NCBI GenBank assembly: GCA_002269645.1
Contig: NIVC01000200.1
Location: forward strand, 1 to 64,000
Length of the DNA: 64,000 nt
Source: Macrostomum lignano
Lineage: Eukaryota
Direction: 5' to 3'
Position numbers and translations under genes: made by a program. Below the pieces are notes generated by a model. The model made no database searches. It saw only the letters and a program-made list of their open reading frames with translations, and was not told the DNA's origin. This document shows, one piece after another, positions 1 through 64,000 of the stretch. The first letter of the stretch is position 1. Every line of letters begins with the position of its first letter.

Positions 1-149
1 TTTGCTTATTTTTAGGTTTGCATAATTAAGCTAAAGAGAGTAAATCCAGAAAAAGAGATGCTAAGCTGTGGACAAGAATGACGCTTAGCACCTCTCCACA
101 GACAATCCCGTTTCTGGTTTATCCAGCCTGGGCTGGTGCACATTTTCGT

Positions 150-575
150 TGGGAGGCCGTAATTACGTGCTGGCTGCTGTCTGGTGCAGGTGCAATTGCG
201 CGCGTGCACTATCCCTGGATGATAACGCTGAAGCAAAGCTTTTTAAGCCCAGGCCGATAGCATACGGATATCGAGATGCTGTTAAGGAACGCCGAGACCT
301 GGACGCTGACGAATCGCTCGAACAGCAGGGTCGATGCGGCGCACGCTGGCCTGCTGCGCGCCGCCTTCAAGATCGGTTACGAAGCGAGTCACCAAATGCG
401 GCACTCTATTGCTGCACCGGCCTGCTCCGTCCAAGCGAGCTGTTGTCCGTCGGCGACTCCAGCTGGCAGGCCATATTTATCCGAGCCGAGTCGTACTGCC
501 CACAGCCGGTGCAGGAGGTGCTGCTGCTGACGCTGCAAGCACCCTACCGGCGGGGGAAGCAGTGGATGACACCCT
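150..575 (+). pseudogene. Frameshifted C-terminal fragment of an RTE-like LINE ORF (second copy about 2545-2975)
   Basis: Stitching frames gives LLRNAETWTLT..RVDAAHAGLLRAAFKIG..TGLLRPSELL..RRRLQLAGH..RAESYCPQPVQEVLLLTLQAPYRRG, which resembles the post-RT region of RTE-clade LINEs (recalled). Confidence 0.55.
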
Positions 576-580
576 AAATT

Positions 581-1005
581 GTGCGCCTAGATTCTACAAA
601 CACTATGTTGACCGACACTTTTGCCATTTTCAAAGCGAACTCGTATCATGAACGGTTTCTTACCGCTCTGAACTCACTCATAAAAACATCCAGACTTAGC
701 ATACCGGAATCAATGTACATCAAGAATAAAAAAACAAGTCTCAATGTCCAGCTTATTCACAGTGGTGCGGGTCATTTGTTCAAGGTATTCTTAGTGTAGG
801 CACGAAGCATTGTAGTGCGCCCGCCTGTTTAAAACTTCCATCCAATGTACCTTCATAATTGGACAATCTGCCCCCCTTTGGACTGTACAGAAACTTTTCT
901 TATATAATTTGATGCATACGTGAAAAATAAAATATATCTCAGACGCTGAACATGGCCGCTGACTAAACCAAACGCGTTGGCTGACTGATTTAATTAAAGC
1001 AATCT
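581..1005 (+). mobile_element. Penelope-like 3' remnant: GIY-YIG tail plus decayed hammerhead-like motif (second copy about 2980-3410)
   Basis: RLSIPESMYIKNKKTSLNVQL resembles the Penelope GIY-YIG C-terminus. CTGAACATGGCC..AACCAAACGCGTTG at 946-979 resembles CTGAAGA-GGCC..GGCC-GAAAC. Confidence 0.4.
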
Positions 1006-1478
1006 ATGTTGGTTTGTTATTTATATTTCTGTGCTTACTCAAGCGAGCTACTTTTAGCTCAACAAAAGCTTCTGATGCATTCGACCTCTACGTTATGTCG
1101 GATATACGTTCAACTCTAGTTGTTGCCTTGATAGGGTTGATTCTGGGCATCTCTGCACTTCGCACCGACAATGATATTGTCATTTTGTTGGATTAAAATA
1201 GCAACAATGCAATTAACCGGTTCTCTCTCTCTCTCTCGCTCTCTCTTGCTCTCTTTCTCTGTCGTTTGGAGCCATTCGACACTCATCTAATACCCAAAAA
1301 GGAAATAATAAAAAAGACAATGAACGAACAGCTTCAACGGAAATAATAACGCATACTTCCTTTCAATCGGTTTATTTTTCAGTTTTGAATCAACTGAATC
1401 GCAGGTTGTCAAAACGCACTCCTCCTATTCTAGGACAATCGACGTCATGCTTCCATCGTTCCCTTAATTAAAACAGAT

Positions 1479-1664
1479 TTATCCGCCATATCCTTCGCAA
1501 GGTACAAAATCCCCTGCGCCAGCGCAACCCAAACCGCTATTACATAATTCAGGATAGCTGATGTAGCAGACTTCTTGCAAGCAGTAACAGCCTTGTCCAT
1601 TGGCTGAATATGCTGCAAACGCAAGAAGCAACACCAGAAGAGAGAGGAAAGCTAGTCTCTGCAT
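1479..1664 (-). CDS. Secreted cysteine-rich peptide precursor, 61 aa (copy 1)
   Basis: MQRLAFLSLLVLLLAFAAYSANG is a signal-like stretch, followed by QGCYCLQEVCYISYPELCNSGLGCAGAGDFVPCEGYGG with 6 Cys. TATA-like box upstream and AATAAA downstream. Confidence 0.7.
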   Translation of the reverse strand: MQRLAFLSLLVLLLAFAAYSANGQGCYCLQEVCYISYPELCNSGLGCAGAGDFVPCEGYGG

Positions 1665-1753
1665 TGAACGGCGCTTGTTGCGATAAAAAAGGGACAAAAC
1701 TTGCTGTCTCTTAGTGATTTCAATCAGCAATACTGCCAAATGCCCATGCAAGG

Positions 1754-1760
1754 CTATATA
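1754..1760 (-). promoter_or_regulatory. TATA-like box of the peptide gene (polyA signal at 1371-1376)
   Basis: TATATAG on the minus strand about 90 nt upstream of the ATG. AATAAA about 100 nt after the stop, followed by a T-rich tract. Confidence 0.45.
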
Positions 1761-3883
1761 GAAAATCAGTCCGGATGCGATAAGCAGATTTATTATCGGA
1801 AAGCTCCTTATTTGTATACACTGCATATACACACGCACACGCCTAGTAGCGATTATTGGTCGGACACACAATCTGAAAGATTTAGAAATTAGCGATGTTG
1901 AATGAACAGGAAAGGCGATAAAGGTAAACAGGCAGAGCACTACGGTAGGAGCACTAGCAGAATGCCGATTCCGAATGCAGAGTTGCGTTAAGAAATTTCC
2001 ACTGACACTGGCAGGTGGAGTTCTGGCTGATCACCACTTTAGCATCGATAGCATACTATACGAGAGTATTTTAGCACGGCGAGATAGGAAAACGAGTTGA
2101 AGATTGAAGATTTAAGATTGGAGATTGATTGAAGACGGAGCATCATTGACTTTGCTAGGGTAAAATATCCAGCGCGACAGATAAAACATTTTTTATTATC
2201 GATAGGAGATGGACAGGCAAGGTGCAAGGTGAGAATATTGAACATTAATTAGCTAGCCCAGGGAGGTGACGGTAAAATGACTGACCGCAAGCTACGTAGT
2301 GTACAAGTGTACATAAAAGCTGCTTTGACTGGCCGACAAAACCATCAAGACAGCACTGCCTTGCAGCTTAATGAAAAGCGGTAGGCTGTGCGGCATTTTG
2401 CTTATTTTTAGGTTTGCATAATTAAGCTAAAGAGAGTAAATCCAGAAAAGAGATGCTAAGCTGTGGACAAGAATGACGCTTAGCACCTCTCCACAGACAA
2501 TCCCGTTTCTGGTTTATCCAGCCTGGGGCTGGTGCACATTTTCGGTTTGGGAGGCCGTAATTACGTGCTGGCTGCTGTCTGGTGCAGGTGCAATTCGCGC
2601 GTGCACTATCCCTGGATGATAACGCTGAAGCCAAAGCTTTTTAAGCCCAGGCCGATAGCATACGGATATCGAGATGCTGTTAAGGAACGCCGAGACCTGG
2701 ACGCTGACGGAATCGCTCGAACAGCAGGGTCGATGCGGCGCACGCTGGCCTGCTGCGCGCCGCCTTCAAGATCGGTTACGAGCGAGTCACCAATGCGGCA
2801 CTCTATTGCTGCACCGGCCTGCTCCGTCCAAGCGAGCTGTTGTGCCGTCGGCGACTCCAGCTGGCAGGCCATATTTTATCGCGAGCCGAGTCGTACTGCC
2901 CACAGCCGGTGCAGGAGGTGCTGCTGCTGACGCTGCAAGCACCCTACCGTCGGGGAAGCAGTGGATGACACCCTAAATTGTGCGCCTAGATTCTACAAAC
3001 ACTATGTTGACGACACTTTTGCCATTTTCAAAGCGAACTCGTATCATGAACGGTTTCTTACCGCTCTGAACTCCACTCATAAAAACATCCAGACTTAGCA
3101 TACCGGAATCAATGTACATCAAGAATAAAAAAACAAGTCTCAATGTCCAGCTTATTCACAGTGGTGCGGGTCATTTGTTCAAGGTATTCTTAGTGTAGGC
3201 ACGAAGCATTGTAGTGCGCCCGCCTGTTTAAAACTTCCATCCAATGTACCTTCATAATTGGACAATCTGCCCCCCCTTTGGACTGTACAGAAACGTTTTC
3301 TTATATAATTTGATGCATACGTGAAAAAATAAAATATATCTCAGACGCTGAACATGGCCGCTGACTAAACCAAACGCGTTGGCTGACTGATTTAATTAAA
3401 GCAATCTATGTTGGTTTTGTTATTTATATTTCTGTGCTTACTCAAGCGAGCTACTTTTTAGCTCAACAAAAGCTTCTGATGCATTCTGACCTCTACGTTA
3501 TGTCGGATATACGTTCAACTCTAGTTGTTGCCTTGATAGGGTTGATTCTGGCATCTCTGCACTTCGCACCGACAATGATATTGTCATTTTCGTTGGGATT
3601 AAAATAGCAACAATGCAATTAACCGGTTCTCTCTCTCTCTCGCTCTCTCTTGCTCTCTTTCTCTGTCGTTTGGAGCCATTCGACACTCATCTAATACCCA
3701 AAAAGGAAATAATAAAAAAGACAATGAACGAACAGCTTCAACGGAAATAATAACGCATACTTCCTTTCAATCGGTTTATTTTTCAGTTTTGAATCAACTG
3801 AATCGCAGGTTGTCAAAACGCACTCCTCCTATTCTAGGACAATCGACGGTCATGCTTCCATCGTTACCTTAATAAAAACAGAT

Positions 3884-4069
3884 TTATCCGCCATATCCTT
3901 CGCAAGGTACAAAATCCCCTGCGCCAGCGCAACCCAAACCGCTATTACATAATTCAGGATAGCTGATGTAGCAGACTTCTTGCAAGCAGTAACAGCCTTG
4001 TCCATTGGCTGAATATGCTGCAAACGCAAGAAGCAACACCAGAAGAGAGAGGAAAGCTAGTCTCTGCAT
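3884..4069 (-). CDS. Secreted cysteine-rich peptide precursor, 61 aa (copy 2)
   Basis: Protein identical to copy 1. Confidence 0.7.
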   Translation of the reverse strand: MQRLAFLSLLVLLLAFAAYSANGQGCYCLQEVCYISYPELCNSGLGCAGAGDFVPCEGYGG

Positions 4070-4425
4070 TTGAACGGCGCTTGTTGCGATAAAAAAGGGA
4101 CAAAACTTGCTGTCTCTTAGTGATTTCAATCAGCAATACTGCCAAATGCCCATGCAAGGCTATATAGAAAATCAGTCCGGATGCGATAAGCAGATTTATT
4201 ATCGGAAAGCTCCTTATTTGGTATATACTGCATATACACACGCACACGCCTAGTAGCGATTATTGGTCGGACACACAATCTGAAAGAAAAATGTGCAGTT
4301 TTGATGTGACTTACTTCTCTGTTCACGAACCTTCCTCTACAGTTGGCGATCGATCTGGCCGCTGACTTTGTCGATGCACATGCTCTCCTAAGTTCCCAAA
4401 AAGTAATTCAAAAAAACTTTTGAAT

Positions 4426-4784
4426 CAGTGAGACGAAGTCAAGGCAGCTGGCACGAGAGGCGCAGGTTCGAGGCAGGCCCCATTTTACGAGTATTCGAGC
4501 GTATTTATTAACTTATTTTATTGGACTTGAAAAAAAAACTTGGAGGCTTAAAAGCGAAAAAATCGATAAGCGCTTTGCGGGTCAGCAACAGCCCGCTAGG
4601 CATGAATAACCGCCACCCAAGTCGCGGGCACGTGACCTAGGCCCGGCCCACCAACCCCCGCACTAACGCACAAGAGCCACACCCGACTGGTTTAACACCC
4701 AACCAAGCTACGCCCGGTCGGACCATTAAACCAGTGAGACGAAGTCAAGGCAGGGGGCACGAGAGGCGCATGTTCGAGCCAGGC
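4426..4784 (+). repeat. 53-bp imperfect direct repeats (4426-4478 and 4732-4784)
   Basis: CAGTGAGACGAAGTCAAGGCAG..GCACGAGAGGCGCA.GTTCGAG.CAGGC occurs twice. Confidence 0.8.
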
Positions 4785-5330
4785 TCGACTCGAGCCAGAA
4801 TGGTGCGCTCGCCTGCTCGCCCTTACTCTTGCCGTCTCGATTCTCCTGGCACTGCGCCGACTGACTCTGTCTGGTACCTCGGATGACGTTGAAATCATCT
4901 CGCTTGGCCTGCTGGGATAGGGGTGACTGTTCAATTCTTATCTTACAGATAACTTTCGTACTGTCCTTAATTTATTTGTTCCCCTTAGACGCCTTATCTG
5001 TCAATTCTAACTTTTAACTTTCGCCTAGGTTGACGTCTATTCTTTGCTGATTTTTAATCTCTAATATCCAACCTTGAGTCCTGACGATTTTCAACCTACT
5101 AAATATTATTAGCCAGGTGTCTCTGTTAATTGATAATCTTTTGGTCCATCAAGTATAGAAGAACCTTAATCTGTAGATCATGATTTTTAAGTTATTTAGT
5201 TTAATTACATGTACTAAATACAATTTCCCCCAATTTCTTGGTATCTGGTCAGGTAAAAAGCAGGTGGTAGATATACATTTGATAGTACATAAGGTCATGG
5301 TCATTCCGATTGTGCGTCAAATTTCAGTTT

Positions 5331-5430
5331 ATGGCCACCCGTTAGCGGAGCCCATCCCACGCTAAAAATAGCCTGTTAGCGGGGTCCGCCCCACGCTGGG
5401 GTGGGCTCCCTTAGCGCGGGCCAGCCCACA
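5331..5430 (+). repeat. TIR-like segment, inverted relative to 23000-23100
   Basis: GGAGCCCATCCCACGCTAAAAATAGCC is the reverse complement of the sequence at about 23065-23092. Similarity extends about 100 nt. Confidence 0.75.
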
Positions 5431-5689
5431 ATGTTTGGGATATGCCATTGTGGGGCTGTGGAGAAGCAGACGCCGGAACTTGACTCGTATTGGTTGGCAA
5501 GATACATGGCACTAATTCAAAAAAAAAAATTTTCGGCTCCATTGCGTGAGCGCTAATTGCATTGGCCTTGCCGGGGCGCTAAAATTTGTGCCCATGCCCA
5601 AAGGCTGAAATTGGCGCAGCAATGTTGAAATTGGCGCCAAAAAGTAGCAAGCTGATGTATGCTGCCACTTCTGCGTCCATTGGCACATT

Positions 5690-6720
5690 CCAGCGCTGAT
5701 TTAGGGATCCTGGCGCCGATTTGGGGATCCTGGCGCCAATTTGAGCTTTCCGGCGCCGATTTGAGCTTTCCAGCGCTGGTTTAGGCCTTTTGGCGCTGAT
5801 TTCAGCATTCTGGCGCTGATTTAGGGATCCTGGCGCTGATTTGGGGATCCTGGCCACAAATTTGGCTTCTGGCGCCAATTCGAGCCTTCCCGCGCCAATT
5901 TGAGCTTCCAAGGGCTGGTTTGGGCCTTCTGGAGCTGAATCGGCGATCCTGGCGCCAAATTTGGCTTCCGGCGCCAATTCGAGCTTCCCCGAGCCAATTT
6001 TAGCCTTCCAGCGCCGATTTCAGCTTTCCGGGGCTGTTTTGGGCCTTTGGAGCTGATTTGGGGATCCTGGCGCTGATTCGGCGATCCTGACGCCGATATG
6101 GGGATCCTGTCGACAAATTTGGCTTCCGGCGCCAATTCGAGCTTTTCCGCGTCAATTTGAGATTTTCTGGCGCAAATTTAAGCTTCTCGCGCCAATTTGA
6201 GCTTCCCAGGGCTGGTTTGGGCCTTCTTGAGCTGATTTCAGCATTCCGGCGCTGATTTAGGGATCCTGGCGCTGATTTGGGGATCCTGGCGCCAAATTTG
6301 GCTTCCGGCGCCGATTTGAGCTTTACCGCGCCAACTTGAGCTTCCAAGGGCTGGTTCGGTCCTTCTCGAGCTGATTTGGGGATCCTGGCGCTGATTTGGG
6401 GATCCTGGCGCCAAATTTGGCTTCCGGCGCCAATTTGAGCTTTCCGCGCCAATTTGAGCTTTCCCGCGCCAACTTGAGCTTCCAAGGGCTGGTTTGGTCC
6501 TTCTCGAGCTGATTTGGGGATCCTGGCGCTGATTTGGGGATCCTGGCGCTGATTTAGGGATCCTGGCGCTGATTTAGGGATCCTGGCGCTGATTTGGGGA
6601 TCCTGGCGCCAAATTTGGCTTCCGGCACCAACTCGAGCTTTCCCGCGCCAATTTTAGCCTTCCAGCGCCGATTTCAGCTTTCCAGCGCTGGTTTGGGCTT
6701 TTTAGACATGGCTTCAGGGA
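5690..6720. repeat. GC-rich satellite with about 20-bp periodicity and higher-order organisation
   Basis: GGGATCCTGGCGCTGATTT(G/A) runs are interleaved with CCAAATTTGGCTTCCGGCG / CCAATTTGAGCTTTCCCGCG subunits. Confidence 0.9.
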
Positions 6721-8016
6721 TCGCACTGATTTACATCAATTTGGCACTATAAAAATCAAAAGTGTCATTTTTGGATTTGTTATTGATTGTTGTTGATTGT
6801 TGATTGTTTTGTTATTGATTATTTGTCAATAAGGTATGCTCCATTTAGATCACTATTTGCTGAGAGTTGATTGTTTCATTTTATGCGACTCAGGATCTAC
6901 TAAGTATCTACTACCTTGTTATTATAAATTGAGTTATGGTTTACTTTTACGACTTAATTGTGTAACGCCTTTGTGTTAATCTTTTACTCACTTGATGCAC
7001 TGTTAGCGATGATTAGCGATGAGTGCCACAGAATCGCCCAAATCGCTTTTATCGCTTTTTATCACTTTCTCCAGGTCATTCAGTCATGCTACTCTCGTCC
7101 TACCCCCCTCTCTGTATCTCTACCTATTGTCCTATCTCCTCTCCTTTACAGTATATCACTCTTCTAATCTTTCATCACCCTATCCTACAGGAGTGGGTGG
7201 GGGGAGATGGGGCGCATGAGGGTGGGAATCAGAGTTTTCGCAGACGGAAATCTTCATTATGAAGTTTATTAAGCCTTTGAATAGGCCGACCCTCCCCCCC
7301 CCAACTAAATCCGCCCCTGCATGTAATCCCACAAGGTGTAGTATATATAATGTTTGAAAGAATGTTTGATGTTTGACTGTCTAAATGTTTAAAAGACTGC
7401 CAGCTATCATAGAACCAAGAGAAGCTCATTTTGAATCTCAATCCCCGATTCTTAATGACCTATCCCTGATTCCTCATGTTGGAATCAGAATCCCCGATGC
7501 ACGCGAAGGCGTATTCAGCATGCCAGTGAAGTATGAGACAGACTAGGCCCATGGGCTAAGGTCTGCGATGCTTCACGCCTGCCCCTATCTTCAGCAGGTC
7601 AAGGCTGGTGGGAGGTCTGCACCCTCTATTTGCCTCTGGCAGCCGCAGACCCCCCCCCACGCTGTCTCGCAAGTCGACCCAGGGTACTCGTCCCCGCGTG
7701 TGTTCAAGGCAGTCCCTAGGGCTGCTGGACAGACTGGGCTCCGGCGCTGGCGACCCTATCCAGTGGCTTCGGCCGAATTTGGGTATGCGGGTCTGGCTCG
7801 CCAACCTGCAGGCCGTGGTACTGCTCAACGTACTCTCTAATGCCTAAGGTGTTGACCGTGCCGATGGGCTGGAAGGCCGGGGAGTAGTCCGGTCGCAAGC
7901 GGTCCCCCTCCTGGTGTCGGGCCAGCCTTGAGGGTGCTATTGGCCTACTGCCCGGTCAGGTGGAGCGGCCGGGTGGGTACCGCGCCCCTTTGAGGGTAGC
8001 CCACCAACCTTCTATC

Positions 8017-9537
8017 ATGGCCTTCGAGCCGACTATGGATAAACAAGCTATTTCTAGGGATGGGGACCCTTCTAAACCCCAACCTCAGTCCGAAGGACCG
8101 GCCGGCCCTGCTGGCAGATCCCAACCGACTGATTCAACTGTGGCAAAGGAAGGACCGGCTGGCTCTGCTGGCAGATCCGACCAGAGCTACCAAACTCAAA
8201 ATACCCTAAGACCTGCCAGCTCCGCTGGTGGATCTAAGGGAACCGCGAGCTCTGAGCCTAAAGGACCGGCCAAATCTGGCAGATCCGATGAAGCTCAGCG
8301 GGCTCGGCTTGAGCGCAAACGCGCTAAACAACGCGCCAAAAGGCAGGCCAAGAAGGGAGCTGCGGGGGCCAAAGCGGCGGCGTCCACCATGGATGCTGAA
8401 GCGACTGGAGTCCCAAGGCAACCAGGCGGGCCGGCCGGTGGAAGCTCCAGTAGTTCAGCGGCGGCGCTCCCTGGAGCTGCTGCCGCGGCTGCTGAGGCCG
8501 AAACCACGGCGCAACAAATGGCCACTGCCAACAAGGAGGTTCCTTCGGGAGCTACCTTTGCGGCGAAGGCCAAGGCCAAAATCCCGGGAGTGATCATCCA
8601 AGGTCGCGACCAGGACTGGACCACTGATCAGCTTCAAAAAGTGTGGAGTGCTGTTGACTCCTATCTGATTGAGCTGACTGTCGAGGAGGGAATCTCCATC
8701 GGCGTTGAGCGGATGGTGCTGCGAAGCACATTCGTTCTTATTGCTCCTAGCAGCGAGGAGGACGCTCGGCGGCTGCTCCAGCGGCTACCGACGGTCTCCT
8801 TGGATGCTGACCTTGGCGGAGCTCTTTTTCTTCGCGAGGGCCAGCGTCCAAAGACGATACCCTATGTGGTTTTCGTCCCTGCTAAGAGCACCGCAGCTGG
8901 ACCAGACGTTATTCGCCGGGTCCTACTGCGTCTGAACCCCGACCTCCCTGCTAGTGGACTGGTGTATCACCGTAAAGTCCGCAGGGGGGAGACGGGCAAC
9001 TCAATTGTCCTCGGCCTTTCCAGCACTTGGGCGAGTCGGTACCCTAATGGATCCTCTTTCCAGCTGGGTGCCCTCAAGCTCAAGTTGCGCCGAGGAAAGT
9101 CTGCCAAAGGGAAGGCTACTGCCAACCCCGGCATCTCCGGCAAGAGCGGGGCGCAGTCTAAGGCCCAAGGAAAGGCGCAAGCCGATCCCAAAGCCAAAGC
9201 TGCATCTCGCCCCTCTGCTAGCAGCAGTTCGGCGACCGCGGTAACGGCTCCGGCCGAGCCCCGGGAACCAAACCTGCCAGTCGGAGAAGGAGTTGAGGAC
9301 GAGGCCGGGTCTTCGGAATCCGAGCTCTCCTCGGCCACCTTGGTGGGGTCTGAAGGTAAAGATGCAGGTGAGGAAGCTTCCTCCATCCTGTCATCGGAGC
9401 CTGAGGAGTCTGCTGGGGGGCCGGTGGGGGTGAGGAGGCCATGGACGTCGACCAACTCCCATCTCCCAGTCAAGCCCCAGCGGCCTGGGACGAGGACGAT
9501 CTGTTGTCCAAGTCTCCTTGATGGCCCTGGGCTCTAG
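8017..9537 (+). CDS. ORF1 of element A (basic N-terminus; DUF4780-like core by recall; no CCHC)
   Basis: First ATG of the 7960 ORF is at 8017. Contains RAKQRAKRQAKK and a ..LLRLNPDLP.. core typical of Loa ORF1. Confidence 0.75.
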   Translation: MAFEPTMDKQAISRDGDPSKPQPQSEGPAGPAGRSQPTDSTVAKEGPAGSAGRSDQSYQTQNTLRPASSAGGSKGTASSEPKGPAKSGRSDEAQRARLERKRAKQRAKRQAKKGAAGAKAAASTMDAEATGVPRQPGGPAGGSSSSSAAALPGAAAAAAEAETTAQQMATANKEVPSGATFAAKAKAKIPGVIIQGRDQDWTTDQLQKVWSAVDSYLIELTVEEGISIGVERMVLRSTFVLIAPSSEEDARRLLQRLPTVSLDADLGGALFLREGQRPKTIPYVVFVPAKSTAAGPDVIRRVLLRLNPDLPASGLVYHRKVRRGETGNSIVLGLSSTWASRYPNGSSFQLGALKLKLRRGKSAKGKATANPGISGKSGAQSKAQGKAQADPKAKAASRPSASSSSATAVTAPAEPREPNLPVGEGVEDEAGSSESELSSATLVGSEGKDAGEEASSILSSEPEESAGGPVGVRRPWTSTNSHLPVKPQRPGTRTICCPSLLDGPGL

Positions 9538-9560
9538 CCAGATATTGCATTTAATACAGT

Positions 9561-12500
9561 ATGACTAAGCTCCACGCTGCCAAAGGAGCGACATTCTGTC
9601 TGCAAATAAATTTACAGCATTGCGTATCTGCGTCAGTAAATCTGATGAAGATTGCTGAGCTGTACAGGCCAGGCCTCATCCTGATCCAGGAACCCTGGAT
9701 GCGCAACGGTAAGTTGCCCAACATTCCCTCTGGCTACTCTGATTTTTATGTGTGTGGCCCGGGGAACAGCCGCCCTAGAGCGGCTATCCTCGCTGCTAGC
9801 CATCTCCAGGCTTGGCTGAGGACTGATCTCTCTGATGGAGACCTTTGCGTCATCCAATCTAATCATTTCTCTCCGCGTACGTGTCTTGTTGCCTCGGTTT
9901 ATATCCCAGGCGACAGAGACCCTGCTCCCGAGAGTTTACTGCGCCTTGCGCAGTACTGCGAGTCCCAGAACGCTGAGCTGTGCTTAGGGGGCGACCTCAA
10001 CGCGCACCACAAGCACTGGGGCAGCAAAGATACCAACACTAGAGGAGAGGAGCTTCTGGCCCTCATCTCTAACACAAACCTCATGCTCTGCAACCGCGGC
10101 AGCACTCCTACCTTTAATAATGGCAGATGGACCGAGGTCCTCGACGCCACACTCGTTACCCCAAGACTCTTTGACAGAGTCAAGGAGTGGAGAGTCTGGT
10201 CTGAGGAGCCCTCCCTGTCTGACCACTGCTTTATCGCCTTTAATATCGCGGACACTAAAACCCAGTCTCCGATCACTTGGAGACGCAATATCCGCAACAC
10301 TGATTGGGCGGCCTACAAGGCTGCCCTTGATCTGCACCTGCAGGAACTCACGGACTTACGTCCGATTGAGACCTGCGAGGATGTGGATCATATGGCTGAG
10401 ACGCTGACAGGTTGCATTATTGCAGCCTACGAAGCGGCTTGTCCTGCTCGCGCCTACAGAGGCAAGACCTCGGCGCCGTGGTGGAACCCGGAGCTGGGGA
10501 AACTCAGGCGGAAGGCCAAAAGCCTTCATCGCCGTGCCATGAAGACCGGAAACCCGGAGGACATGGAGCTTTTCCGGCAAGCCTCCCGCAATTTCAAATC
10601 TGAAGTGCGCAAGGCCAAGGAATGTAAGTGGCGCCAATTCTGCAATGAATTGGATCAAGACAGACCTACTTCTAGGCTTGTCAAGGCCCTTACAATGGAC
10701 AAAATGTCCAAATTAGCCATGATCAAAAAAGATGATGGCTCTCTTACTAAAGACCCTGAAGAAGTGCTTCAGCATATGCTTAGCACATTCTTCCCGAGGG
10801 TACCTACTGCTAGACCGGAGCCCAACCATTCGATGGATGGAGCCACCCTAGCGGCGGGCATTGTCACTGAAGACCTAATCGCTCGTGCGGTCAGAACCTT
10901 CAAACCCTTCAAATCTCCTGGACCTGATGGTATCTACCCTGTTCTCCTTCGTGAAGCAGCCAAGATACCCTCGTTCCTGAGACTCACCCGCAATCTTATG
11001 CGGGCCTCTATCCAGCTGGGATACGTTCCCAAAAGCTGGACTGAAGCTCGAGTAGTCTTTATTCCCAAACCTGGGAAGGGTGACTACCAAAGCGTCAAGG
11101 CCTTCCGGCCAATTAGCTTAACGTCAGCAATGCTTAAGCTCACTGAGAGGCTTATTCTCTGGCGGCTGCTCTCCTGCGAGCTGACAGCGATGCCCCTCAG
11201 CAATAATCAGCACGCCTTCCGTACCGGGAGGTCGACTGACAGCGCCCTGCATGCGATTGTCGAAAAGATTGAACGGGCGGTACTGGGTGACGGTTACGCC
11301 CTGGCTCTCTTTCTTGACATTGTTGGCGCCTTCGACAACGTTATCTTTGAAGCGTTTCAGAGGGCCCTTCAAAATCGCAAAGCTCATGCTACCCTCATAC
11401 GGTGGATCATGTACATGATCTCCAACCGTACGGTCACTGCCCAACTTCTTGGGCAAACTGCCTCCACCAGAGTCTGTAAGGGTGGACCCCAAGGCGGAGT
11501 CCTCACCCCGACGCTCTGGAACCTGGTCATGGACGCTCTTCTGAGTGACTCCCGACCTGACCCCGTCTTCAAAGTCGGGTATGCTGATGACGTCACGGCC
11601 ATTGTGGCAGGACCGTCTCCCAGCACGCTCAGGGATCTGATGCAGAGCTTTATCCGCAAAGCAGAATCCTGGGCCAATGACAATGGTTTGGAACTCTCTG
11701 AGCCCAAAACCGTTGCCATTATGTTTACCAGCAGACTACGCTGGAACATACGTCCTCTGCAGCTCTACGGCAGAGATATTGCCTTCGCGCACCAGACCAG
11801 ATGTCTCGGGGTCACACTTGACCACCGGCTCAACTGGTCCTTCCACGTGAAAGCAAAAGCTAAGCGTGCCTCAGCCATCCTGGCCCAGCTCCGACGAGCA
11901 CTTGGCACTTCTTGGGGTCTATCCCCAAAGCGGCTTTGGTGGATCTATACTTCCGTAGTTAGACCTGCCATTACGTACGCCTCTGTTGTCTGGGTTAGCG
12001 CTACCCAGGTCAAAAGCCATGCAGACCTGCTCAACACGATCCAAGGCAGAGCGTGTAGGCTCATCTGCAACGCCACCAGGTCCACGCCCTTTGCTGGCAT
12101 GGGGGCCTTTCTTAATCTTCCGCCTCTTGACCTCTTCATCAGGGGTGAGGCGGCTAGAACGACGCGGCGTCTAATTGATGCCGGCGTCAAATTCATTTAC
12201 ATGAGAGCACCTGCTAAGCGGAACCTTGTCCCGCATAGCGATCTGTGCCTCAACTTTCTCAACGAGTGTCAGGCCAATCGCGTCTTCACCGATGGCATTG
12301 CCTCAACGCTCAACCTGAGACAGCGCTACTCCGTAGCTATCGACTCGCGCGATAACATCAATGACCATTGGAACCCTGGTGAGCTTCATTGCTACACCGA
12401 CGGTTCTAAGCAGTCAGCCAACACCGGCTTTGGTGTTGGAATCTTTCTGAACGGGAGGGTCATCGGTACTCACGCTCAATACACTGGGGTCAACTCCAGT

Positions 12501-13301
12501 GTTTTCCAAAATGAAGTTCTGGCCATCAGCTCCTGCACTGCAGAGCTTCTCGCCACTGGCGTTACTGGTAAGAACATCATTTTCCATTCGGACAGCCAAG
12601 CTGCCTTGCACGCCATCAGTGGCTGCAGCACCAACTCTGCTACAGTCCTTGACTGTATCAAACTCCTCAATGTGTTGGGTTCCGCCAACAAAATTACCCT
12701 TAAGTGGGTTCCGGGGCATGTGGGGATCCGAGGAAATGAGTTGGCTGACACCCTTGCAAAAGTTGGTGCCTCCGGCTCCTCTCTCGGCCCCGAACCTCTT
12801 GTCCCGATTCCTGGCTGTGTCATCGACTCGCGCATCAAAGCGTGGATCAGGACTCAGCACCGCTCGACTTGGGCGAACCGCACGAACTGCAGGCAATCCA
12901 GAGGCGCTGTCCCTCAGCCCTCTCACCAGCTCCGGAAGCTCCTCTTGCGCCTCTCGCGCAGAGACATCCGGGCTGCCACCATGACCCTCTCTGGTCACGG
13001 CTGCTTCTCCAGGCACCAGTACCTGCAGGGCAACGCCACCAACGCCACCTGTAGTTTCTGCAACTCAGGTGACGAAACCGCTGAGCATTTCGTCAGCATC
13101 TGTCCCGCCTTCACGCGGGCCAGACTCACTTACCTCGGGCCACACACATCTATTACTGAAGCGTGCAAACCCGAAAACTTTAATCAGCTCATGCGCTACC
13201 TTCGGGCCACCCGCAGGGCTGAACTCTCCTTTCCAGAGAGCACCATAGCTGCTGGCGACACTGGGGGACCTCCCTGGGCGGCGCCAACCCTCCGTCCATA
13301 G
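9561..13301 (+). CDS. ORF2: APE endonuclease, reverse transcriptase, RNase H, C-terminal CCHC finger; intact, 1246 aa
   Basis: IQEP, GGDLNAHH, SDH; PGPDG, FRPISL, QGGVL, YADD; YTDGS, SDSQAAL, GNELAD; CSFC-x8-H-x4-C. Confidence 0.95.
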   Translation: MTKLHAAKGATFCLQINLQHCVSASVNLMKIAELYRPGLILIQEPWMRNGKLPNIPSGYSDFYVCGPGNSRPRAAILAASHLQAWLRTDLSDGDLCVIQSNHFSPRTCLVASVYIPGDRDPAPESLLRLAQYCESQNAELCLGGDLNAHHKHWGSKDTNTRGEELLALISNTNLMLCNRGSTPTFNNGRWTEVLDATLVTPRLFDRVKEWRVWSEEPSLSDHCFIAFNIADTKTQSPITWRRNIRNTDWAAYKAALDLHLQELTDLRPIETCEDVDHMAETLTGCIIAAYEAACPARAYRGKTSAPWWNPELGKLRRKAKSLHRRAMKTGNPEDMELFRQASRNFKSEVRKAKECKWRQFCNELDQDRPTSRLVKALTMDKMSKLAMIKKDDGSLTKDPEEVLQHMLSTFFPRVPTARPEPNHSMDGATLAAGIVTEDLIARAVRTFKPFKSPGPDGIYPVLLREAAKIPSFLRLTRNLMRASIQLGYVPKSWTEARVVFIPKPGKGDYQSVKAFRPISLTSAMLKLTERLILWRLLSCELTAMPLSNNQHAFRTGRSTDSALHAIVEKIERAVLGDGYALALFLDIVGAFDNVIFEAFQRALQNRKAHATLIRWIMYMISNRTVTAQLLGQTASTRVCKGGPQGGVLTPTLWNLVMDALLSDSRPDPVFKVGYADDVTAIVAGPSPSTLRDLMQSFIRKAESWANDNGLELSEPKTVAIMFTSRLRWNIRPLQLYGRDIAFAHQTRCLGVTLDHRLNWSFHVKAKAKRASAILAQLRRALGTSWGLSPKRLWWIYTSVVRPAITYASVVWVSATQVKSHADLLNTIQGRACRLICNATRSTPFAGMGAFLNLPPLDLFIRGEAARTTRRLIDAGVKFIYMRAPAKRNLVPHSDLCLNFLNECQANRVFTDGIASTLNLRQRYSVAIDSRDNINDHWNPGELHCYTDGSKQSANTGFGVGIFLNGRVIGTHAQYTGVNSSVFQNEVLAISSCTAELLATGVTGKNIIFHSDSQAALHAISGCSTNSATVLDCIKLLNVLGSANKITLKWVPGHVGIRGNELADTLAKVGASGSSLGPEPLVPIPGCVIDSRIKAWIRTQHRSTWANRTNCRQSRGAVPQPSHQLRKLLLRLSRRDIRAATMTLSGHGCFSRHQYLQGNATNATCSFCNSGDETAEHFVSICPAFTRARLTYLGPHTSITEACKPENFNQLMRYLRATRRAELSFPESTIAAGDTGGPPWAAPTLRP

Positions 13302-13975
13302 CGACGCGTCGGCCGTTCAGGGACTAGCGGAATGGGCGCCCGCGCCTTCCCGCTGTGTCCCCTCCGGGACAGCCCTGCAGCTAAGTCAAGTAAGTCAAGT
13401 CAAGAATCCCCGATTTCTAATTCCCATCTCTGATTCCTCATGTTGGAATCCGAATCCACGATTCCTAATTCCTTATCCTTGATAATTTAATTGATAATAA
13501 TCCTTGATAATTGATTATCCTTGAAATTCAAGCCAGACTTGTTCACAAACTTGTCCGCAAAATTCGGCAAAAGGCCTTGGGACTGCGCCTGTATGTGTAT
13601 TCTAATATCAAAACATAACTAATAAAACATAACTAGTTGCAACTGGTACCACACGGGTTCTCGAGGGCCGCCCTTGTGGGGGAGGGCTCGGGCGTCGGCT
13701 GTCAACTCGACCTGGCGCCTGTGTCCCAAGCCCGCAGCCGGCCTCCCGCCCCCTGATCTTGCAGAGTGTGGACCGGGGGCCTGCCGGAGCCTCGCCTGGG
13801 AGCAATCCTGGGATAAGACGGCAACCCAAAGCTTCTCTGCTGTTTACCGTGGCAGAGGGTAGCTCCACGGAGCTGGCTGGGGGTATATCCAGTCCCGAGC
13901 GGTTACCCCCCTCTTTTCTACATTTCAGTTTTTCCATTTCAGCCTACTCTGCATGGATAAATCGAAACCACCTGA

Positions 13976-14874
<899 letters not shown>

Positions 14875-14875
<1 letters not shown>

Positions 14876-17800
14876 TGCCGTTCCCAACCCCGTGCCAAAC
14901 TAGGAGCGGGGCGCTGAGGGCGAACCTTAACGGCCAGCCCAATGATGACACTGCCACCAGCAACCAAATAAATAATCCGCCGCCGGCGAACCAACCTGTT
15001 AACCTGCACATTATTCAGATCAACCTGCACCACGCCCTTGCAGCATCTAGCAACCTTTCAGGCACCTTTGCCAACAAGGAAGTTGACATCTACCTTATTC
15101 AGGAACCGTATACCCGCAAGGGGAAGCCGACCTGCCTGCCGCCAGGCTATCAGGTTCTGTACCTCTGCGCGAACGACACCCCCAGAGCTATCGCCCTCGT
15201 CAAAAACGACCTCCCGGCCACTATTATGCCAATGTTTTGCTCTAAAGACATGTGTACTTTCTCAGTCTTTGACTTGACCTTCGTTTCCGCTTACCTGGAC
15301 ATTCAGGAGGACGTCCCTCCCCCCCTCCTGCAGGAGCTGGCGGACTTCTGTAATCTCCAGGATCGGAAGCTTATCGTTAGCTGCGATGCTAACGCCCACA
15401 ACACTGCCTGGTCTAGTAGCGATACTAACAGGCGCGGTGACTTACTAATTGATTTCATTAACTCCTCCTCGTTACACATTTGCAACAGAGGCAGCAAACC
15501 CACATTTATTGTCTCTAATCGGCGTGAGGTTATCGACCTCACTCTCGTCTCCAACAACGCCCTCAATCAGGTCCACAGCTGGCTGGTTAGGGATGACCTC
15601 CCATCGCTTTCCGACCACTCGTACATTCAGTACAGCATCAGCTCCGTCGGAGCCCGTCATGAGAACCGGGACCGCCTTAATTTGAAAAAGGCCGACTGGA
15701 CAGGTTTTCGAAGAGACCTGCCAAAACTCCTGACCGAAGCCAACTTACCGGACTCCAGCGAGGATCTCCCTGGCATTGAGCATCGGTGCAACTCCCTCGT
15801 TGAGATCCTAAACACCGCCATACGCGCTAACGCCCCTAAGCTGTTTTGCAGGAAGAAATACTCTCCTTGGTGGAGTCAAGAGCTCACTCGCATGAAGAAA
15901 AACACCCGCCGACTGCAACGCCTCGCAAACGGCTCGAATACCCCAGAGGATTGGGAGAACTACCACTCTGCTCTGAGGATGTACAAAAGTGCTATCCGAA
16001 GGGCTAAGAAGACCACCTGGAAAGCCTACTGCGCCGGCCTGGAAGGGCAACACCCCACAGCCCGGCTGGTCAGGACTCTCAGGCACGACACGCTAGCTCA
16101 GTGTAACTCCCTTCTGCACCTGGATGGTAACTACACTACCAGTGCCGAAGGTTCGCTAAATCTTCTTTTCTCCACCTGCTTTCCGCAGGTTGACGAACCG
16201 GAGTACGTGGTCGATGACCACAGGCCTTGTGATCACAAGCTTTTCCAGCAGTGCGCCACCCCCAGCTACTCCAGCTGGCAGCAAATTCTTTTAAACCGTA
16301 TAAATCGTCTGGCCCTGACAATATCGCCCCCTGTATCCTGCAGGAGGCGCTAAAGCTGCAAAACTTTGCTGATTCTTTCTCTAAATTGCTTGTTGACTGT
16401 TATACCACAGGTTACATTCCCACAATCTGGAGAATGTCCAGAGTCGTGTTCATCCCGAAACCTGCTAAGGGTGACTACACCAACGTGAAATCCTTCCGGC
16501 CCATCAGCCTCACTTCCTTTTGTGTTAAGCTGATGGAGAGGCTCATCCTGTGGAGGCTTCGAGAGTGCGACCTGCGCTCCGACCCTGTCAGTAAGTACCA
16601 GTACGCCTTCCAGCCTGGGAGGACGACTGAGCATGCTCTCCACGCCATTACCTCCAAAATTGAGAGTGCCATCCTTAGCAAACAACTCGCTTGCGGGTTG
16701 TTCGTTGACTTCGAAGGAGCATTTGACAATGTCCTCTTCGCTCCTTCAGAAATTCTCTTTCCCGCAGGAATGTAAGACACAGCATTGTTCGCTGGATTTA
16801 TTTTATGATCCGCAAAAGGTTTGTGACATCCACACTTATGGGCGTTACCCTCACCCGGGCGGTGATGAAAGGCGGCCCGCAAGGTGGCGTGCTAACTCCA
16901 CTTCTCTGGAATCTCGTCATGGACGAACTTCTAACCGCTGACATTCCCAGCAGTATCACCAGGGCGGGCTACGCCGATGACGTTGCCGCGGTCGTCAGCG
17001 GACCCGACCCCGCCACTCTGCGCAACCTGATGCAGCAATTCGCCGACAAGGCGGCCGACTGGGCTACACAGCATGGCCTAAAAATCAGCGTCACTAAGAC
17101 TGTCGCTGTCGTTTTCACCAAGCGCCGTAAGTGGGAGATGAAAAACCTCACTGTCTATGGCAGAAACATCCCCTTCAAGAAGGAGGTCAAATACCTCGGT
17201 GTGACGCTAACGCATGACCTGCGCTGGACGAAGCACCTTGATAACGTCATCGGTCGGGCAAAACGCTGCTTTGCCCAGCTGCGCAGAGCCATCGGGCCGA
17301 CTTGGGGCCTCTCGCCTAGAACGGTCCGTTGGATTTATACCGGCATCATCCGGCCCAGTATCACATACGCGAGTCTCATCTGGACTAGCGTGCTGGAGCA
17401 GAAGGCCGCCCGTCAGCGGCTGTACCAGCTTCAGGGCAGCATTTGCCGTGCCATCACAGGTGCGTACCCGTCCACCCCTTACGAGGGGCTGAACACTATC
17501 CTTAACCTACCTCCGCTTCACCTATTTATTAGGGCGGAGGCTATGAAGTCTGCCTCCCGGCTTATCAGAGATAAAACGTTAAATAACGCGCCCTCTGGCT
17601 TTATGCCAATGAAAACATTAATCCCGCATATGGACTTTGTCCGCCGCGACCTTAACAACATCCACATGGACCTGTGCAATGTGGATAGTCGACCTCCCGC
17701 CCTCAACATCAGGAGGGGCTTCAAGACCGCCATCCCTGGCCGAGACAACATTCCGCTGGATGTCGGTGTGAACCGGCGCAGCCAGGGCATTCACTGCTTC

Positions 17801-18691
17801 ACCGACGGCTCGCTGTTCAACGGCCGCGCTGGAGCGGGTATTGCCATTTTCCACGAGGGTAAGATGCTTCTCCAGGAAAGTCTGCACCTCGGTGAGAACA
17901 CCTCAGTTTTCCAAGCTGAAATTTGCGCCATTGAGCAGTGTGCCCAGCAACTGTTTCAGGCGAACATTAATAATTTTGACATTAATTTCTACACTGATAG
18001 CCAAGCTGCTATTAAGGCCTTAACCACTGAGAATATCTCCGCTGCTACAGTATCTCAATGCCACCGCAGTGTGCAATCTCTCTCAGTCCTTAACAGGATT
18101 AGAATTATCTGGACACCTGGTCACAGCAACATCCTGGGCAACGAGCTCGCGGACTCTCTCGCCAAGGAGGGCAGCAACCCAGACGGCAACCACCGTCTGA
18201 TGAGGCTACCCACCCCCAGGTCGCAAGTCACCCGCCATATCAACAGGTGGCTCCATCAGCAGCACCAGCTCCACTGGAACAGCTGCACCGAGTACAGGCA
18301 GAGCCGCTCTGCCATGCCTAACCTGAACAGGAAAGTCTCTGATTATCTGATTTCGCTTAACAGAACCGACCTCAGGGAGATGTGCATGGTCCTAACCGGC
18401 CACGGATTCTTCCAGAGACATATATCGTTGCAAACCGGTTGCCCTCCCACCTGTCCCTTCTGTGGCATAGGAGAGGAGACCGCGGAGCATCACGTCACCT
18501 TCTGCCCTTACTTCAACAAGGCGCGGCACAAATACCTCGGCCACCCCCAGCGGATGGACGAGCTGACCACCGCGGACAATATCCGAGACCTCCGCGCCTT
18601 CGTCCGGGACTCCGGCCGGATGAGGGTCGCCGATGCCTCCACTGCGGACCTGCCGACTACTGGCGGGGACTGGGCGCACCCCCAAGGCTAA
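14875..18691 (+). pseudogene. ORF2 of element B (APE-RT-RNase H-CCHC), broken by two frameshifts (about 16240 and about 16740)
   Basis: Consecutive ORFs 14875-16353, 16251-16775 and 16805-18691 carry IQEP/SDH, FRPISL/FDNV, and YADD/FTDGS/CPFC-H-C. Confidence 0.9.
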
Positions 18692-19031
18692 TCCCTGTGC
18701 TCTTTTACCTTGGGGTTGCGATAGGGGCCTCGCGGCCTATTCGCGGCGCCTGCGCCCCCCGTCAGTAGTAAGTAAGTAAGTAACTAATAAAAGCGAAAAA
18801 TAGAAGCGTCATGTAAAAATGATAAAAGCGTCATGTAAAAATCATAGCGACGTCAGGTAAAAATCATATAAGTGTTATGTAACAAGTATAATAAGCGTCA
18901 TGAAAAAAGAAAAGAAGCGTAAAGTAAGAAATAAAAAAACATCACGTAAAATACAAGAAGCGTCAATTCAGAAATCATAAAAGCGTCATGTAAGAAATCA
19001 TAGAAGCGTCGTGAGTGAGCCGCTAGTTTAG

Positions 19032-19869
19032 TGTTTGGCGTCCTCCTTTGTCAGCAGTCTCCCTTGCCCTCGCCCTGGGTTGCTGTCTGCCGCTGGTCAG
19101 CTTCCCGCCCCCTGGCCCGTCTGTTGCTGCCCTTGGCCTGTTCTGCCCTTCTGCGTCTCTGTTCTCAGCCCTCAGCTTCTCTGCTGTGGGCTGTCTCTGT
19201 TTCGTTCCCGTCCCGTTTTCCTCTGAGCAAGTCACATGACAGATCTTGCGTTCTTGGAGTCTTAAAGTGCAGTAAACATGTTTACTGCACTCGCTGGTCC
19301 TGTTTACCGGGAGAATCACGTGCTTTCGGATCCCTCCCTTCTCTAAGGAGAGGAGTGACTCATGTTGCTAAAAATAGCAACTGAGTCACAGCCGCGTGTA
19401 CTCTGGCCGGAGACCTCAAGTGACGTCAGTTTTAAAAATAGAACGAGTCACGATGAGGTCTTGCGCGCACTAAGACCCTGCCCCGAGACTTCAAGTGACG
19501 TCAGTTCTAAAAATAGAACAAGTCACGAGGTCTTGTGCGCGGGAGAATCCCGGCTATAAATAGGACCCCTCTCCCCTTGTTTCTGTCAAGGAGTCTTTGC
19601 GTGCTTCTAAACTTCTAAGATGACTGAACTAAGTGCCCTTTGCGTACACTGAATCTGCTTGTACTGGTCTGAATGAGACCAACCTCAAGCCTACGAGAGG
19701 CTAACTCAGCCCTCCCTGAACCAACCAAGCCCGGCAGGTGCTGCTGACGAGACGCCTTTACGTTGAACTGCAAATCTGTACCCGGTGCTGAGTTCGTTGA
19801 CTTCATTATTTCGTTCCGACGGGAAGCTCACCTCATCGAAGGCCGAGACCTGAAGGAACTGGTGGCAGC
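19032..19869 (+). mobile_element. LTR-like segment with putative tRNA-Leu PBS
   Basis: Starts with TGT. Internal AAGTGACGTCAGTT.TAAAAATAGAAC duplication, TATAAAT at about 19556, and TGGTGGCAGC at 19860-19869. The canonical CA end is not clear. Confidence 0.4.
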
Positions 19870-19913
19870 ACTACCTACGCTACTAAGAGTTAAGAACGCT
19901 TCCGAGTGAGAAG

Positions 19914-20044
19914 ACATAACGCTTATTGATTTTTAGATGACGCTTCTTATAGTCCGACATGACGCTTCTTTTACTTTTTACTTGTAAAAGAAGCGTCATG
20001 TCGGACTATAAGAAGCGTCATCTAAAAATCAATAAGCGTTATGT
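19914..20044. repeat. Perfect inverted repeat with 61-bp arms and a 9-nt loop
   Basis: 19914-19974 is the exact reverse complement of 19984-20044. Confidence 0.95.
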
Positions 20045-20646
20045 AAAAAGAAGCGTCATGTCAAAAAAGAGCGTCATTTCAAAACTTAAAAAGCGTCATG
20101 TAAAATGAAAAAGCTTCATATTGAAAATTAAATAAGCCTTCCGTAAACTCTGCTGTGACTATTTGGAAGAACTACTGAGATTTTAAGGTTTACGGGGGGA
20201 TTTTTGAGATGTCAAGCCTTTTTTCTTTTTCAAGTCTTGTAAAAAATAATAGAAGCATCATGTAAAACACAAAAGAAACGTCATGCAAAACATAAAGGAA
20301 GCGTTATGTAAAAATCAAATGAAGCGTCATGTCAAAAGAAAAGAAGCGTCACGTGAACCTGTGCTGTGACTCTTGGGGAGAATTACTGAGATGTTAAGGC
20401 TCACGGGGAATAACTGAGCTGTAAATGCTTATGAGGGAGGGATCTCTGAGATTTGTTGGTTCCCCACGAGGGGCGCTGGTAGAAGAAGCGTCATCTTAAA
20501 AAGATGAAAGTAGATGTAAAAGAAGAGTCATGTCGAAGTTAGGAGATTTATTTGGGAATCGCTACGATTTCAAGGCTTGGAGGGAATTGCTATAATGCTG
20601 TAATGTTATAATGACTCTTGGAGAGAATTACTGAAATGGCAATGCT

Positions 20647-20694
20647 TTAGGGTTAGTAAGGGCTAGGGTTAGGGTTAGGCTTAGGGTTAGGGTT
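20647..20694 (+). repeat. Short interstitial TTAGGG-like tract
   Basis: TTAGGGTTAGTAAGGGCTAGGGTTAGGGTTAGGCTTAGGGTTAGGGTT. Confidence 0.75.
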
Positions 20695-21098
20695 GACAGA
20701 TTTTTTAAGATTTCAAGGCTTACGGGGGTCATCGCTCAGATGTCAAGGGGGGAGTTTGATGTTTTACGACTTGTGGGGGAGGAATTGCTGAGATGTCAAC
20801 GCTTACAAGCGATTGCTGAGGTTTGATAAGAGACAGTACATGTAGTTTGTTAAAAAGAACTTGTACTGCATTTTTTTGCTCCCCAACGGGGGGGGGGCGC
20901 TGATTGCTAGTTAAATTCTGAAAATATGAGCCACGAAAAGACAGGAAACTGAAAAAACAACACTTGGGTTCGTATCATATCGGGTGTTTCATAGTCTAAT
21001 TCTGGGGTAAAAGTAATCAAACTGGTTTTAAATTAACATTCATCTGCTTCTCATTTTCTACTCATGTTGCTATGGTGACCAAAGTATCCAGGTATCCA

Positions 21099-21291
21099 GG
21101 CGATATCCAGGCGCAGGTTTGTGGTGCTCCTATAATATCGCAGCGGCCAGGCCATAGGCGTTGTACATCCTGGGCTCCAGGTCCGGCTGGACAAAGAATT
21201 TCGGCAACCGAGTGGCCAGGTGGCAATCTCGCCCACTGCACTCCGGCAACGGCAGAGCGCGCTGGAAGCCCTCGTAGCGATCGGGAAGAAT
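21099..21291 (-). pseudogene. Orphan pseudo-exon of a KDM3/JMJD1-like JmjC histone demethylase
   Basis: After a ctcattcag acceptor: ILPDRYEGFQRALPLPECSGRDCHLATRLPKFFVQPDLEPRMYNAYGL, then after a frameshift STTNLRLDIA. Recalled KDM3 consensus: LPLPEY..RDG.LNLASRLP.FFVRPDLGPKMYNAYGL..GTTNLHLD. Confidence 0.7.
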
Positions 21292-23344
21292 CTGAATGAG
21301 AGAGCAAAATGTGTTTTTGACTGGTTAGTTTCGTTGCTTCGATACATGTCGGCTGTTTTGTGATATTAATTTACAGTTTCTAGGGTTGTAACTTGTTTCA
21401 TCAATGATTTAACGGCCCAGCGTTGCTTGCGTCAAAAACTGTAGAATTTTAGCAAAGTAAATCACAGTATGTCGATTACTAGCCAAGGTAAATTCGGGTA
21501 CCTAGGAAGAAGTACCTAGGTATCCAGGTAATAAAAGTTCCTAGGGAGCGCTGGGAGGAGTGGCGCTTCCACAGGACCCCTAAATCCCCGCCCCTGGCTA
21601 CAGCTGTTGTGAAAGATTTTAAGTGTCATTTTTTGCCAGTTACTTCAGTATTTCTGTTTTTACTGAACTTTTATAATTCAATTTACAATTCAGAATTTAC
21701 GTTACAGTTGTAATCAGATAAGGATTTATGGATTCTGACTGGGGTATTTGCTTTAGACGAGTCAATTATGGATGGAATGTGCTTGTCCGTTGTGGTAGGA
21801 TGCAATAACTCACTAGGCGGCACCGCAAAGCATCAGAACGTGGCCGCCGGCCGGCCATCATCGCGGAACGCCATCTCAGCGGACAAAATCAGCGATGGCC
21901 TCGTTCAGTCGGGGAGGTGAACAGCGTCCCGACCAAACCACGGCTAGCCAGCCAGGTCTGCTGGCAGCGGATTACTGTCACCTGCGGGTTGATTGCGGCG
22001 GATTGCGACTTTAGTGCAACCTGAGCAACTGTAAATTAAAATCACAAAACAGCCGATATGTATCGAAGTGCTATACTTTTTTTCAGAAAGGGTATCAGAG
22101 TATCGCTTTAACGTCTGATACTTTTTCTGACTATCGTGCCCAACACTGGGTAATTATTATCCTTTTTTGATTGCTTCTTTTTTACCATTTTTGTTTTATT
22201 TTCTAAGTGTTGAAATCCATTGAAATACGAGCGGGTCCGAAAGATCAGTTCTTTCTAGTGTAAACGGAATTCGAAACAATATTAATTATCGCCTTGCTTA
22301 AAATGCTAACATTCAGTATCTTATTGTACTCCAGCATAAGATCAATTTCAATAAATATCCAGCCAATAAATATAGCTCACTTGGTACCTTACTTTGCTTA
22401 AAGTTTGTTTTTCAAAATCTTTTACGTTCAAAACGAAAATGGATGGCCTCACTTCTTGCGCCTGTATTATTTTTCTTTGACCAAATTTTCACCTTTAAGA
22501 GCATAGAAGAATATAAGATTACTAGCATATTGCAATTATAAGCTAGACATAAAATAAAATATAATATGAGTACAATGCAATTTAGGACCAACCGGCCACG
22601 TTTGCTTACCTTTGGAATAAAATAAATAAATAAAGAGCCTTACGAGCGTATTAAGAATAAAAAATCTCAAGATCTTAAAGATTTAACTGAATCAAATAGT
22701 TTAATAAATGATATGTATTGAAAAGTCGGATACTATTCGTTGAATGAAACGCGTTAAGTATTTAAAGATTGAAATTCCTTGCAGCTTAAAACGAAACGCG
22801 CGTTCTGGGAGTTTTTTTTAATTTTGGGAGAGTTGGGAAAGACAAAGAGCCGTCATCCAGCATACATTAATATACGAGAAATGAGTCACGGATGTGCAGT
22901 GTTTTCAGCTAGCTTCATTGCTAGTACAGTGCTAGTACGCTAGTGCTCACTAGCGTTCCAACTCACCACACACCCACCCCCACCTCAACGTCTCCGCTCG
23001 TGGGCTAGACCCCGCTAAGGGAAGCCCATCCCACCGTAGGCTGGGTCCCGTTAACGGGCTATTTTTAGCGTGGGATGGGCTCCGCTAGCGGCGGGCCGTT
23101 AGGTACAAATTTCCAGCTACATGTTCGTAATTACTTTGTGCCCGATTTAGCGTGCAGAATAATTTTCCAGCACAGTGGCCTGGAACAACCATGTACATGT
23201 AAATGTACATGGATGACCTGATAATCCTATCATATATCGGTCTGATTCTATCCTATCCAAAACCCCTTAGAATTTATACAGCAAGTTTAAATACATAGGG
23301 TAGGGTCGGTTGGGGCAGTGCAATACGTGTACGTTTTATATTTT

Positions 23345-24205
23345 CTAAATATTGGTTTTTGCATGCTAAGTGAGACATTTTTCAAGCAATCTGAGTGCAC
23401 GATGTCCTTCACGCACGAGTGACCGTGAAGGAATTCCATTGTCGGGTGATTCATCGTGCAGGAATGCACAAAACCGTGCAGGAATGCATTTCTGCGCCTA
23501 ATGCTTTTTCAGTGAGATTTTACCATAGACATCCATTCCTGCACGCAAAAGAGTGCAAGAATGCCATTCTTGCATGGAAAATCAGCCGACAATGAATAGC
23601 AACAACACTATTGTCTATGGCCACCCCTCGCTGCAGCCCAGCTTTTTGGGCGCGCCTTGCAAGCAAAGTGAGACATTTTTTCAAGCTAAGTAAGAACCAT
23701 ATTGAAAACAAAGGGGTGGTTTTACGAAATTACAAAATGATGTACTGTCGGAAACTATATATTTAGAAAAGGATACGCAGGAACACAACAAAACAAGCGG
23801 TACAAAAATTGTTGATAATGTTATAAGCGTTCAAATAAAGGGTTGCATGTTGATACACTGAGCAAACTTTCGAGTGCAGTGGAGCTCCCAGCCTGCGATC
23901 TTGTGCGGAGTAATGACATGCAGCGATTCTCTTCCAAGCCGATCCATCAGCATGTATCGCCAATCATCTCGTGTCATGCCTATCCTCTCTATCCTCGTTG
24001 CTTGTTGGACGCAGTTGATTTGCCATAGCCCAGCCTTTGTTTTCAATATGGTTCTCACTTCTTTAAAAAATTTCTTACTTTGCTTGCAAGGCGATCCCAA
24101 AAAGCTGGGCTGCAGCGAGGGGTGGCCATAGACAATAGTGTTTTTGCTATTCAGTCTCAGATTGCTTGAAAAATGTCTCACTTAGCATGCAAAAACCAAT
24201 ACTAA
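23345..24205. repeat. Rearranged inverted-repeat (MITE/foldback-like) structure
   Basis: 23345-23395 is inverted at about 24153-24200, and 23595-23680 is inverted at about 24069-24153. Confidence 0.8.
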
Positions 24206-24339
24206 TTATACTAATACTAATTATAAATTTCTAAATATTTTCTAAAAAACTGAGTACATTTTTAGAACATTTGTATAGCTGACCCTGGGTATTTAATTAG
24301 CACCCTCTTATTGTTCCATCTTGGGAAATAGCTCTTCTG

Positions 24340-24765
24340 TAACAAAGGATTTTCCGGCTGATTCATAGAGACAGGCTATACCAAGCTTTAATCAGAAAGT
24401 ATTTGGGAAACTTTGCAAAATGGCTTCTGCTAGAACGATGGTCGCAAGAGCAACTAATTTGAGAGCTCTCGAAGTTGATTATAAACCAACCAGTTGAAAC
24501 AAGAGATCGATATACTCCTGCAGTGATTTATCAAGGCCAGCATCATCTGTTGCTGCCCCCTGCTGGGGTTGGAAGAGTTAGCACAGTCCTAGTGGCCAAG
24601 TATGGCACCATGAAACTCTACGTCCTGGACAGAAGCCAGCCTGTAAAATTTTGTGCAATAGACCAGGAATCACAGCTTACGCTGCAGCACGCATTCATGA
24701 TGAAGAGTCAGCTTACGAGCGTACCACGTCGATCATCTTTGACGAGGTTGACACTATCAGTGGCG
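24340..24765 (+). pseudogene. Highly degenerate piggyBac-like transposase remnant
   Basis: RYTP..AKYGTMKLYVL..PVKF..SIIFD resembles piggyBac YTP..PAKYG.K.YVL..NIT.DN (recalled). Confidence 0.35.
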
Positions 24766-25094
24766 TACGCAAGGGGGGAGCGGGCGCGGCCCGCCAAAAA
24801 AAATCGCCCCCCCCCACAAAAATTGCGCCCCCCCCCACAATGACATCATTCAATTTGTCATGATATCATGAGACCGATCGCGAAGCTAACAGAGTTATTT
24901 GAAATGCTTTGGAAAGCAACTCCATAGAGGAAATCAGTGCCTTCATTGACCTTAACATTTTTCGTAGAGTACATGTATTAAGGGAGCATGGATAAGGTTT
25001 GGAGCAGTGTTGCCACCAACTCTTGGCTCGCAAAAATCGCATGGGAAATAAAAAATCGCATCTTTGAAATAAAAAAACTTTGTTTCGAGCATGA

Positions 25095-25262
25095 TTATTA
25101 CCCCCAGAATCTCACGATTCCTACCCCCAGAATGTCATGATTCTTACCAGAATCTCATGATTCTTACCCCGAAACTGACGATTCTTACCCTAGAATCTCA
25201 CGATTCTCACCCCAGTAACTCAAGATTCTTACCCCCAGAATCTCACGATTCTTACCCCCGTA
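25095..25262 (+). repeat. About 23-bp minisatellite TCTTACCCCCAGAATCTCACGAT
   Basis: About 7 degenerate tandem units. Confidence 0.9.
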
Positions 25263-28200
25263 ATAAACCGACAAGTGTTTTTCCCAAAGTTTGAGGGCTA
25301 AAGGCTAAAGATTCACAAAAAAACACAGGACAGCGACTTAAGATTTCACAAGATTTCACTGTACCAACGGCCCTCGCATCTAACGACCTTGGGCTCTCGA
25401 TAGGCGCTCCGCACTAATTATTATTCTTTTTCTTGCATACTCGTAGGCGCAGATTTTTATTTAATTACTCGTATTTTATGCGATACAACGGATCGAAAGA
25501 ATTATATAACACTCAATACATTGATTTCAAAGTAAAAGCGAAATATTATGACATGATACGCTCGTATTTTTCTAGAGCAGCTGCAGTCTCCCATGTATAA
25601 TCTCTTCTATGTATGTTACTAGTCCGTCTATTACTGCTTCATTTGCAGTTTTGAGTTTCTAAAATTAATTTGTTTGTTTGCTGACATCGTTGCCTGCACG
25701 TTACGTGTATGAGACTAACGATTATTACGTACGCACAGAAGGCTTGATTTGTTTATTCACACTCAATAATAATATCCTCATCAAATTCAAAGTACCAAGC
25801 AACAGATTGCATGCAGGGCACGCCTAAAGACTGCGATGCGGCTAGACCGCCAAGATTATGAGCATCGGTAGTTTCTTCAGGCAAGTTGGCAGCAGCAGAC
25901 AGGACGGAGCCGCTAGAAACTTGAGGTTGAGGTACGAAGCGCAGCTGTTGCCGTGCGTCGAAAGCAGCCTTTTACTCTGATCTTTTCAGGTAGCAAGGTT
26001 CTCGAGGTGAGGAATGAACTCTCTACCTAGATTGCCGTAAGTATTTTGGCAGCTATACCTGCATTACTTTTCTCTATTGTGAATACTGTGAATCGATATT
26101 GAATGAATCATGCATACATGTTTTATTTACAAAATCTTATTGATATTCACAATCATTCAGACCCGTTGGGTCTGAACGAAACAATTCGTTAGTTTCGAAA
26201 GTAAAGCACTCACGTAAGCCGTTCGAGCAGCAGCGCGCAATTCTTTGCGCATAACCTCGACCGTCGGGTTCCGAGGGTTGGCACTAGGGCATATTGATTG
26301 AATGCTGAACTTCTGAAGAATTGCAGAGAACACTTGAGATAATCATGCGCATGAAATATTTAAAATAAGGACTTCGAAAGCGTTATTATTTGTTTAATAT
26401 TTGCTCACATAATTGCACAATATCACCCTCCATGACAAGAGGCAGAACGGCTGGTGACGCATAGGTCGAGATCATACCTGACTTTTCAGACCTAACAATC
26501 AGAAGGACGTCGTAGTCGTCAAACGTGCCTCGAGCCTAAAAAAGTATTTTAAAAGCTACAAGAACATGACTTTCAGAGGACGTTTCGAAGCCGAAAGTAA
26601 AGCATCAAAATTTGATGCAAATCAATTTTCCAGTTGTAACGCGCAAATTCAACTATCAATACTAACATTACAGAAACCCAGAAATAGAGATTTTGGTTGA
26701 ATAATCATTAAGGTGAGTTCTTTGGTAGCGCACGGCTGCATTATGAAATAAAGAATACCTTACCATCCTATCAAGGTCGCGGAAAACATGCCTAACTCCG
26801 CCTTGAGGAGTGACATTACAGTAATTTCAGATGCTAGGATGGCGCTTTCATTCTGCCGATGAAAGCGCCTAAGTATTTATGACTTAGGTACACCAAGCGA
26901 TCCTTTGAAAACTTTCCTAAAATGTGATAACATCTGATCTTAAGAATACGAATGCAATTAAAATTAGCAATAAGGACAATGATTTTTTGCTCATATCAAA
27001 GGTAAAAACTATAGAAGACAATCGTTGCTCGTACATTGAAACTTCAAACGTAGAATTGATGAACGGAACAAAGCAAAAAAATCTACTCAAGTAAAGGCCT
27101 ACCGTTTCCATGGGCCGAAGACTTTAAAAAACCTGTTTGCTAATTTTCGGCTTCATTGGCTGAAAAACATAATTAGGATAGTAATTCGAACTACAGTAGC
27201 TTCACCGATAGCCAGATAGCCCCCGGTAGCGGAGGCTACTGGAAGTAGGTCATAGGGTGGTAGAAGAGGATGGCTACTGTAGAATATGCTGAGCTACTTT
27301 AGAATAGGCTAGTCTTCTGTGAGAAGCCAGGCTACTGATACTGAGGGAAAGGCTGGGCTACTATGGGAAAGGCTAGGCAAGCTCAACTAAATGACAAGCT
27401 AGTCTACTATGTAATAGGTTGGGCTATTGAGAGATGAGCTAGGCTACTAAAGTATAGTCAGGTAAAATGCTACTTTTAGGAGAATAGAAAAAGTAGGTAA
27501 ATGAAAATTATATAGTAGAAATAATTTATAGAACAGAATTTTCATGCAAACAAAGCATATAATAGCAATATACTTGTAGCCCTAGCTAGAATAGCACAGT
27601 TATTCGTGCAGGATGGCATATCAGCATTTGAACGCTGATAAATAGGAAAGGATTTGAGTGGTCTTTTTTGAGATTGTAGACGCTCAAATTGCATCCCTAC
27701 TCCCGGATGATAAAATTCTCAAATCTCAATCTCAAAATCTCAAATCGCAACCGTTGAACAAAAGATCCGCCGCGTTAAATTGGTTTGCGTGCATTACTGT
27801 ATTCTGGGATGTTGACGGGATGGAGTTAAGCCGAGACAGTCCAGTAGGGAGGCGATGATAATGGAATAACTGATATGCGTTGGGCTCGGAAGAAATTCAC
27901 TAAATGTCAAGGTTCATTGGGTAATTTTTGAAATGCTGTGGCTCATGGGGAATTGCGGAAATGCTGTGGCTCGGCAGGGTTAGGGTTGGGGTTCAAGACT
28001 AATAGGAGAATGGCTAAGCTGCTGTGAGTAGATTTAGAAAACTCTATTCATAATCTTTCCAAACAGCAACAACAAAAATGTATATTTCCAAAGCACAGAC
28101 CTACTGTCACCAGTCAACAAGATGTGATTGTGTGGATTTGTTGGAGCCAAATTGACGAGGCTGCTACTCAAAAAAACAATATTCATTAGGGCCAACTCCA

Positions 28201-31200
28201 AATCAGTCACTAAAATGCATGGAGGCAGTATAAGCACAGACGTGCACAGTGAGGGTGCCTGCATGAGACTGTAATGCTGGCGTTGTTGTTGTTGCGGAAG
28301 GTGGTCTAGGGCTGCCTATGCAGGCAGTCCAAGAACCTAGCCACCAGATCGCCATCGGCCAAGTCCTCCAGTTGGTGTAGGTCCGTCGCGTGCCGAACTC
28401 TTGCCAGGGCCGGACATTCGAGGAAGTGGTCCTTGTCTTCATAGAGGTCGCACCGGGGGCATCTGCTATCCTCCCTAGAGCCAATTCGGTGCTGATAGTA
28501 CGCCGTGGAAGGATCGTGACCGGCACGCATTTGGGCTATGGAAACCTGAAGCGCGCGGGGGCGAGCGGGCATCGAGGGGGTCTTGCTGTAGATCCGCTTC
28601 AGCCGGTCATTCAGGAGAGGCTTGTAGTTGATGAGACGGCGTATACGGCTGCGGGCGGCCTCGATGTCGATCTCTAGAATGTCCTGGGGGAGCAGACAGG
28701 CGTTCTTGGCCTCGACGTCGGCTCTCTCGTTACCGGGAGTCCCAGAATGACCTGGGATCCACTGCAGGACCACGTCGGCGTGGCTCTCCACCTGTGTCAG
28801 CTTGCGCTTGAGCGACTCGAGCAGAGGGTTCAGGGAGTGCTGCCGACCTTTGAGCGCCGCAATGGCCGATCGGCTGTCGGTGAGGATCAGGGCAGAGTCC
28901 TGCTTAGTCTCAAGGATGTGATCCAGGGCGAGGTGTAGAGCTGAGAGTTCAGCTTGGAACGAGCTACACCAACGCCCGGTAGCAGCTCCCTCAATCCAAA
29001 CCACCTGGCCCGAAGTAGGGGCGACCGCCACACAGGCTGCCCCTCCATTCTCAGTTCCTTCTGATGCAGACCCGTCGGTGAAGTAGTGGATCTTGCGGTC
29101 GCCCCATGATTGAATGGTGTCTTCCGTCGCCGACCGCCTGGTCTCTGGCGGATCGTTCCTGGAGATCGGCTGAGTCAGGTGTTCGCAAAGGGTGACCCGA
29201 TCCTCAATTCTCGGAAGCCAGGGCTCGTTCCTGATCCAGTTCGATTCCCGGCGTGGGCAATGCAGAATCTGCTCGGATTCCAGCTTGGCTTGGTCCCGGA
29301 GGCCTTTGTTAGCTTTGAGCCTGCGCCGGCTTTGGTCTTCGCAGAGGCTGCGCCAAGGGTCGTAGGCAGGCCGCCTGAGGGCCTTCTCGACAGCCAGCAG
29401 GGCTCTTCTGTGTCCTTCAACGGAAATGGGAACGGTTCCGAGTTCGAGGTAAACGGCCTCCTCCGGAGTGGATTTAGGGAGGCCGGCCACGATTCTGAGT
29501 GCTGCCCGTTGAGCCCGTTCGAGTTCGTTCAACCGGCTTTTGGATAGCCAAGGTAGCCAGGCCGCTGCCGCGTGCCATATGACAGATTCGACCATGGCGG
29601 TGTACGTACGCATCAGCAGCTTACGGTCCCAGCCCCAGCTCCTTTGCGCTAGCGCTCTCACGATGTTGGTGCGTTTGGCCATCTTTTCTTTGACCGTTTT
29701 GACTTGTTGAGCAAAGATGAGGTATTTGAGAGACTCAGTGAAGCGAAGTTGAGTGCCGGCAAGATGGAGATCAGGTGGCCGATCAAAGTCGGCCCGGTTC
29801 CTAGAGAAGAGGCACGCCTGGGTTTTGGCTGGGTTAACCGAGATACGGAGGTCTCTGGTCCAGGTTTCGATGAAGTCCAGGGCGCTCTGAAGCTTTCTGG
29901 TGAGGTTCTGAAGGCTACTGTCAGTAGCCCATAGGCAGAGGTCGTCAGCGAATCCTCCAAGTTGAACTTCAGTTTCAGGGAAGCCAGTCCAATCATTGAC
30001 GTAAAGGAGGAAAAGGACCGGGGAGCACACCGCTCCCTGAGGAACTCCACTGGTGATGCGGCGCCACTTCCCGGTGGTGTTGCCGATTTTGGCACAGATA
30101 GTTCTACCTTCCAGAAAGTTGGCTAGCCAATGCGTCATACGATCGGGCATGTCTTCGTCCATCATCCGATTAATGAGCTTGTCGTGCCAAACTGTGTCGA
30201 AGGCTTTGGAGCAATCTAGGGCGGTAGCCGCTGTCTTGAGGGGAGGTTTGCGTTCCCACCCGTCTTGGATCGATTGGACCAGACGGGCGACCTGCTCCTC
30301 ACAGCTGCGGCCTCTTTGGAAGCCCGCTTGCCAGTGTTTGAGGATGTTGAAGGTCTCAATCCAATGAAAAAGGCGGTCCAGGACCATGCGTTCCATAATC
30401 TTGGCGCAGATCGATGTGAGACTGACAGGTCTATAGCTATCGCAACTCTGCGGGTCTTTACCGTCCTTCAGGAGGGGCACCACTATAGCTTGTTTCCAGA
30501 TGCCAGGGCAGTGGCCAATCTTCCAGCTACGGTTGAAGAGTTTGAGCCAGGCCTCCGTCCAGCTTTCTGGCAGGTGCTTGAAGAATGCCGCCTCTATCTT
30601 GTCCGGCCCTCCTTTCTTGTTGATGTCCAGGTGGTCGATAGCTCTCCCGAGTTCACTCTTGGTGAAGGGGGCGTCATAGTCGCTGGCATGTGACGATTGG
30701 AGGTGAGTTTTTTGTAGCGGCGATCACCCGGTTGTTGGTCGGGTCTGCAGACCTTGGCAAAGTGTCTGCCAAACGCTTCGGCCTTTTGTTTGTCAGTCTT
30801 ACATTCTTTGCCTTGGACCAAGAGGGTCTCGTTGGGGGTCGCCCCGTTGTTACCCGTGTTCAAACATTTAATGGTCCTCCAGACGGCCTTAGGGTCGGAG
30901 GAGGAGGAGATCTTGTCGAGGTACTCTCTCCAGAACTGGGCTTTCTTCTCAGCGCACCGGCTGGTCAGCTCTTGGGTCTTCATGTTCCAGTCCTCGACCG
31001 GGCTTCCCCTTCTACGGAGGTTGTTCCTCTCATCTCTCAGCTGGGAAAGCTCCTCGTCCCAGAAGGGGCGGTTATGAGGGGAGACTTTCTTCAGCGGGAT
31101 GGATTCTTTAGCCGCCTGCTTCATCGTCGTGCAGAGCCGGGCAATCTGCTGTTTGATAGTGCCGGTGTTCAGGTCAGCAGAGTGCTCTTCTAGGTAGGAG

Positions 31201-32537
31201 TGATAGCGATTCCAGTCGGCCTTTTTCCAGGCCCAGGAAAACCTGGGTTCTTTGGCCAGGACCGGGCGGATACCATGAATCGTGATAAGAATCGGCTTAT
31301 GATCAGAACCCAGCTCCGGCAGGACAGTCCAAGAGCACCGCCCAGCTAGGGATCTGCTGGCGAAAGAGATGTCCGGGGCGCTTTCCTGTCCTGACCGGCG
31401 GTCGACACAGGTGAGAGTGCCGCGGTTGAGGAAGCGGTAGTCGTTGTTCTCAACCCAATCAACGAGGCAGCCGGCTTCAGTAACGTCTTCTGGTCCTTGA
31501 CCGGGTTTGCTGCCCCATTTCTGGTGGTGCAGGTTAAAGTCTCCCACAATGAGCTCCGCATTGTGTGGGGTAAGCCAGGAGACCACGCTAGGGTTGATTC
31601 TTCTGTCCACCGTGTTGGAGCGCCGCGTTGGTGGTCGGTAGACATTGGTCAGCACGATGGTCTCGCGGGCGGTGATGTGCAAGGCGATGCGGTGCCCTTC
31701 CGTGATGCCACCGCCCCAGTACCGAAGCTTTCGGAAGGAGATGGATTGGCGCACGAAAACCAGCAGCCCTCCTCCTTTGGACTCGGCTCCATTGCGGGCA
31801 ATTTGCCGGTCCTTTCTGATGGTGGTAAAGCCCGGAATCCTGGGGTTGGGATGCAGTTTTTCCAGCTTCGATTCTTGGACTGCAATAACGTCGATAGAGA
31901 GCCGATTGGCTATTTCTTCAAGTTCACCTAACTTGTTGCGGATGCCATCCGCATTCCATTGGAGGAGTCTAATACCAGGCTCCGACAAGTCTTCGCTGGC
32001 GGTGGTTTTGAAGTCCTGGCTGGGATCGGGCGAGTGCTGGTTAGGTTGCCCTTCCTCAGCCGGTCTGTGATGGTGATGCAAGCAGGTTTCGCAGGTCCAA
32101 CGGCCCGTGGCAACATCACGTCGGATAGCCTCTCTGGTCTGCTTGGTGCAAGCGTTATGGAACAGCCTCTCGCACACTTTGCACTCCGCAATAATGGTGG
32201 AGATGCGGACGGTCTTGTTGCAATCACCACACTTTGGTTTTTCTCTTTGAATGAGCTGCATGAGTCTGGTACGGCGTTGAGTGGTCATGGGTTGGCCAAC
32301 CACCTCCGGCGCGGCCGGGGGGGGGGTGTGATTCAGATTCTGCTGGGATGAGCATGCCGTATGGTTCCGGTTGTCCTGAGAGCAAACAATGCATTGCCAG
32401 GTCGTCCAGTCAGTGCGGTCAGCCCTCCAACGCGTGAGACCCGAGCAGGAGCTCTGCCGGTGAAAGTGGCGCTGGCAATCAGAACAGACCGCGGGGTTAT
32501 TGCGAATCGAAGTGCCGCAGTTTGGGTGCCCACACTC

Positions 32538-32579
32538 CGGTCCCGGGTTGGGTTCGACATCACCGGCCATAAGGAGCAG
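32538..32579 (-). other. 2A-like ribosomal skipping (StopGo) motif LLLMAGDVEPNPG|P
   Basis: Exact D(V/I)ExNPGP consensus with upstream leucines. Confidence 0.85.
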
Positions 32580-32690
32580 CGCCGGTAGCTGGGGGGCCGG
32601 GCGCCCAACTCCGTAGGCCTTAGGCCTCAGTTCGCGCGCTCTCTTTCTACGTAACCAAACTAGACCAGGTGGCGATCTGGTGTCCGAGTT

Positions 32691-32805
32691 TAGGCGCTCT
32701 TCGGGCTCCGCCAAAAAGGCGGGGCGACCCCTCCACGACGGTGACGTGGCGCCTAGCAGGAGCCACCTGTGGTAGTCCGGTGGGCCAGAGGTAGACTCCG
32801 GCGGG
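32691..32805 (-). ncRNA. Candidate HDV-like self-cleaving ribozyme at the element 5' end
   Basis: P1 CCCGCC/GGAGGG (one mismatch), P2 UAGGCGC/GCGCCUA, P3 ACG/CGU, L3 UCACCGU, P4 CCGCC-UUUUU-GGCGG, J4/2 CGAAGA. Confidence 0.65.
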
Positions 32806-33243
32806 AATGCTGGCGTACATGTATAATTGTCTGGCAATTAAAAATTAAATCATGAAGTTGTAGCCAATCTCTAAGTTTATGCTTACATTTTCATCCATAT
32901 TTACTAAAATATTGACTTAGAAACTTTGAAGTTGCTGCAAACATCTACGTGTGAGCTTACACTGTAAGGCTTTGATGAAAATAAATGAGATAGGCGGTGC
33001 TTATTTTAACGTGATTTTAACGTTGCATTAAAAAAGAATTTTCTGGAAGTTTCTAAAAATATCTAACGTACATGTACTTTCTAAATTTCGATATGCATTA
33101 AGCTAAAACACTACTACATCCAATATTTTCTAGAAGATAGTTCGCCCCCATTTAAAAAGGTTGCCTCCTCAATAATCAGTACGACAGTGGTTAATATAGT
33201 TTTTAAAGCAACTCTCCGTTATTGTAAATAAATTTTACTTCAC

Positions 33244-33350
33244 TTTAACAAAAAGAGTCATCCACTCTATCATAGAGTTAATTACTTCGACATCTTTTAA
33301 CAAAAAGAGTCATCCACTCTATCATAGAGTTAATTACTTCGACATCTTTT
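33244..33350 (+). repeat. About 51-bp tandem duplication at the GPCR-1 3' end
   Basis: CTTTAACAAAAAGAGTCATCCACTCTATCATAGAGTTAATTACTTCGACAT occurs twice. Confidence 0.9.
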
Positions 33351-33357
33351 GACTAAG

Positions 33358-34678
33358 TCAAAAAGTCCTGTGGCTATCGGAAGAAGTCAGCTTTGGCTTC
33401 GAGTCTCCGATGCAGGGAAACAGAAACTGGTAAAAGCTTCTGGACAGACCGGCTATGAACAGCGAGTTCGTGAAGTACGGAATGTGGAACAGCATAGCCG
33501 CCAGTCGCTCAGAGACAACATCTGAAATTTGGTTGCTTTAACTTCAGCACGGAGAGTAAAAAGACGAAAAAAACAGAAAGGCTTACACAAGACGGGGTCC
33601 GCATAGCTGTCAATCCTCGTGCTGACCACCAGCAGCAGCCGGGAGAAGAAGAAACACAACAACAGCGTGACGTTCATTCCCAGCAGCCTGGCGGTGGCTC
33701 GTGCCTCCATGTTCACCGCGTCAGCTCCTTCATTGCCACTCATTGACAGCACAGCTCTCTTTCTTTTAGACTGAAACAGCACTATGATTATGATAGTGGC
33801 AGACAGCATGTTCAGAAAACATATGAAGAAGGCCACTACTAGCATGAAAATAAAACCGATGAACTGCAGCTGCTTAATAGTGTTAAAAGATTGAAAGGCC
33901 GGAACGCTGCATTTCCCATAGTAAACATGGATGCCGTATATCGTCGTGGAAAAAAACGTCATACTCCAGCCGTCTATAATCAGAGCGCCAAACACGACCG
34001 CCACAACCAGAGCAAGCAGCGAAGCCGCGAGAATCAAAATCAGGTCGAGTCTGTTCGTCAGGTGGACTTTGGCAACCAGCGGATACTTGATGCAGTAGCA
34101 GCGCAGTAGCGAGCTGATAGTCAGAGCGAACGGAGACAGGTACAGCGGGAAGTATAGGATGATGAAGAATACTCTGCACATTACCTTCTGGAGGAATCTG
34201 TGGTCTTTAGACCGTAGGCCCCACATCAGAAGCTGCAAATCATTACCGGGTCCAGAGAACAGGTATGGACTAGAGGTGTAAAAATCATCAGTGATCATTT
34301 CGTATGCGCGGTACAAGGTGCCCGCAATGTCCGCACTGACGACTAGCAGGAACCACTTTCTGGCGGACAGAGAGAAGCCGGTGCTTCCGCGAACCAGGAA
34401 AATGACGGTGAGGATCTGCAGCAGCAGGCCTGCTGGGAAGCCGATGGCTTTGGAAATCCCGATTCCAAATTTCATAAATGCTGTCCAATAGGTTTGAATA
34501 AGTTTAGAGTATCTTTCTGCCAAGTCTTCCTCAGTTTGAGAATAATTGTACCGCTTCTGCTGATACTCATAGTATCCTAAAATTTATTTTTAGGTGAAGG
34601 CAATTGTAGCAGAATGGGAATTTTTTAGTTAACAAAATACTCACCTTCTGGATCTCCAACGTATTTAAAAATGTTCAT
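33358..34678 (-). CDS. Rhodopsin-like 7TM GPCR paralogue 1; exons 34678-34645, 34576-33587, 33521-33358
   Basis: Multiple hydrophobic helices and the TM3-end motif SLLRCYCIKYP. GT-AG introns of 68 and 65 nt restore the frame. N-glycosylation sequon NYS in the N-terminus. Confidence 0.75.
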
Positions 34679-35719
34679 TCTTATCAATCAACCAACTTAG
34701 CGGGGCTATACAGCATTATTCTTTCTTGAATGAGATTGTCACTGGGTTACATTTCTGGTGTAAATCAACATTGCTTTATACGAATGGTTTAATAGCATTT
34801 TTCTGATTATGGAAAATTACTCAGGCTCAAAATGTTATCGTTTTTCTCGTGATGAAGATGGGTCTTCACCTTTGTCTTTTCTTTATGTCGTAATTCTTTA
34901 TCTTAAACCAAATGCGTTTTGTTGAAGCTGTAGGAAATCAAAATTTTCTATTTACCTAGAGGGCTTCGTGGCGAAAGCTTTTTAGCTTAGTTGACATCAA
35001 TTTAGGCAAGGGATTCAGTTCTGCAGTCTTTTCAGTCAGGACGCACTAAAAACATCTTATAATGTAATAAAGTAAAACTGTTGTCACTCATATGTAAAAA
35101 AAAATTTTTTACAGGAAAACCGCTAGCGTCACAAGGGCAGACCAGATCAGCGATTAACTACAGCCGCTACAAAGTACTTTAGCATTAACAGTTTCTCTTT
35201 TCTTAGAAAGCTACTGTACGTGAGGACATCGATTTCTGCAAAAGTTCATGAAGAAACTGAGCAATAAAACCGATTTGAGTACGACATACAGTACGTGTGT
35301 ACTTTACAGAGAAATTTACAGTTAGACTTATATGTACAGCACACAAATCATTGTATCCGGTGCATATACATGGAATATGTAACTATTGTTGAAAAGACAG
35401 TATACATGTATACATTCTTCTGTTAAAAAGACAGTTTTCTAATATCTTTGTAGTGTCTCCTGATTATGTGATCTACGAGTATGTGCTAATTCATTGTAAG
35501 ATGCGACCGGGAGATGCGACCGCAGCCTGTTCAGGAGTTCTGAATCGGTGCAAAATTCTCTAAGCCACCATATTCTAAACATCAATAGACGGCCGTCTAA
35601 AAAAGGCATCTAGTTCTGCTAGGAGTTTCACTGTCAGCACACTGCAACATTTACCAGATATTAGAATTACCAGAAATGTAATCAATATTGAATTCAAGTG
35701 ACAAACTACTTAGCAACAG

Positions 35720-36090
35720 CAACCCCCCCTCACTCACGCTGCCACACACGGCCCAAAACTTTAGCATGCCATCGATGATTAAGAAACGTGCGAAGGCTGC
35801 CGCTGCCTGACGCCAGCGCAAATGCAGCATGGGGTAATTGGGGGGGGGGGGGGCTTGGTGCAACGCAACCCGCAGGTCAAGGTCTACGGACATAAACTCC
35901 ATCGAGCATGTCTCTGGGACTTCGTAAAGCGAAGAGTTCAGCAGAGTGCCCCCTGAATGCTGCGAGTTAGCTGCGAGAGGTGCTTCTGAATGACTGGCAG
36001 CAGCTGCCCCAAGGGCTCATCAACCGGCTGCATGGTGATCAGGATGCCACGACGAGTGACGGCACTTTTGAATGTTCGTGGTTCCGAACA
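35720..36090 (+). pseudogene. Tc1-like transposase C-terminal remnant
   Basis: NSIEHV..DFVKRRVQQSAP..LREVLLNDWQQLPQGLINRL across frames. Confidence 0.6.
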
Positions 36091-37419
36091 TGCGTACAGA
36101 AACAAGCATCAACTTTTGTGCCACGTGACAGCGTCAGTTTTATGGTGAGTTGGCTGTTGCTAAGTGTACATGCATATGTGTATTTTCTGTTTTTTCAGTG
36201 GGATATACTGAATGATGCTTGCATAAGTTTTTTCGTATAAATAAGAAGCATTAAAAGCTGTAAATGTACACGTTATCTATACGTTTACTGTAGGAAAAAG
36301 ACGGATTTCAGACGTATGAGACGTCCGACGGCAAATAAAGTACGTATTAGCAATACCACGCCCTAAAGGTGATTAGCGGGGGAAAATGGTACAAATATCT
36401 TCTAGCTGGCCCGCGACACATTACTGGGGCTGCGGAGTTCTCGGTCCGGAGGATCGTCTGGGGCTGATCTCGGCTCGGTGATGTCTGAACGAAGGATGAC
36501 TTCATGTCGATGGGATAAACATTTGCGAATTCGGCTTGCAGGTGACGAAGATGAAGAAAACGCGAAAGAGGTCTGGTGGGGATCTCGACAAGCCAAACAA
36601 GGTTGTGCTAGGATGGGCGCCGAAAGTTCCGAACAATCTGTTTTTTATTTGAGGGGCCGGAGAGGTCTCTATTAAGACACCAGGTCACGTGAATATTGCA
36701 TGAAGCACGTAACGAGAGCCTTCTGACCTTGACCGGACCTTAAGCACAACTGCAAAGCAACCAACTTACCTCAACGCCAAGCCGTGCTCTGATTGGCTAA
36801 AAAGGGACGAGGTTGGCGGCTCGATAGATTTTAGGGTTATAGATTTTATAGATTTTAGGGCTCGATAGGGTTTTATTTGCGGAGTTATGGAAAAACTGCA
36901 TCAGTTGGGAGACAAAAATCATTAACAAAAACTCTGCCCTTCTCCGACCCGTTCTCGGGTTTTTCTTCTCTACTGCTTACTTAAATCTGAATGTACGAAT
37001 CGCTATGACCGATGTGGGTCGTGCAGGCGTCACAAAAAAGGCGGAAGCAAGAGGAGCCTTGTGAGAGAAAAAGGGCGCACGATAATAATTAGAAAACTCC
37101 TGGAGGGTGGGGTGGGGCACCCGGCCCCACCGGCTAAGCCGACGAAAACAGAAAACACACACTGGCCAGCCAATCAAAACCCCGTCTGAGGGGGGAGGGT
37201 GCAGCAGCCGCGCTAAAGCCCCCCCCTGCCGCAACCAACCAACGCAGAACACGGGACAGGGCGCACGGCTGGGAAGGGGCACGCACAAGCCCAGCGGCCG
37301 GCCAGACCATGCCACGCTAGCCAACCCCCCCCCCCAGCCAGCCCCTAAAGTGCAAAAAGATGAGGGCACATGTACTACAGCATCAAGCTCTTCCTGGTGC
37401 TAGCCACATGAGAGCGCTC

Positions 37420-38490
37420 GTAGAGAACTCCTTCAAGGCATCTGAAACCTGCCGGCTCAACCAGGCTGATCCGCCCAAAGCGCCAAAGCACCCATTGTCC
37501 TTCCCATCGGAGCCGTGGTCAAGACTGCGTGTCGACTTTGCTAGGCGAGTGAACTAACGCACTTTTCTAGTGCTTATCGACGCGCATACTCGTAGCAAGT
37601 GGCCCGAGTCGAAGCAGCTGACCAGCATGAGGTCGGCCAAGACAATCAGCTTTTTGCAAGCTTTTTTTGCGCGCCAGATGCCTGCCGCAGACTCTGGTGT
37701 CGGACAACGGAGCCCAGTTTGCGTCATCGGAATTCACCGAGTTCTTGATGAGCAACGGTGTTGAGCACGTGACTTTAGCGCTATTTCCAACCGGCGACAA
37801 AGGAACAAGCTAAACGGTTCGTGGGTGTTGAAACAGCACCTGAAGAAATCGGGACCACCCGAGAAAGCCTTGCAGCAGTTCTTGCTCACCTATCGCAACA
37901 CGCCACATTCAGCCACGGGCTCAGCCAGCTGCTCACATTCAGCCAGCTGCTCTTCGGGCGCCGATTTGATCCCGGCTTGATCTGCCAACGCCCTCACTCG
38001 TCAGCAACCGGCACCAGCAGCAGCAGGCAAGCCAGGACGTTCCAACTGGAAGACCGAGTTTTGTTGCGAGACTACAGCACTACAACTAGAAACCGTTGGC
38101 AAGAAGGCACCCTGTCGAATTTTCGGGCGGGGCCCTAAAAACTGCACTGTGAGAACAGACAGCCCTCTCATGCAGCGTCACACTGATCAACTACTGTCGC
38201 TGCCAGACCGCGGCACCGACACACCGCCGCGCCTGCCTGCCGCTGCCGCTGCCGCCACGCCCCCACCAACGGCCCAGCAGCAAGACGACTCTGACGATGA
38301 ACATTTGGCTGCCGGGGGCATCCCGGCACTAGAAGTAGATTCACCGGCCCCAGCGATATCCCCAGCACACCCGTGCACCACCTGAACGACTTTGACTCCA
38401 GCCTCCAGCCTCAGGGGAGATGTGATGGTCTGGGCTGTAGATCCCTCCACAGCCTGGTCAGGGTCAACTGCTCCCAGTGACTACGACACT
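37420..38490 (+). pseudogene. Gypsy integrase remnant with PPT (38413-38420) and probable LTR start TGTGATGG
   Basis: PWSRLRVDFA..LVLIDAH..SKWPE..LVSDNGAQF across frameshifts; AGGGGAGA directly followed by TGT. Confidence 0.65.
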
Positions 38491-39113
38491 GTCTTTTCCT
38501 GACTCACCGGAGTCACCCCCCTCTGAATAGTCGGACGCCCATGTTATGTAATGCACAATCGGTACTTATCTTTCGTGTTTCGTGCCACAGTTTGCCTGGC
38601 AAATGTGGGAGGAGCCCACAAATATGAGCGTATATAGTAAAACCGGACCCCCATAATATGGATACATCTCTGTCTGTCTGCCTCTCGGAAGCCAGTTTCC
38701 AGTGCATAATCAAAGACTTCGTTTCAAGTCATTGCATTTTCTACGATAATTTTTCTTAAGAGCCAACTCTAAATTAGTGTCTAAAATGAACACGGAGACA
38801 AATGAGAACAGACTTGCACCGTCCATAGGTGCCTGCATGCTTGAGTTTGATTGCCTGTTAATTGAACTTTTAACCATGAAGTTGTTGCGTGCATGTACAT
38901 CTACGTTTATGCTCACATTTTTCATCCATGTTTGCTAAAAAACATTAAATGTTAATTGCCTGCTTAATTAATAATGAGAATGTCAGTCGGTAATATTTTA
39001 TTTAGGCAGATATTCTGTAAGCCCACAAAAAGGTCAATCTATTCTGCTCTACTTCACAACTAAGAGTTAATCCACTACCACTGAGTTCTTACATTCGAAA
39101 TATGTTGATTCAA

Positions 39114-40449
39114 TCAAAAAGTCCTCTGACTATCCGAGGAAGTCAGCTTCGGCTTCGAGTCTCCGATGCAGGGAAACAGAAACTGGTAAAAGCTTCTGGA
39201 CAGACCGGCTATGAACAGCGAGTTCGTGAAGTACGGAATGTGGAACAGCACAGCCGCCAGTCGATCAGAGACCACATCTGGAAAAAGGTTTATTTCAAAC
39301 GAATTAAAAAGAGTAGTGCTAGATAAAACAAAACAGCAGAAGTCTACAAACACACAAGTAATCGGATCCACATAATTGTCAATCCTCGTGCTGACCACCA
39401 GCAGCAGCCGGGAGAAGAAGAAACACAACAACAGCGTGACGTTCATCCCCAGCAGCCTGGCGGTGGCTCGAGCCTCCATGTTCACTGCGTCAGCTCCTTC
39501 ATTGCCACTCATTGACAGCACAGCTCTATTCCTCTTAGACTGAAACAGCACTATGATTATGATAGTGGCAGACAGCATGTTCAGAAAACATATGAAGAAG
39601 GCCACTACTAGCATGAAAACAAAGCCAATGAACTGCAGTTCCTTATCAGTGTTAATAACCTGAAAGGCTGGAACGCTGCATTTCCCATAGTAAACATGGA
39701 TGCCGTATATCGTCGTGGAAAACAACGTCAAACTCCAGCCGTCTATAATCAGAGCGCCAAACACGACCGCCACAACCAGAGCAAGCAGCGAAGCCGCGAG
39801 AATCAAAATCAGGTCGAGTCTCTTGGTCAGATGGGCCTTGGCAACCAGCGGATACTTGATGCAGTAGCAGCGCAGTAGCGAGCTGATGGTAAGAGCGAAC
39901 GGAGACAGGTACAGCGGGAAGTAGAGAATAATGAAGAATACTCTGCACATCACATTCTGGAGGAATCTGTGGTCTTTAGACCGTAGACCCCACATCAGAA
40001 ACTGCAGATCGTTTCCGGGTCCATAACTAGCGTAGGGATTGGAATTAAAAAAATCATCAGTGATCATTTCGTATGCGCGGTACAAGGTGCCCGCAATGTC
40101 CGCACTGACGACTAGCAGAAACCACTTCCTGGCGGACAGAGAGAAGCCGGTGTTTCCGCGAACCAGGAAAATGACGGTGAGGATCTGCAGCAGCAGGCCT
40201 GCTGGGAAGCCGATGGCCTTGGAAATCCCGATTCCAAATTTCATAAAGGCGTTCCAGTATGACTGAACAAGTAAATTGTATCTTTTTGTTAAAATTTCTT
40301 CAGAAAGGGTTCGGTTGAAGATTTGCTGCAGATGGGTCCTGTGACCTACAATAATAAAAATGAAACTGTGTTAAACTAACTGCATGTAATTCAATAAGCT
40401 TTGAAAAATACTCACCCAAAGGATCTCCAACGTATTTAAAAGTATTCAT
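39114..40449 (-). CDS. Rhodopsin-like 7TM GPCR paralogue 2; exons 40449-40416, 40345-39356, 39277-39114
   Basis: Close paralogue of copy 1 with the same intron positions (70 and 78 nt). N-terminal NRT sequon. Confidence 0.75.
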
Positions 40450-40877
40450 TTCTGTTAACTAGTAAAGGGGTCTTTAGCTTATGTCTTCACGTTACGGCTC
40501 CCGTGTTTACACTGTTTTATACACATTTTAGTGATTTTGTATGTTTCTCAAAAAGCCTCATTGTTTATCTTGTTAGCGATTGATTTCATTGAGTAAGAAA
40601 TCGTATTAGTGACGCTGCCATGCTTTTGTGCTCTGCTGCTTTGGTTAACTTTACGGGTTCTTCCGCTGTTAACGGGTTTCTGTACAATAGCATGGCTGAT
40701 GCACTTATGTTGCGACTTTTGGATACTGACGCACCATAAATTTTTATAAAGGTGCAGTTTATTTACCACCCTGAATTCTATGCTGGTGACGCATAGTAAA
40801 TTTTATGGTACCTTGAATGTTTTTATTACGGTATACGAGTATATACGAGTAGCTGAGCACTTAAATGACCCAAACAT

Positions 40878-41010
40878 TAGAGCGGAACGTATAGTTTAGC
40901 AGTGATTAGAGCGGAACCTATGATTAGAGCGGAACCTATGATTAGAGCGGAACCTATAATTAGAGCGGAACCTATGATTAGAGCGGAACCTAATGATTAG
41001 AACGGAACTT
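40878..41010 (+). repeat. 18-bp minisatellite TTAGAGCGGAACCTATGA
   Basis: About 6-7 tandem units. Confidence 0.9.
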
Positions 41011-41040
41011 TGATAAGGTTGGGGTGGAAACTATGATTAA

Positions 41041-43383
41041 CAGTAGAACTACCAAGGGGGGGGGGGAAAATTTCCCCCCCCCGACAATTTTTTTTGCTGC
41101 GCCGGAACGGAGCAACGCAGACACACAAAATTCAAGAACACGGGCTAACTTTTTGTTGCGCACCTTCTCAAACAAGAATCAAGTCGCCAGCCCTCCGGAC
41201 CGTCGAGATATTCGACGATTCTGCCAGAAGGTCGGATTTTTCCCATAAGCGCTAGTGTATTCAGTACACCCCTGTGCGCCAATCAGCACTGCGCCTCAGC
41301 GCAGCCTTGCAATGCCTCCAAATTTCATCAGCACGTTGACCACATGTGTCTGCATCAGCTCTGACTTCGTTGGTCACTAGCCTTCACCCAGGCGGAGCTT
41401 CTGGACCTTCAACAGGTGGCACCAAGTGACTATGGACACTCTGATACGAATTTCTCGAGTTTCGCTGATCAAGCCTCGACAGTGGGCATACCTCAACTGC
41501 TAGGTATCCTCAGCTAGTCTCTCGAGCCTTCCATCATCACCCCGACGCCGTCGGCACCTTCAACGGATTACACCAGGTGACTATGAACACCCTGATGCAA
41601 ATTTCTCTAGTTTCGCTGATCAAGCCTTGCCAATGGGCAAGCCTCAACCGCGGAACATCTTCAGCTAGTCTCTCAAGCATTCAGTCATCACCCCGACGCC
41701 GTCGGCTCCTTCAACAGATTACAACAGGTGACTATGAACATCCTATTGCAAATATGTCAGGTTTTTCTGATCAAGCTTCAATATTGGGCAAACCTCAACT
41801 GCTGGACATCCTCAGCTAGTCAGTCAAGCATTCAGCCAGCACCCCGACGCCGTCGGCACCTTCAACAGGTGGCACCAGGGGAGTAATGACACCTGAGCGT
41901 GATTTTTCATCATGCTCTTAACATTTCTGAAGCTCTCAAAATTTTTCAAGCACGGAAATTGCTATAGTTATGCTTGAACTTATGTTGCTGTATATTTATA
42001 GTATTATTACACATACTTTTATGCATACGAGCTACATACATATTTTATTCGAAAAGCTGTTTAGTTTATTCAGCTATAATATTGAACCCAATTTTTATGC
42101 AGAAAGGGTTATGCTTTTAAAAAGCCAGTAAATTCAGTCGGTTTTTTCATTTTTTAATGATTCAGAAATGTTAAGAGCATGATGAAAAATCACGCTCACG
42201 TGTCCTTACTCCCCTGGTGCCACCTGTTGAAGGTGCCGACGGCGTCGGGGTGATGACGGAATGCTTGACTGACTAGCTGAGGATGTCCAGCAGTTGATTT
42301 TTGCCCACTATCGAGGCTTGATCAGCGAAATTAGAGAAATTATTATCAGGCTGTCCATAGTCAGCTGGTGTAATATGTTGAAGGAGCCGACGACGTCGGG
42401 ATGATGACGGAATGCTTGAGAGACTAGCTGAGGATGTCCAGCAGTTGAGGCTTGCCTACTGTCGAGGCTTGATCGGTGAAACTCGAGAAGTTCGCATCAA
42501 GGTGTTCATAGTCGCCTGGTGTCATCTGTTGAAGGTGCCGACGGCGTCCGAGTGATGACTGAATGCTAGAGAGATTAGCTGAGGGTGTCCAGAAGTTGAG
42601 GCTTGCTCACTGTCGAGGCTTGATCAGCGAAACTAGAGAAATTTGCATCAGGGTGTTCATAGTCGCCTGGTGTCATCTGTTGAAGGTGCCGACGGCGTCG
42701 GGGTGATGACTGAATGCTTGAGAGACTAGCTGAAGATGTTCCGCGGTTGAGGCTTGCCCATTGGCAAGGCTTGATCAGCGAAACTAGAGAAATTTGCATC
42801 AGGGTGTTCATAGTCACCTGGTGTAATCCGTTGAAGGTGCCGACGGCGTCGGGTGATGATGGAAGGCTCGAGAGACTAGCTGAGGATACCTAGCAGTTGA
42901 GGTATGCCCACTGTCGAGGCTTGATCAGCGAAACTCGAGAAATTCGTATCAGAGTGTCCATAGTCACTTGGTGCCACCTGTTGAAGGTCCAGAAGCTCCG
43001 CCTGGGTGAAGGCTAGTGACCAACGAAGTCAGAGCTGATGCAGACACATGTGGTCAACGTGCTGATGAAATTTGGAGGCATTGCAAGGCTGCGCTGAGGC
43101 GCAGTGCTGATTGGCGCACAGGGGTGTACTGAATACACTAGCGCTTATGGGAAAAATCCGACCTTCTGGCAGAATCGTCGAATATCTCGACGGTCCGGAG
43201 GGCTGGCGACTTGATTCTTGTTTGAGAAGGTGCGCAACAAAAAGTTAGCCCGTGTTCTTGAATTTTGTGTGTCTGCGTTGCTCCGTTCCGGCGCAGCAAA
43301 AAAAATTGTCGGGGGGGGGGGGGAAATTTTCCCCCCCCCCTTGGTAGTTCGACGGGCGGAAAAATGGCTTGGTATTCCTACTG
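41041..43383. mobile_element. TTAA-bounded foldback element with long inverted arms containing 151-bp tandem units
   Basis: TTAA at 41037-41040 and 43384-43387. Arms about 41041-41931 and about 42161-43383 (3 vs 5 units); about 230-bp AT-rich spacer. Confidence 0.85.
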
Positions 43384-44627
43384 TTAAAGCGGAATTCAAC
43401 GGCAACGAAAGAATTCATTAAAAGTCACGAGGACAATAACTACATTTGGAAAGAACGCAACGAGAAGTTGATAAATGAAAGTAACTTAAAAATATCACAC
43501 CCAAAGGAATGCTTAGCAGGGGCAAATGGTGCAAACATCTTATAGAAGACCCGTGACGCGTCACTGGGGCTGTGGAGTTCTCAGTTCGAGGATTTTATTG
43601 ATCCTTTTTTATTGATCTCAGCCGTAGGATGTCCAGACAAAAGATGACTTCTTGTCGTGTGATAATCAACGAAATTGGCTGACTCGGCTCGGAAGAACTT
43701 AAAAAGGAAACTCGACAGCTAAACAGGGAAGGGTGCCGAGGATTCCGAAAAATTGTGGGATTTATGTGCGGCGTCATGGACAAAGTAGCAGGTGAGAGTA
43801 TTGATAAAAATTTTGGGTTCCACAAAATTTAAAACAAACAACGAACTATTGGGTGTAGGTTAGGCAGATTTTTCGGGCTAGAAATCATTCAGAAAAGATC
43901 CAATATTGCGCCTGAAGAAACATCTAAAGATGGGTGGGTGACAGGGATGAGCTAGAGCTTTGCAGGCTTTTGAAAAAGATGGGCAGGCAAAAAGGCGCCA
44001 ATTCATCACCTATGCCATGGGAGTTGTCCCATAGACTACGTTGCATGACATTCGTGAGCGTGTAAGCCCTAAGTGTAGCCTTCAGTTAAGAAGCTCAAAT
44101 TAAGAAACTGGCTTAAGACTAAAAGAGCAAAGCTAGATGCAGGCAAAGTTTTAAGTCAAGCAAGAATGACGCAACCGCCATTTTGTTTATTCGACGAGCT
44201 AGTCTCGTTCTTTTACAACATAAAAACCTACGTAAGCGTATCATGCAACAAAACAAGCTGACCCTTATCCAAATCATAGCAGCTAAAATATAAAATAGCA
44301 GCTATTATACAAGTGCACTCATGTTGAGGACGCAAATGAATAACAGACATGTTGACTTCTAACGAAAGCCTGTATTTCCGATAGTAAAAAACAGAAGCCA
44401 TTGCATACGAGCGTATTGTCGAGAATTTTTGCCGCAAAGGCAAGAAGCTACGCCTAATCGGTTAAGCTCAAATAGAAACAATGAAAACTGTGAAAACTGT
44501 CAAATTCCCCCGGAACATCTGAGCTGAAAAGATGCCCTTAATCTGCATAAACGAGAATTCTCAAATGCAAGCAAGACCAAAATCTGTATAATTTAGGCGA
44601 TAATGGTTTGCTATAAGCGCCATAAGA

Positions 44628-45470
44628 ATGTCAGCTCTTAGCTTCAACGGAGATCCTGAGGGTTAGCAAGATTTAATTAGTCATTATTTGTACATCGAAA
44701 CTAGAAACTTGTACTAATAAAAATATTGCAATATTTCACAGGCTTGCGAACCTACTATAAAGTACAGTACAACTTCAGACTCAGACTTATTTTCCGAAAT
44801 ATTCTACAAAAACTGGTTCAGAACTATTGGACATTGCATGTGAATTTCGCAACCGGTATCTCCTGCGCTGTTGGTTTCCTGCTGGGCCTGCTATAATACA
44901 GGTTCCTACTGTCATTTTAATGGCTAGAGAAAACACCGGTTTCTCCCCGTCTGCTACGAAGTAGTTCCTGATTGTTGTCAGCTCTGAAAATCGCACATAC
45001 GAGATGATCACTCTGAACTTCAGCTTCGCGAACCCATTTGCTTCTAGTGGACCTGGTCGCGAACTTATGCATCTCATGTAGGGCCTGAGGAAGCTGAAGC
45101 ACAAACTCCTTCAAGATTTGATACGTCGCATCTTCTCCATAATCCTTTTCTTCCCATTGTACCAGTATCCGATAGATTTGACCATCAGCTCGATGATTCG
45201 CTGCTACTGCGTCAAATATCCGCTGGTTGCGAAGGCCAAACTGACGAAGCGACTCGGTCGGATTTTGATCTTCGTGGCCTCGATGCTGGTCTCGGCGATT
45301 ACAGTGGTAATTTGCGGTCTTGTTATTAAGGGATTATCAAATTCTCATATTATTATAATTTCGGAAGACAAATTAACTTTTAATATTGCAGTGTACCGGC
45401 TTTCTCTTAACACGAACCAAATTTTAATGAAGGCAGGCGTTTACTTTATGATTTTTGTCGCATTCTTCAT
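44628..45470 (+). pseudogene. Inverted GPCR paralogue 3, pseudogenised and 3'-truncated
   Basis: Same 34-nt exon 1 (MSALSFNGDPE-G|GT) and LTISSMIRCYCVKYPLVAK. Has a frameshift near 44878 and two W-to-TAG stops. Confidence 0.8.
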
Positions 45471-45494
45471 ACAACAAAAAATACATTTTCTGCC

Positions 45495-45630
45495 AGTCAA
45501 GCGTAAGACACAGGGCGCATTTCCGGGCCTGGGCGCGAAAGTAGGCTGCACCGCCGACAGTGTCCGGGGCGCCGGCATCAGCCAGCAGGCAGTCGACGAA
45601 ACGCCGAGTGCGCGCCTGACCTGTTAGTGG
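45495..45630 (-). mobile_element. 3' end fragment of an RTE-like LINE
   Basis: GQARTRRFVDCLLADAGAPD appears to continue the family seen at 150-575 (recalled). Confidence 0.45.
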
Positions 45631-45639
45631 CCTGGGATG

Positions 45640-46420
45640 CAGCACGATGTCGCTCAGTTTGTGCAGCGTTGTTTTGGATTCAATCAACTGCGCCCACGCG
45701 CTGGGCGTGAGAGAGATCACTTGGATATCCGTCAGTGTACTTATTACAACGTATTCACATGGATTGGGCCTTCATAAAAGACTCAAAAACATTCTAATAG
45801 TTTTAGACGCATTCCCAGGCTGGATAGAGGTCTTCACTAGTCGCGACTGAACAGCTGATTCTGTCATTCGGTGCCTCACAACCGTATTCACACGTTTCGG
45901 GGTTCAAGAGGTCGTCGTATCAGACAATGCGCTCGAGTTTACTAGAGAGTCGCCTACCTCATGGTTGTGCATCAATGGTGCACGCGAATTGGCATCACGG
46001 GCATACTACTCGCAAGCAAAAGGGGCAGCTGAAAGAATTTGCTCTGCTCTGCTTCCAAAATATTTTTTTGGAAAACGATTCCAGGTCCAGGTTGTGTCAC
46101 AATTTGAGCGTCATCTACACGCCAAACAGTTCTGCCGTCGGCAACCCAGCAACTTCTGTCATGACGGCCGGCCGCAATTAGCGTGAATTTTGACTGAAGA
46201 CAATTAACCTTCCTTTCCCCATCACGAACCAAATTACCCCACGAGCCTCCCAATCGCCAGAAGTTACGCCGGAAGGGGAAGAGCAACAGCACTCTCCTGT
46301 AACCAGGGAGGAGCCTGACACTGCTGAGGATCAACCCCGCTCCTGAGGTCGGGACCCGGAAGAGGATATGCTCTTGTGAAGAGGTAGTAGGAACCGGACC
46401 GCTCATTTTAGCCCTAAATT
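45640..46420 (+). pseudogene. Gypsy integrase core remnant
   Basis: RIHMDWAF..NILIVLDAFPGWIEVF..VFTRFGVQEVVVSDNALEF..KGAAERI. Confidence 0.7.
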
Positions 46421-47249
46421 ATTTACCGATCGGCAAATTTCACTGTGGTTTTTAACGAGTTTATCAGGTTTCAAACAACTAGGAGAAGACACGTTGTGCT
46501 CTGAAAAATCCCTCAAGCACCATTACACGTTCTTTAAATTTTAGTCTTGATTATTTAAGGTTGTATCTACTATATGATCCTAACTCTCAAAAAAAGTCCC
46601 TAAGACGGGCAGCTAATTTCCTTCTCTTTCTTTCAGAGTCGATATGCCTATTCTACTGAAGCTGCAAAGCTACGAGTAAGATGTAGGTTTAATCCACAGC
46701 AAAATATTTACAGAATGATGCTAGCAAGCCCTCTGCATACGTTATCAGGTAAACGTCATCAAGTTTGTTGTCACATAGTGCTGTCCAGCAAAATATATAG
46801 CTTACACTCTTGTCAAAAAGCTGGTAAATATTTAAAGCAAAAAATGCCAAAGATAAACTAAAAGAGCAGCAAATCGACCCACCAATACATAATTACAGCT
46901 TTCTATCTGAAGCCATACTTCTTTGAGCTCGCTATTAGATTTTATACTCTGAAGCTACAGAAGCTTGAAAATGGTAAATCAGAGAGATTTTTGGCTAGCT
47001 ATTGGCTATGTAGCTATTAGTTATCAAAACAGCAAAATCAGCATTGGAGTGCCTCAAGCACTTGCAGTCGAAGAACATCTACGAGAATTGTATCTACGAA
47101 CGTCTACGAAAGTCAAGTCTACCAAATCTTTGAGCAACTGCATTCCGGCTATGATTGCTCAGACGGTCGCGGCCAAAACCAGGGACCGACTGTACGGACT
47201 ACAGGCCTATTCTGATTGTGACAAAGCTGATTGAGAAGCTGACAAACGT

Positions 47250-47720
47250 CTCACGGTGAAAGAGAACCTGATCCATGTTCCGCAGCTACGAGTAGTCTAA
47301 CTATACTAAACTTATCACTGATGAGAATCGTGCTGAACACGTCCGCTGTCGACACGAGTTTTTAATTGATGCAGAAGCCTGGCTTTCTGGACCGGATCAT
47401 CACAGCCCATGAGATCTGGATGCACTATACGTCACCCCCGGAGACAAGGACTCAGTGGGTAACAAATCTTTCAGAATTGCGCTGTCGAAAAACCGTCGCA
47501 CCATATACGACATTCGAAACTGGAAATGCAATAATTTGGAAACTTTCAAACACTAAGGATTCATCATCGATATTTGCCGACAGAGTCGTCACATTGTGGG
47601 CATTTTTTGGGAAGAAGCAACTCAAAATCATGCTTTTTAAAGAGCAGCCTTTTAGCTCGACTTAACAGACTTAGAGATAACTTAAAGCTCATTAATAATT
47701 ACTCATGCTGCGTAAAATCG
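47250..47720 (+). pseudogene. Mariner transposase remnant
   Basis: FLDRIITAHEIWMHYTSPPETRTQW resembles the mariner FLxRIITGDETW.HYYxPETK motif. Confidence 0.65.
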
Positions 47721-49104
47721 GTTGAAATTGAGGATTGTTGTCAGGCCGGTATTTCCAAACTGTAAGGATTAAAAACAGATAGGCAGACAACAAGTTTGCA
47801 CCAATAACTTGGCTGTCTTGTGAGACTCAATTTGTACTTGCACTATCTTTGACGACTCAAATTCATCTCATTTTGAATATTTTAATAAAAATTAGATTTG
47901 AACTGTTGCGACGAATAAAATCAACAAAAAAACTAGGAAAATTCGGATTAGTGATCGAAGGAAAAACGGAAAAACGGAAGGAAAATACAGAGCCTGCAAA
48001 TTTTATTGTAGGACGCGTCAATCATTTTAGTTTAGCTTTGCGACATGCATGGAAGGTTCTGGTAATTTCCACATGTCCAAAATTGGGAGTTTTTCCGTGT
48101 CTAAACATAGTAATAACGGCATGGATTGCTCTAAAAATTATTGTCTTGTTATTTCCGTATTTCGTCGTAACGAGTGCGCACTAATATAGTTATAGAAAGA
48201 TAACTAATGGATAACTTATGATTATAATATAGTCCTAGATAGTCGGGGAGCTAATCGAAAATGGACAACTACTCGTATACTTATATCCAAGTTTGCCTAC
48301 TGAGAGTAGCGAAAAGAAAAACAATGAGGCAAAAAATGACAAGGTAGATAAATTCTTTTTACTCCCTTAAACTTGCACCATTCGATCAGAAATTTCTCCA
48401 TGACGGTACATGGGTCGTGGCTAAGAAATTGCTCAATGCTAAAGGGATTAAATATTCGAAAAACATGTTTTCTTGCAAAGGTCAAGTAAACTTTTCGACT
48501 TGAAATGCATTGTAAGAATGCTAGAGAAAAAACTGATTGACCAAATTCTGATTCTGATAAAGATTGCATCACAAACGTTTTACTCATTGTCGTTTTTTTA
48601 CATGGCTGAATGTTCACACTGACTTGAATTGCGCCAGTCTGAAGTACACATAGTGGAAGCATATAGCACAAAACTTGATTGATCTTGCGTAATTGAATTG
48701 CTAACTTTAATGGTAACTGACACTGACTGACTGAGAAATACATTACGTCATGACTTTTACTCTAACTGACGTGCTGTGAGTGTTGAATTGTAAGTGCTAC
48801 AATTCATGTGCGAGCATATCGATCAATGAAAGCTAGCCTAGATGCAAACAGACAGAGCTGCTAAAGCAGAAACTGGGTTCGAATAATTTGTTATTATTTT
48901 TGAAGCTTCATGATTAAAGCTTACAAAAAAGACCACCATGTGATGTGAAAAAGCATCACGCTAAACATATAAGAAGCATAATTTCAAGCATAAACGAAGC
49001 ATCTTGTCAAACAAAAAATTCATTGGGAAATCGATAAGATGTCAAGACTTAGCTACTGGGAGAACTGCTAAGACGTCAAGGCTTATGGGGGATTGTTGAG
49101 ATGC

Positions 49105-51475
49105 TGTAGTGCGCTTGTGTAAGTGCAGAAGTTGGCCTCTCATGGCCGTATATTTAAAGCATATATATAGTAGTGAGCACAACGAGCTAATGAGCACAAC
49201 GTGCCACTGTTGCGTAACAGTGCGAGGGCGTACACGCACGTGGGGGAAGGCTAGAGTGAGAGAGCGGAGGAGAGACCCGCAATAGCAGTGCACTACATCT
49301 CTCCCCCAACCAGAAAAAAGTACTAACCCTTTAGAATTAGAAAGTAGAATTAGATAACTTCGCAGATTAAGCATAACGAAAACTGAAACATTTGAGACAT
49401 TTAAGTAAATTTATGTAATTTGCGCATATGTAGTTTGTTTAATTAATAGAGCCCGGCTGTGTTGCTGTGGCATTGTGACGTGTTGCCGCCCAGCCGATAG
49501 CCAATCGCACAGCTTCGGTTACTTGCTGGCGCAGCGCCGATTGAAATTAGCGGCGCGCCGTCTGGTCACCAGCTTCCAGTCGCGCTCTGACGGCTGCTGA
49601 ACGTCTCCTGCTGTGTCTGCCGTCCGCTGTTAGCCGGCTGGGAATATCTCGCGCGCGTCACCGCCTCCGAAGTTCTGGTGCAGGCGTCGCCTTGACAGAG
49701 CCGCCTTCGCCTGCCGGACCATGCCGGGCCACCAGACTTCCTTCCGCAGCCGGTCGATGGCCTTTCTCCTGCCGAATTGACCCTGGTGGGCCCAACTGAT
49801 GGTCTGCTGCTGAAGCGCTGCGGGTACAACGATCCTGCCGCCCCTGAGCAGCATGCCGTCCCGCACCAGAAGCTCTCGCTTGAGCGAGTGGAAGCTGCTC
49901 GCCTGGGCTGTAGCGCCGAAGCGCCAGTTGCCAGTCGCCAGAGCCTGCATGACGAAGTTCAGAGCCGGGTCCCGAGCAGTGGCCTCGCGGATGCTGTTGA
50001 TGGTCGGGCCTTCCGATGCGGACTCGCCGGTGCTGAGCTGCTGCAGCGATACTCTGTCGTGGACTGGTTGCTCGTCATTAAGAGCATCAGTCAGACTTGT
50101 AGCCTCTCTGGCCGTTGCCCGGGCCTGCGTCTCCAGACTCAGCAGCTGCAGGGATGTAGAGGTTGCACGGCCGAGTACACTGATGCCGCTACCGGGGACG
50201 ATGGTGAAGCTGGCACGCTGAACCCTCGGGCCCACCGAGACTCGCAGGCTGCAGACTCCCAGAGTGCGCAGAGGTTTTGCTGAGCGATATGGAAAGATCC
50301 TCTTTGTCGTCGGCTGCAGGCCTAAGGGCCCCGGGAGCTTTCGCCAGGCTGCCTCGGTGAGGATGTTACAGTCGGCTCCGCTGTCCACCACCACCTGCAC
50401 TGGAGCCGCTTCTACCAGCACGGTGGCAAGAGCCGCTGTTGCGTTCGTGTCGGAGGCCATCACGGTCAGGCAGAAGACGTCGTCCTCTTCGCCCGAACTG
50501 TCGCTGCCGACTCGAAGAGCTCGCACGTCCTCTGGCCGGGACAAGCAGGCCTTGGCGAGGTGATTCGGCTTGCCGCATCGGTTGCAGGTCTTGCCTACCG
50601 CTGCGCTGCAGCTGCGGTGGCCGAAGTTGCCGCAGCGGATGCACTTTGGCTGCGTGCGATCGGCTGTCTGCGTGGCTGTTTTCTGCGGCTGCTCTGGCGG
50701 GCTGGACTCGCGCTTGCGCAGCCGCTGCACGGTCGCTGCGCTGGTCTCCATGAGGCTGGCCTGCGACTCCGCTGCCTCCATGGCCCTGGCCACCCGGACT
50801 GCCTGGCCCAGGTCCACGTTGTCCATGGCCAGCAGCTTCCTGCGGAGCTGCTCGGAGCTGCCGCCGGCGATCAGCTGGTCGCGGATCAGCGAGTCCCGGA
50901 GGCCTTCGAATTTGCAGCAGTCCGCGGTGTCGTTGAGCCGCCGTAGCCAGTCGTCCAGGGACTCTCCGGTCTGCTGGGTGCAAAGCCGGAACTGGTAGCG
51001 TGTGAAGGGCAGGTTGAGCTGGCTGGTGAAGTGTTCATTGAGAGCCTGGATTAGCTTGTCGACGTCATCGCCGGTGTCGGCGAGTCCGGCTGCAATGGCC
51101 TGCAGGTCCTCGCCCGCTGTGTAGAGCAGCAGTTGGCGAAGTCGCTTCTTGTCAGAGATGTCAGCGGCCGCGGCGAACAGCTGGAACTGAGCCAGCCACT
51201 TGCTCCACTTTGTATGTGCCGCATGGGGCTCCTCGCGCAATTTCAATGGGGGCGGTGCGGGTAGGCTTGCTTGCGATGCCATTGTAGTGCGCTTGTGTAA
51301 GTGCAGAAGTTGGCCTCTCATGGCCGTATATTTAAAGCATATATATAGTAGTGAGCACAACGAGCTAATGAGCACAACGTGCCACTGTTGCGTAACAGTG
51401 CGAGGGCGTACACGCACGTGGGGGAAGGCTAGAGTGAGAGAGCGGAGGAGAGACCCGCAATAGCAGTGCACTACA
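49105..51475 (-). mobile_element. Non-autonomous Gypsy-like LTR retrotransposon, 2371 bp
   Basis: Identical 193-bp LTRs (49105-49297, 51283-51475) with TGTAGTGC..GCACTACA termini. 5-bp TSD GATGC. PPT at 49298-49311. Confidence 0.93.
49630..51282 (-). CDS. 550-aa Gag (zinc knuckle region), aspartic protease and truncated integrase N-terminus; no RT, RNase H or IN core
   Basis: IRDQLIAG, CIRCGNFGH..C, CNRCGKPNHLAKAC, VDSGADCN, GRIVVP..WAHQGQFG..VWWPGM. Confidence 0.88.
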   Translation of the reverse strand: MASQASLPAPPPLKLREEPHAAHTKWSKWLAQFQLFAAAADISDKKRLRQLLLYTAGEDLQAIAAGLADTGDDVDKLIQALNEHFTSQLNLPFTRYQFRLCTQQTGESLDDWLRRLNDTADCCKFEGLRDSLIRDQLIAGGSSEQLRRKLLAMDNVDLGQAVRVARAMEAAESQASLMETSAATVQRLRKRESSPPEQPQKTATQTADRTQPKCIRCGNFGHRSCSAAVGKTCNRCGKPNHLAKACLSRPEDVRALRVGSDSSGEEDDVFCLTVMASDTNATAALATVLVEAAPVQVVVDSGADCNILTEAAWRKLPGPLGLQPTTKRIFPYRSAKPLRTLGVCSLRVSVGPRVQRASFTIVPGSGISVLGRATSTSLQLLSLETQARATAREATSLTDALNDEQPVHDRVSLQQLSTGESASEGPTINSIREATARDPALNFVMQALATGNWRFGATAQASSFHSLKRELLVRDGMLLRGGRIVVPAALQQQTISWAHQGQFGRRKAIDRLRKEVWWPGMVRQAKAALSRRRLHQNFGGGDAREIFPAG

Positions 51476-53130
51476 GATGCCAAGGCTTACTGGAGGAATT
51501 GCTGAGATGTCGAGGCTTACAGCTGGGGGAATTGCTGAGATGTCGAGGCTTACAGCTAAGGGAATTGCTGAGATGTCGAGGCTTACAGCTAAGGGAATCC
51601 CTCTAATTTCTTAGACTTCAGGGCTTAGTGGGGGAATTGCTGGGATTTCCAGGCTTATTAGGGAATTGCTGGGATGTCAAGGCTTACAGCTGGGGGAATT
51701 GCTGAGATGTCAAGGTTTGCAGCTGGGGGAATTGCTGAGATGTCAAGGTTTGCAGCTGGGGGAATTGCTGAGATGTCAAGGCTTAGTGGGGGAATTCCTG
51801 AGATAACAAGGCACTGGGAGAATTGCTGGGATGTCAAGGCTTATGGGGAATTGCTGGGATGTCCAGGCTTATGGAGAATCGCTGGGATGTCCAGTCTTAC
51901 TAGGGAATTGCTGGGATGTCAAGGCTTACAGCTGGGGGAATTTCTGGAATGTCAAGGCTTATTGGGGAATTGCTGAGATGTCAAGGCTTACAGCTTAGGG
52001 AATTGCTGAGATGTCAAGGCTTAGTGGGGGAATTGCTGAGATGTCAAGGCTTACAGCAGGGGGAATTGCTAGGATTTCAAGGCTTACAACTGAGGGGGAT
52101 TGCTGGGATGTCCAGGCTTATGGGGAATTGCTGGGATATCAAGGCTTACTGGGGGAATTGCTGAGATGTCAAGGCTTACAGCTTAGGGAATTGCTGAGAT
52201 GTCAAGGCTTAGTGGGGGAATTGCTGAGATGTCAAGGCTTACAGCAGGGGGAATTGCTAGGATTTCAAGGCTTACAACTGGGGGGGGATTGCTGGGATGT
52301 CCAGGCTTATGGGGAATTGCTGGGATGTCAAGGTTTGCAGCTGGGGGAATTGCTGAGATGTCAAGGCTTAGTGGGGGAATTCCTGAGATAACAAGGCACT
52401 GGGAGAATTGCTGGGATGTCAAGGCTTATGGGGAATTGCTGGGATGTCAAGGCTTATGGGGAATTGCTGGGATGTCAAGGCTTCAAGGCTTATGGGGAAT
52501 TGCTGGGATGTCCAGGCTTATGGAGAATCGCTGGGATGTCCAGTCTTACTAGGGAATTGCTGGGATGTCAAGGCTTACAGCTGGGGGAATTTCTGGAATG
52601 TCAAGGCTTATTGGGGAATTGCTGAGATGTCAAGGCTTACAGCTCAGGGAATTGCTGAGATGTCAAGGCTTAGTGGGGGAATTGCTGAGATGTCAAGGCT
52701 TACAACTGGGGGGGGGGGATTGCTGGGATGTCCAGGCTTATGGGGAATTGCTGGGATATCAAGGCTTACTGGGGGAATTGCTGAGATGTCAAGGCTTACA
52801 GCAGGGGGAATTGCTAGGATTTCAAGGCTTACAACTGGGGGGGGATTGCTGGGATGTCCAGGCTTATGGGGAATTGCTGGGATATCAAGGCTTACTGGGG
52901 GAATTGCTGAGATGTCAAGGCTTAGTGGGGGAATTGCTGAGATGTCAAGGCCTACAGCAGGGGGAATTGCTAGGATTTCAAGGCTTACAACTGGGGGGGG
53001 GGATTGCTGGGATGTCCAGGCTTATGAGGAATTGCTGGGATATCAAGGCTTTGGGGGAATTGCTGAGATGTCAAGGCTTGCAGCTTAGGGAATTGCTGAG
53101 ATGTCAAGGCACTGGGAGAATTGCTGGGAT
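51476..53130 (+). repeat. Satellite of 27-33-bp units GGGAATTGCTGAGATGTCAAGGCTTA(CAGCTG)
   Basis: Dozens of tandem units. Degenerate copies also at about 20140-20830 and 49050-49104. Confidence 0.95.
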
Positions 53131-53650
53131 CTGAGTCTGCTGAGTCTGCATCAGATGAAGGAATGCTTGAGAGACTCGCTGAGGATGTCCAGCAGTTGAT
53201 TTTTTCCCACTGTCGAGGCTTGATCAGCGAATCCAGAGAAATTTGCAACAGCGTGTCCATAGTCACCTGGCGCCACCTGTTGAGGGTCCAGAAGCTCCGC
53301 CTGGGTAAAGGCCAGTGACCAACGAAGTCAGAGCTGATGCAGACACATGTGGTCGACGTGTTGATGAAATTTGGAGACTTGACAAGGCTGCACTGAGGCG
53401 CAGTGCTAATTGGCGCACAGGGGTGTACTGAATACACTGGCGCTTATGGAAAAAATCCGACCTTCTGGCAGAATCGTCGAATATCTCGACGGTCTGGAGG
53501 GCTGGCGACTTGATTCTTGCTTAAGAAGGAGCGCAACAAAAGGTTTACCCACGTTCTTGAATTTCGTGTGCCTGCGTTGCTCCAATATGGCGCAACAAAA
53601 AAATTGTCTGGCGAGGGGGGGGATTTTTCACCCCCTCTTGGTAGTTATTG
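53131..53650. mobile_element. Right-arm fragment of the foldback family, fused to the satellite
   Basis: Homologous to 55345-55862 and ends at TTAA 53651-53654. Confidence 0.8.
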
Positions 53651-56500
53651 TTAAACGCGGTTTTTCCAAGAAAATTCGGGTTCATTTAAATAAGAAGAGA
53701 TTGGCATCATATAGATTTCTGAGGAACCAAAAGCCCTAGGAGTAGGACCGCATACATGTACATGCAGTACTCGAGAGGACTTCTAAAGCTGATTAATTTG
53801 GGAATTTGGGATCTCAAAAAAATTGATAAAGGGATCGTGGGATTTTTCTGTCCGCAAAGAGGCATATACACTGTACCCCTATAGACTCAGGACTGGCGTT
53901 AAAATTTTGGAGCGATGTCTGATTACCGAATTAGGCCTGGTTTCTCGTGGCGTCGTATTTTTGGTTTGGATATGAGCGCCCCTGTCATCATGGGTGCACG
54001 CCTCGACCGTCTCTTAAGCTGGCGGATGCTTTTAGAGCTCGATTTTGTGGCCCCTCTGCCCCCCTTAATTGTGCGCGCCATATTGCTGTCAATTGCTACA
54101 CAGGTTGACAGTATTTGTCTGTCATTTATTGTTCCACCTGCTATCATATCAGTGTTTACCCGATCGCTATCTCCTTTTTTCATGTCGATCTTTCTGCGAT
54201 GGAAACATGTATAAATCTGGCAGGCAAAATTTCGCAAGTGAAAACTCGATCTGTGAAAACCAAAGTTCAACTGCTGGCTTCCAATTAACAGTAGGAATAC
54301 CAAGCCATTTTTCCGCCCGTCGAACTACCAAGAGGGGGAAAATTCCCCCCCCCCTGACAATTTTTTCGCTGCGCCGGAACGGAGCAACGCAGGCACACGA
54401 AATTCAAGACGGGCTAACTTTTTGTTGCGCACCTTCTCAAACACGAATCAAGTCGCCAGCCCTTTCGGACCGTCGAGATATTCGACGATTCTGCCAGAAG
54501 ATCGGATTTTTCCCATAAGCGCCAGTGTATTCAGTACACCCCTGTGCGCCAATTAGCACTGCGCCTCAGTGCAGCCTTGTCAAGTCTCCAAATTTCATCA
54601 GCACGTCGAACACATGTGTCTGCATCAGCTCTGACTTCGTTGGTCACTAGCCTTCACCCAAGTGGAGCTTCTGGACCCTCAACAGCTGTGGCACCAGGTG
54701 ACTATGGACACCCTGATGCGGATTTCTCTAGTTTCGCCGATCAAGCCTCGACAGTGGGCAAGAATCAACCGCCAGACATCCTCAGCTAGTCAGTCAAGCA
54801 TTCAGCCATCACCCCGACGCCGTCGGCTCCTTCAACAGATTACACCAGGTGACTATGGACAGCCTGATAAGAATTTCTCTAGTTCCGCTGATCAAGCCTC
54901 GATAGTGGGCAAAAATCAACTGCTGGACATCCTCAGCTAGTCAGTCAAGCATTCAGCCATCACCCCGACGCCGTCGGCACCTTCAACAGGTGGCACCAGG
55001 GGAGTAAGGACACCTGAGCGTGATTTTTCATCATGCTCTTAACATTTCTGAAGCTCTCAAAATTTTTAAAGCACGGACATTGCTATAGTTAAGCTTGAAC
55101 TCATGTTGCTGTATATTTATATTATTATTACACATACTTTTATACATACATACATATTTTATTCGAAAAGCTGTTTAGTTTATTCAACTATAATATTGAA
55201 CCCAATTTTTATGCAGAAAGGGTTATGCTTTTAAGAAGCCAGTAAATTCAATCGGTTTTTTCATTTTTTAATGATTCAGAAATGTTAAGAGCATGATGAA
55301 AAATCACGCTCAGGTGTCCTTACTCCCCTGGTGCCACCTGTTGAAGGTGCCGACGGCGTCGGGGTGATGGCTGAATGCTTGACTGACTAGCTGAGGATGT
55401 CTGGCGGTTGATTCTTGCCCACTGTCGAGGCTTGATCGGCGAAACTAGAGAAATCCGCATCAGGGTGTCCATAGTCACCTGGTGCCACAGCTGTTGAGGG
55501 TCCAGAAGCTCCACTTGGGTGAAGGCTAGTGACCAACGAAGTCAGAACTGATGCAGACACGTGTTCGACGTGCTGATGAAATTTGGAGACTTGACAAGGC
55601 TGCACTGAGGCGCAGTGCTAATTGGCGCACAGGGGTGTACTGAATACACTGGCGCTTATGGGAAAAATCCGACCTTCTGGCAGAATCGTCGAATATCTCG
55701 ACGGTCTGGAGGGCTGGCGACTTGATTCTTGCTTAAGAAGAAGCGCAACAAAAGGTTTACCCACGTTCTTGAATTTCGTGTGCCTGCGTTGCTCCAATAT
55801 GGCGCAACAAAAAAATTGTCTGGCGAGGGGGGGGATTTTTCACCCCCTCTTGGTAGTTATTGTTAAACGCGGTTTTTCCAAGAAAATTCGGGTTCATTTA
55901 AATAAGAAGAGATTGGCATCATATAGATTTCTGAGGAACCAAAAGCCCTAGGAGTAGGACCGCATACATGTACATGCAGTACTCGAGAGGACTTCTAAAG
56001 CTGATTAATTTGGGAATTTGGGATCTCAAAAAAATTGATAAAGGGATCGTGGGATTTTTCTGTCCGCAAAGAGGCATATACACTGTACCCCTATAGACTC
56101 AGGACTGGCGTTAAAATTTTGGAGCGATGTCTGATTACCGAATTAGGCCTGGTTTCTCGTGGCGTCGTATTTTTGGTTTGGATATGAGCGCCCCTGTAAT
56201 CATGGGTGCACGCCTCGACCGTCTCTTAAGCCGGCGGATGCTTTTAGAGCTCGATTTTGTGGCCCCTCTGCCCCCCTTAATTGTGCGCGCCATATTGCTG
56301 TCAATTGCTACACAGGTTGACAGTATTTGTCTGTCATTTATTGTTCCACCTGCTATTATATCAGTGTTTACCCGATCGCTATCTCCTTTTTTCATGTCGA
56401 TCTTTCTGCGATGGAAACATGTATAAATCTGGCAGGCAGAAGTTCGCAAGTGAAAACTCGATCTGTGAAAACCAAAGTTCAACTGCTGGCTTCCAATTAA
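53330..56500 (+). repeat. About 0.96-kb direct duplication (about 53330-54288 vs about 55542-56500, offset 2212)
   Basis: Near-identical sequence; both copies end exactly at TTAA. Confidence 0.9.
54289..55862. mobile_element. Second TTAA-bounded foldback element (2 vs 1 units)
   Basis: TTAA at 54285-54288 and 55863-55866; same spacer as the 41-kb copy. Confidence 0.85.
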
Positions 56501-57771
56501 GAAACGCAGCAAACAATTGATGCTGTACCAGATGGCCGCAATATATATGTAGACAGTGCATGTATACGTGTAGCTCGTATATTAAGAAATCGCCTACTAA
56601 TAATTAGTAAGTAAATGTAAAATTACTGTGAATCAAATGCTTGTAATATGCCTGCGCATTGATCCATGTACATGTATAGTTAAATAGAACTGCGAAAACG
56701 TGTCCTATATACGTCTACGAGTACAATTACATTACGTTTGGAGGCAGTTTTTCGTGTGATCGCACGGCTCGTAACACATTTTAGTCGCTTTATTTGTACA
56801 TCAGTTGTGCGATTCGATGACTTCATTGGTGTACTATGAACCAGACTTCAAGAGCTAAAAGGCAAAAATGTACATAAGTGCGGTGATGGAGTCAAATGCA
56901 GATATACTTACTCAATAATGGACTGAATAGCTTTCTTATAGAAATACGGAAATCTGTTTGATTTTTTACAACCAGTATATGTCGCGGTTTTGACATAGAG
57001 GTGCAATTGTACATTAATAAGGATCAGCTAAGTTGCAGTTCGTAAATCGTAAATTCGGCCAACCAACCAATTACCCAGGATCAAGACAACGCAGCACTTT
57101 AGGTTTGATATAACTATAATTAAATTATCAGGATACGCGAACTCTGTGTATTCGATTTAGTTTGGCAACTGTATTGACACACCAGCCTGGTCCGTCAATG
57201 CGACCCCTCAGATTCAGCCGGCGACGCGCCCTAGCCCAGAGGCGTATCCAGCCATCATTTTTACAGCACAAAGTCAAAAGTTGTTATTGCTTTCGATAGG
57301 AGGCAGACCCAATACTCATCTTGTGATATCTTGCGCCTTTCGTTCAGAAAATTAAGATTCTATGTATTCGTAGTGTTTTTTCTGAAAAAACGGCCTCCTA
57401 AAATTTCCCAAAAAAACGAGGTTTCTCGTCCTTCTACATGAGTTTTCCTCGACCTAGTCAGGAAAAAACTTAGTCGACACACTTTGTCAAGAAAATTAAT
57501 AAAATACGCCAACTCTGCAGATATAAAAAGCATTACTACATTTTTTTAATAATCGAACAATCACTGATCGTGCAATTTAATTTGTGTTCAAAGGAATTAA
57601 AGCCAGTTTGTCTTGTTGATAGGCAAAATACAAACATGCTATTTATAGATACACAGCTACAAATTCAAACTATGATTTGATGAATCGAGCATAGTAAAGT
57701 TATGAAAATCAATAACTATTAAGACAGTTTGTCAGAAAAAAATCCCAAAGCTTGAAGCACAAGTACTGGGA

Positions 57772-59368
57772 TCATTCGTGAGCGTCATCGCTGGCAGCGG
57801 GGGCTGGCTGCTGCTGCTGCTGCTGTTGCTGCTGCCAATTCGGCACGCTTGGTCCGCCAAGCTGCTGCAGATCCTCCCGGGAGAGAAGCAGCCGCTGCAC
57901 CGACTCCACAGCCTGTCGGGTCTTCGCCTGCTCGCCCTCGACGAAGCTGAGCATGTTGACCACCTGGTCCAGTCTGTAAGCGGGACGTCGGTACAGGACT
58001 GTGACTCACTGAGAAATGGGCACTGCGTCTGGGAGGGTGGAGGACCAGTCTGGGATCGATTAAGGTAGGGGATCAGCAAGTGAAGATCTGGGAGGCTGGC
58101 CTAGCAACTGACACTTTGGGAGGCTGGCCCAGCAACTGACACTTTGGGAGGCTGGCCCAGCAACTAACACTCTGGGAGGCTGGCCCAGCAACTAACACTC
58201 TGGGAGGCTGGCCCAGCAACTAACACTCTGGGAGGCTGGCCCAGCAACTGACACTTTGGGAGGCTGGCCCAGCAACTAACACTCTGGGAGGCTGGCCCAG
58301 CAACTAACACTCTGGGAGGCTGGCCCAGCAACTAACACTCTGGGAGGCTGGCCCAGCAACTGATACTTTGGGAGGCTGGCCCAGCAACTGACACTGGGAG
58401 GCTGGCCCAGCAACTGACACTCTGGGAGGCTGGCCCAGCAACTGAGGATCTGGGAGGCTGGCCCAGCAACTGAGGATCTGGTAGGCTGGCCCAGCAACTA
58501 AGGATCTGTGAGGCTGGCCCAGCAACTGAGGATCTTGGAGGCTGGCCCAGCAACTGAGGATCTGGTAGGCTGGCCCAGCAACTAAGGATCTGTGAGGCTG
58601 GCCCAGCAACTGAGGATCTTGGAGGCTGGCCCAGCAACTAAGGATCTGTGAGGCTGGCCCAGCAACTAAGGATCTGCGAGGCTGGCCCAGCAACTGAGGA
58701 TCTGTGAGGCTGGCCTAGCAATTGAGGATCTGGGAGGCTGGCCTAGCAACTGAGGATCTGGGAGGCTGGCCCAGCAACTAAGGATCTGGGAGGCTGGCCC
58801 AGCAACTAAGGATCTGTGAGGCTGACCCAGCAACTAAGGATCTGTGAGGCTGGCCCAACAACTGAGGATTTGGTAGGCTGGCCTAGCAACTAAGGATCTG
58901 TGAGGCTGGCCTAGCAACTAAGGATCTGTGAGGCTGGCCCAGCAACTGAGGATCTGGGAGGCTGGCCCAGCAACTGAGGATCTGGGAGGCTGGCCCAGCA
59001 ACTAACACTCTGGGAAGCTGGCCCAGCAACTGAGGATCTGGGAGGCTGGCTCAGCAACTGAAGATCTTGGAGGCTGGCTCAGAAACTGAGGATCTGGGAG
59101 GCTGGCTCAGAAACTGAGGATCTGAGAGGCTGGCTCAGCAACTGAGGATCTGGGAGGCTGGCTCAGAAAATGAGGATCTGAGTAGGTTCAGAGAGAAACT
59201 GCTTAAACAGGCATTAAACTCGGCCATCATTGCCCATAAACACACTTGCTCTGCAGGTGGGCCAGTTTTTCCCCAGCCTCTCGCTGTGCCACGGCCACAG
59301 TGCAGATCTTGGCAAACAGCTCGTGCACTGTGGGCCCGCCAAGGATTGATGCCAGATTGCGCCAGGAT
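57772..59368 (-). CDS. Putative 3' exons of an unidentified gene (59368-about 59245, 58049-58010, 57973-57772)
   Basis: GC-rich islands with AG/GT borders: SWRNLASILGGPTVHELFAKICTVAVAQREAGEKLAHLQS..; WSSTLPDAVPISQ|LDQVVNMLSFVEGEQAKTRQAVESVQRLL..polyQ..stop. Confidence 0.35.
58086..59180. repeat. 28-bp minisatellite GAGGCTGGCCCAGCAACTGAGGATCTGG / ..CTAACACTCTGG
   Basis: About 39 tandem units in two variant blocks. Confidence 0.95.
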
Positions 59369-62300
59369 CTGCGCAATCGGCGGCGCATTAAGAAAACTAG
59401 AATCGCTAAAGCGCCTGTCCAAAACAGGCTTAAACGAGCTCGCCTTGTCAGAGCCTGGAATATTTGTACGTTTATTTGGGACTTTTAATTGATATTATGC
59501 TACAAAAATTGACATACAGACAATTTCTGCAGTCTAGAAAAAAACTATATAGAGTTGCTGAAATTTCATATCTAATTTTTGTAAGCTTCTGTTGTGCCAT
59601 GCTGCATCCCTATTTTTCTCTCCCTCTCTATGGTTGAGCCCATGAGCCAGTGTGTCAGGCAGCTGTTTCCTACACTATGCTGTGATCTGGCCTACGCTCT
59701 ACCCACTCTCCTTCCATGTTGATTTTGCGCCTAACCCCAGTTTTCTTTCTGTCCTGTGCCTTCTACCCCCCAGAGACTCTTGATTGGCTGGCTGAGGGAG
59801 GGGGTGGGTTTGCTGTGGCTGTCAACTCATCCCCTGTACCTCCTCCCTCTGCTATGCTATTTGAAGTGCACCCTTCGTCCCTTCTCCTAAACCATTTTTC
59901 CACCACGAACCCTCTCTTTTCTTCTCAAGACTGTGCAAAAGCAGTGCTCTACAGTTAAGGTAAATACATTGGACATTGTGGCTAGCAAACCATTGGCTAT
60001 TGTGCACTTCTATGGAACTACTGCAGCATTAGGCAGGACCCAGGCATCTCCTAGCTGGGTGTCTTTCCTTCTAGCTCCTACCATTGGTGACCTAGGGGTT
60101 GCTAATAGCTTTGGACATGATAGGTTTCTAGAGAGTACTAATAAGTGAAGATTAAACTTTATTAAGATCCCTAAGTCATTAAAAAATTAATAAAAAAAAC
60201 AAAAAAAACAAAATATTAAAAAAATTCTATTTATAGGATGACCCTTGCTTGAATTATATTTAAAAAGGCTATAGAAAAATGAATATTTTGTTTTGCTTGA
60301 AGTTCAGAACAAGTTCAGAATAATCAGTAAAAAATATTGATAAAAATGATAGGATGATTGACATTGTATGGTAACAAGTTTAATAATATTTACAAACTAT
60401 ACATAATAGAAAATGTTACATTTTATTTTTTAAGCTAGAATGTTTAAAATGAACAACCTTTACACTCTAATACAAACCCACTATAAAAGAAAATGAATAC
60501 AGACAGAATAACAATAAAAATAGCACAAATAGTTAGCCTATTAGAATTTGAAATGTGTTCCGCAAGTTTGACAAATGAGGTTTTAATCATTGTATCATTT
60601 GCTTTAGGATATTAGCTGAAAGATATTATTATAAGCATATATGATTAAAATGCTAAATTGTTAAGTTTTGACTAAGTCTTATAGTAGCCTGTATATTTAA
60701 ATTTTAAATATAGAATGTTTATAATTATAGTTCATAACAAAGTTTTTAGGTATCTAGGTCTCTAGGTCAAGTCCTAGAAAATGCCAACATTGTAATTACC
60801 ACATATTGTCACTATTATCATTATAGATTAAATTATAAGCTAGAAACACTAGTAGATCTAGGTAGGGGGATCAAAGGGATTGGGCTGGTTGGCTAACTTT
60901 TTTCCAAGAAAATATATCCTATGCCTTAAATAGGGGGGCCTAACAGTAAAAATTTACAAATCAAATCTCTTTGATATTATCTAACAAGATTTTTTAAACT
61001 TAAGCTTAATCAAGCTTTTTTTATAAATATATTTTAGCTCATAGAGCAGCAGCTCTTTCATTGATAGAAAGCATTAGAGCCTATTATTAGCAATAGCAAA
61101 TAGGCCTAGTCACTTAAAAGAATGGCTATTATTATTATTTTAGTGACTATACAAATAGTTGCAACAACTTGTCCTTTATTATTGCTACATCTTTCTAATA
61201 ATGTCAGATGTATATATTACAAGTAAATTTGTTTTTCTAACATACACTTGAATTTATGATATTTTGAAAAAAGCCTAGGTTTCTTTGCCATTTATAGTAG
61301 GCCTAATCTAATCTAGTCAATTTTGCAAAAGACCAAGTATGATAGGCATAACTATTGTTGTTAATTAATACAAATTCATCTCTTGAATATTGTTACATTG
61401 ACAGTGATTGACAAGGATAGAAAGTGATTGCATTTAAAGAATATGCCTATTTGGCAACTATGCTCGGGCTAGGCCTAGTAGGCTAGTATGTGATTAGGCT
61501 GACAGGTCTACTAGCCAAGACTTAGAAATAAATCCAGGAACATAAGAATAGGAGTATGAATAGGAATAGGAATAGGCCTATACTATATCTATATGAAAAA
61601 GCAGCATCTAGACTGTCTAATACATAAGATCTAAGGCATGATAAACAGACATTGTATGATATATCTAGGCCTAGTTTTCAAAGAAAAGAGATCTAACCAA
61701 AAACTAACCAGCAACACGGCCAGACATAATTTGCTTCTTAGAAAAAATCTTCTCGCCCCTATCTCTTTTTGAGATTTCCCAGAACCCAAAATCATAAGGG
61801 CTTTCTAAGAAAAAAGCAGTAGTATATAACAACTTCGTCAACCCTAAAGAAGGTTTTAATGTCAGAATATTTTTACGAAGTCAAGTTTTTCTGCCTTAAT
61901 GATATGCTTCACAAAATATAACTCTATAGTCCTGGAATCAAAATTGACAATGTGAAATTAAGCCCAACCATGTGGAATCTGGAATGCGTCTTATTTATAC
62001 CGATCGCAGGATCGCAGTACGATGCTAAGCAGTCAACTACTGCTCCGTGAAAAGCAACAGCCCCTTCACGCCGGCGAAGAACGTAAAAAGTCGCAAAATT
62101 ATGGCTGGTTGCATGCACCATCGGCCCTTACAGCCCAAGACCAAACCGACCGCGCCGAATCTGACAGCGGAACCTTTCAAGTAGCTGCATATGTACCGTG
62201 CACAGGCTACAGACCACACGGCAAGCAAAGCACCAAAACATGAAATTTCGCAGTAAAACCCAGCAGTTGTACAGCCGCGATCTACACGTGTAGCTGGCTG

Positions 62301-63514
62301 TACGGGCCGGTTGTACGATTTGCTGTACGGGAAATTTTGGAGACGCGGTCCTTGGCCATATATTAGACACACAGACGAAATAATGTACAGATCTAGACAC
62401 GTCAGACGACGTTTCTGACGTCTATACATGTTATTAATGTCGCTGAATAATAAGAAATTTTGCATTACGAGCTTGGCCAACGAATAAACCCAGCTGGGAA
62501 ACGTATAATGTTTAACGGTCGAAACTAGCGGCCATTATGCTCCCTCTGCAAAAGCGGCGTGCATGTACCTGGGCGTAGTCAAGAGGGATAGCTAGGGGAG
62601 CAAATTTGGCAGGTCGCCCCCTCGCCCAGGAAGATGGCCCTAATCGGCCTGCCAACGTACATATATAATTGTGAGTCCGCGACCGGTCATCTTAGTTTTA
62701 TTGGACCGTTAGAAGACTGCCCTGCCAGGAACATTGGTGACTCTTTCAAGGTTCCATAGGCCTTTGGACTCGCAAAACTGTTGTCAAACTGGGGTCAAGG
62801 CTCCAGCTCGCGTTCTCCTTTTATAAGCTTCATCTTTCTCTAGAACAGATAGCAACAAAAGAGCAGGTGCCCATTCCGACATACCGTAAATTATGGTATG
62901 CTCTACCTGCAATTATCTTTTTTCGATAGCCTGGTGCAGTCTGAAAAACTACTTTTTGTCACCGTTTTTAATTTAGACTTCTCTTTTCCTTGTCCTGTCA
63001 ATTTTATCTTTCATCTGCATCCATGCTCTCCCTTATTCGTCCTCCTTCACTTCCTTTCCCTTTTTTCTCTTTGATATAAGAATACCAGCATTTTCATGAC
63101 TTTTTCATGTCATATCACCAGATGTCAAGGTACGGCTGGTACGCTCGCATTCGGCGGCCACCTGACATGCAGATGGGTCAAGGATCGAAGCAAGAGACTG
63201 GTGATTTTTTCTCATTTTTTTTCTGACAACAAATTATCTATCAGTTTTCGGCCTGTTGTTCGCATGAATCTACATGTACAAATGTAGATGTTGGTCCTAA
63301 TCTTCTGTGAATTTTCCCATTGCTTTCAACTTCATCACTGATCTATTGTGTATATTTTAATACTGATTTTGGACTTGGCAGTGCTGAAACTCATCAATCA
63401 TTTTTATTAAAATTGGATGATTTATGGCCACACCTAGTTGTCGCTTTTTGAGGGTTCCAATGGACCTGATGTGATCTCTCGGCTTTTCGTGGGTTTTGTT
63501 CAGCAACTAGCTGC

Positions 63515-63622
63515 TTGGCCAATCAGAAAATTGGGTGCGCATTTTAACAAATTGGCTCAGCCAATCAGAATCGCCGCGTTTAACTAAAACAAATCGCGGA
63601 CCAGTTGTTTCCTATTTAAACC
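63515..63622 (+). promoter_or_regulatory. Core-promoter-like arrangement: two GCCAATCAG boxes and TATTTAAA
   Basis: CCAAT boxes at about 63518 and 63560; TATTTAAA at about 63613. Confidence 0.35.
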
Positions 63623-63731
63623 GCTGATTTTACTGCTCGGAACTCGACCTAGCTCGTACTGGCTGGCCGTAATCACAATCTTCTGCTTGAAGACTGCTCT
63701 GGGAACTCCATGTCTCGCCCTCTCCAACTGT

Positions 63732-63810
63732 CAAAATGAGTGTCTGCGGCGCCAAAATGAGTGTCTGCGGCGCCAAAATGAGTGTTTGCGGCGCCAAAAT
63801 GAGTGTCTGC
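63732..63810 (+). repeat. 21-bp tandem repeat CAAAATGAGTGTCTGCGGCGC, about 3.7 copies
   Basis: Seen directly. Confidence 0.9.
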
Positions 63811-64000
63811 CTGCAATTCTCAAAATAATGTGCATGTAGGAATTTGTCACATACATGTAGAATTCATCCCCACAATACTTGTAAAACCCATGGCGACGCC
63901 CCTGAAGTCTTGTGCTTTTTTATGTGGTCCCGTTTTCAGTAAGAATGATTGGGCATTGCACTTTACTTGATTGCTTTTTATGTACTCAACTTTTCGAGGC

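What the first reader, a model, noticed from the sequence alone, without database searches (positions are those of the whole stretch)
1479..1664. Duplicated compact gene for an unrecognised secreted 6-Cys peptide
Seen: a 23-aa signal-like stretch, then a 38-aa peptide with spacing C-x-C-x4-C-x7-C-x5-C-x8-C, an N-terminal Gln and a C-terminal Gly-Gly. TATA and AATAAA signals flank it, and both tandem copies are intact while neighbouring TE fragments are broken. Established: N-terminal Gln can cyclise to pyroglutamate and C-terminal Gly is an amidation donor. Inference: a toxin-, antimicrobial- or reproductive-type peptide; I do not recognise this Cys framework.
Basis: partly seen in the sequence, partly recalled or inferred. 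Interest (0 to 1): 0.7.

Follow-up and report, generated by a model that had tools for sequence, protein, structure and literature searches.

The report
Orphan six-cysteine secreted peptide ORF
A 61-codon reading frame in the flatworm Macrostomum lignano looks like a gene for a small, acidic, secreted, disulfide-rich peptide with no known relatives, but nothing available here shows that it is expressed, and its two copies are too nearly identical to say anything about selection.

Summary
On the minus strand, 1479..1664 and 3884..4069 encode the same 61-aa product: a signal-like N-terminus, then six Cys spaced C-x-C-x4-C-x7-C-x5-C-x8-C, ending in Gly-Gly. A TATATAG lies 96 nt upstream and an AATAAA 102 nt downstream. 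The window is Macrostomum lignano: a neighbouring 7TM gene is about 99% identical to a UniRef M. lignano protein.

By my crude criteria such an ORF arises by chance about 0.001 times per 64 kb. That favours a real gene, but a 764-Mb assembly would still hold about a dozen chance cases.

No relative was found in Pfam, PDB, 5.8 G or 1.84 G proteins, or metagenome contigs. AlphaFold confidence is low and Foldseek found nothing.

The two copies differ by 27 one-base gaps and 4 mismatches. Other repeats in the window show the reverse ratio, so the differences look like long-read consensus errors. "Both copies intact" is therefore not evidence of constraint.

The mature peptide is acidic (pI 4.05, net -4, no K/R/H), which argues against a cationic antimicrobial. 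The cleavage site, and so the N-terminal Gln, is ambiguous.

Verdict: a plausible, unconfirmed lineage-restricted secreted peptide gene.

The parts
1479..1664 (-). Copy 1 of the 61-codon ORF (ATG 1664..1662, stop TAA 1481..1479)
1596..1664 (-). Signal-like N-terminus, residues 1-23. It has Arg3 and a hydrophobic core at residues 4-18. Candidate cleavage sites lie after residues 17, 20 or 23.
   Evidence: Hydropathy and -3/-1 scan. AlphaFold helix 3-21. Weak Pfam DIM match to residues 1-22, E 0.07, below the cut-off.
1482..1595 (-). Proposed mature peptide, 38 aa, with six Cys and a C-terminal Gly-Gly. Mass about 3.9 kDa, pI 4.05, net charge -4.
1754..1760 (-). TATA-like TATATAG, 96 nt upstream of the ATG. 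An Inr-like GCAGT follows about 36 nt downstream, around 1726..1722.
   Evidence: read from the sequence
1371..1376 (-). AATAAA, 102 nt downstream of the stop codon
3884..4069 (-). Copy 2 of the ORF, identical in all 186 bases. The base just upstream of the ATG differs by a 1-bp indel (TTCAATG in copy 1, TTCAAATG in copy 2).
4160..4166 (-). TATA-like TATATAG of copy 2
3775..3780 (-). AATAAA of copy 2
1..1880 (.). First visible copy of the repeated block. It is cut by the window start and followed by 516 bp (1881..2396) seen only once.
2397..4287 (.). Second copy of the repeated block (period about 2396-2407 bp). It is 98.3% identical to the first, with 4 mismatches and 27 gap openings.

Best explanation
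The ORF is a lineage-restricted (orphan), intronless gene of Macrostomum lignano for a small secreted peptide.

Inferred mechanism, step by step:
1. RNA polymerase II starts about 30-36 nt downstream of the TATATAG, near 1727.
2. The result is an unspliced mRNA of roughly 370 nt, polyadenylated shortly after the AATAAA at 1376..1371.
3. The N-terminal 17-23 residues act as a signal peptide and are removed in the ER.
4. The remaining 38-44 residues fold into a compact domain held by three disulfides.
5. There are no basic residues, so there are no prohormone-convertase sites. The product is released as one piece, not cut from a larger prohormone.
6. It acts outside the cell as an acidic (net -4), Gly/Tyr/Cys-rich gland product.

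The most likely role is a secretory-gland product of the rapidly evolving kind known in this species, such as prostate/seminal fluid or another gland secretion. A cationic membrane-active antimicrobial is unlikely.

Shown: the ORF, its Cys pattern, the flanking signals, its rarity by chance, the acidity and the lack of relatives. Inferred: transcription, secretion, the cleavage site, disulfides, any pyroGlu or amidation, and the biological role.

The 'duplication' adds no functional information, because the two copies are effectively identical.
For: -: the ORF and exact Cys spacing in both copies. The Cys count is even and no Cys lies in the hydrophobic leader.
- Arg3, then a 15-residue core with mean hydropathy of about 3, then a polar c-region with three sites that fit the -3/-1 rule.
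- AlphaFold puts a helix on residues 3-21 and a beta-hairpin on 26-35.
- this is the only signal-like ORF among 379 in the window, and 0 of 200 simulated windows gave a signal-like ORF with at least 6 Cys.
- 0.24% of simulated ORFs meet the Cys criterion. Combined with 0.42 signal-like ORFs per window, chance gives about 0.001 per window.
- AATAAA 102 nt after the stop (P 0.13 by chance) and a TATA-like box 96 nt upstream. No ATG lies between the predicted start site and the ORF's ATG.
- the organism is M. lignano.
- (PMC5977470): of 76 prostate-limited transcripts in this species, 31 have no BLAST hit; of the 65 with an identified ORF, 38 have a predicted signal peptide.
- (PMC7336406): reproduction-related genes evolve fast and are hard to trace between Macrostomum species. 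Lack of relatives is therefore expected for this class.
Against: - No evidence of transcription or translation could be obtained.
- No relative was found in the 5.8 G or 1.84 G protein collections. The first holds UniRef M. lignano entries, so the peptide is not in that annotation.
- Pfam, PDB sequence and Foldseek searches were all empty.
- AlphaFold confidence for the Cys-rich part is low, pLDDT 54-73.
- The locus sits in repeat-rich DNA beside apparent retroelement remnants.
- The TATA is a loose TATATAG, and the -3 position before the ATG is T in copy 1.
- Look-elsewhere effect: about 0.001 chance cases per 64 kb means about a dozen in a 764-Mb assembly.
- The heuristics are my own, not SignalP.
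Confidence: 0.55

Rival explanations
1. A chance ORF in non-coding, recently duplicated, repeat-derived DNA. The hydrophobic start, six Cys codons and flanking A/T-rich motifs are coincidence, and nothing is made from it.
For: - No relative, domain or structural match by any search.
- Not among the UniRef M. lignano proteins held in the searched collection.
- Low AlphaFold confidence.
- A chance rate of about 0.001 per window still predicts about a dozen such ORFs per genome (assembly size from PMC5730564).
- The identity of the two copies carries no information.
Against: - The joint rarity of signal-like start, even Cys count, TATA-like box, AATAAA and an ATG-free leader.
- It is the only ORF of 379 in the window to pass even the signal-like filter.
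- Small orphan secreted proteins are common in this species.
Confidence: 0.3
2. Real coding sequence but a different gene model. Either the ORF is trans-spliced or belongs to a larger transcription unit, or translation starts elsewhere.

- The M. lignano spliced leader ends in ATG. A CAG acceptor directly follows the ORF's own ATG (ATGCAG|AGA). Leader-ATG joined to AGA CTA GCT would read MRLAF..., in frame.
- In copy 1 the frame is also open 92 codons upstream, with an in-frame ATG at 1823.
For: - (PMC8629364): the spliced leader sequence ends in ATG, and the acceptor motif is [T/C]TNCAG. ATGCAG matches 5 of 6 positions.
- (PMC5730564): 38.8% of genes in the Mlig_3_7 annotation are trans-spliced, and many lie in polycistronic units.
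- a 153-codon open frame in copy 1.
Against: - The upstream extension is lost in copy 2 through a 1-bp difference.
- The upstream part has no Pfam match.
- Trans-spliced genes in this species are mostly conserved ones, and this ORF has no relatives.
- The pyrimidine tract ends about 24 nt before the CAG.
- The in-frame coincidence follows simply from the second codon being CAG.
Confidence: 0.1
3. This rival concerns 'duplicated' only and is independent of the rivals above. There is one gene, not two. The second copy is an assembly artefact, or an identical, extremely recent copy whose apparent differences are long-read consensus errors left unpolished because short reads map equally to both copies.
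For: -: the two blocks differ by 4 mismatches and 27 gap openings.
- Other repeat pairs in the same window show the reverse ratio: 30 to 2, 110 to 13 and 33 to 7.
- the gaps are single bases, many of them in homopolymers or doublings of a neighbouring base, and each copy has its own set.
- the published M. lignano assemblies are PacBio-based (Canu, then Pilon), with 180 Mb of redundant blocks.
- The homology starts exactly at window base 1, so the true copy number is not visible.
Against: - Assemblers usually collapse tandem repeats rather than create them.
- A 516-bp spacer (1881..2396) and a clean right-hand junction at 4287/4288 look like an ordinary tandem duplication.
- The few true substitutions (for example 1461, 1469, 1819) could be real differences between two copies.
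Confidence: 0.4

Closest known systems
Prostate-limited putative seminal fluid proteins of M. lignano (Mlig-pro transcripts; PMC5977470), and fast-evolving reproduction-related genes of Macrostomum (PMC7336406)
   Same: Same species; a short secreted product with a signal peptide; no detectable homologue; expected to be lineage-restricted.
   Different: Expression site is unknown. No sequence similarity could be tested, because those transcripts are not available to these tools. Nothing links this ORF to the prostate.
Inhibitor cystine knot (knottin) peptides
   Same: Six Cys in about 30-40 residues, secreted after a signal peptide. AlphaFold suggests beta-hairpin content.
   Different: The first inter-Cys loop is a single residue. 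There is no adjacent Cys pair, which many animal knottins have (from my knowledge). No Pfam, PDB or Foldseek match. Connectivity is unknown.
Cysteine-stabilised alpha/beta (CS-alpha-beta) defensins
   Same: A small secreted six-Cys invertebrate peptide that contains a C-x-C element.
   Different: The defining C-x3-C is absent. The C-x-C lies at the N-terminal end rather than the C-terminal end. The peptide is acidic rather than cationic, and no helix is predicted in the right place.
Sea-anemone defensin-like channel peptides (BDS/APETx type)
   Same: These also begin with a C-x-C element, in a peptide of about 40 residues with six Cys (recalled from memory; a lead, not a test).
   Different: They end in an adjacent Cys pair, which is absent here. 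They come from a different phylum, and no sequence or fold match was found.
Water-borne acidic six-Cys pheromones (Aplysia attractin, Euplotes pheromones)
   Same: Small, acidic, three-disulfide secreted signalling peptides of similar size. This is an analogy of type only.
   Different: Those are helical bundles. There is no sequence similarity. The comparison is from memory.

Membership tests
Classical secretory precursor (cleavable signal peptide) | A positively charged n-region, a hydrophobic h-region of 7-15 residues, and a polar c-region with small residues at -3 and -1 | tested here: met
   Arg3; residues 4-18 have mean Kyte-Doolittle hydropathy of about 3.0-3.3; three compatible sites after residues 17, 20 and 23. 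AlphaFold helix 3-21.
Classical secretory precursor (cleavable signal peptide) | Positive call and a single cleavage site from a trained predictor (SignalP) | not testable with these tools
   No such predictor is available. The weak Pfam DIM match to residues 1-22 (E 0.07) shows only a signal-like composition.
Inhibitor cystine knot (knottin) | Six Cys with loop lengths in the family's range and I-IV, II-V, III-VI connectivity | tested here: inconclusive
   Six Cys are present. The first loop is one residue, shorter than the usual range as I recall it. Connectivity cannot be determined. Foldseek against PDB found 0 matches, but on a low-confidence model.
CS-alpha-beta defensin | A C-x3-C in a helix paired with a downstream C-x-C in a strand | tested here: not met
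   The spacing is C-x-C-x4-C-x7-C-x5-C-x8-C. There is no C-x3-C, and the C-x-C comes first. No Pfam defensin hit.
EGF-like domain | Pfam EGF profile match, with the C-x-C late in the domain and a Gly/aromatic signature | tested here: not met
   No Pfam hit at E up to 10. The C-x-C is the first element and lacks the signature.
Cationic antimicrobial peptide | Net positive charge of the mature peptide | tested here: not met
   pI 4.05, charge -4.3 at pH 7, no Lys, Arg or His.
Amidated / pyroglutamyl neuropeptide prohormone | Mono- or dibasic processing sites flanking the peptide | tested here: not met
   No basic residue after Arg3. Only signal-peptidase cleavage is possible.
Amidated / pyroglutamyl neuropeptide prohormone | A C-terminal Gly exposed as amide donor, and an N-terminal Gln after cleavage | tested here: inconclusive
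   The precursor ends in Gly-Gly-stop, so a Gly donor is exposed. Gln24 becomes N-terminal only if cleavage is after Gly23, one of three candidate sites. The modifications themselves are not testable here.
M. lignano putative seminal fluid proteins (Mlig-pro) | Prostate-limited expression by in situ hybridisation | not testable with these tools
   No expression data or transcript sequences are reachable.
Tandemly duplicated gene pair | Two independent copies whose divergence pattern matches other duplicates in the genome | tested here: not met
   4 mismatches and 27 gap openings here, against 30/2, 110/13 and 33/7 in other repeat pairs of the window.

The most novel reading that the evidence does not exclude
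The peptide could be the unidentified 'small negatively charged molecule' that Wunderer et al. 2019 (PMC6410801) proposed. [quoted passage not shown] This ORF encodes a small (about 3.9 kDa), secreted, disulfide-stabilised product with net charge -4 and no basic residue. Nothing here speaks to expression in the tail plate, so this is only a reading that the evidence does not exclude. More generally, it could be the founder of a new three-disulfide fold.
Probability: 0.03. Interest if true: 0.75.

Novelty: new member of a known kind. Interest (0 to 1): 0.3.

Why it matters
If it is expressed, it adds an unannotated, lineage-restricted secreted mini-protein to a flatworm model. In that species small orphan secreted proteins are already implicated in seminal-fluid-mediated sexual conflict, and a small anionic releasing factor for temporary adhesion is still missing. 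Its Cys framework matches no curated family, so a solved structure might define a new small disulfide fold.

If it is not expressed, it is a useful calibration case. A perfect-looking mini-gene can arise at about 0.001 per 64 kb, and near-identical copies in a long-read assembly must not be read as conservation.

Tried and rejected
**Searches for relatives, all empty**
- Pfam on the precursor and on the mature part.
- PDB sequence search.
- The 5.8 G protein word-index search and exhaustive phmmer on 1.84 G representatives.
- Back-translated scan of metagenome contigs: 600 pattern hits, none confirmed.
- Paralogues in the window by tblastn and by a Cys-pattern regex: only the two copies.
- Full-text search for the peptide string.

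**Structure**
- AlphaFold on the precursor and on the mature part gave low confidence.
- Foldseek against PDB gave 0 hits for both models.

**Attempts to reach the M. lignano genome through exact-protein look-ups**
- Tried with the peptide, the neighbouring ORF2, the 7TM ORF and the UniRef hit. None is on record.
- An independent assembly of the locus, transcripts and orthologues therefore could not be examined.

**Is the 2.4-kb unit a repeated element?**
- It shows no similarity to the rest of the window by blastn or blastx.
- The retroelement nature of 1..700 was not confirmed by Pfam.
- A local blastp put the YVDD fragment on the YADD box of the window's ORF2, but without significance (E 2.2).
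- Rfam and tRNA scans found nothing.

**Readings rejected**
- An LTR pair for the two blocks, because the blocks contain reverse-transcriptase-like remnants.
- Cationic antimicrobial, CS-alpha-beta defensin and EGF: see the membership tests.

**Not attempted**
- A codon-usage test. The window holds only two host coding sequences to train on.
- The third homologue search was left unused, because no remaining question justified its cost.

Full report
**1. What is there**

On the minus strand, 1479..1664 is an ATG-to-TAA frame of 61 codons. It encodes MQRLAFLSLLVLLLAFAAYSANGQGCYCLQEVCYISYPELCNSGLGCAGAGDFVPCEGYGG. A base-for-base identical ORF lies at 3884..4069.

The frame ends in Gly-Gly-stop. 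A tblastn and a Cys-pattern scan of all six frames found no further copy or paralogue in the 64 kb.

**2. Organism**

Two intronless 7TM ORFs lie further along the window. The one at 39114..40244 is about 99% identical to a UniRef protein of Macrostomum lignano, apart from a 26-residue stretch that the UniRef model omits. The window is therefore M. lignano, a free-living flatworm.

Its published assemblies are PacBio-based. Mlig_3_7 was built with Canu and polished with Pilon. It is 764 Mb, more than half repetitive, and carries 180 Mb of redundant blocks (PMC5730564).

**3. Is it more than chance?**

I listed every Met-started ORF of 40-150 aa in the window, 379 in all.

- I applied a crude signal-peptide filter: a basic residue near the start, an uncharged 12-residue core with mean hydropathy of at least 2.3, and then a site that fits the -3/-1 rule. 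Only the two copies of this ORF pass.
- In 200 second-order Markov simulations of the window, 0.42 ORFs per window passed that filter. None also had at least 6 (even) Cys at 10% or more.
- The Cys criterion alone is met by 0.24% of simulated ORFs.
- The joint chance rate is therefore about 0.001 per 64 kb.

Flanking signals:

- AATAAA lies 102 nt after the stop, which has P of about 0.13 at random anchors.
- TATATAG lies 96 nt before the ATG. This is looser than TATAWAW; a strict TATA plus an AATAAA has P of about 0.004.
- No ATG lies between the expected start site and the ORF's ATG.

These numbers favour a real gene. They still leave about a dozen chance look-alikes in a 764-Mb assembly. The filters are my own, not a trained predictor.

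**4. The 'duplication'**

Bases 1..1880 and 2397..4287 are copies of one block, with a period of about 2396-2407 bp. A 516-bp spacer (1881..2396) separates them. The homology starts at window base 1, so further copies upstream cannot be excluded.

The copies differ by 4 mismatches and 27 gap openings. The gaps are single bases, many of them in homopolymers or doublings of a neighbouring base, and each copy has its own set.

Other repeat pairs in the same window show the opposite pattern:

| Pair | Mismatches | Gap openings |
|---|---|---|
| 1..1880 / 2397..4287 (this block) | 4 | 27 |
| 53161..54288 / 55373..56500 | 30 | 2 |
| The two 7TM paralogues | 110 | 13 |
| 41046..41899 / 43350..42493 | 33 | 7 |

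The differences between the two blocks therefore look like residual long-read consensus errors, not divergence. Either the duplication is extremely young or it is an assembly artefact.

In either case, "both copies intact" carries no information about selection.

- With about 31 events in 1880 bp, a clean 186-bp stretch has p of about 0.05.
- Clean runs of 221 nt (1224..1444) and 205 nt (675..879) occur in non-coding parts.
- The retroelement-like remnants at 1..700 are the same truncated pieces in both copies, so they were broken before the duplication.
- Their identity rests on reading the motifs YVDD and ETWTLT. Pfam did not confirm them, and a local alignment to the YADD box of the window's ORF2 is not significant.

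**5. The product**

- Signal-like leader: Arg3 and a 15-residue hydrophobic core (residues 4-18) are followed by YSANG.
- Cleavage: three sites fit the -3/-1 rule, after Ala17, Ser20 and Gly23.
- Charge: whichever site is used, the mature peptide has pI 4.05, net charge -4 and no Lys, Arg or His.
- Composition of the 38-mer: 6 Cys, 8 Gly, 4 Tyr, about 3.9 kDa.
- Processing: with no basic residue there is no prohormone-convertase site. The product would be released by signal peptidase alone.
- A classical cationic antimicrobial peptide is unlikely.
- The C-terminal Gly-Gly would expose a Gly amide donor without trimming. Whether it is used cannot be told from sequence.

**6. Relatives and fold**

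Nothing was found by any route:

- Pfam at E up to 10. The only hit was a sub-threshold match of residues 1-22 to the leader of the DIM family.
- PDB sequences.
- The 5.8 G protein collection, which does hold UniRef M. lignano entries.
- Exhaustive phmmer over 1.84 G representatives. For a 61-residue query against that library, only close relatives could reach E of 0.001 or better, so distant ones are not excluded.
- Metagenome contigs.
- Full-text literature search for the peptide string.

AlphaFold without an alignment gave mean pLDDT of 64-66. It placed a helix on the leader and a beta-hairpin on the first four Cys. Foldseek against PDB returned nothing. At that confidence, the empty result is uninformative.

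**7. Comparison with known kinds**

- The spacing lacks the C-x3-C of CS-alpha-beta defensins.
- It lacks the adjacent Cys pair seen in many animal knottins and in sea-anemone defensin-like peptides.
- It lacks the late C-x-C with a Gly/aromatic signature of EGF domains.

These family definitions are from my knowledge. The absence of the motifs is read from the sequence.

What it resembles in kind is the class of small, orphan, signal-peptide-bearing gland products already documented in M. lignano.

- Of 76 prostate-limited transcripts, 31 had no BLAST hit.
- Of the 65 with an identified ORF, 38 had a predicted signal peptide (PMC5977470).
- Reproduction-related genes evolve fast and are hard to trace across the genus (PMC7336406).

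Membership in that group needs expression data, which I could not obtain.

**8. Alternative gene models**

The M. lignano spliced leader ends in ATG, and acceptors look like [T/C]TNCAG (PMC8629364). The ORF begins ATGCAG|AGA. A leader joined at that CAG would read MRLAF..., in frame. This is a curiosity that 5'-end data can settle.

In copy 1 the frame is open 92 codons upstream, with an in-frame ATG at 1823. A 1-bp difference removes this in copy 2, and the extension has no Pfam match.

**9. Limits**

Exact-protein look-ups for the peptide, the neighbouring ORF2, the 7TM ORF and the UniRef hit all returned nothing. The M. lignano genome and transcriptomes are out of reach of these tools. The two decisive tests, a transcript and orthologues that keep frame and cysteines, remain undone.

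**10. Verdict**

The best reading, at a probability of about 0.55, is an unannotated, lineage-restricted gene for a small, acidic, three-disulfide secreted peptide. A chance ORF stands at about 0.3, and a different gene model at about 0.1.

The duplication is not evidence of function and may be technical.

The most novel reading not excluded is that this is the small negatively charged releasing factor postulated for M. lignano temporary adhesion (PMC6410801). I put that at about 3%.

Noticed in passing
window 39114..40244 (-) and 33453..34523 (-): Two intronless 7TM paralogues with weak Pfam 7tm_1 hits and 89% DNA identity. The first is about 99% identical to a UniRef M. lignano 'G_PROTEIN_RECEP_F1_2 domain-containing protein', but keeps 26 residues that the UniRef model skips. 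The second diverges from its paralogue after about residue 311 and looks C-terminally truncated. The only other hit was a second M. lignano protein at 46% identity, so this may be a lineage-restricted receptor family.
   Followed up: partly
window 7960..13301 (+), 14036..18691 (+), 28306..32837 (-): Three non-LTR retrotransposon copies with endonuclease, reverse transcriptase and RNase H domains. The first has an intact 1246-aa ORF2, preceded by a 525-aa ORF with no Pfam hit. The other two are split into several ORFs.
   Followed up: partly
window 49630..51483 (-) and 51476..53130: A gypsy-like fragment (integrase H2C2 zinc-binding domain and a PNMA/gag-like region) that abuts a 33-bp minisatellite of about 53 copies.
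   Followed up: no
window 53161..54288 and 55373..56500: A pair of 1.13-kb direct repeats, 97% identical (30 mismatches, 2 gaps), flanking about 1.1 kb. This may be the LTR pair of a small non-autonomous element. It served here as a control for normal divergence.
   Followed up: partly
window 41046..43350 and 54285..55858: 0.85-kb inverted repeats (95%) around blocks of a 151-bp tandem repeat. Related copies lie at 54.3-55.9 kb. This looks like a foldback-like or TIR-bearing repeat family.
   Followed up: no
window 58074..59180; 5688..6694; 60001..62000: A 28-bp satellite (about 40 copies, 91% matches); a nested 20/79/436-bp repeat array; and a 2-kb stretch of only 30% G+C.
   Followed up: no
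window 1662..1672 (-) and 4067..4078 (-): The start codon is directly followed by CAG (ATGCAG|AGA), which matches 5 of 6 positions of the M. lignano trans-splice acceptor motif. Because the spliced leader ends in ATG, trans-splicing there would keep the reading frame.
   Followed up: partly
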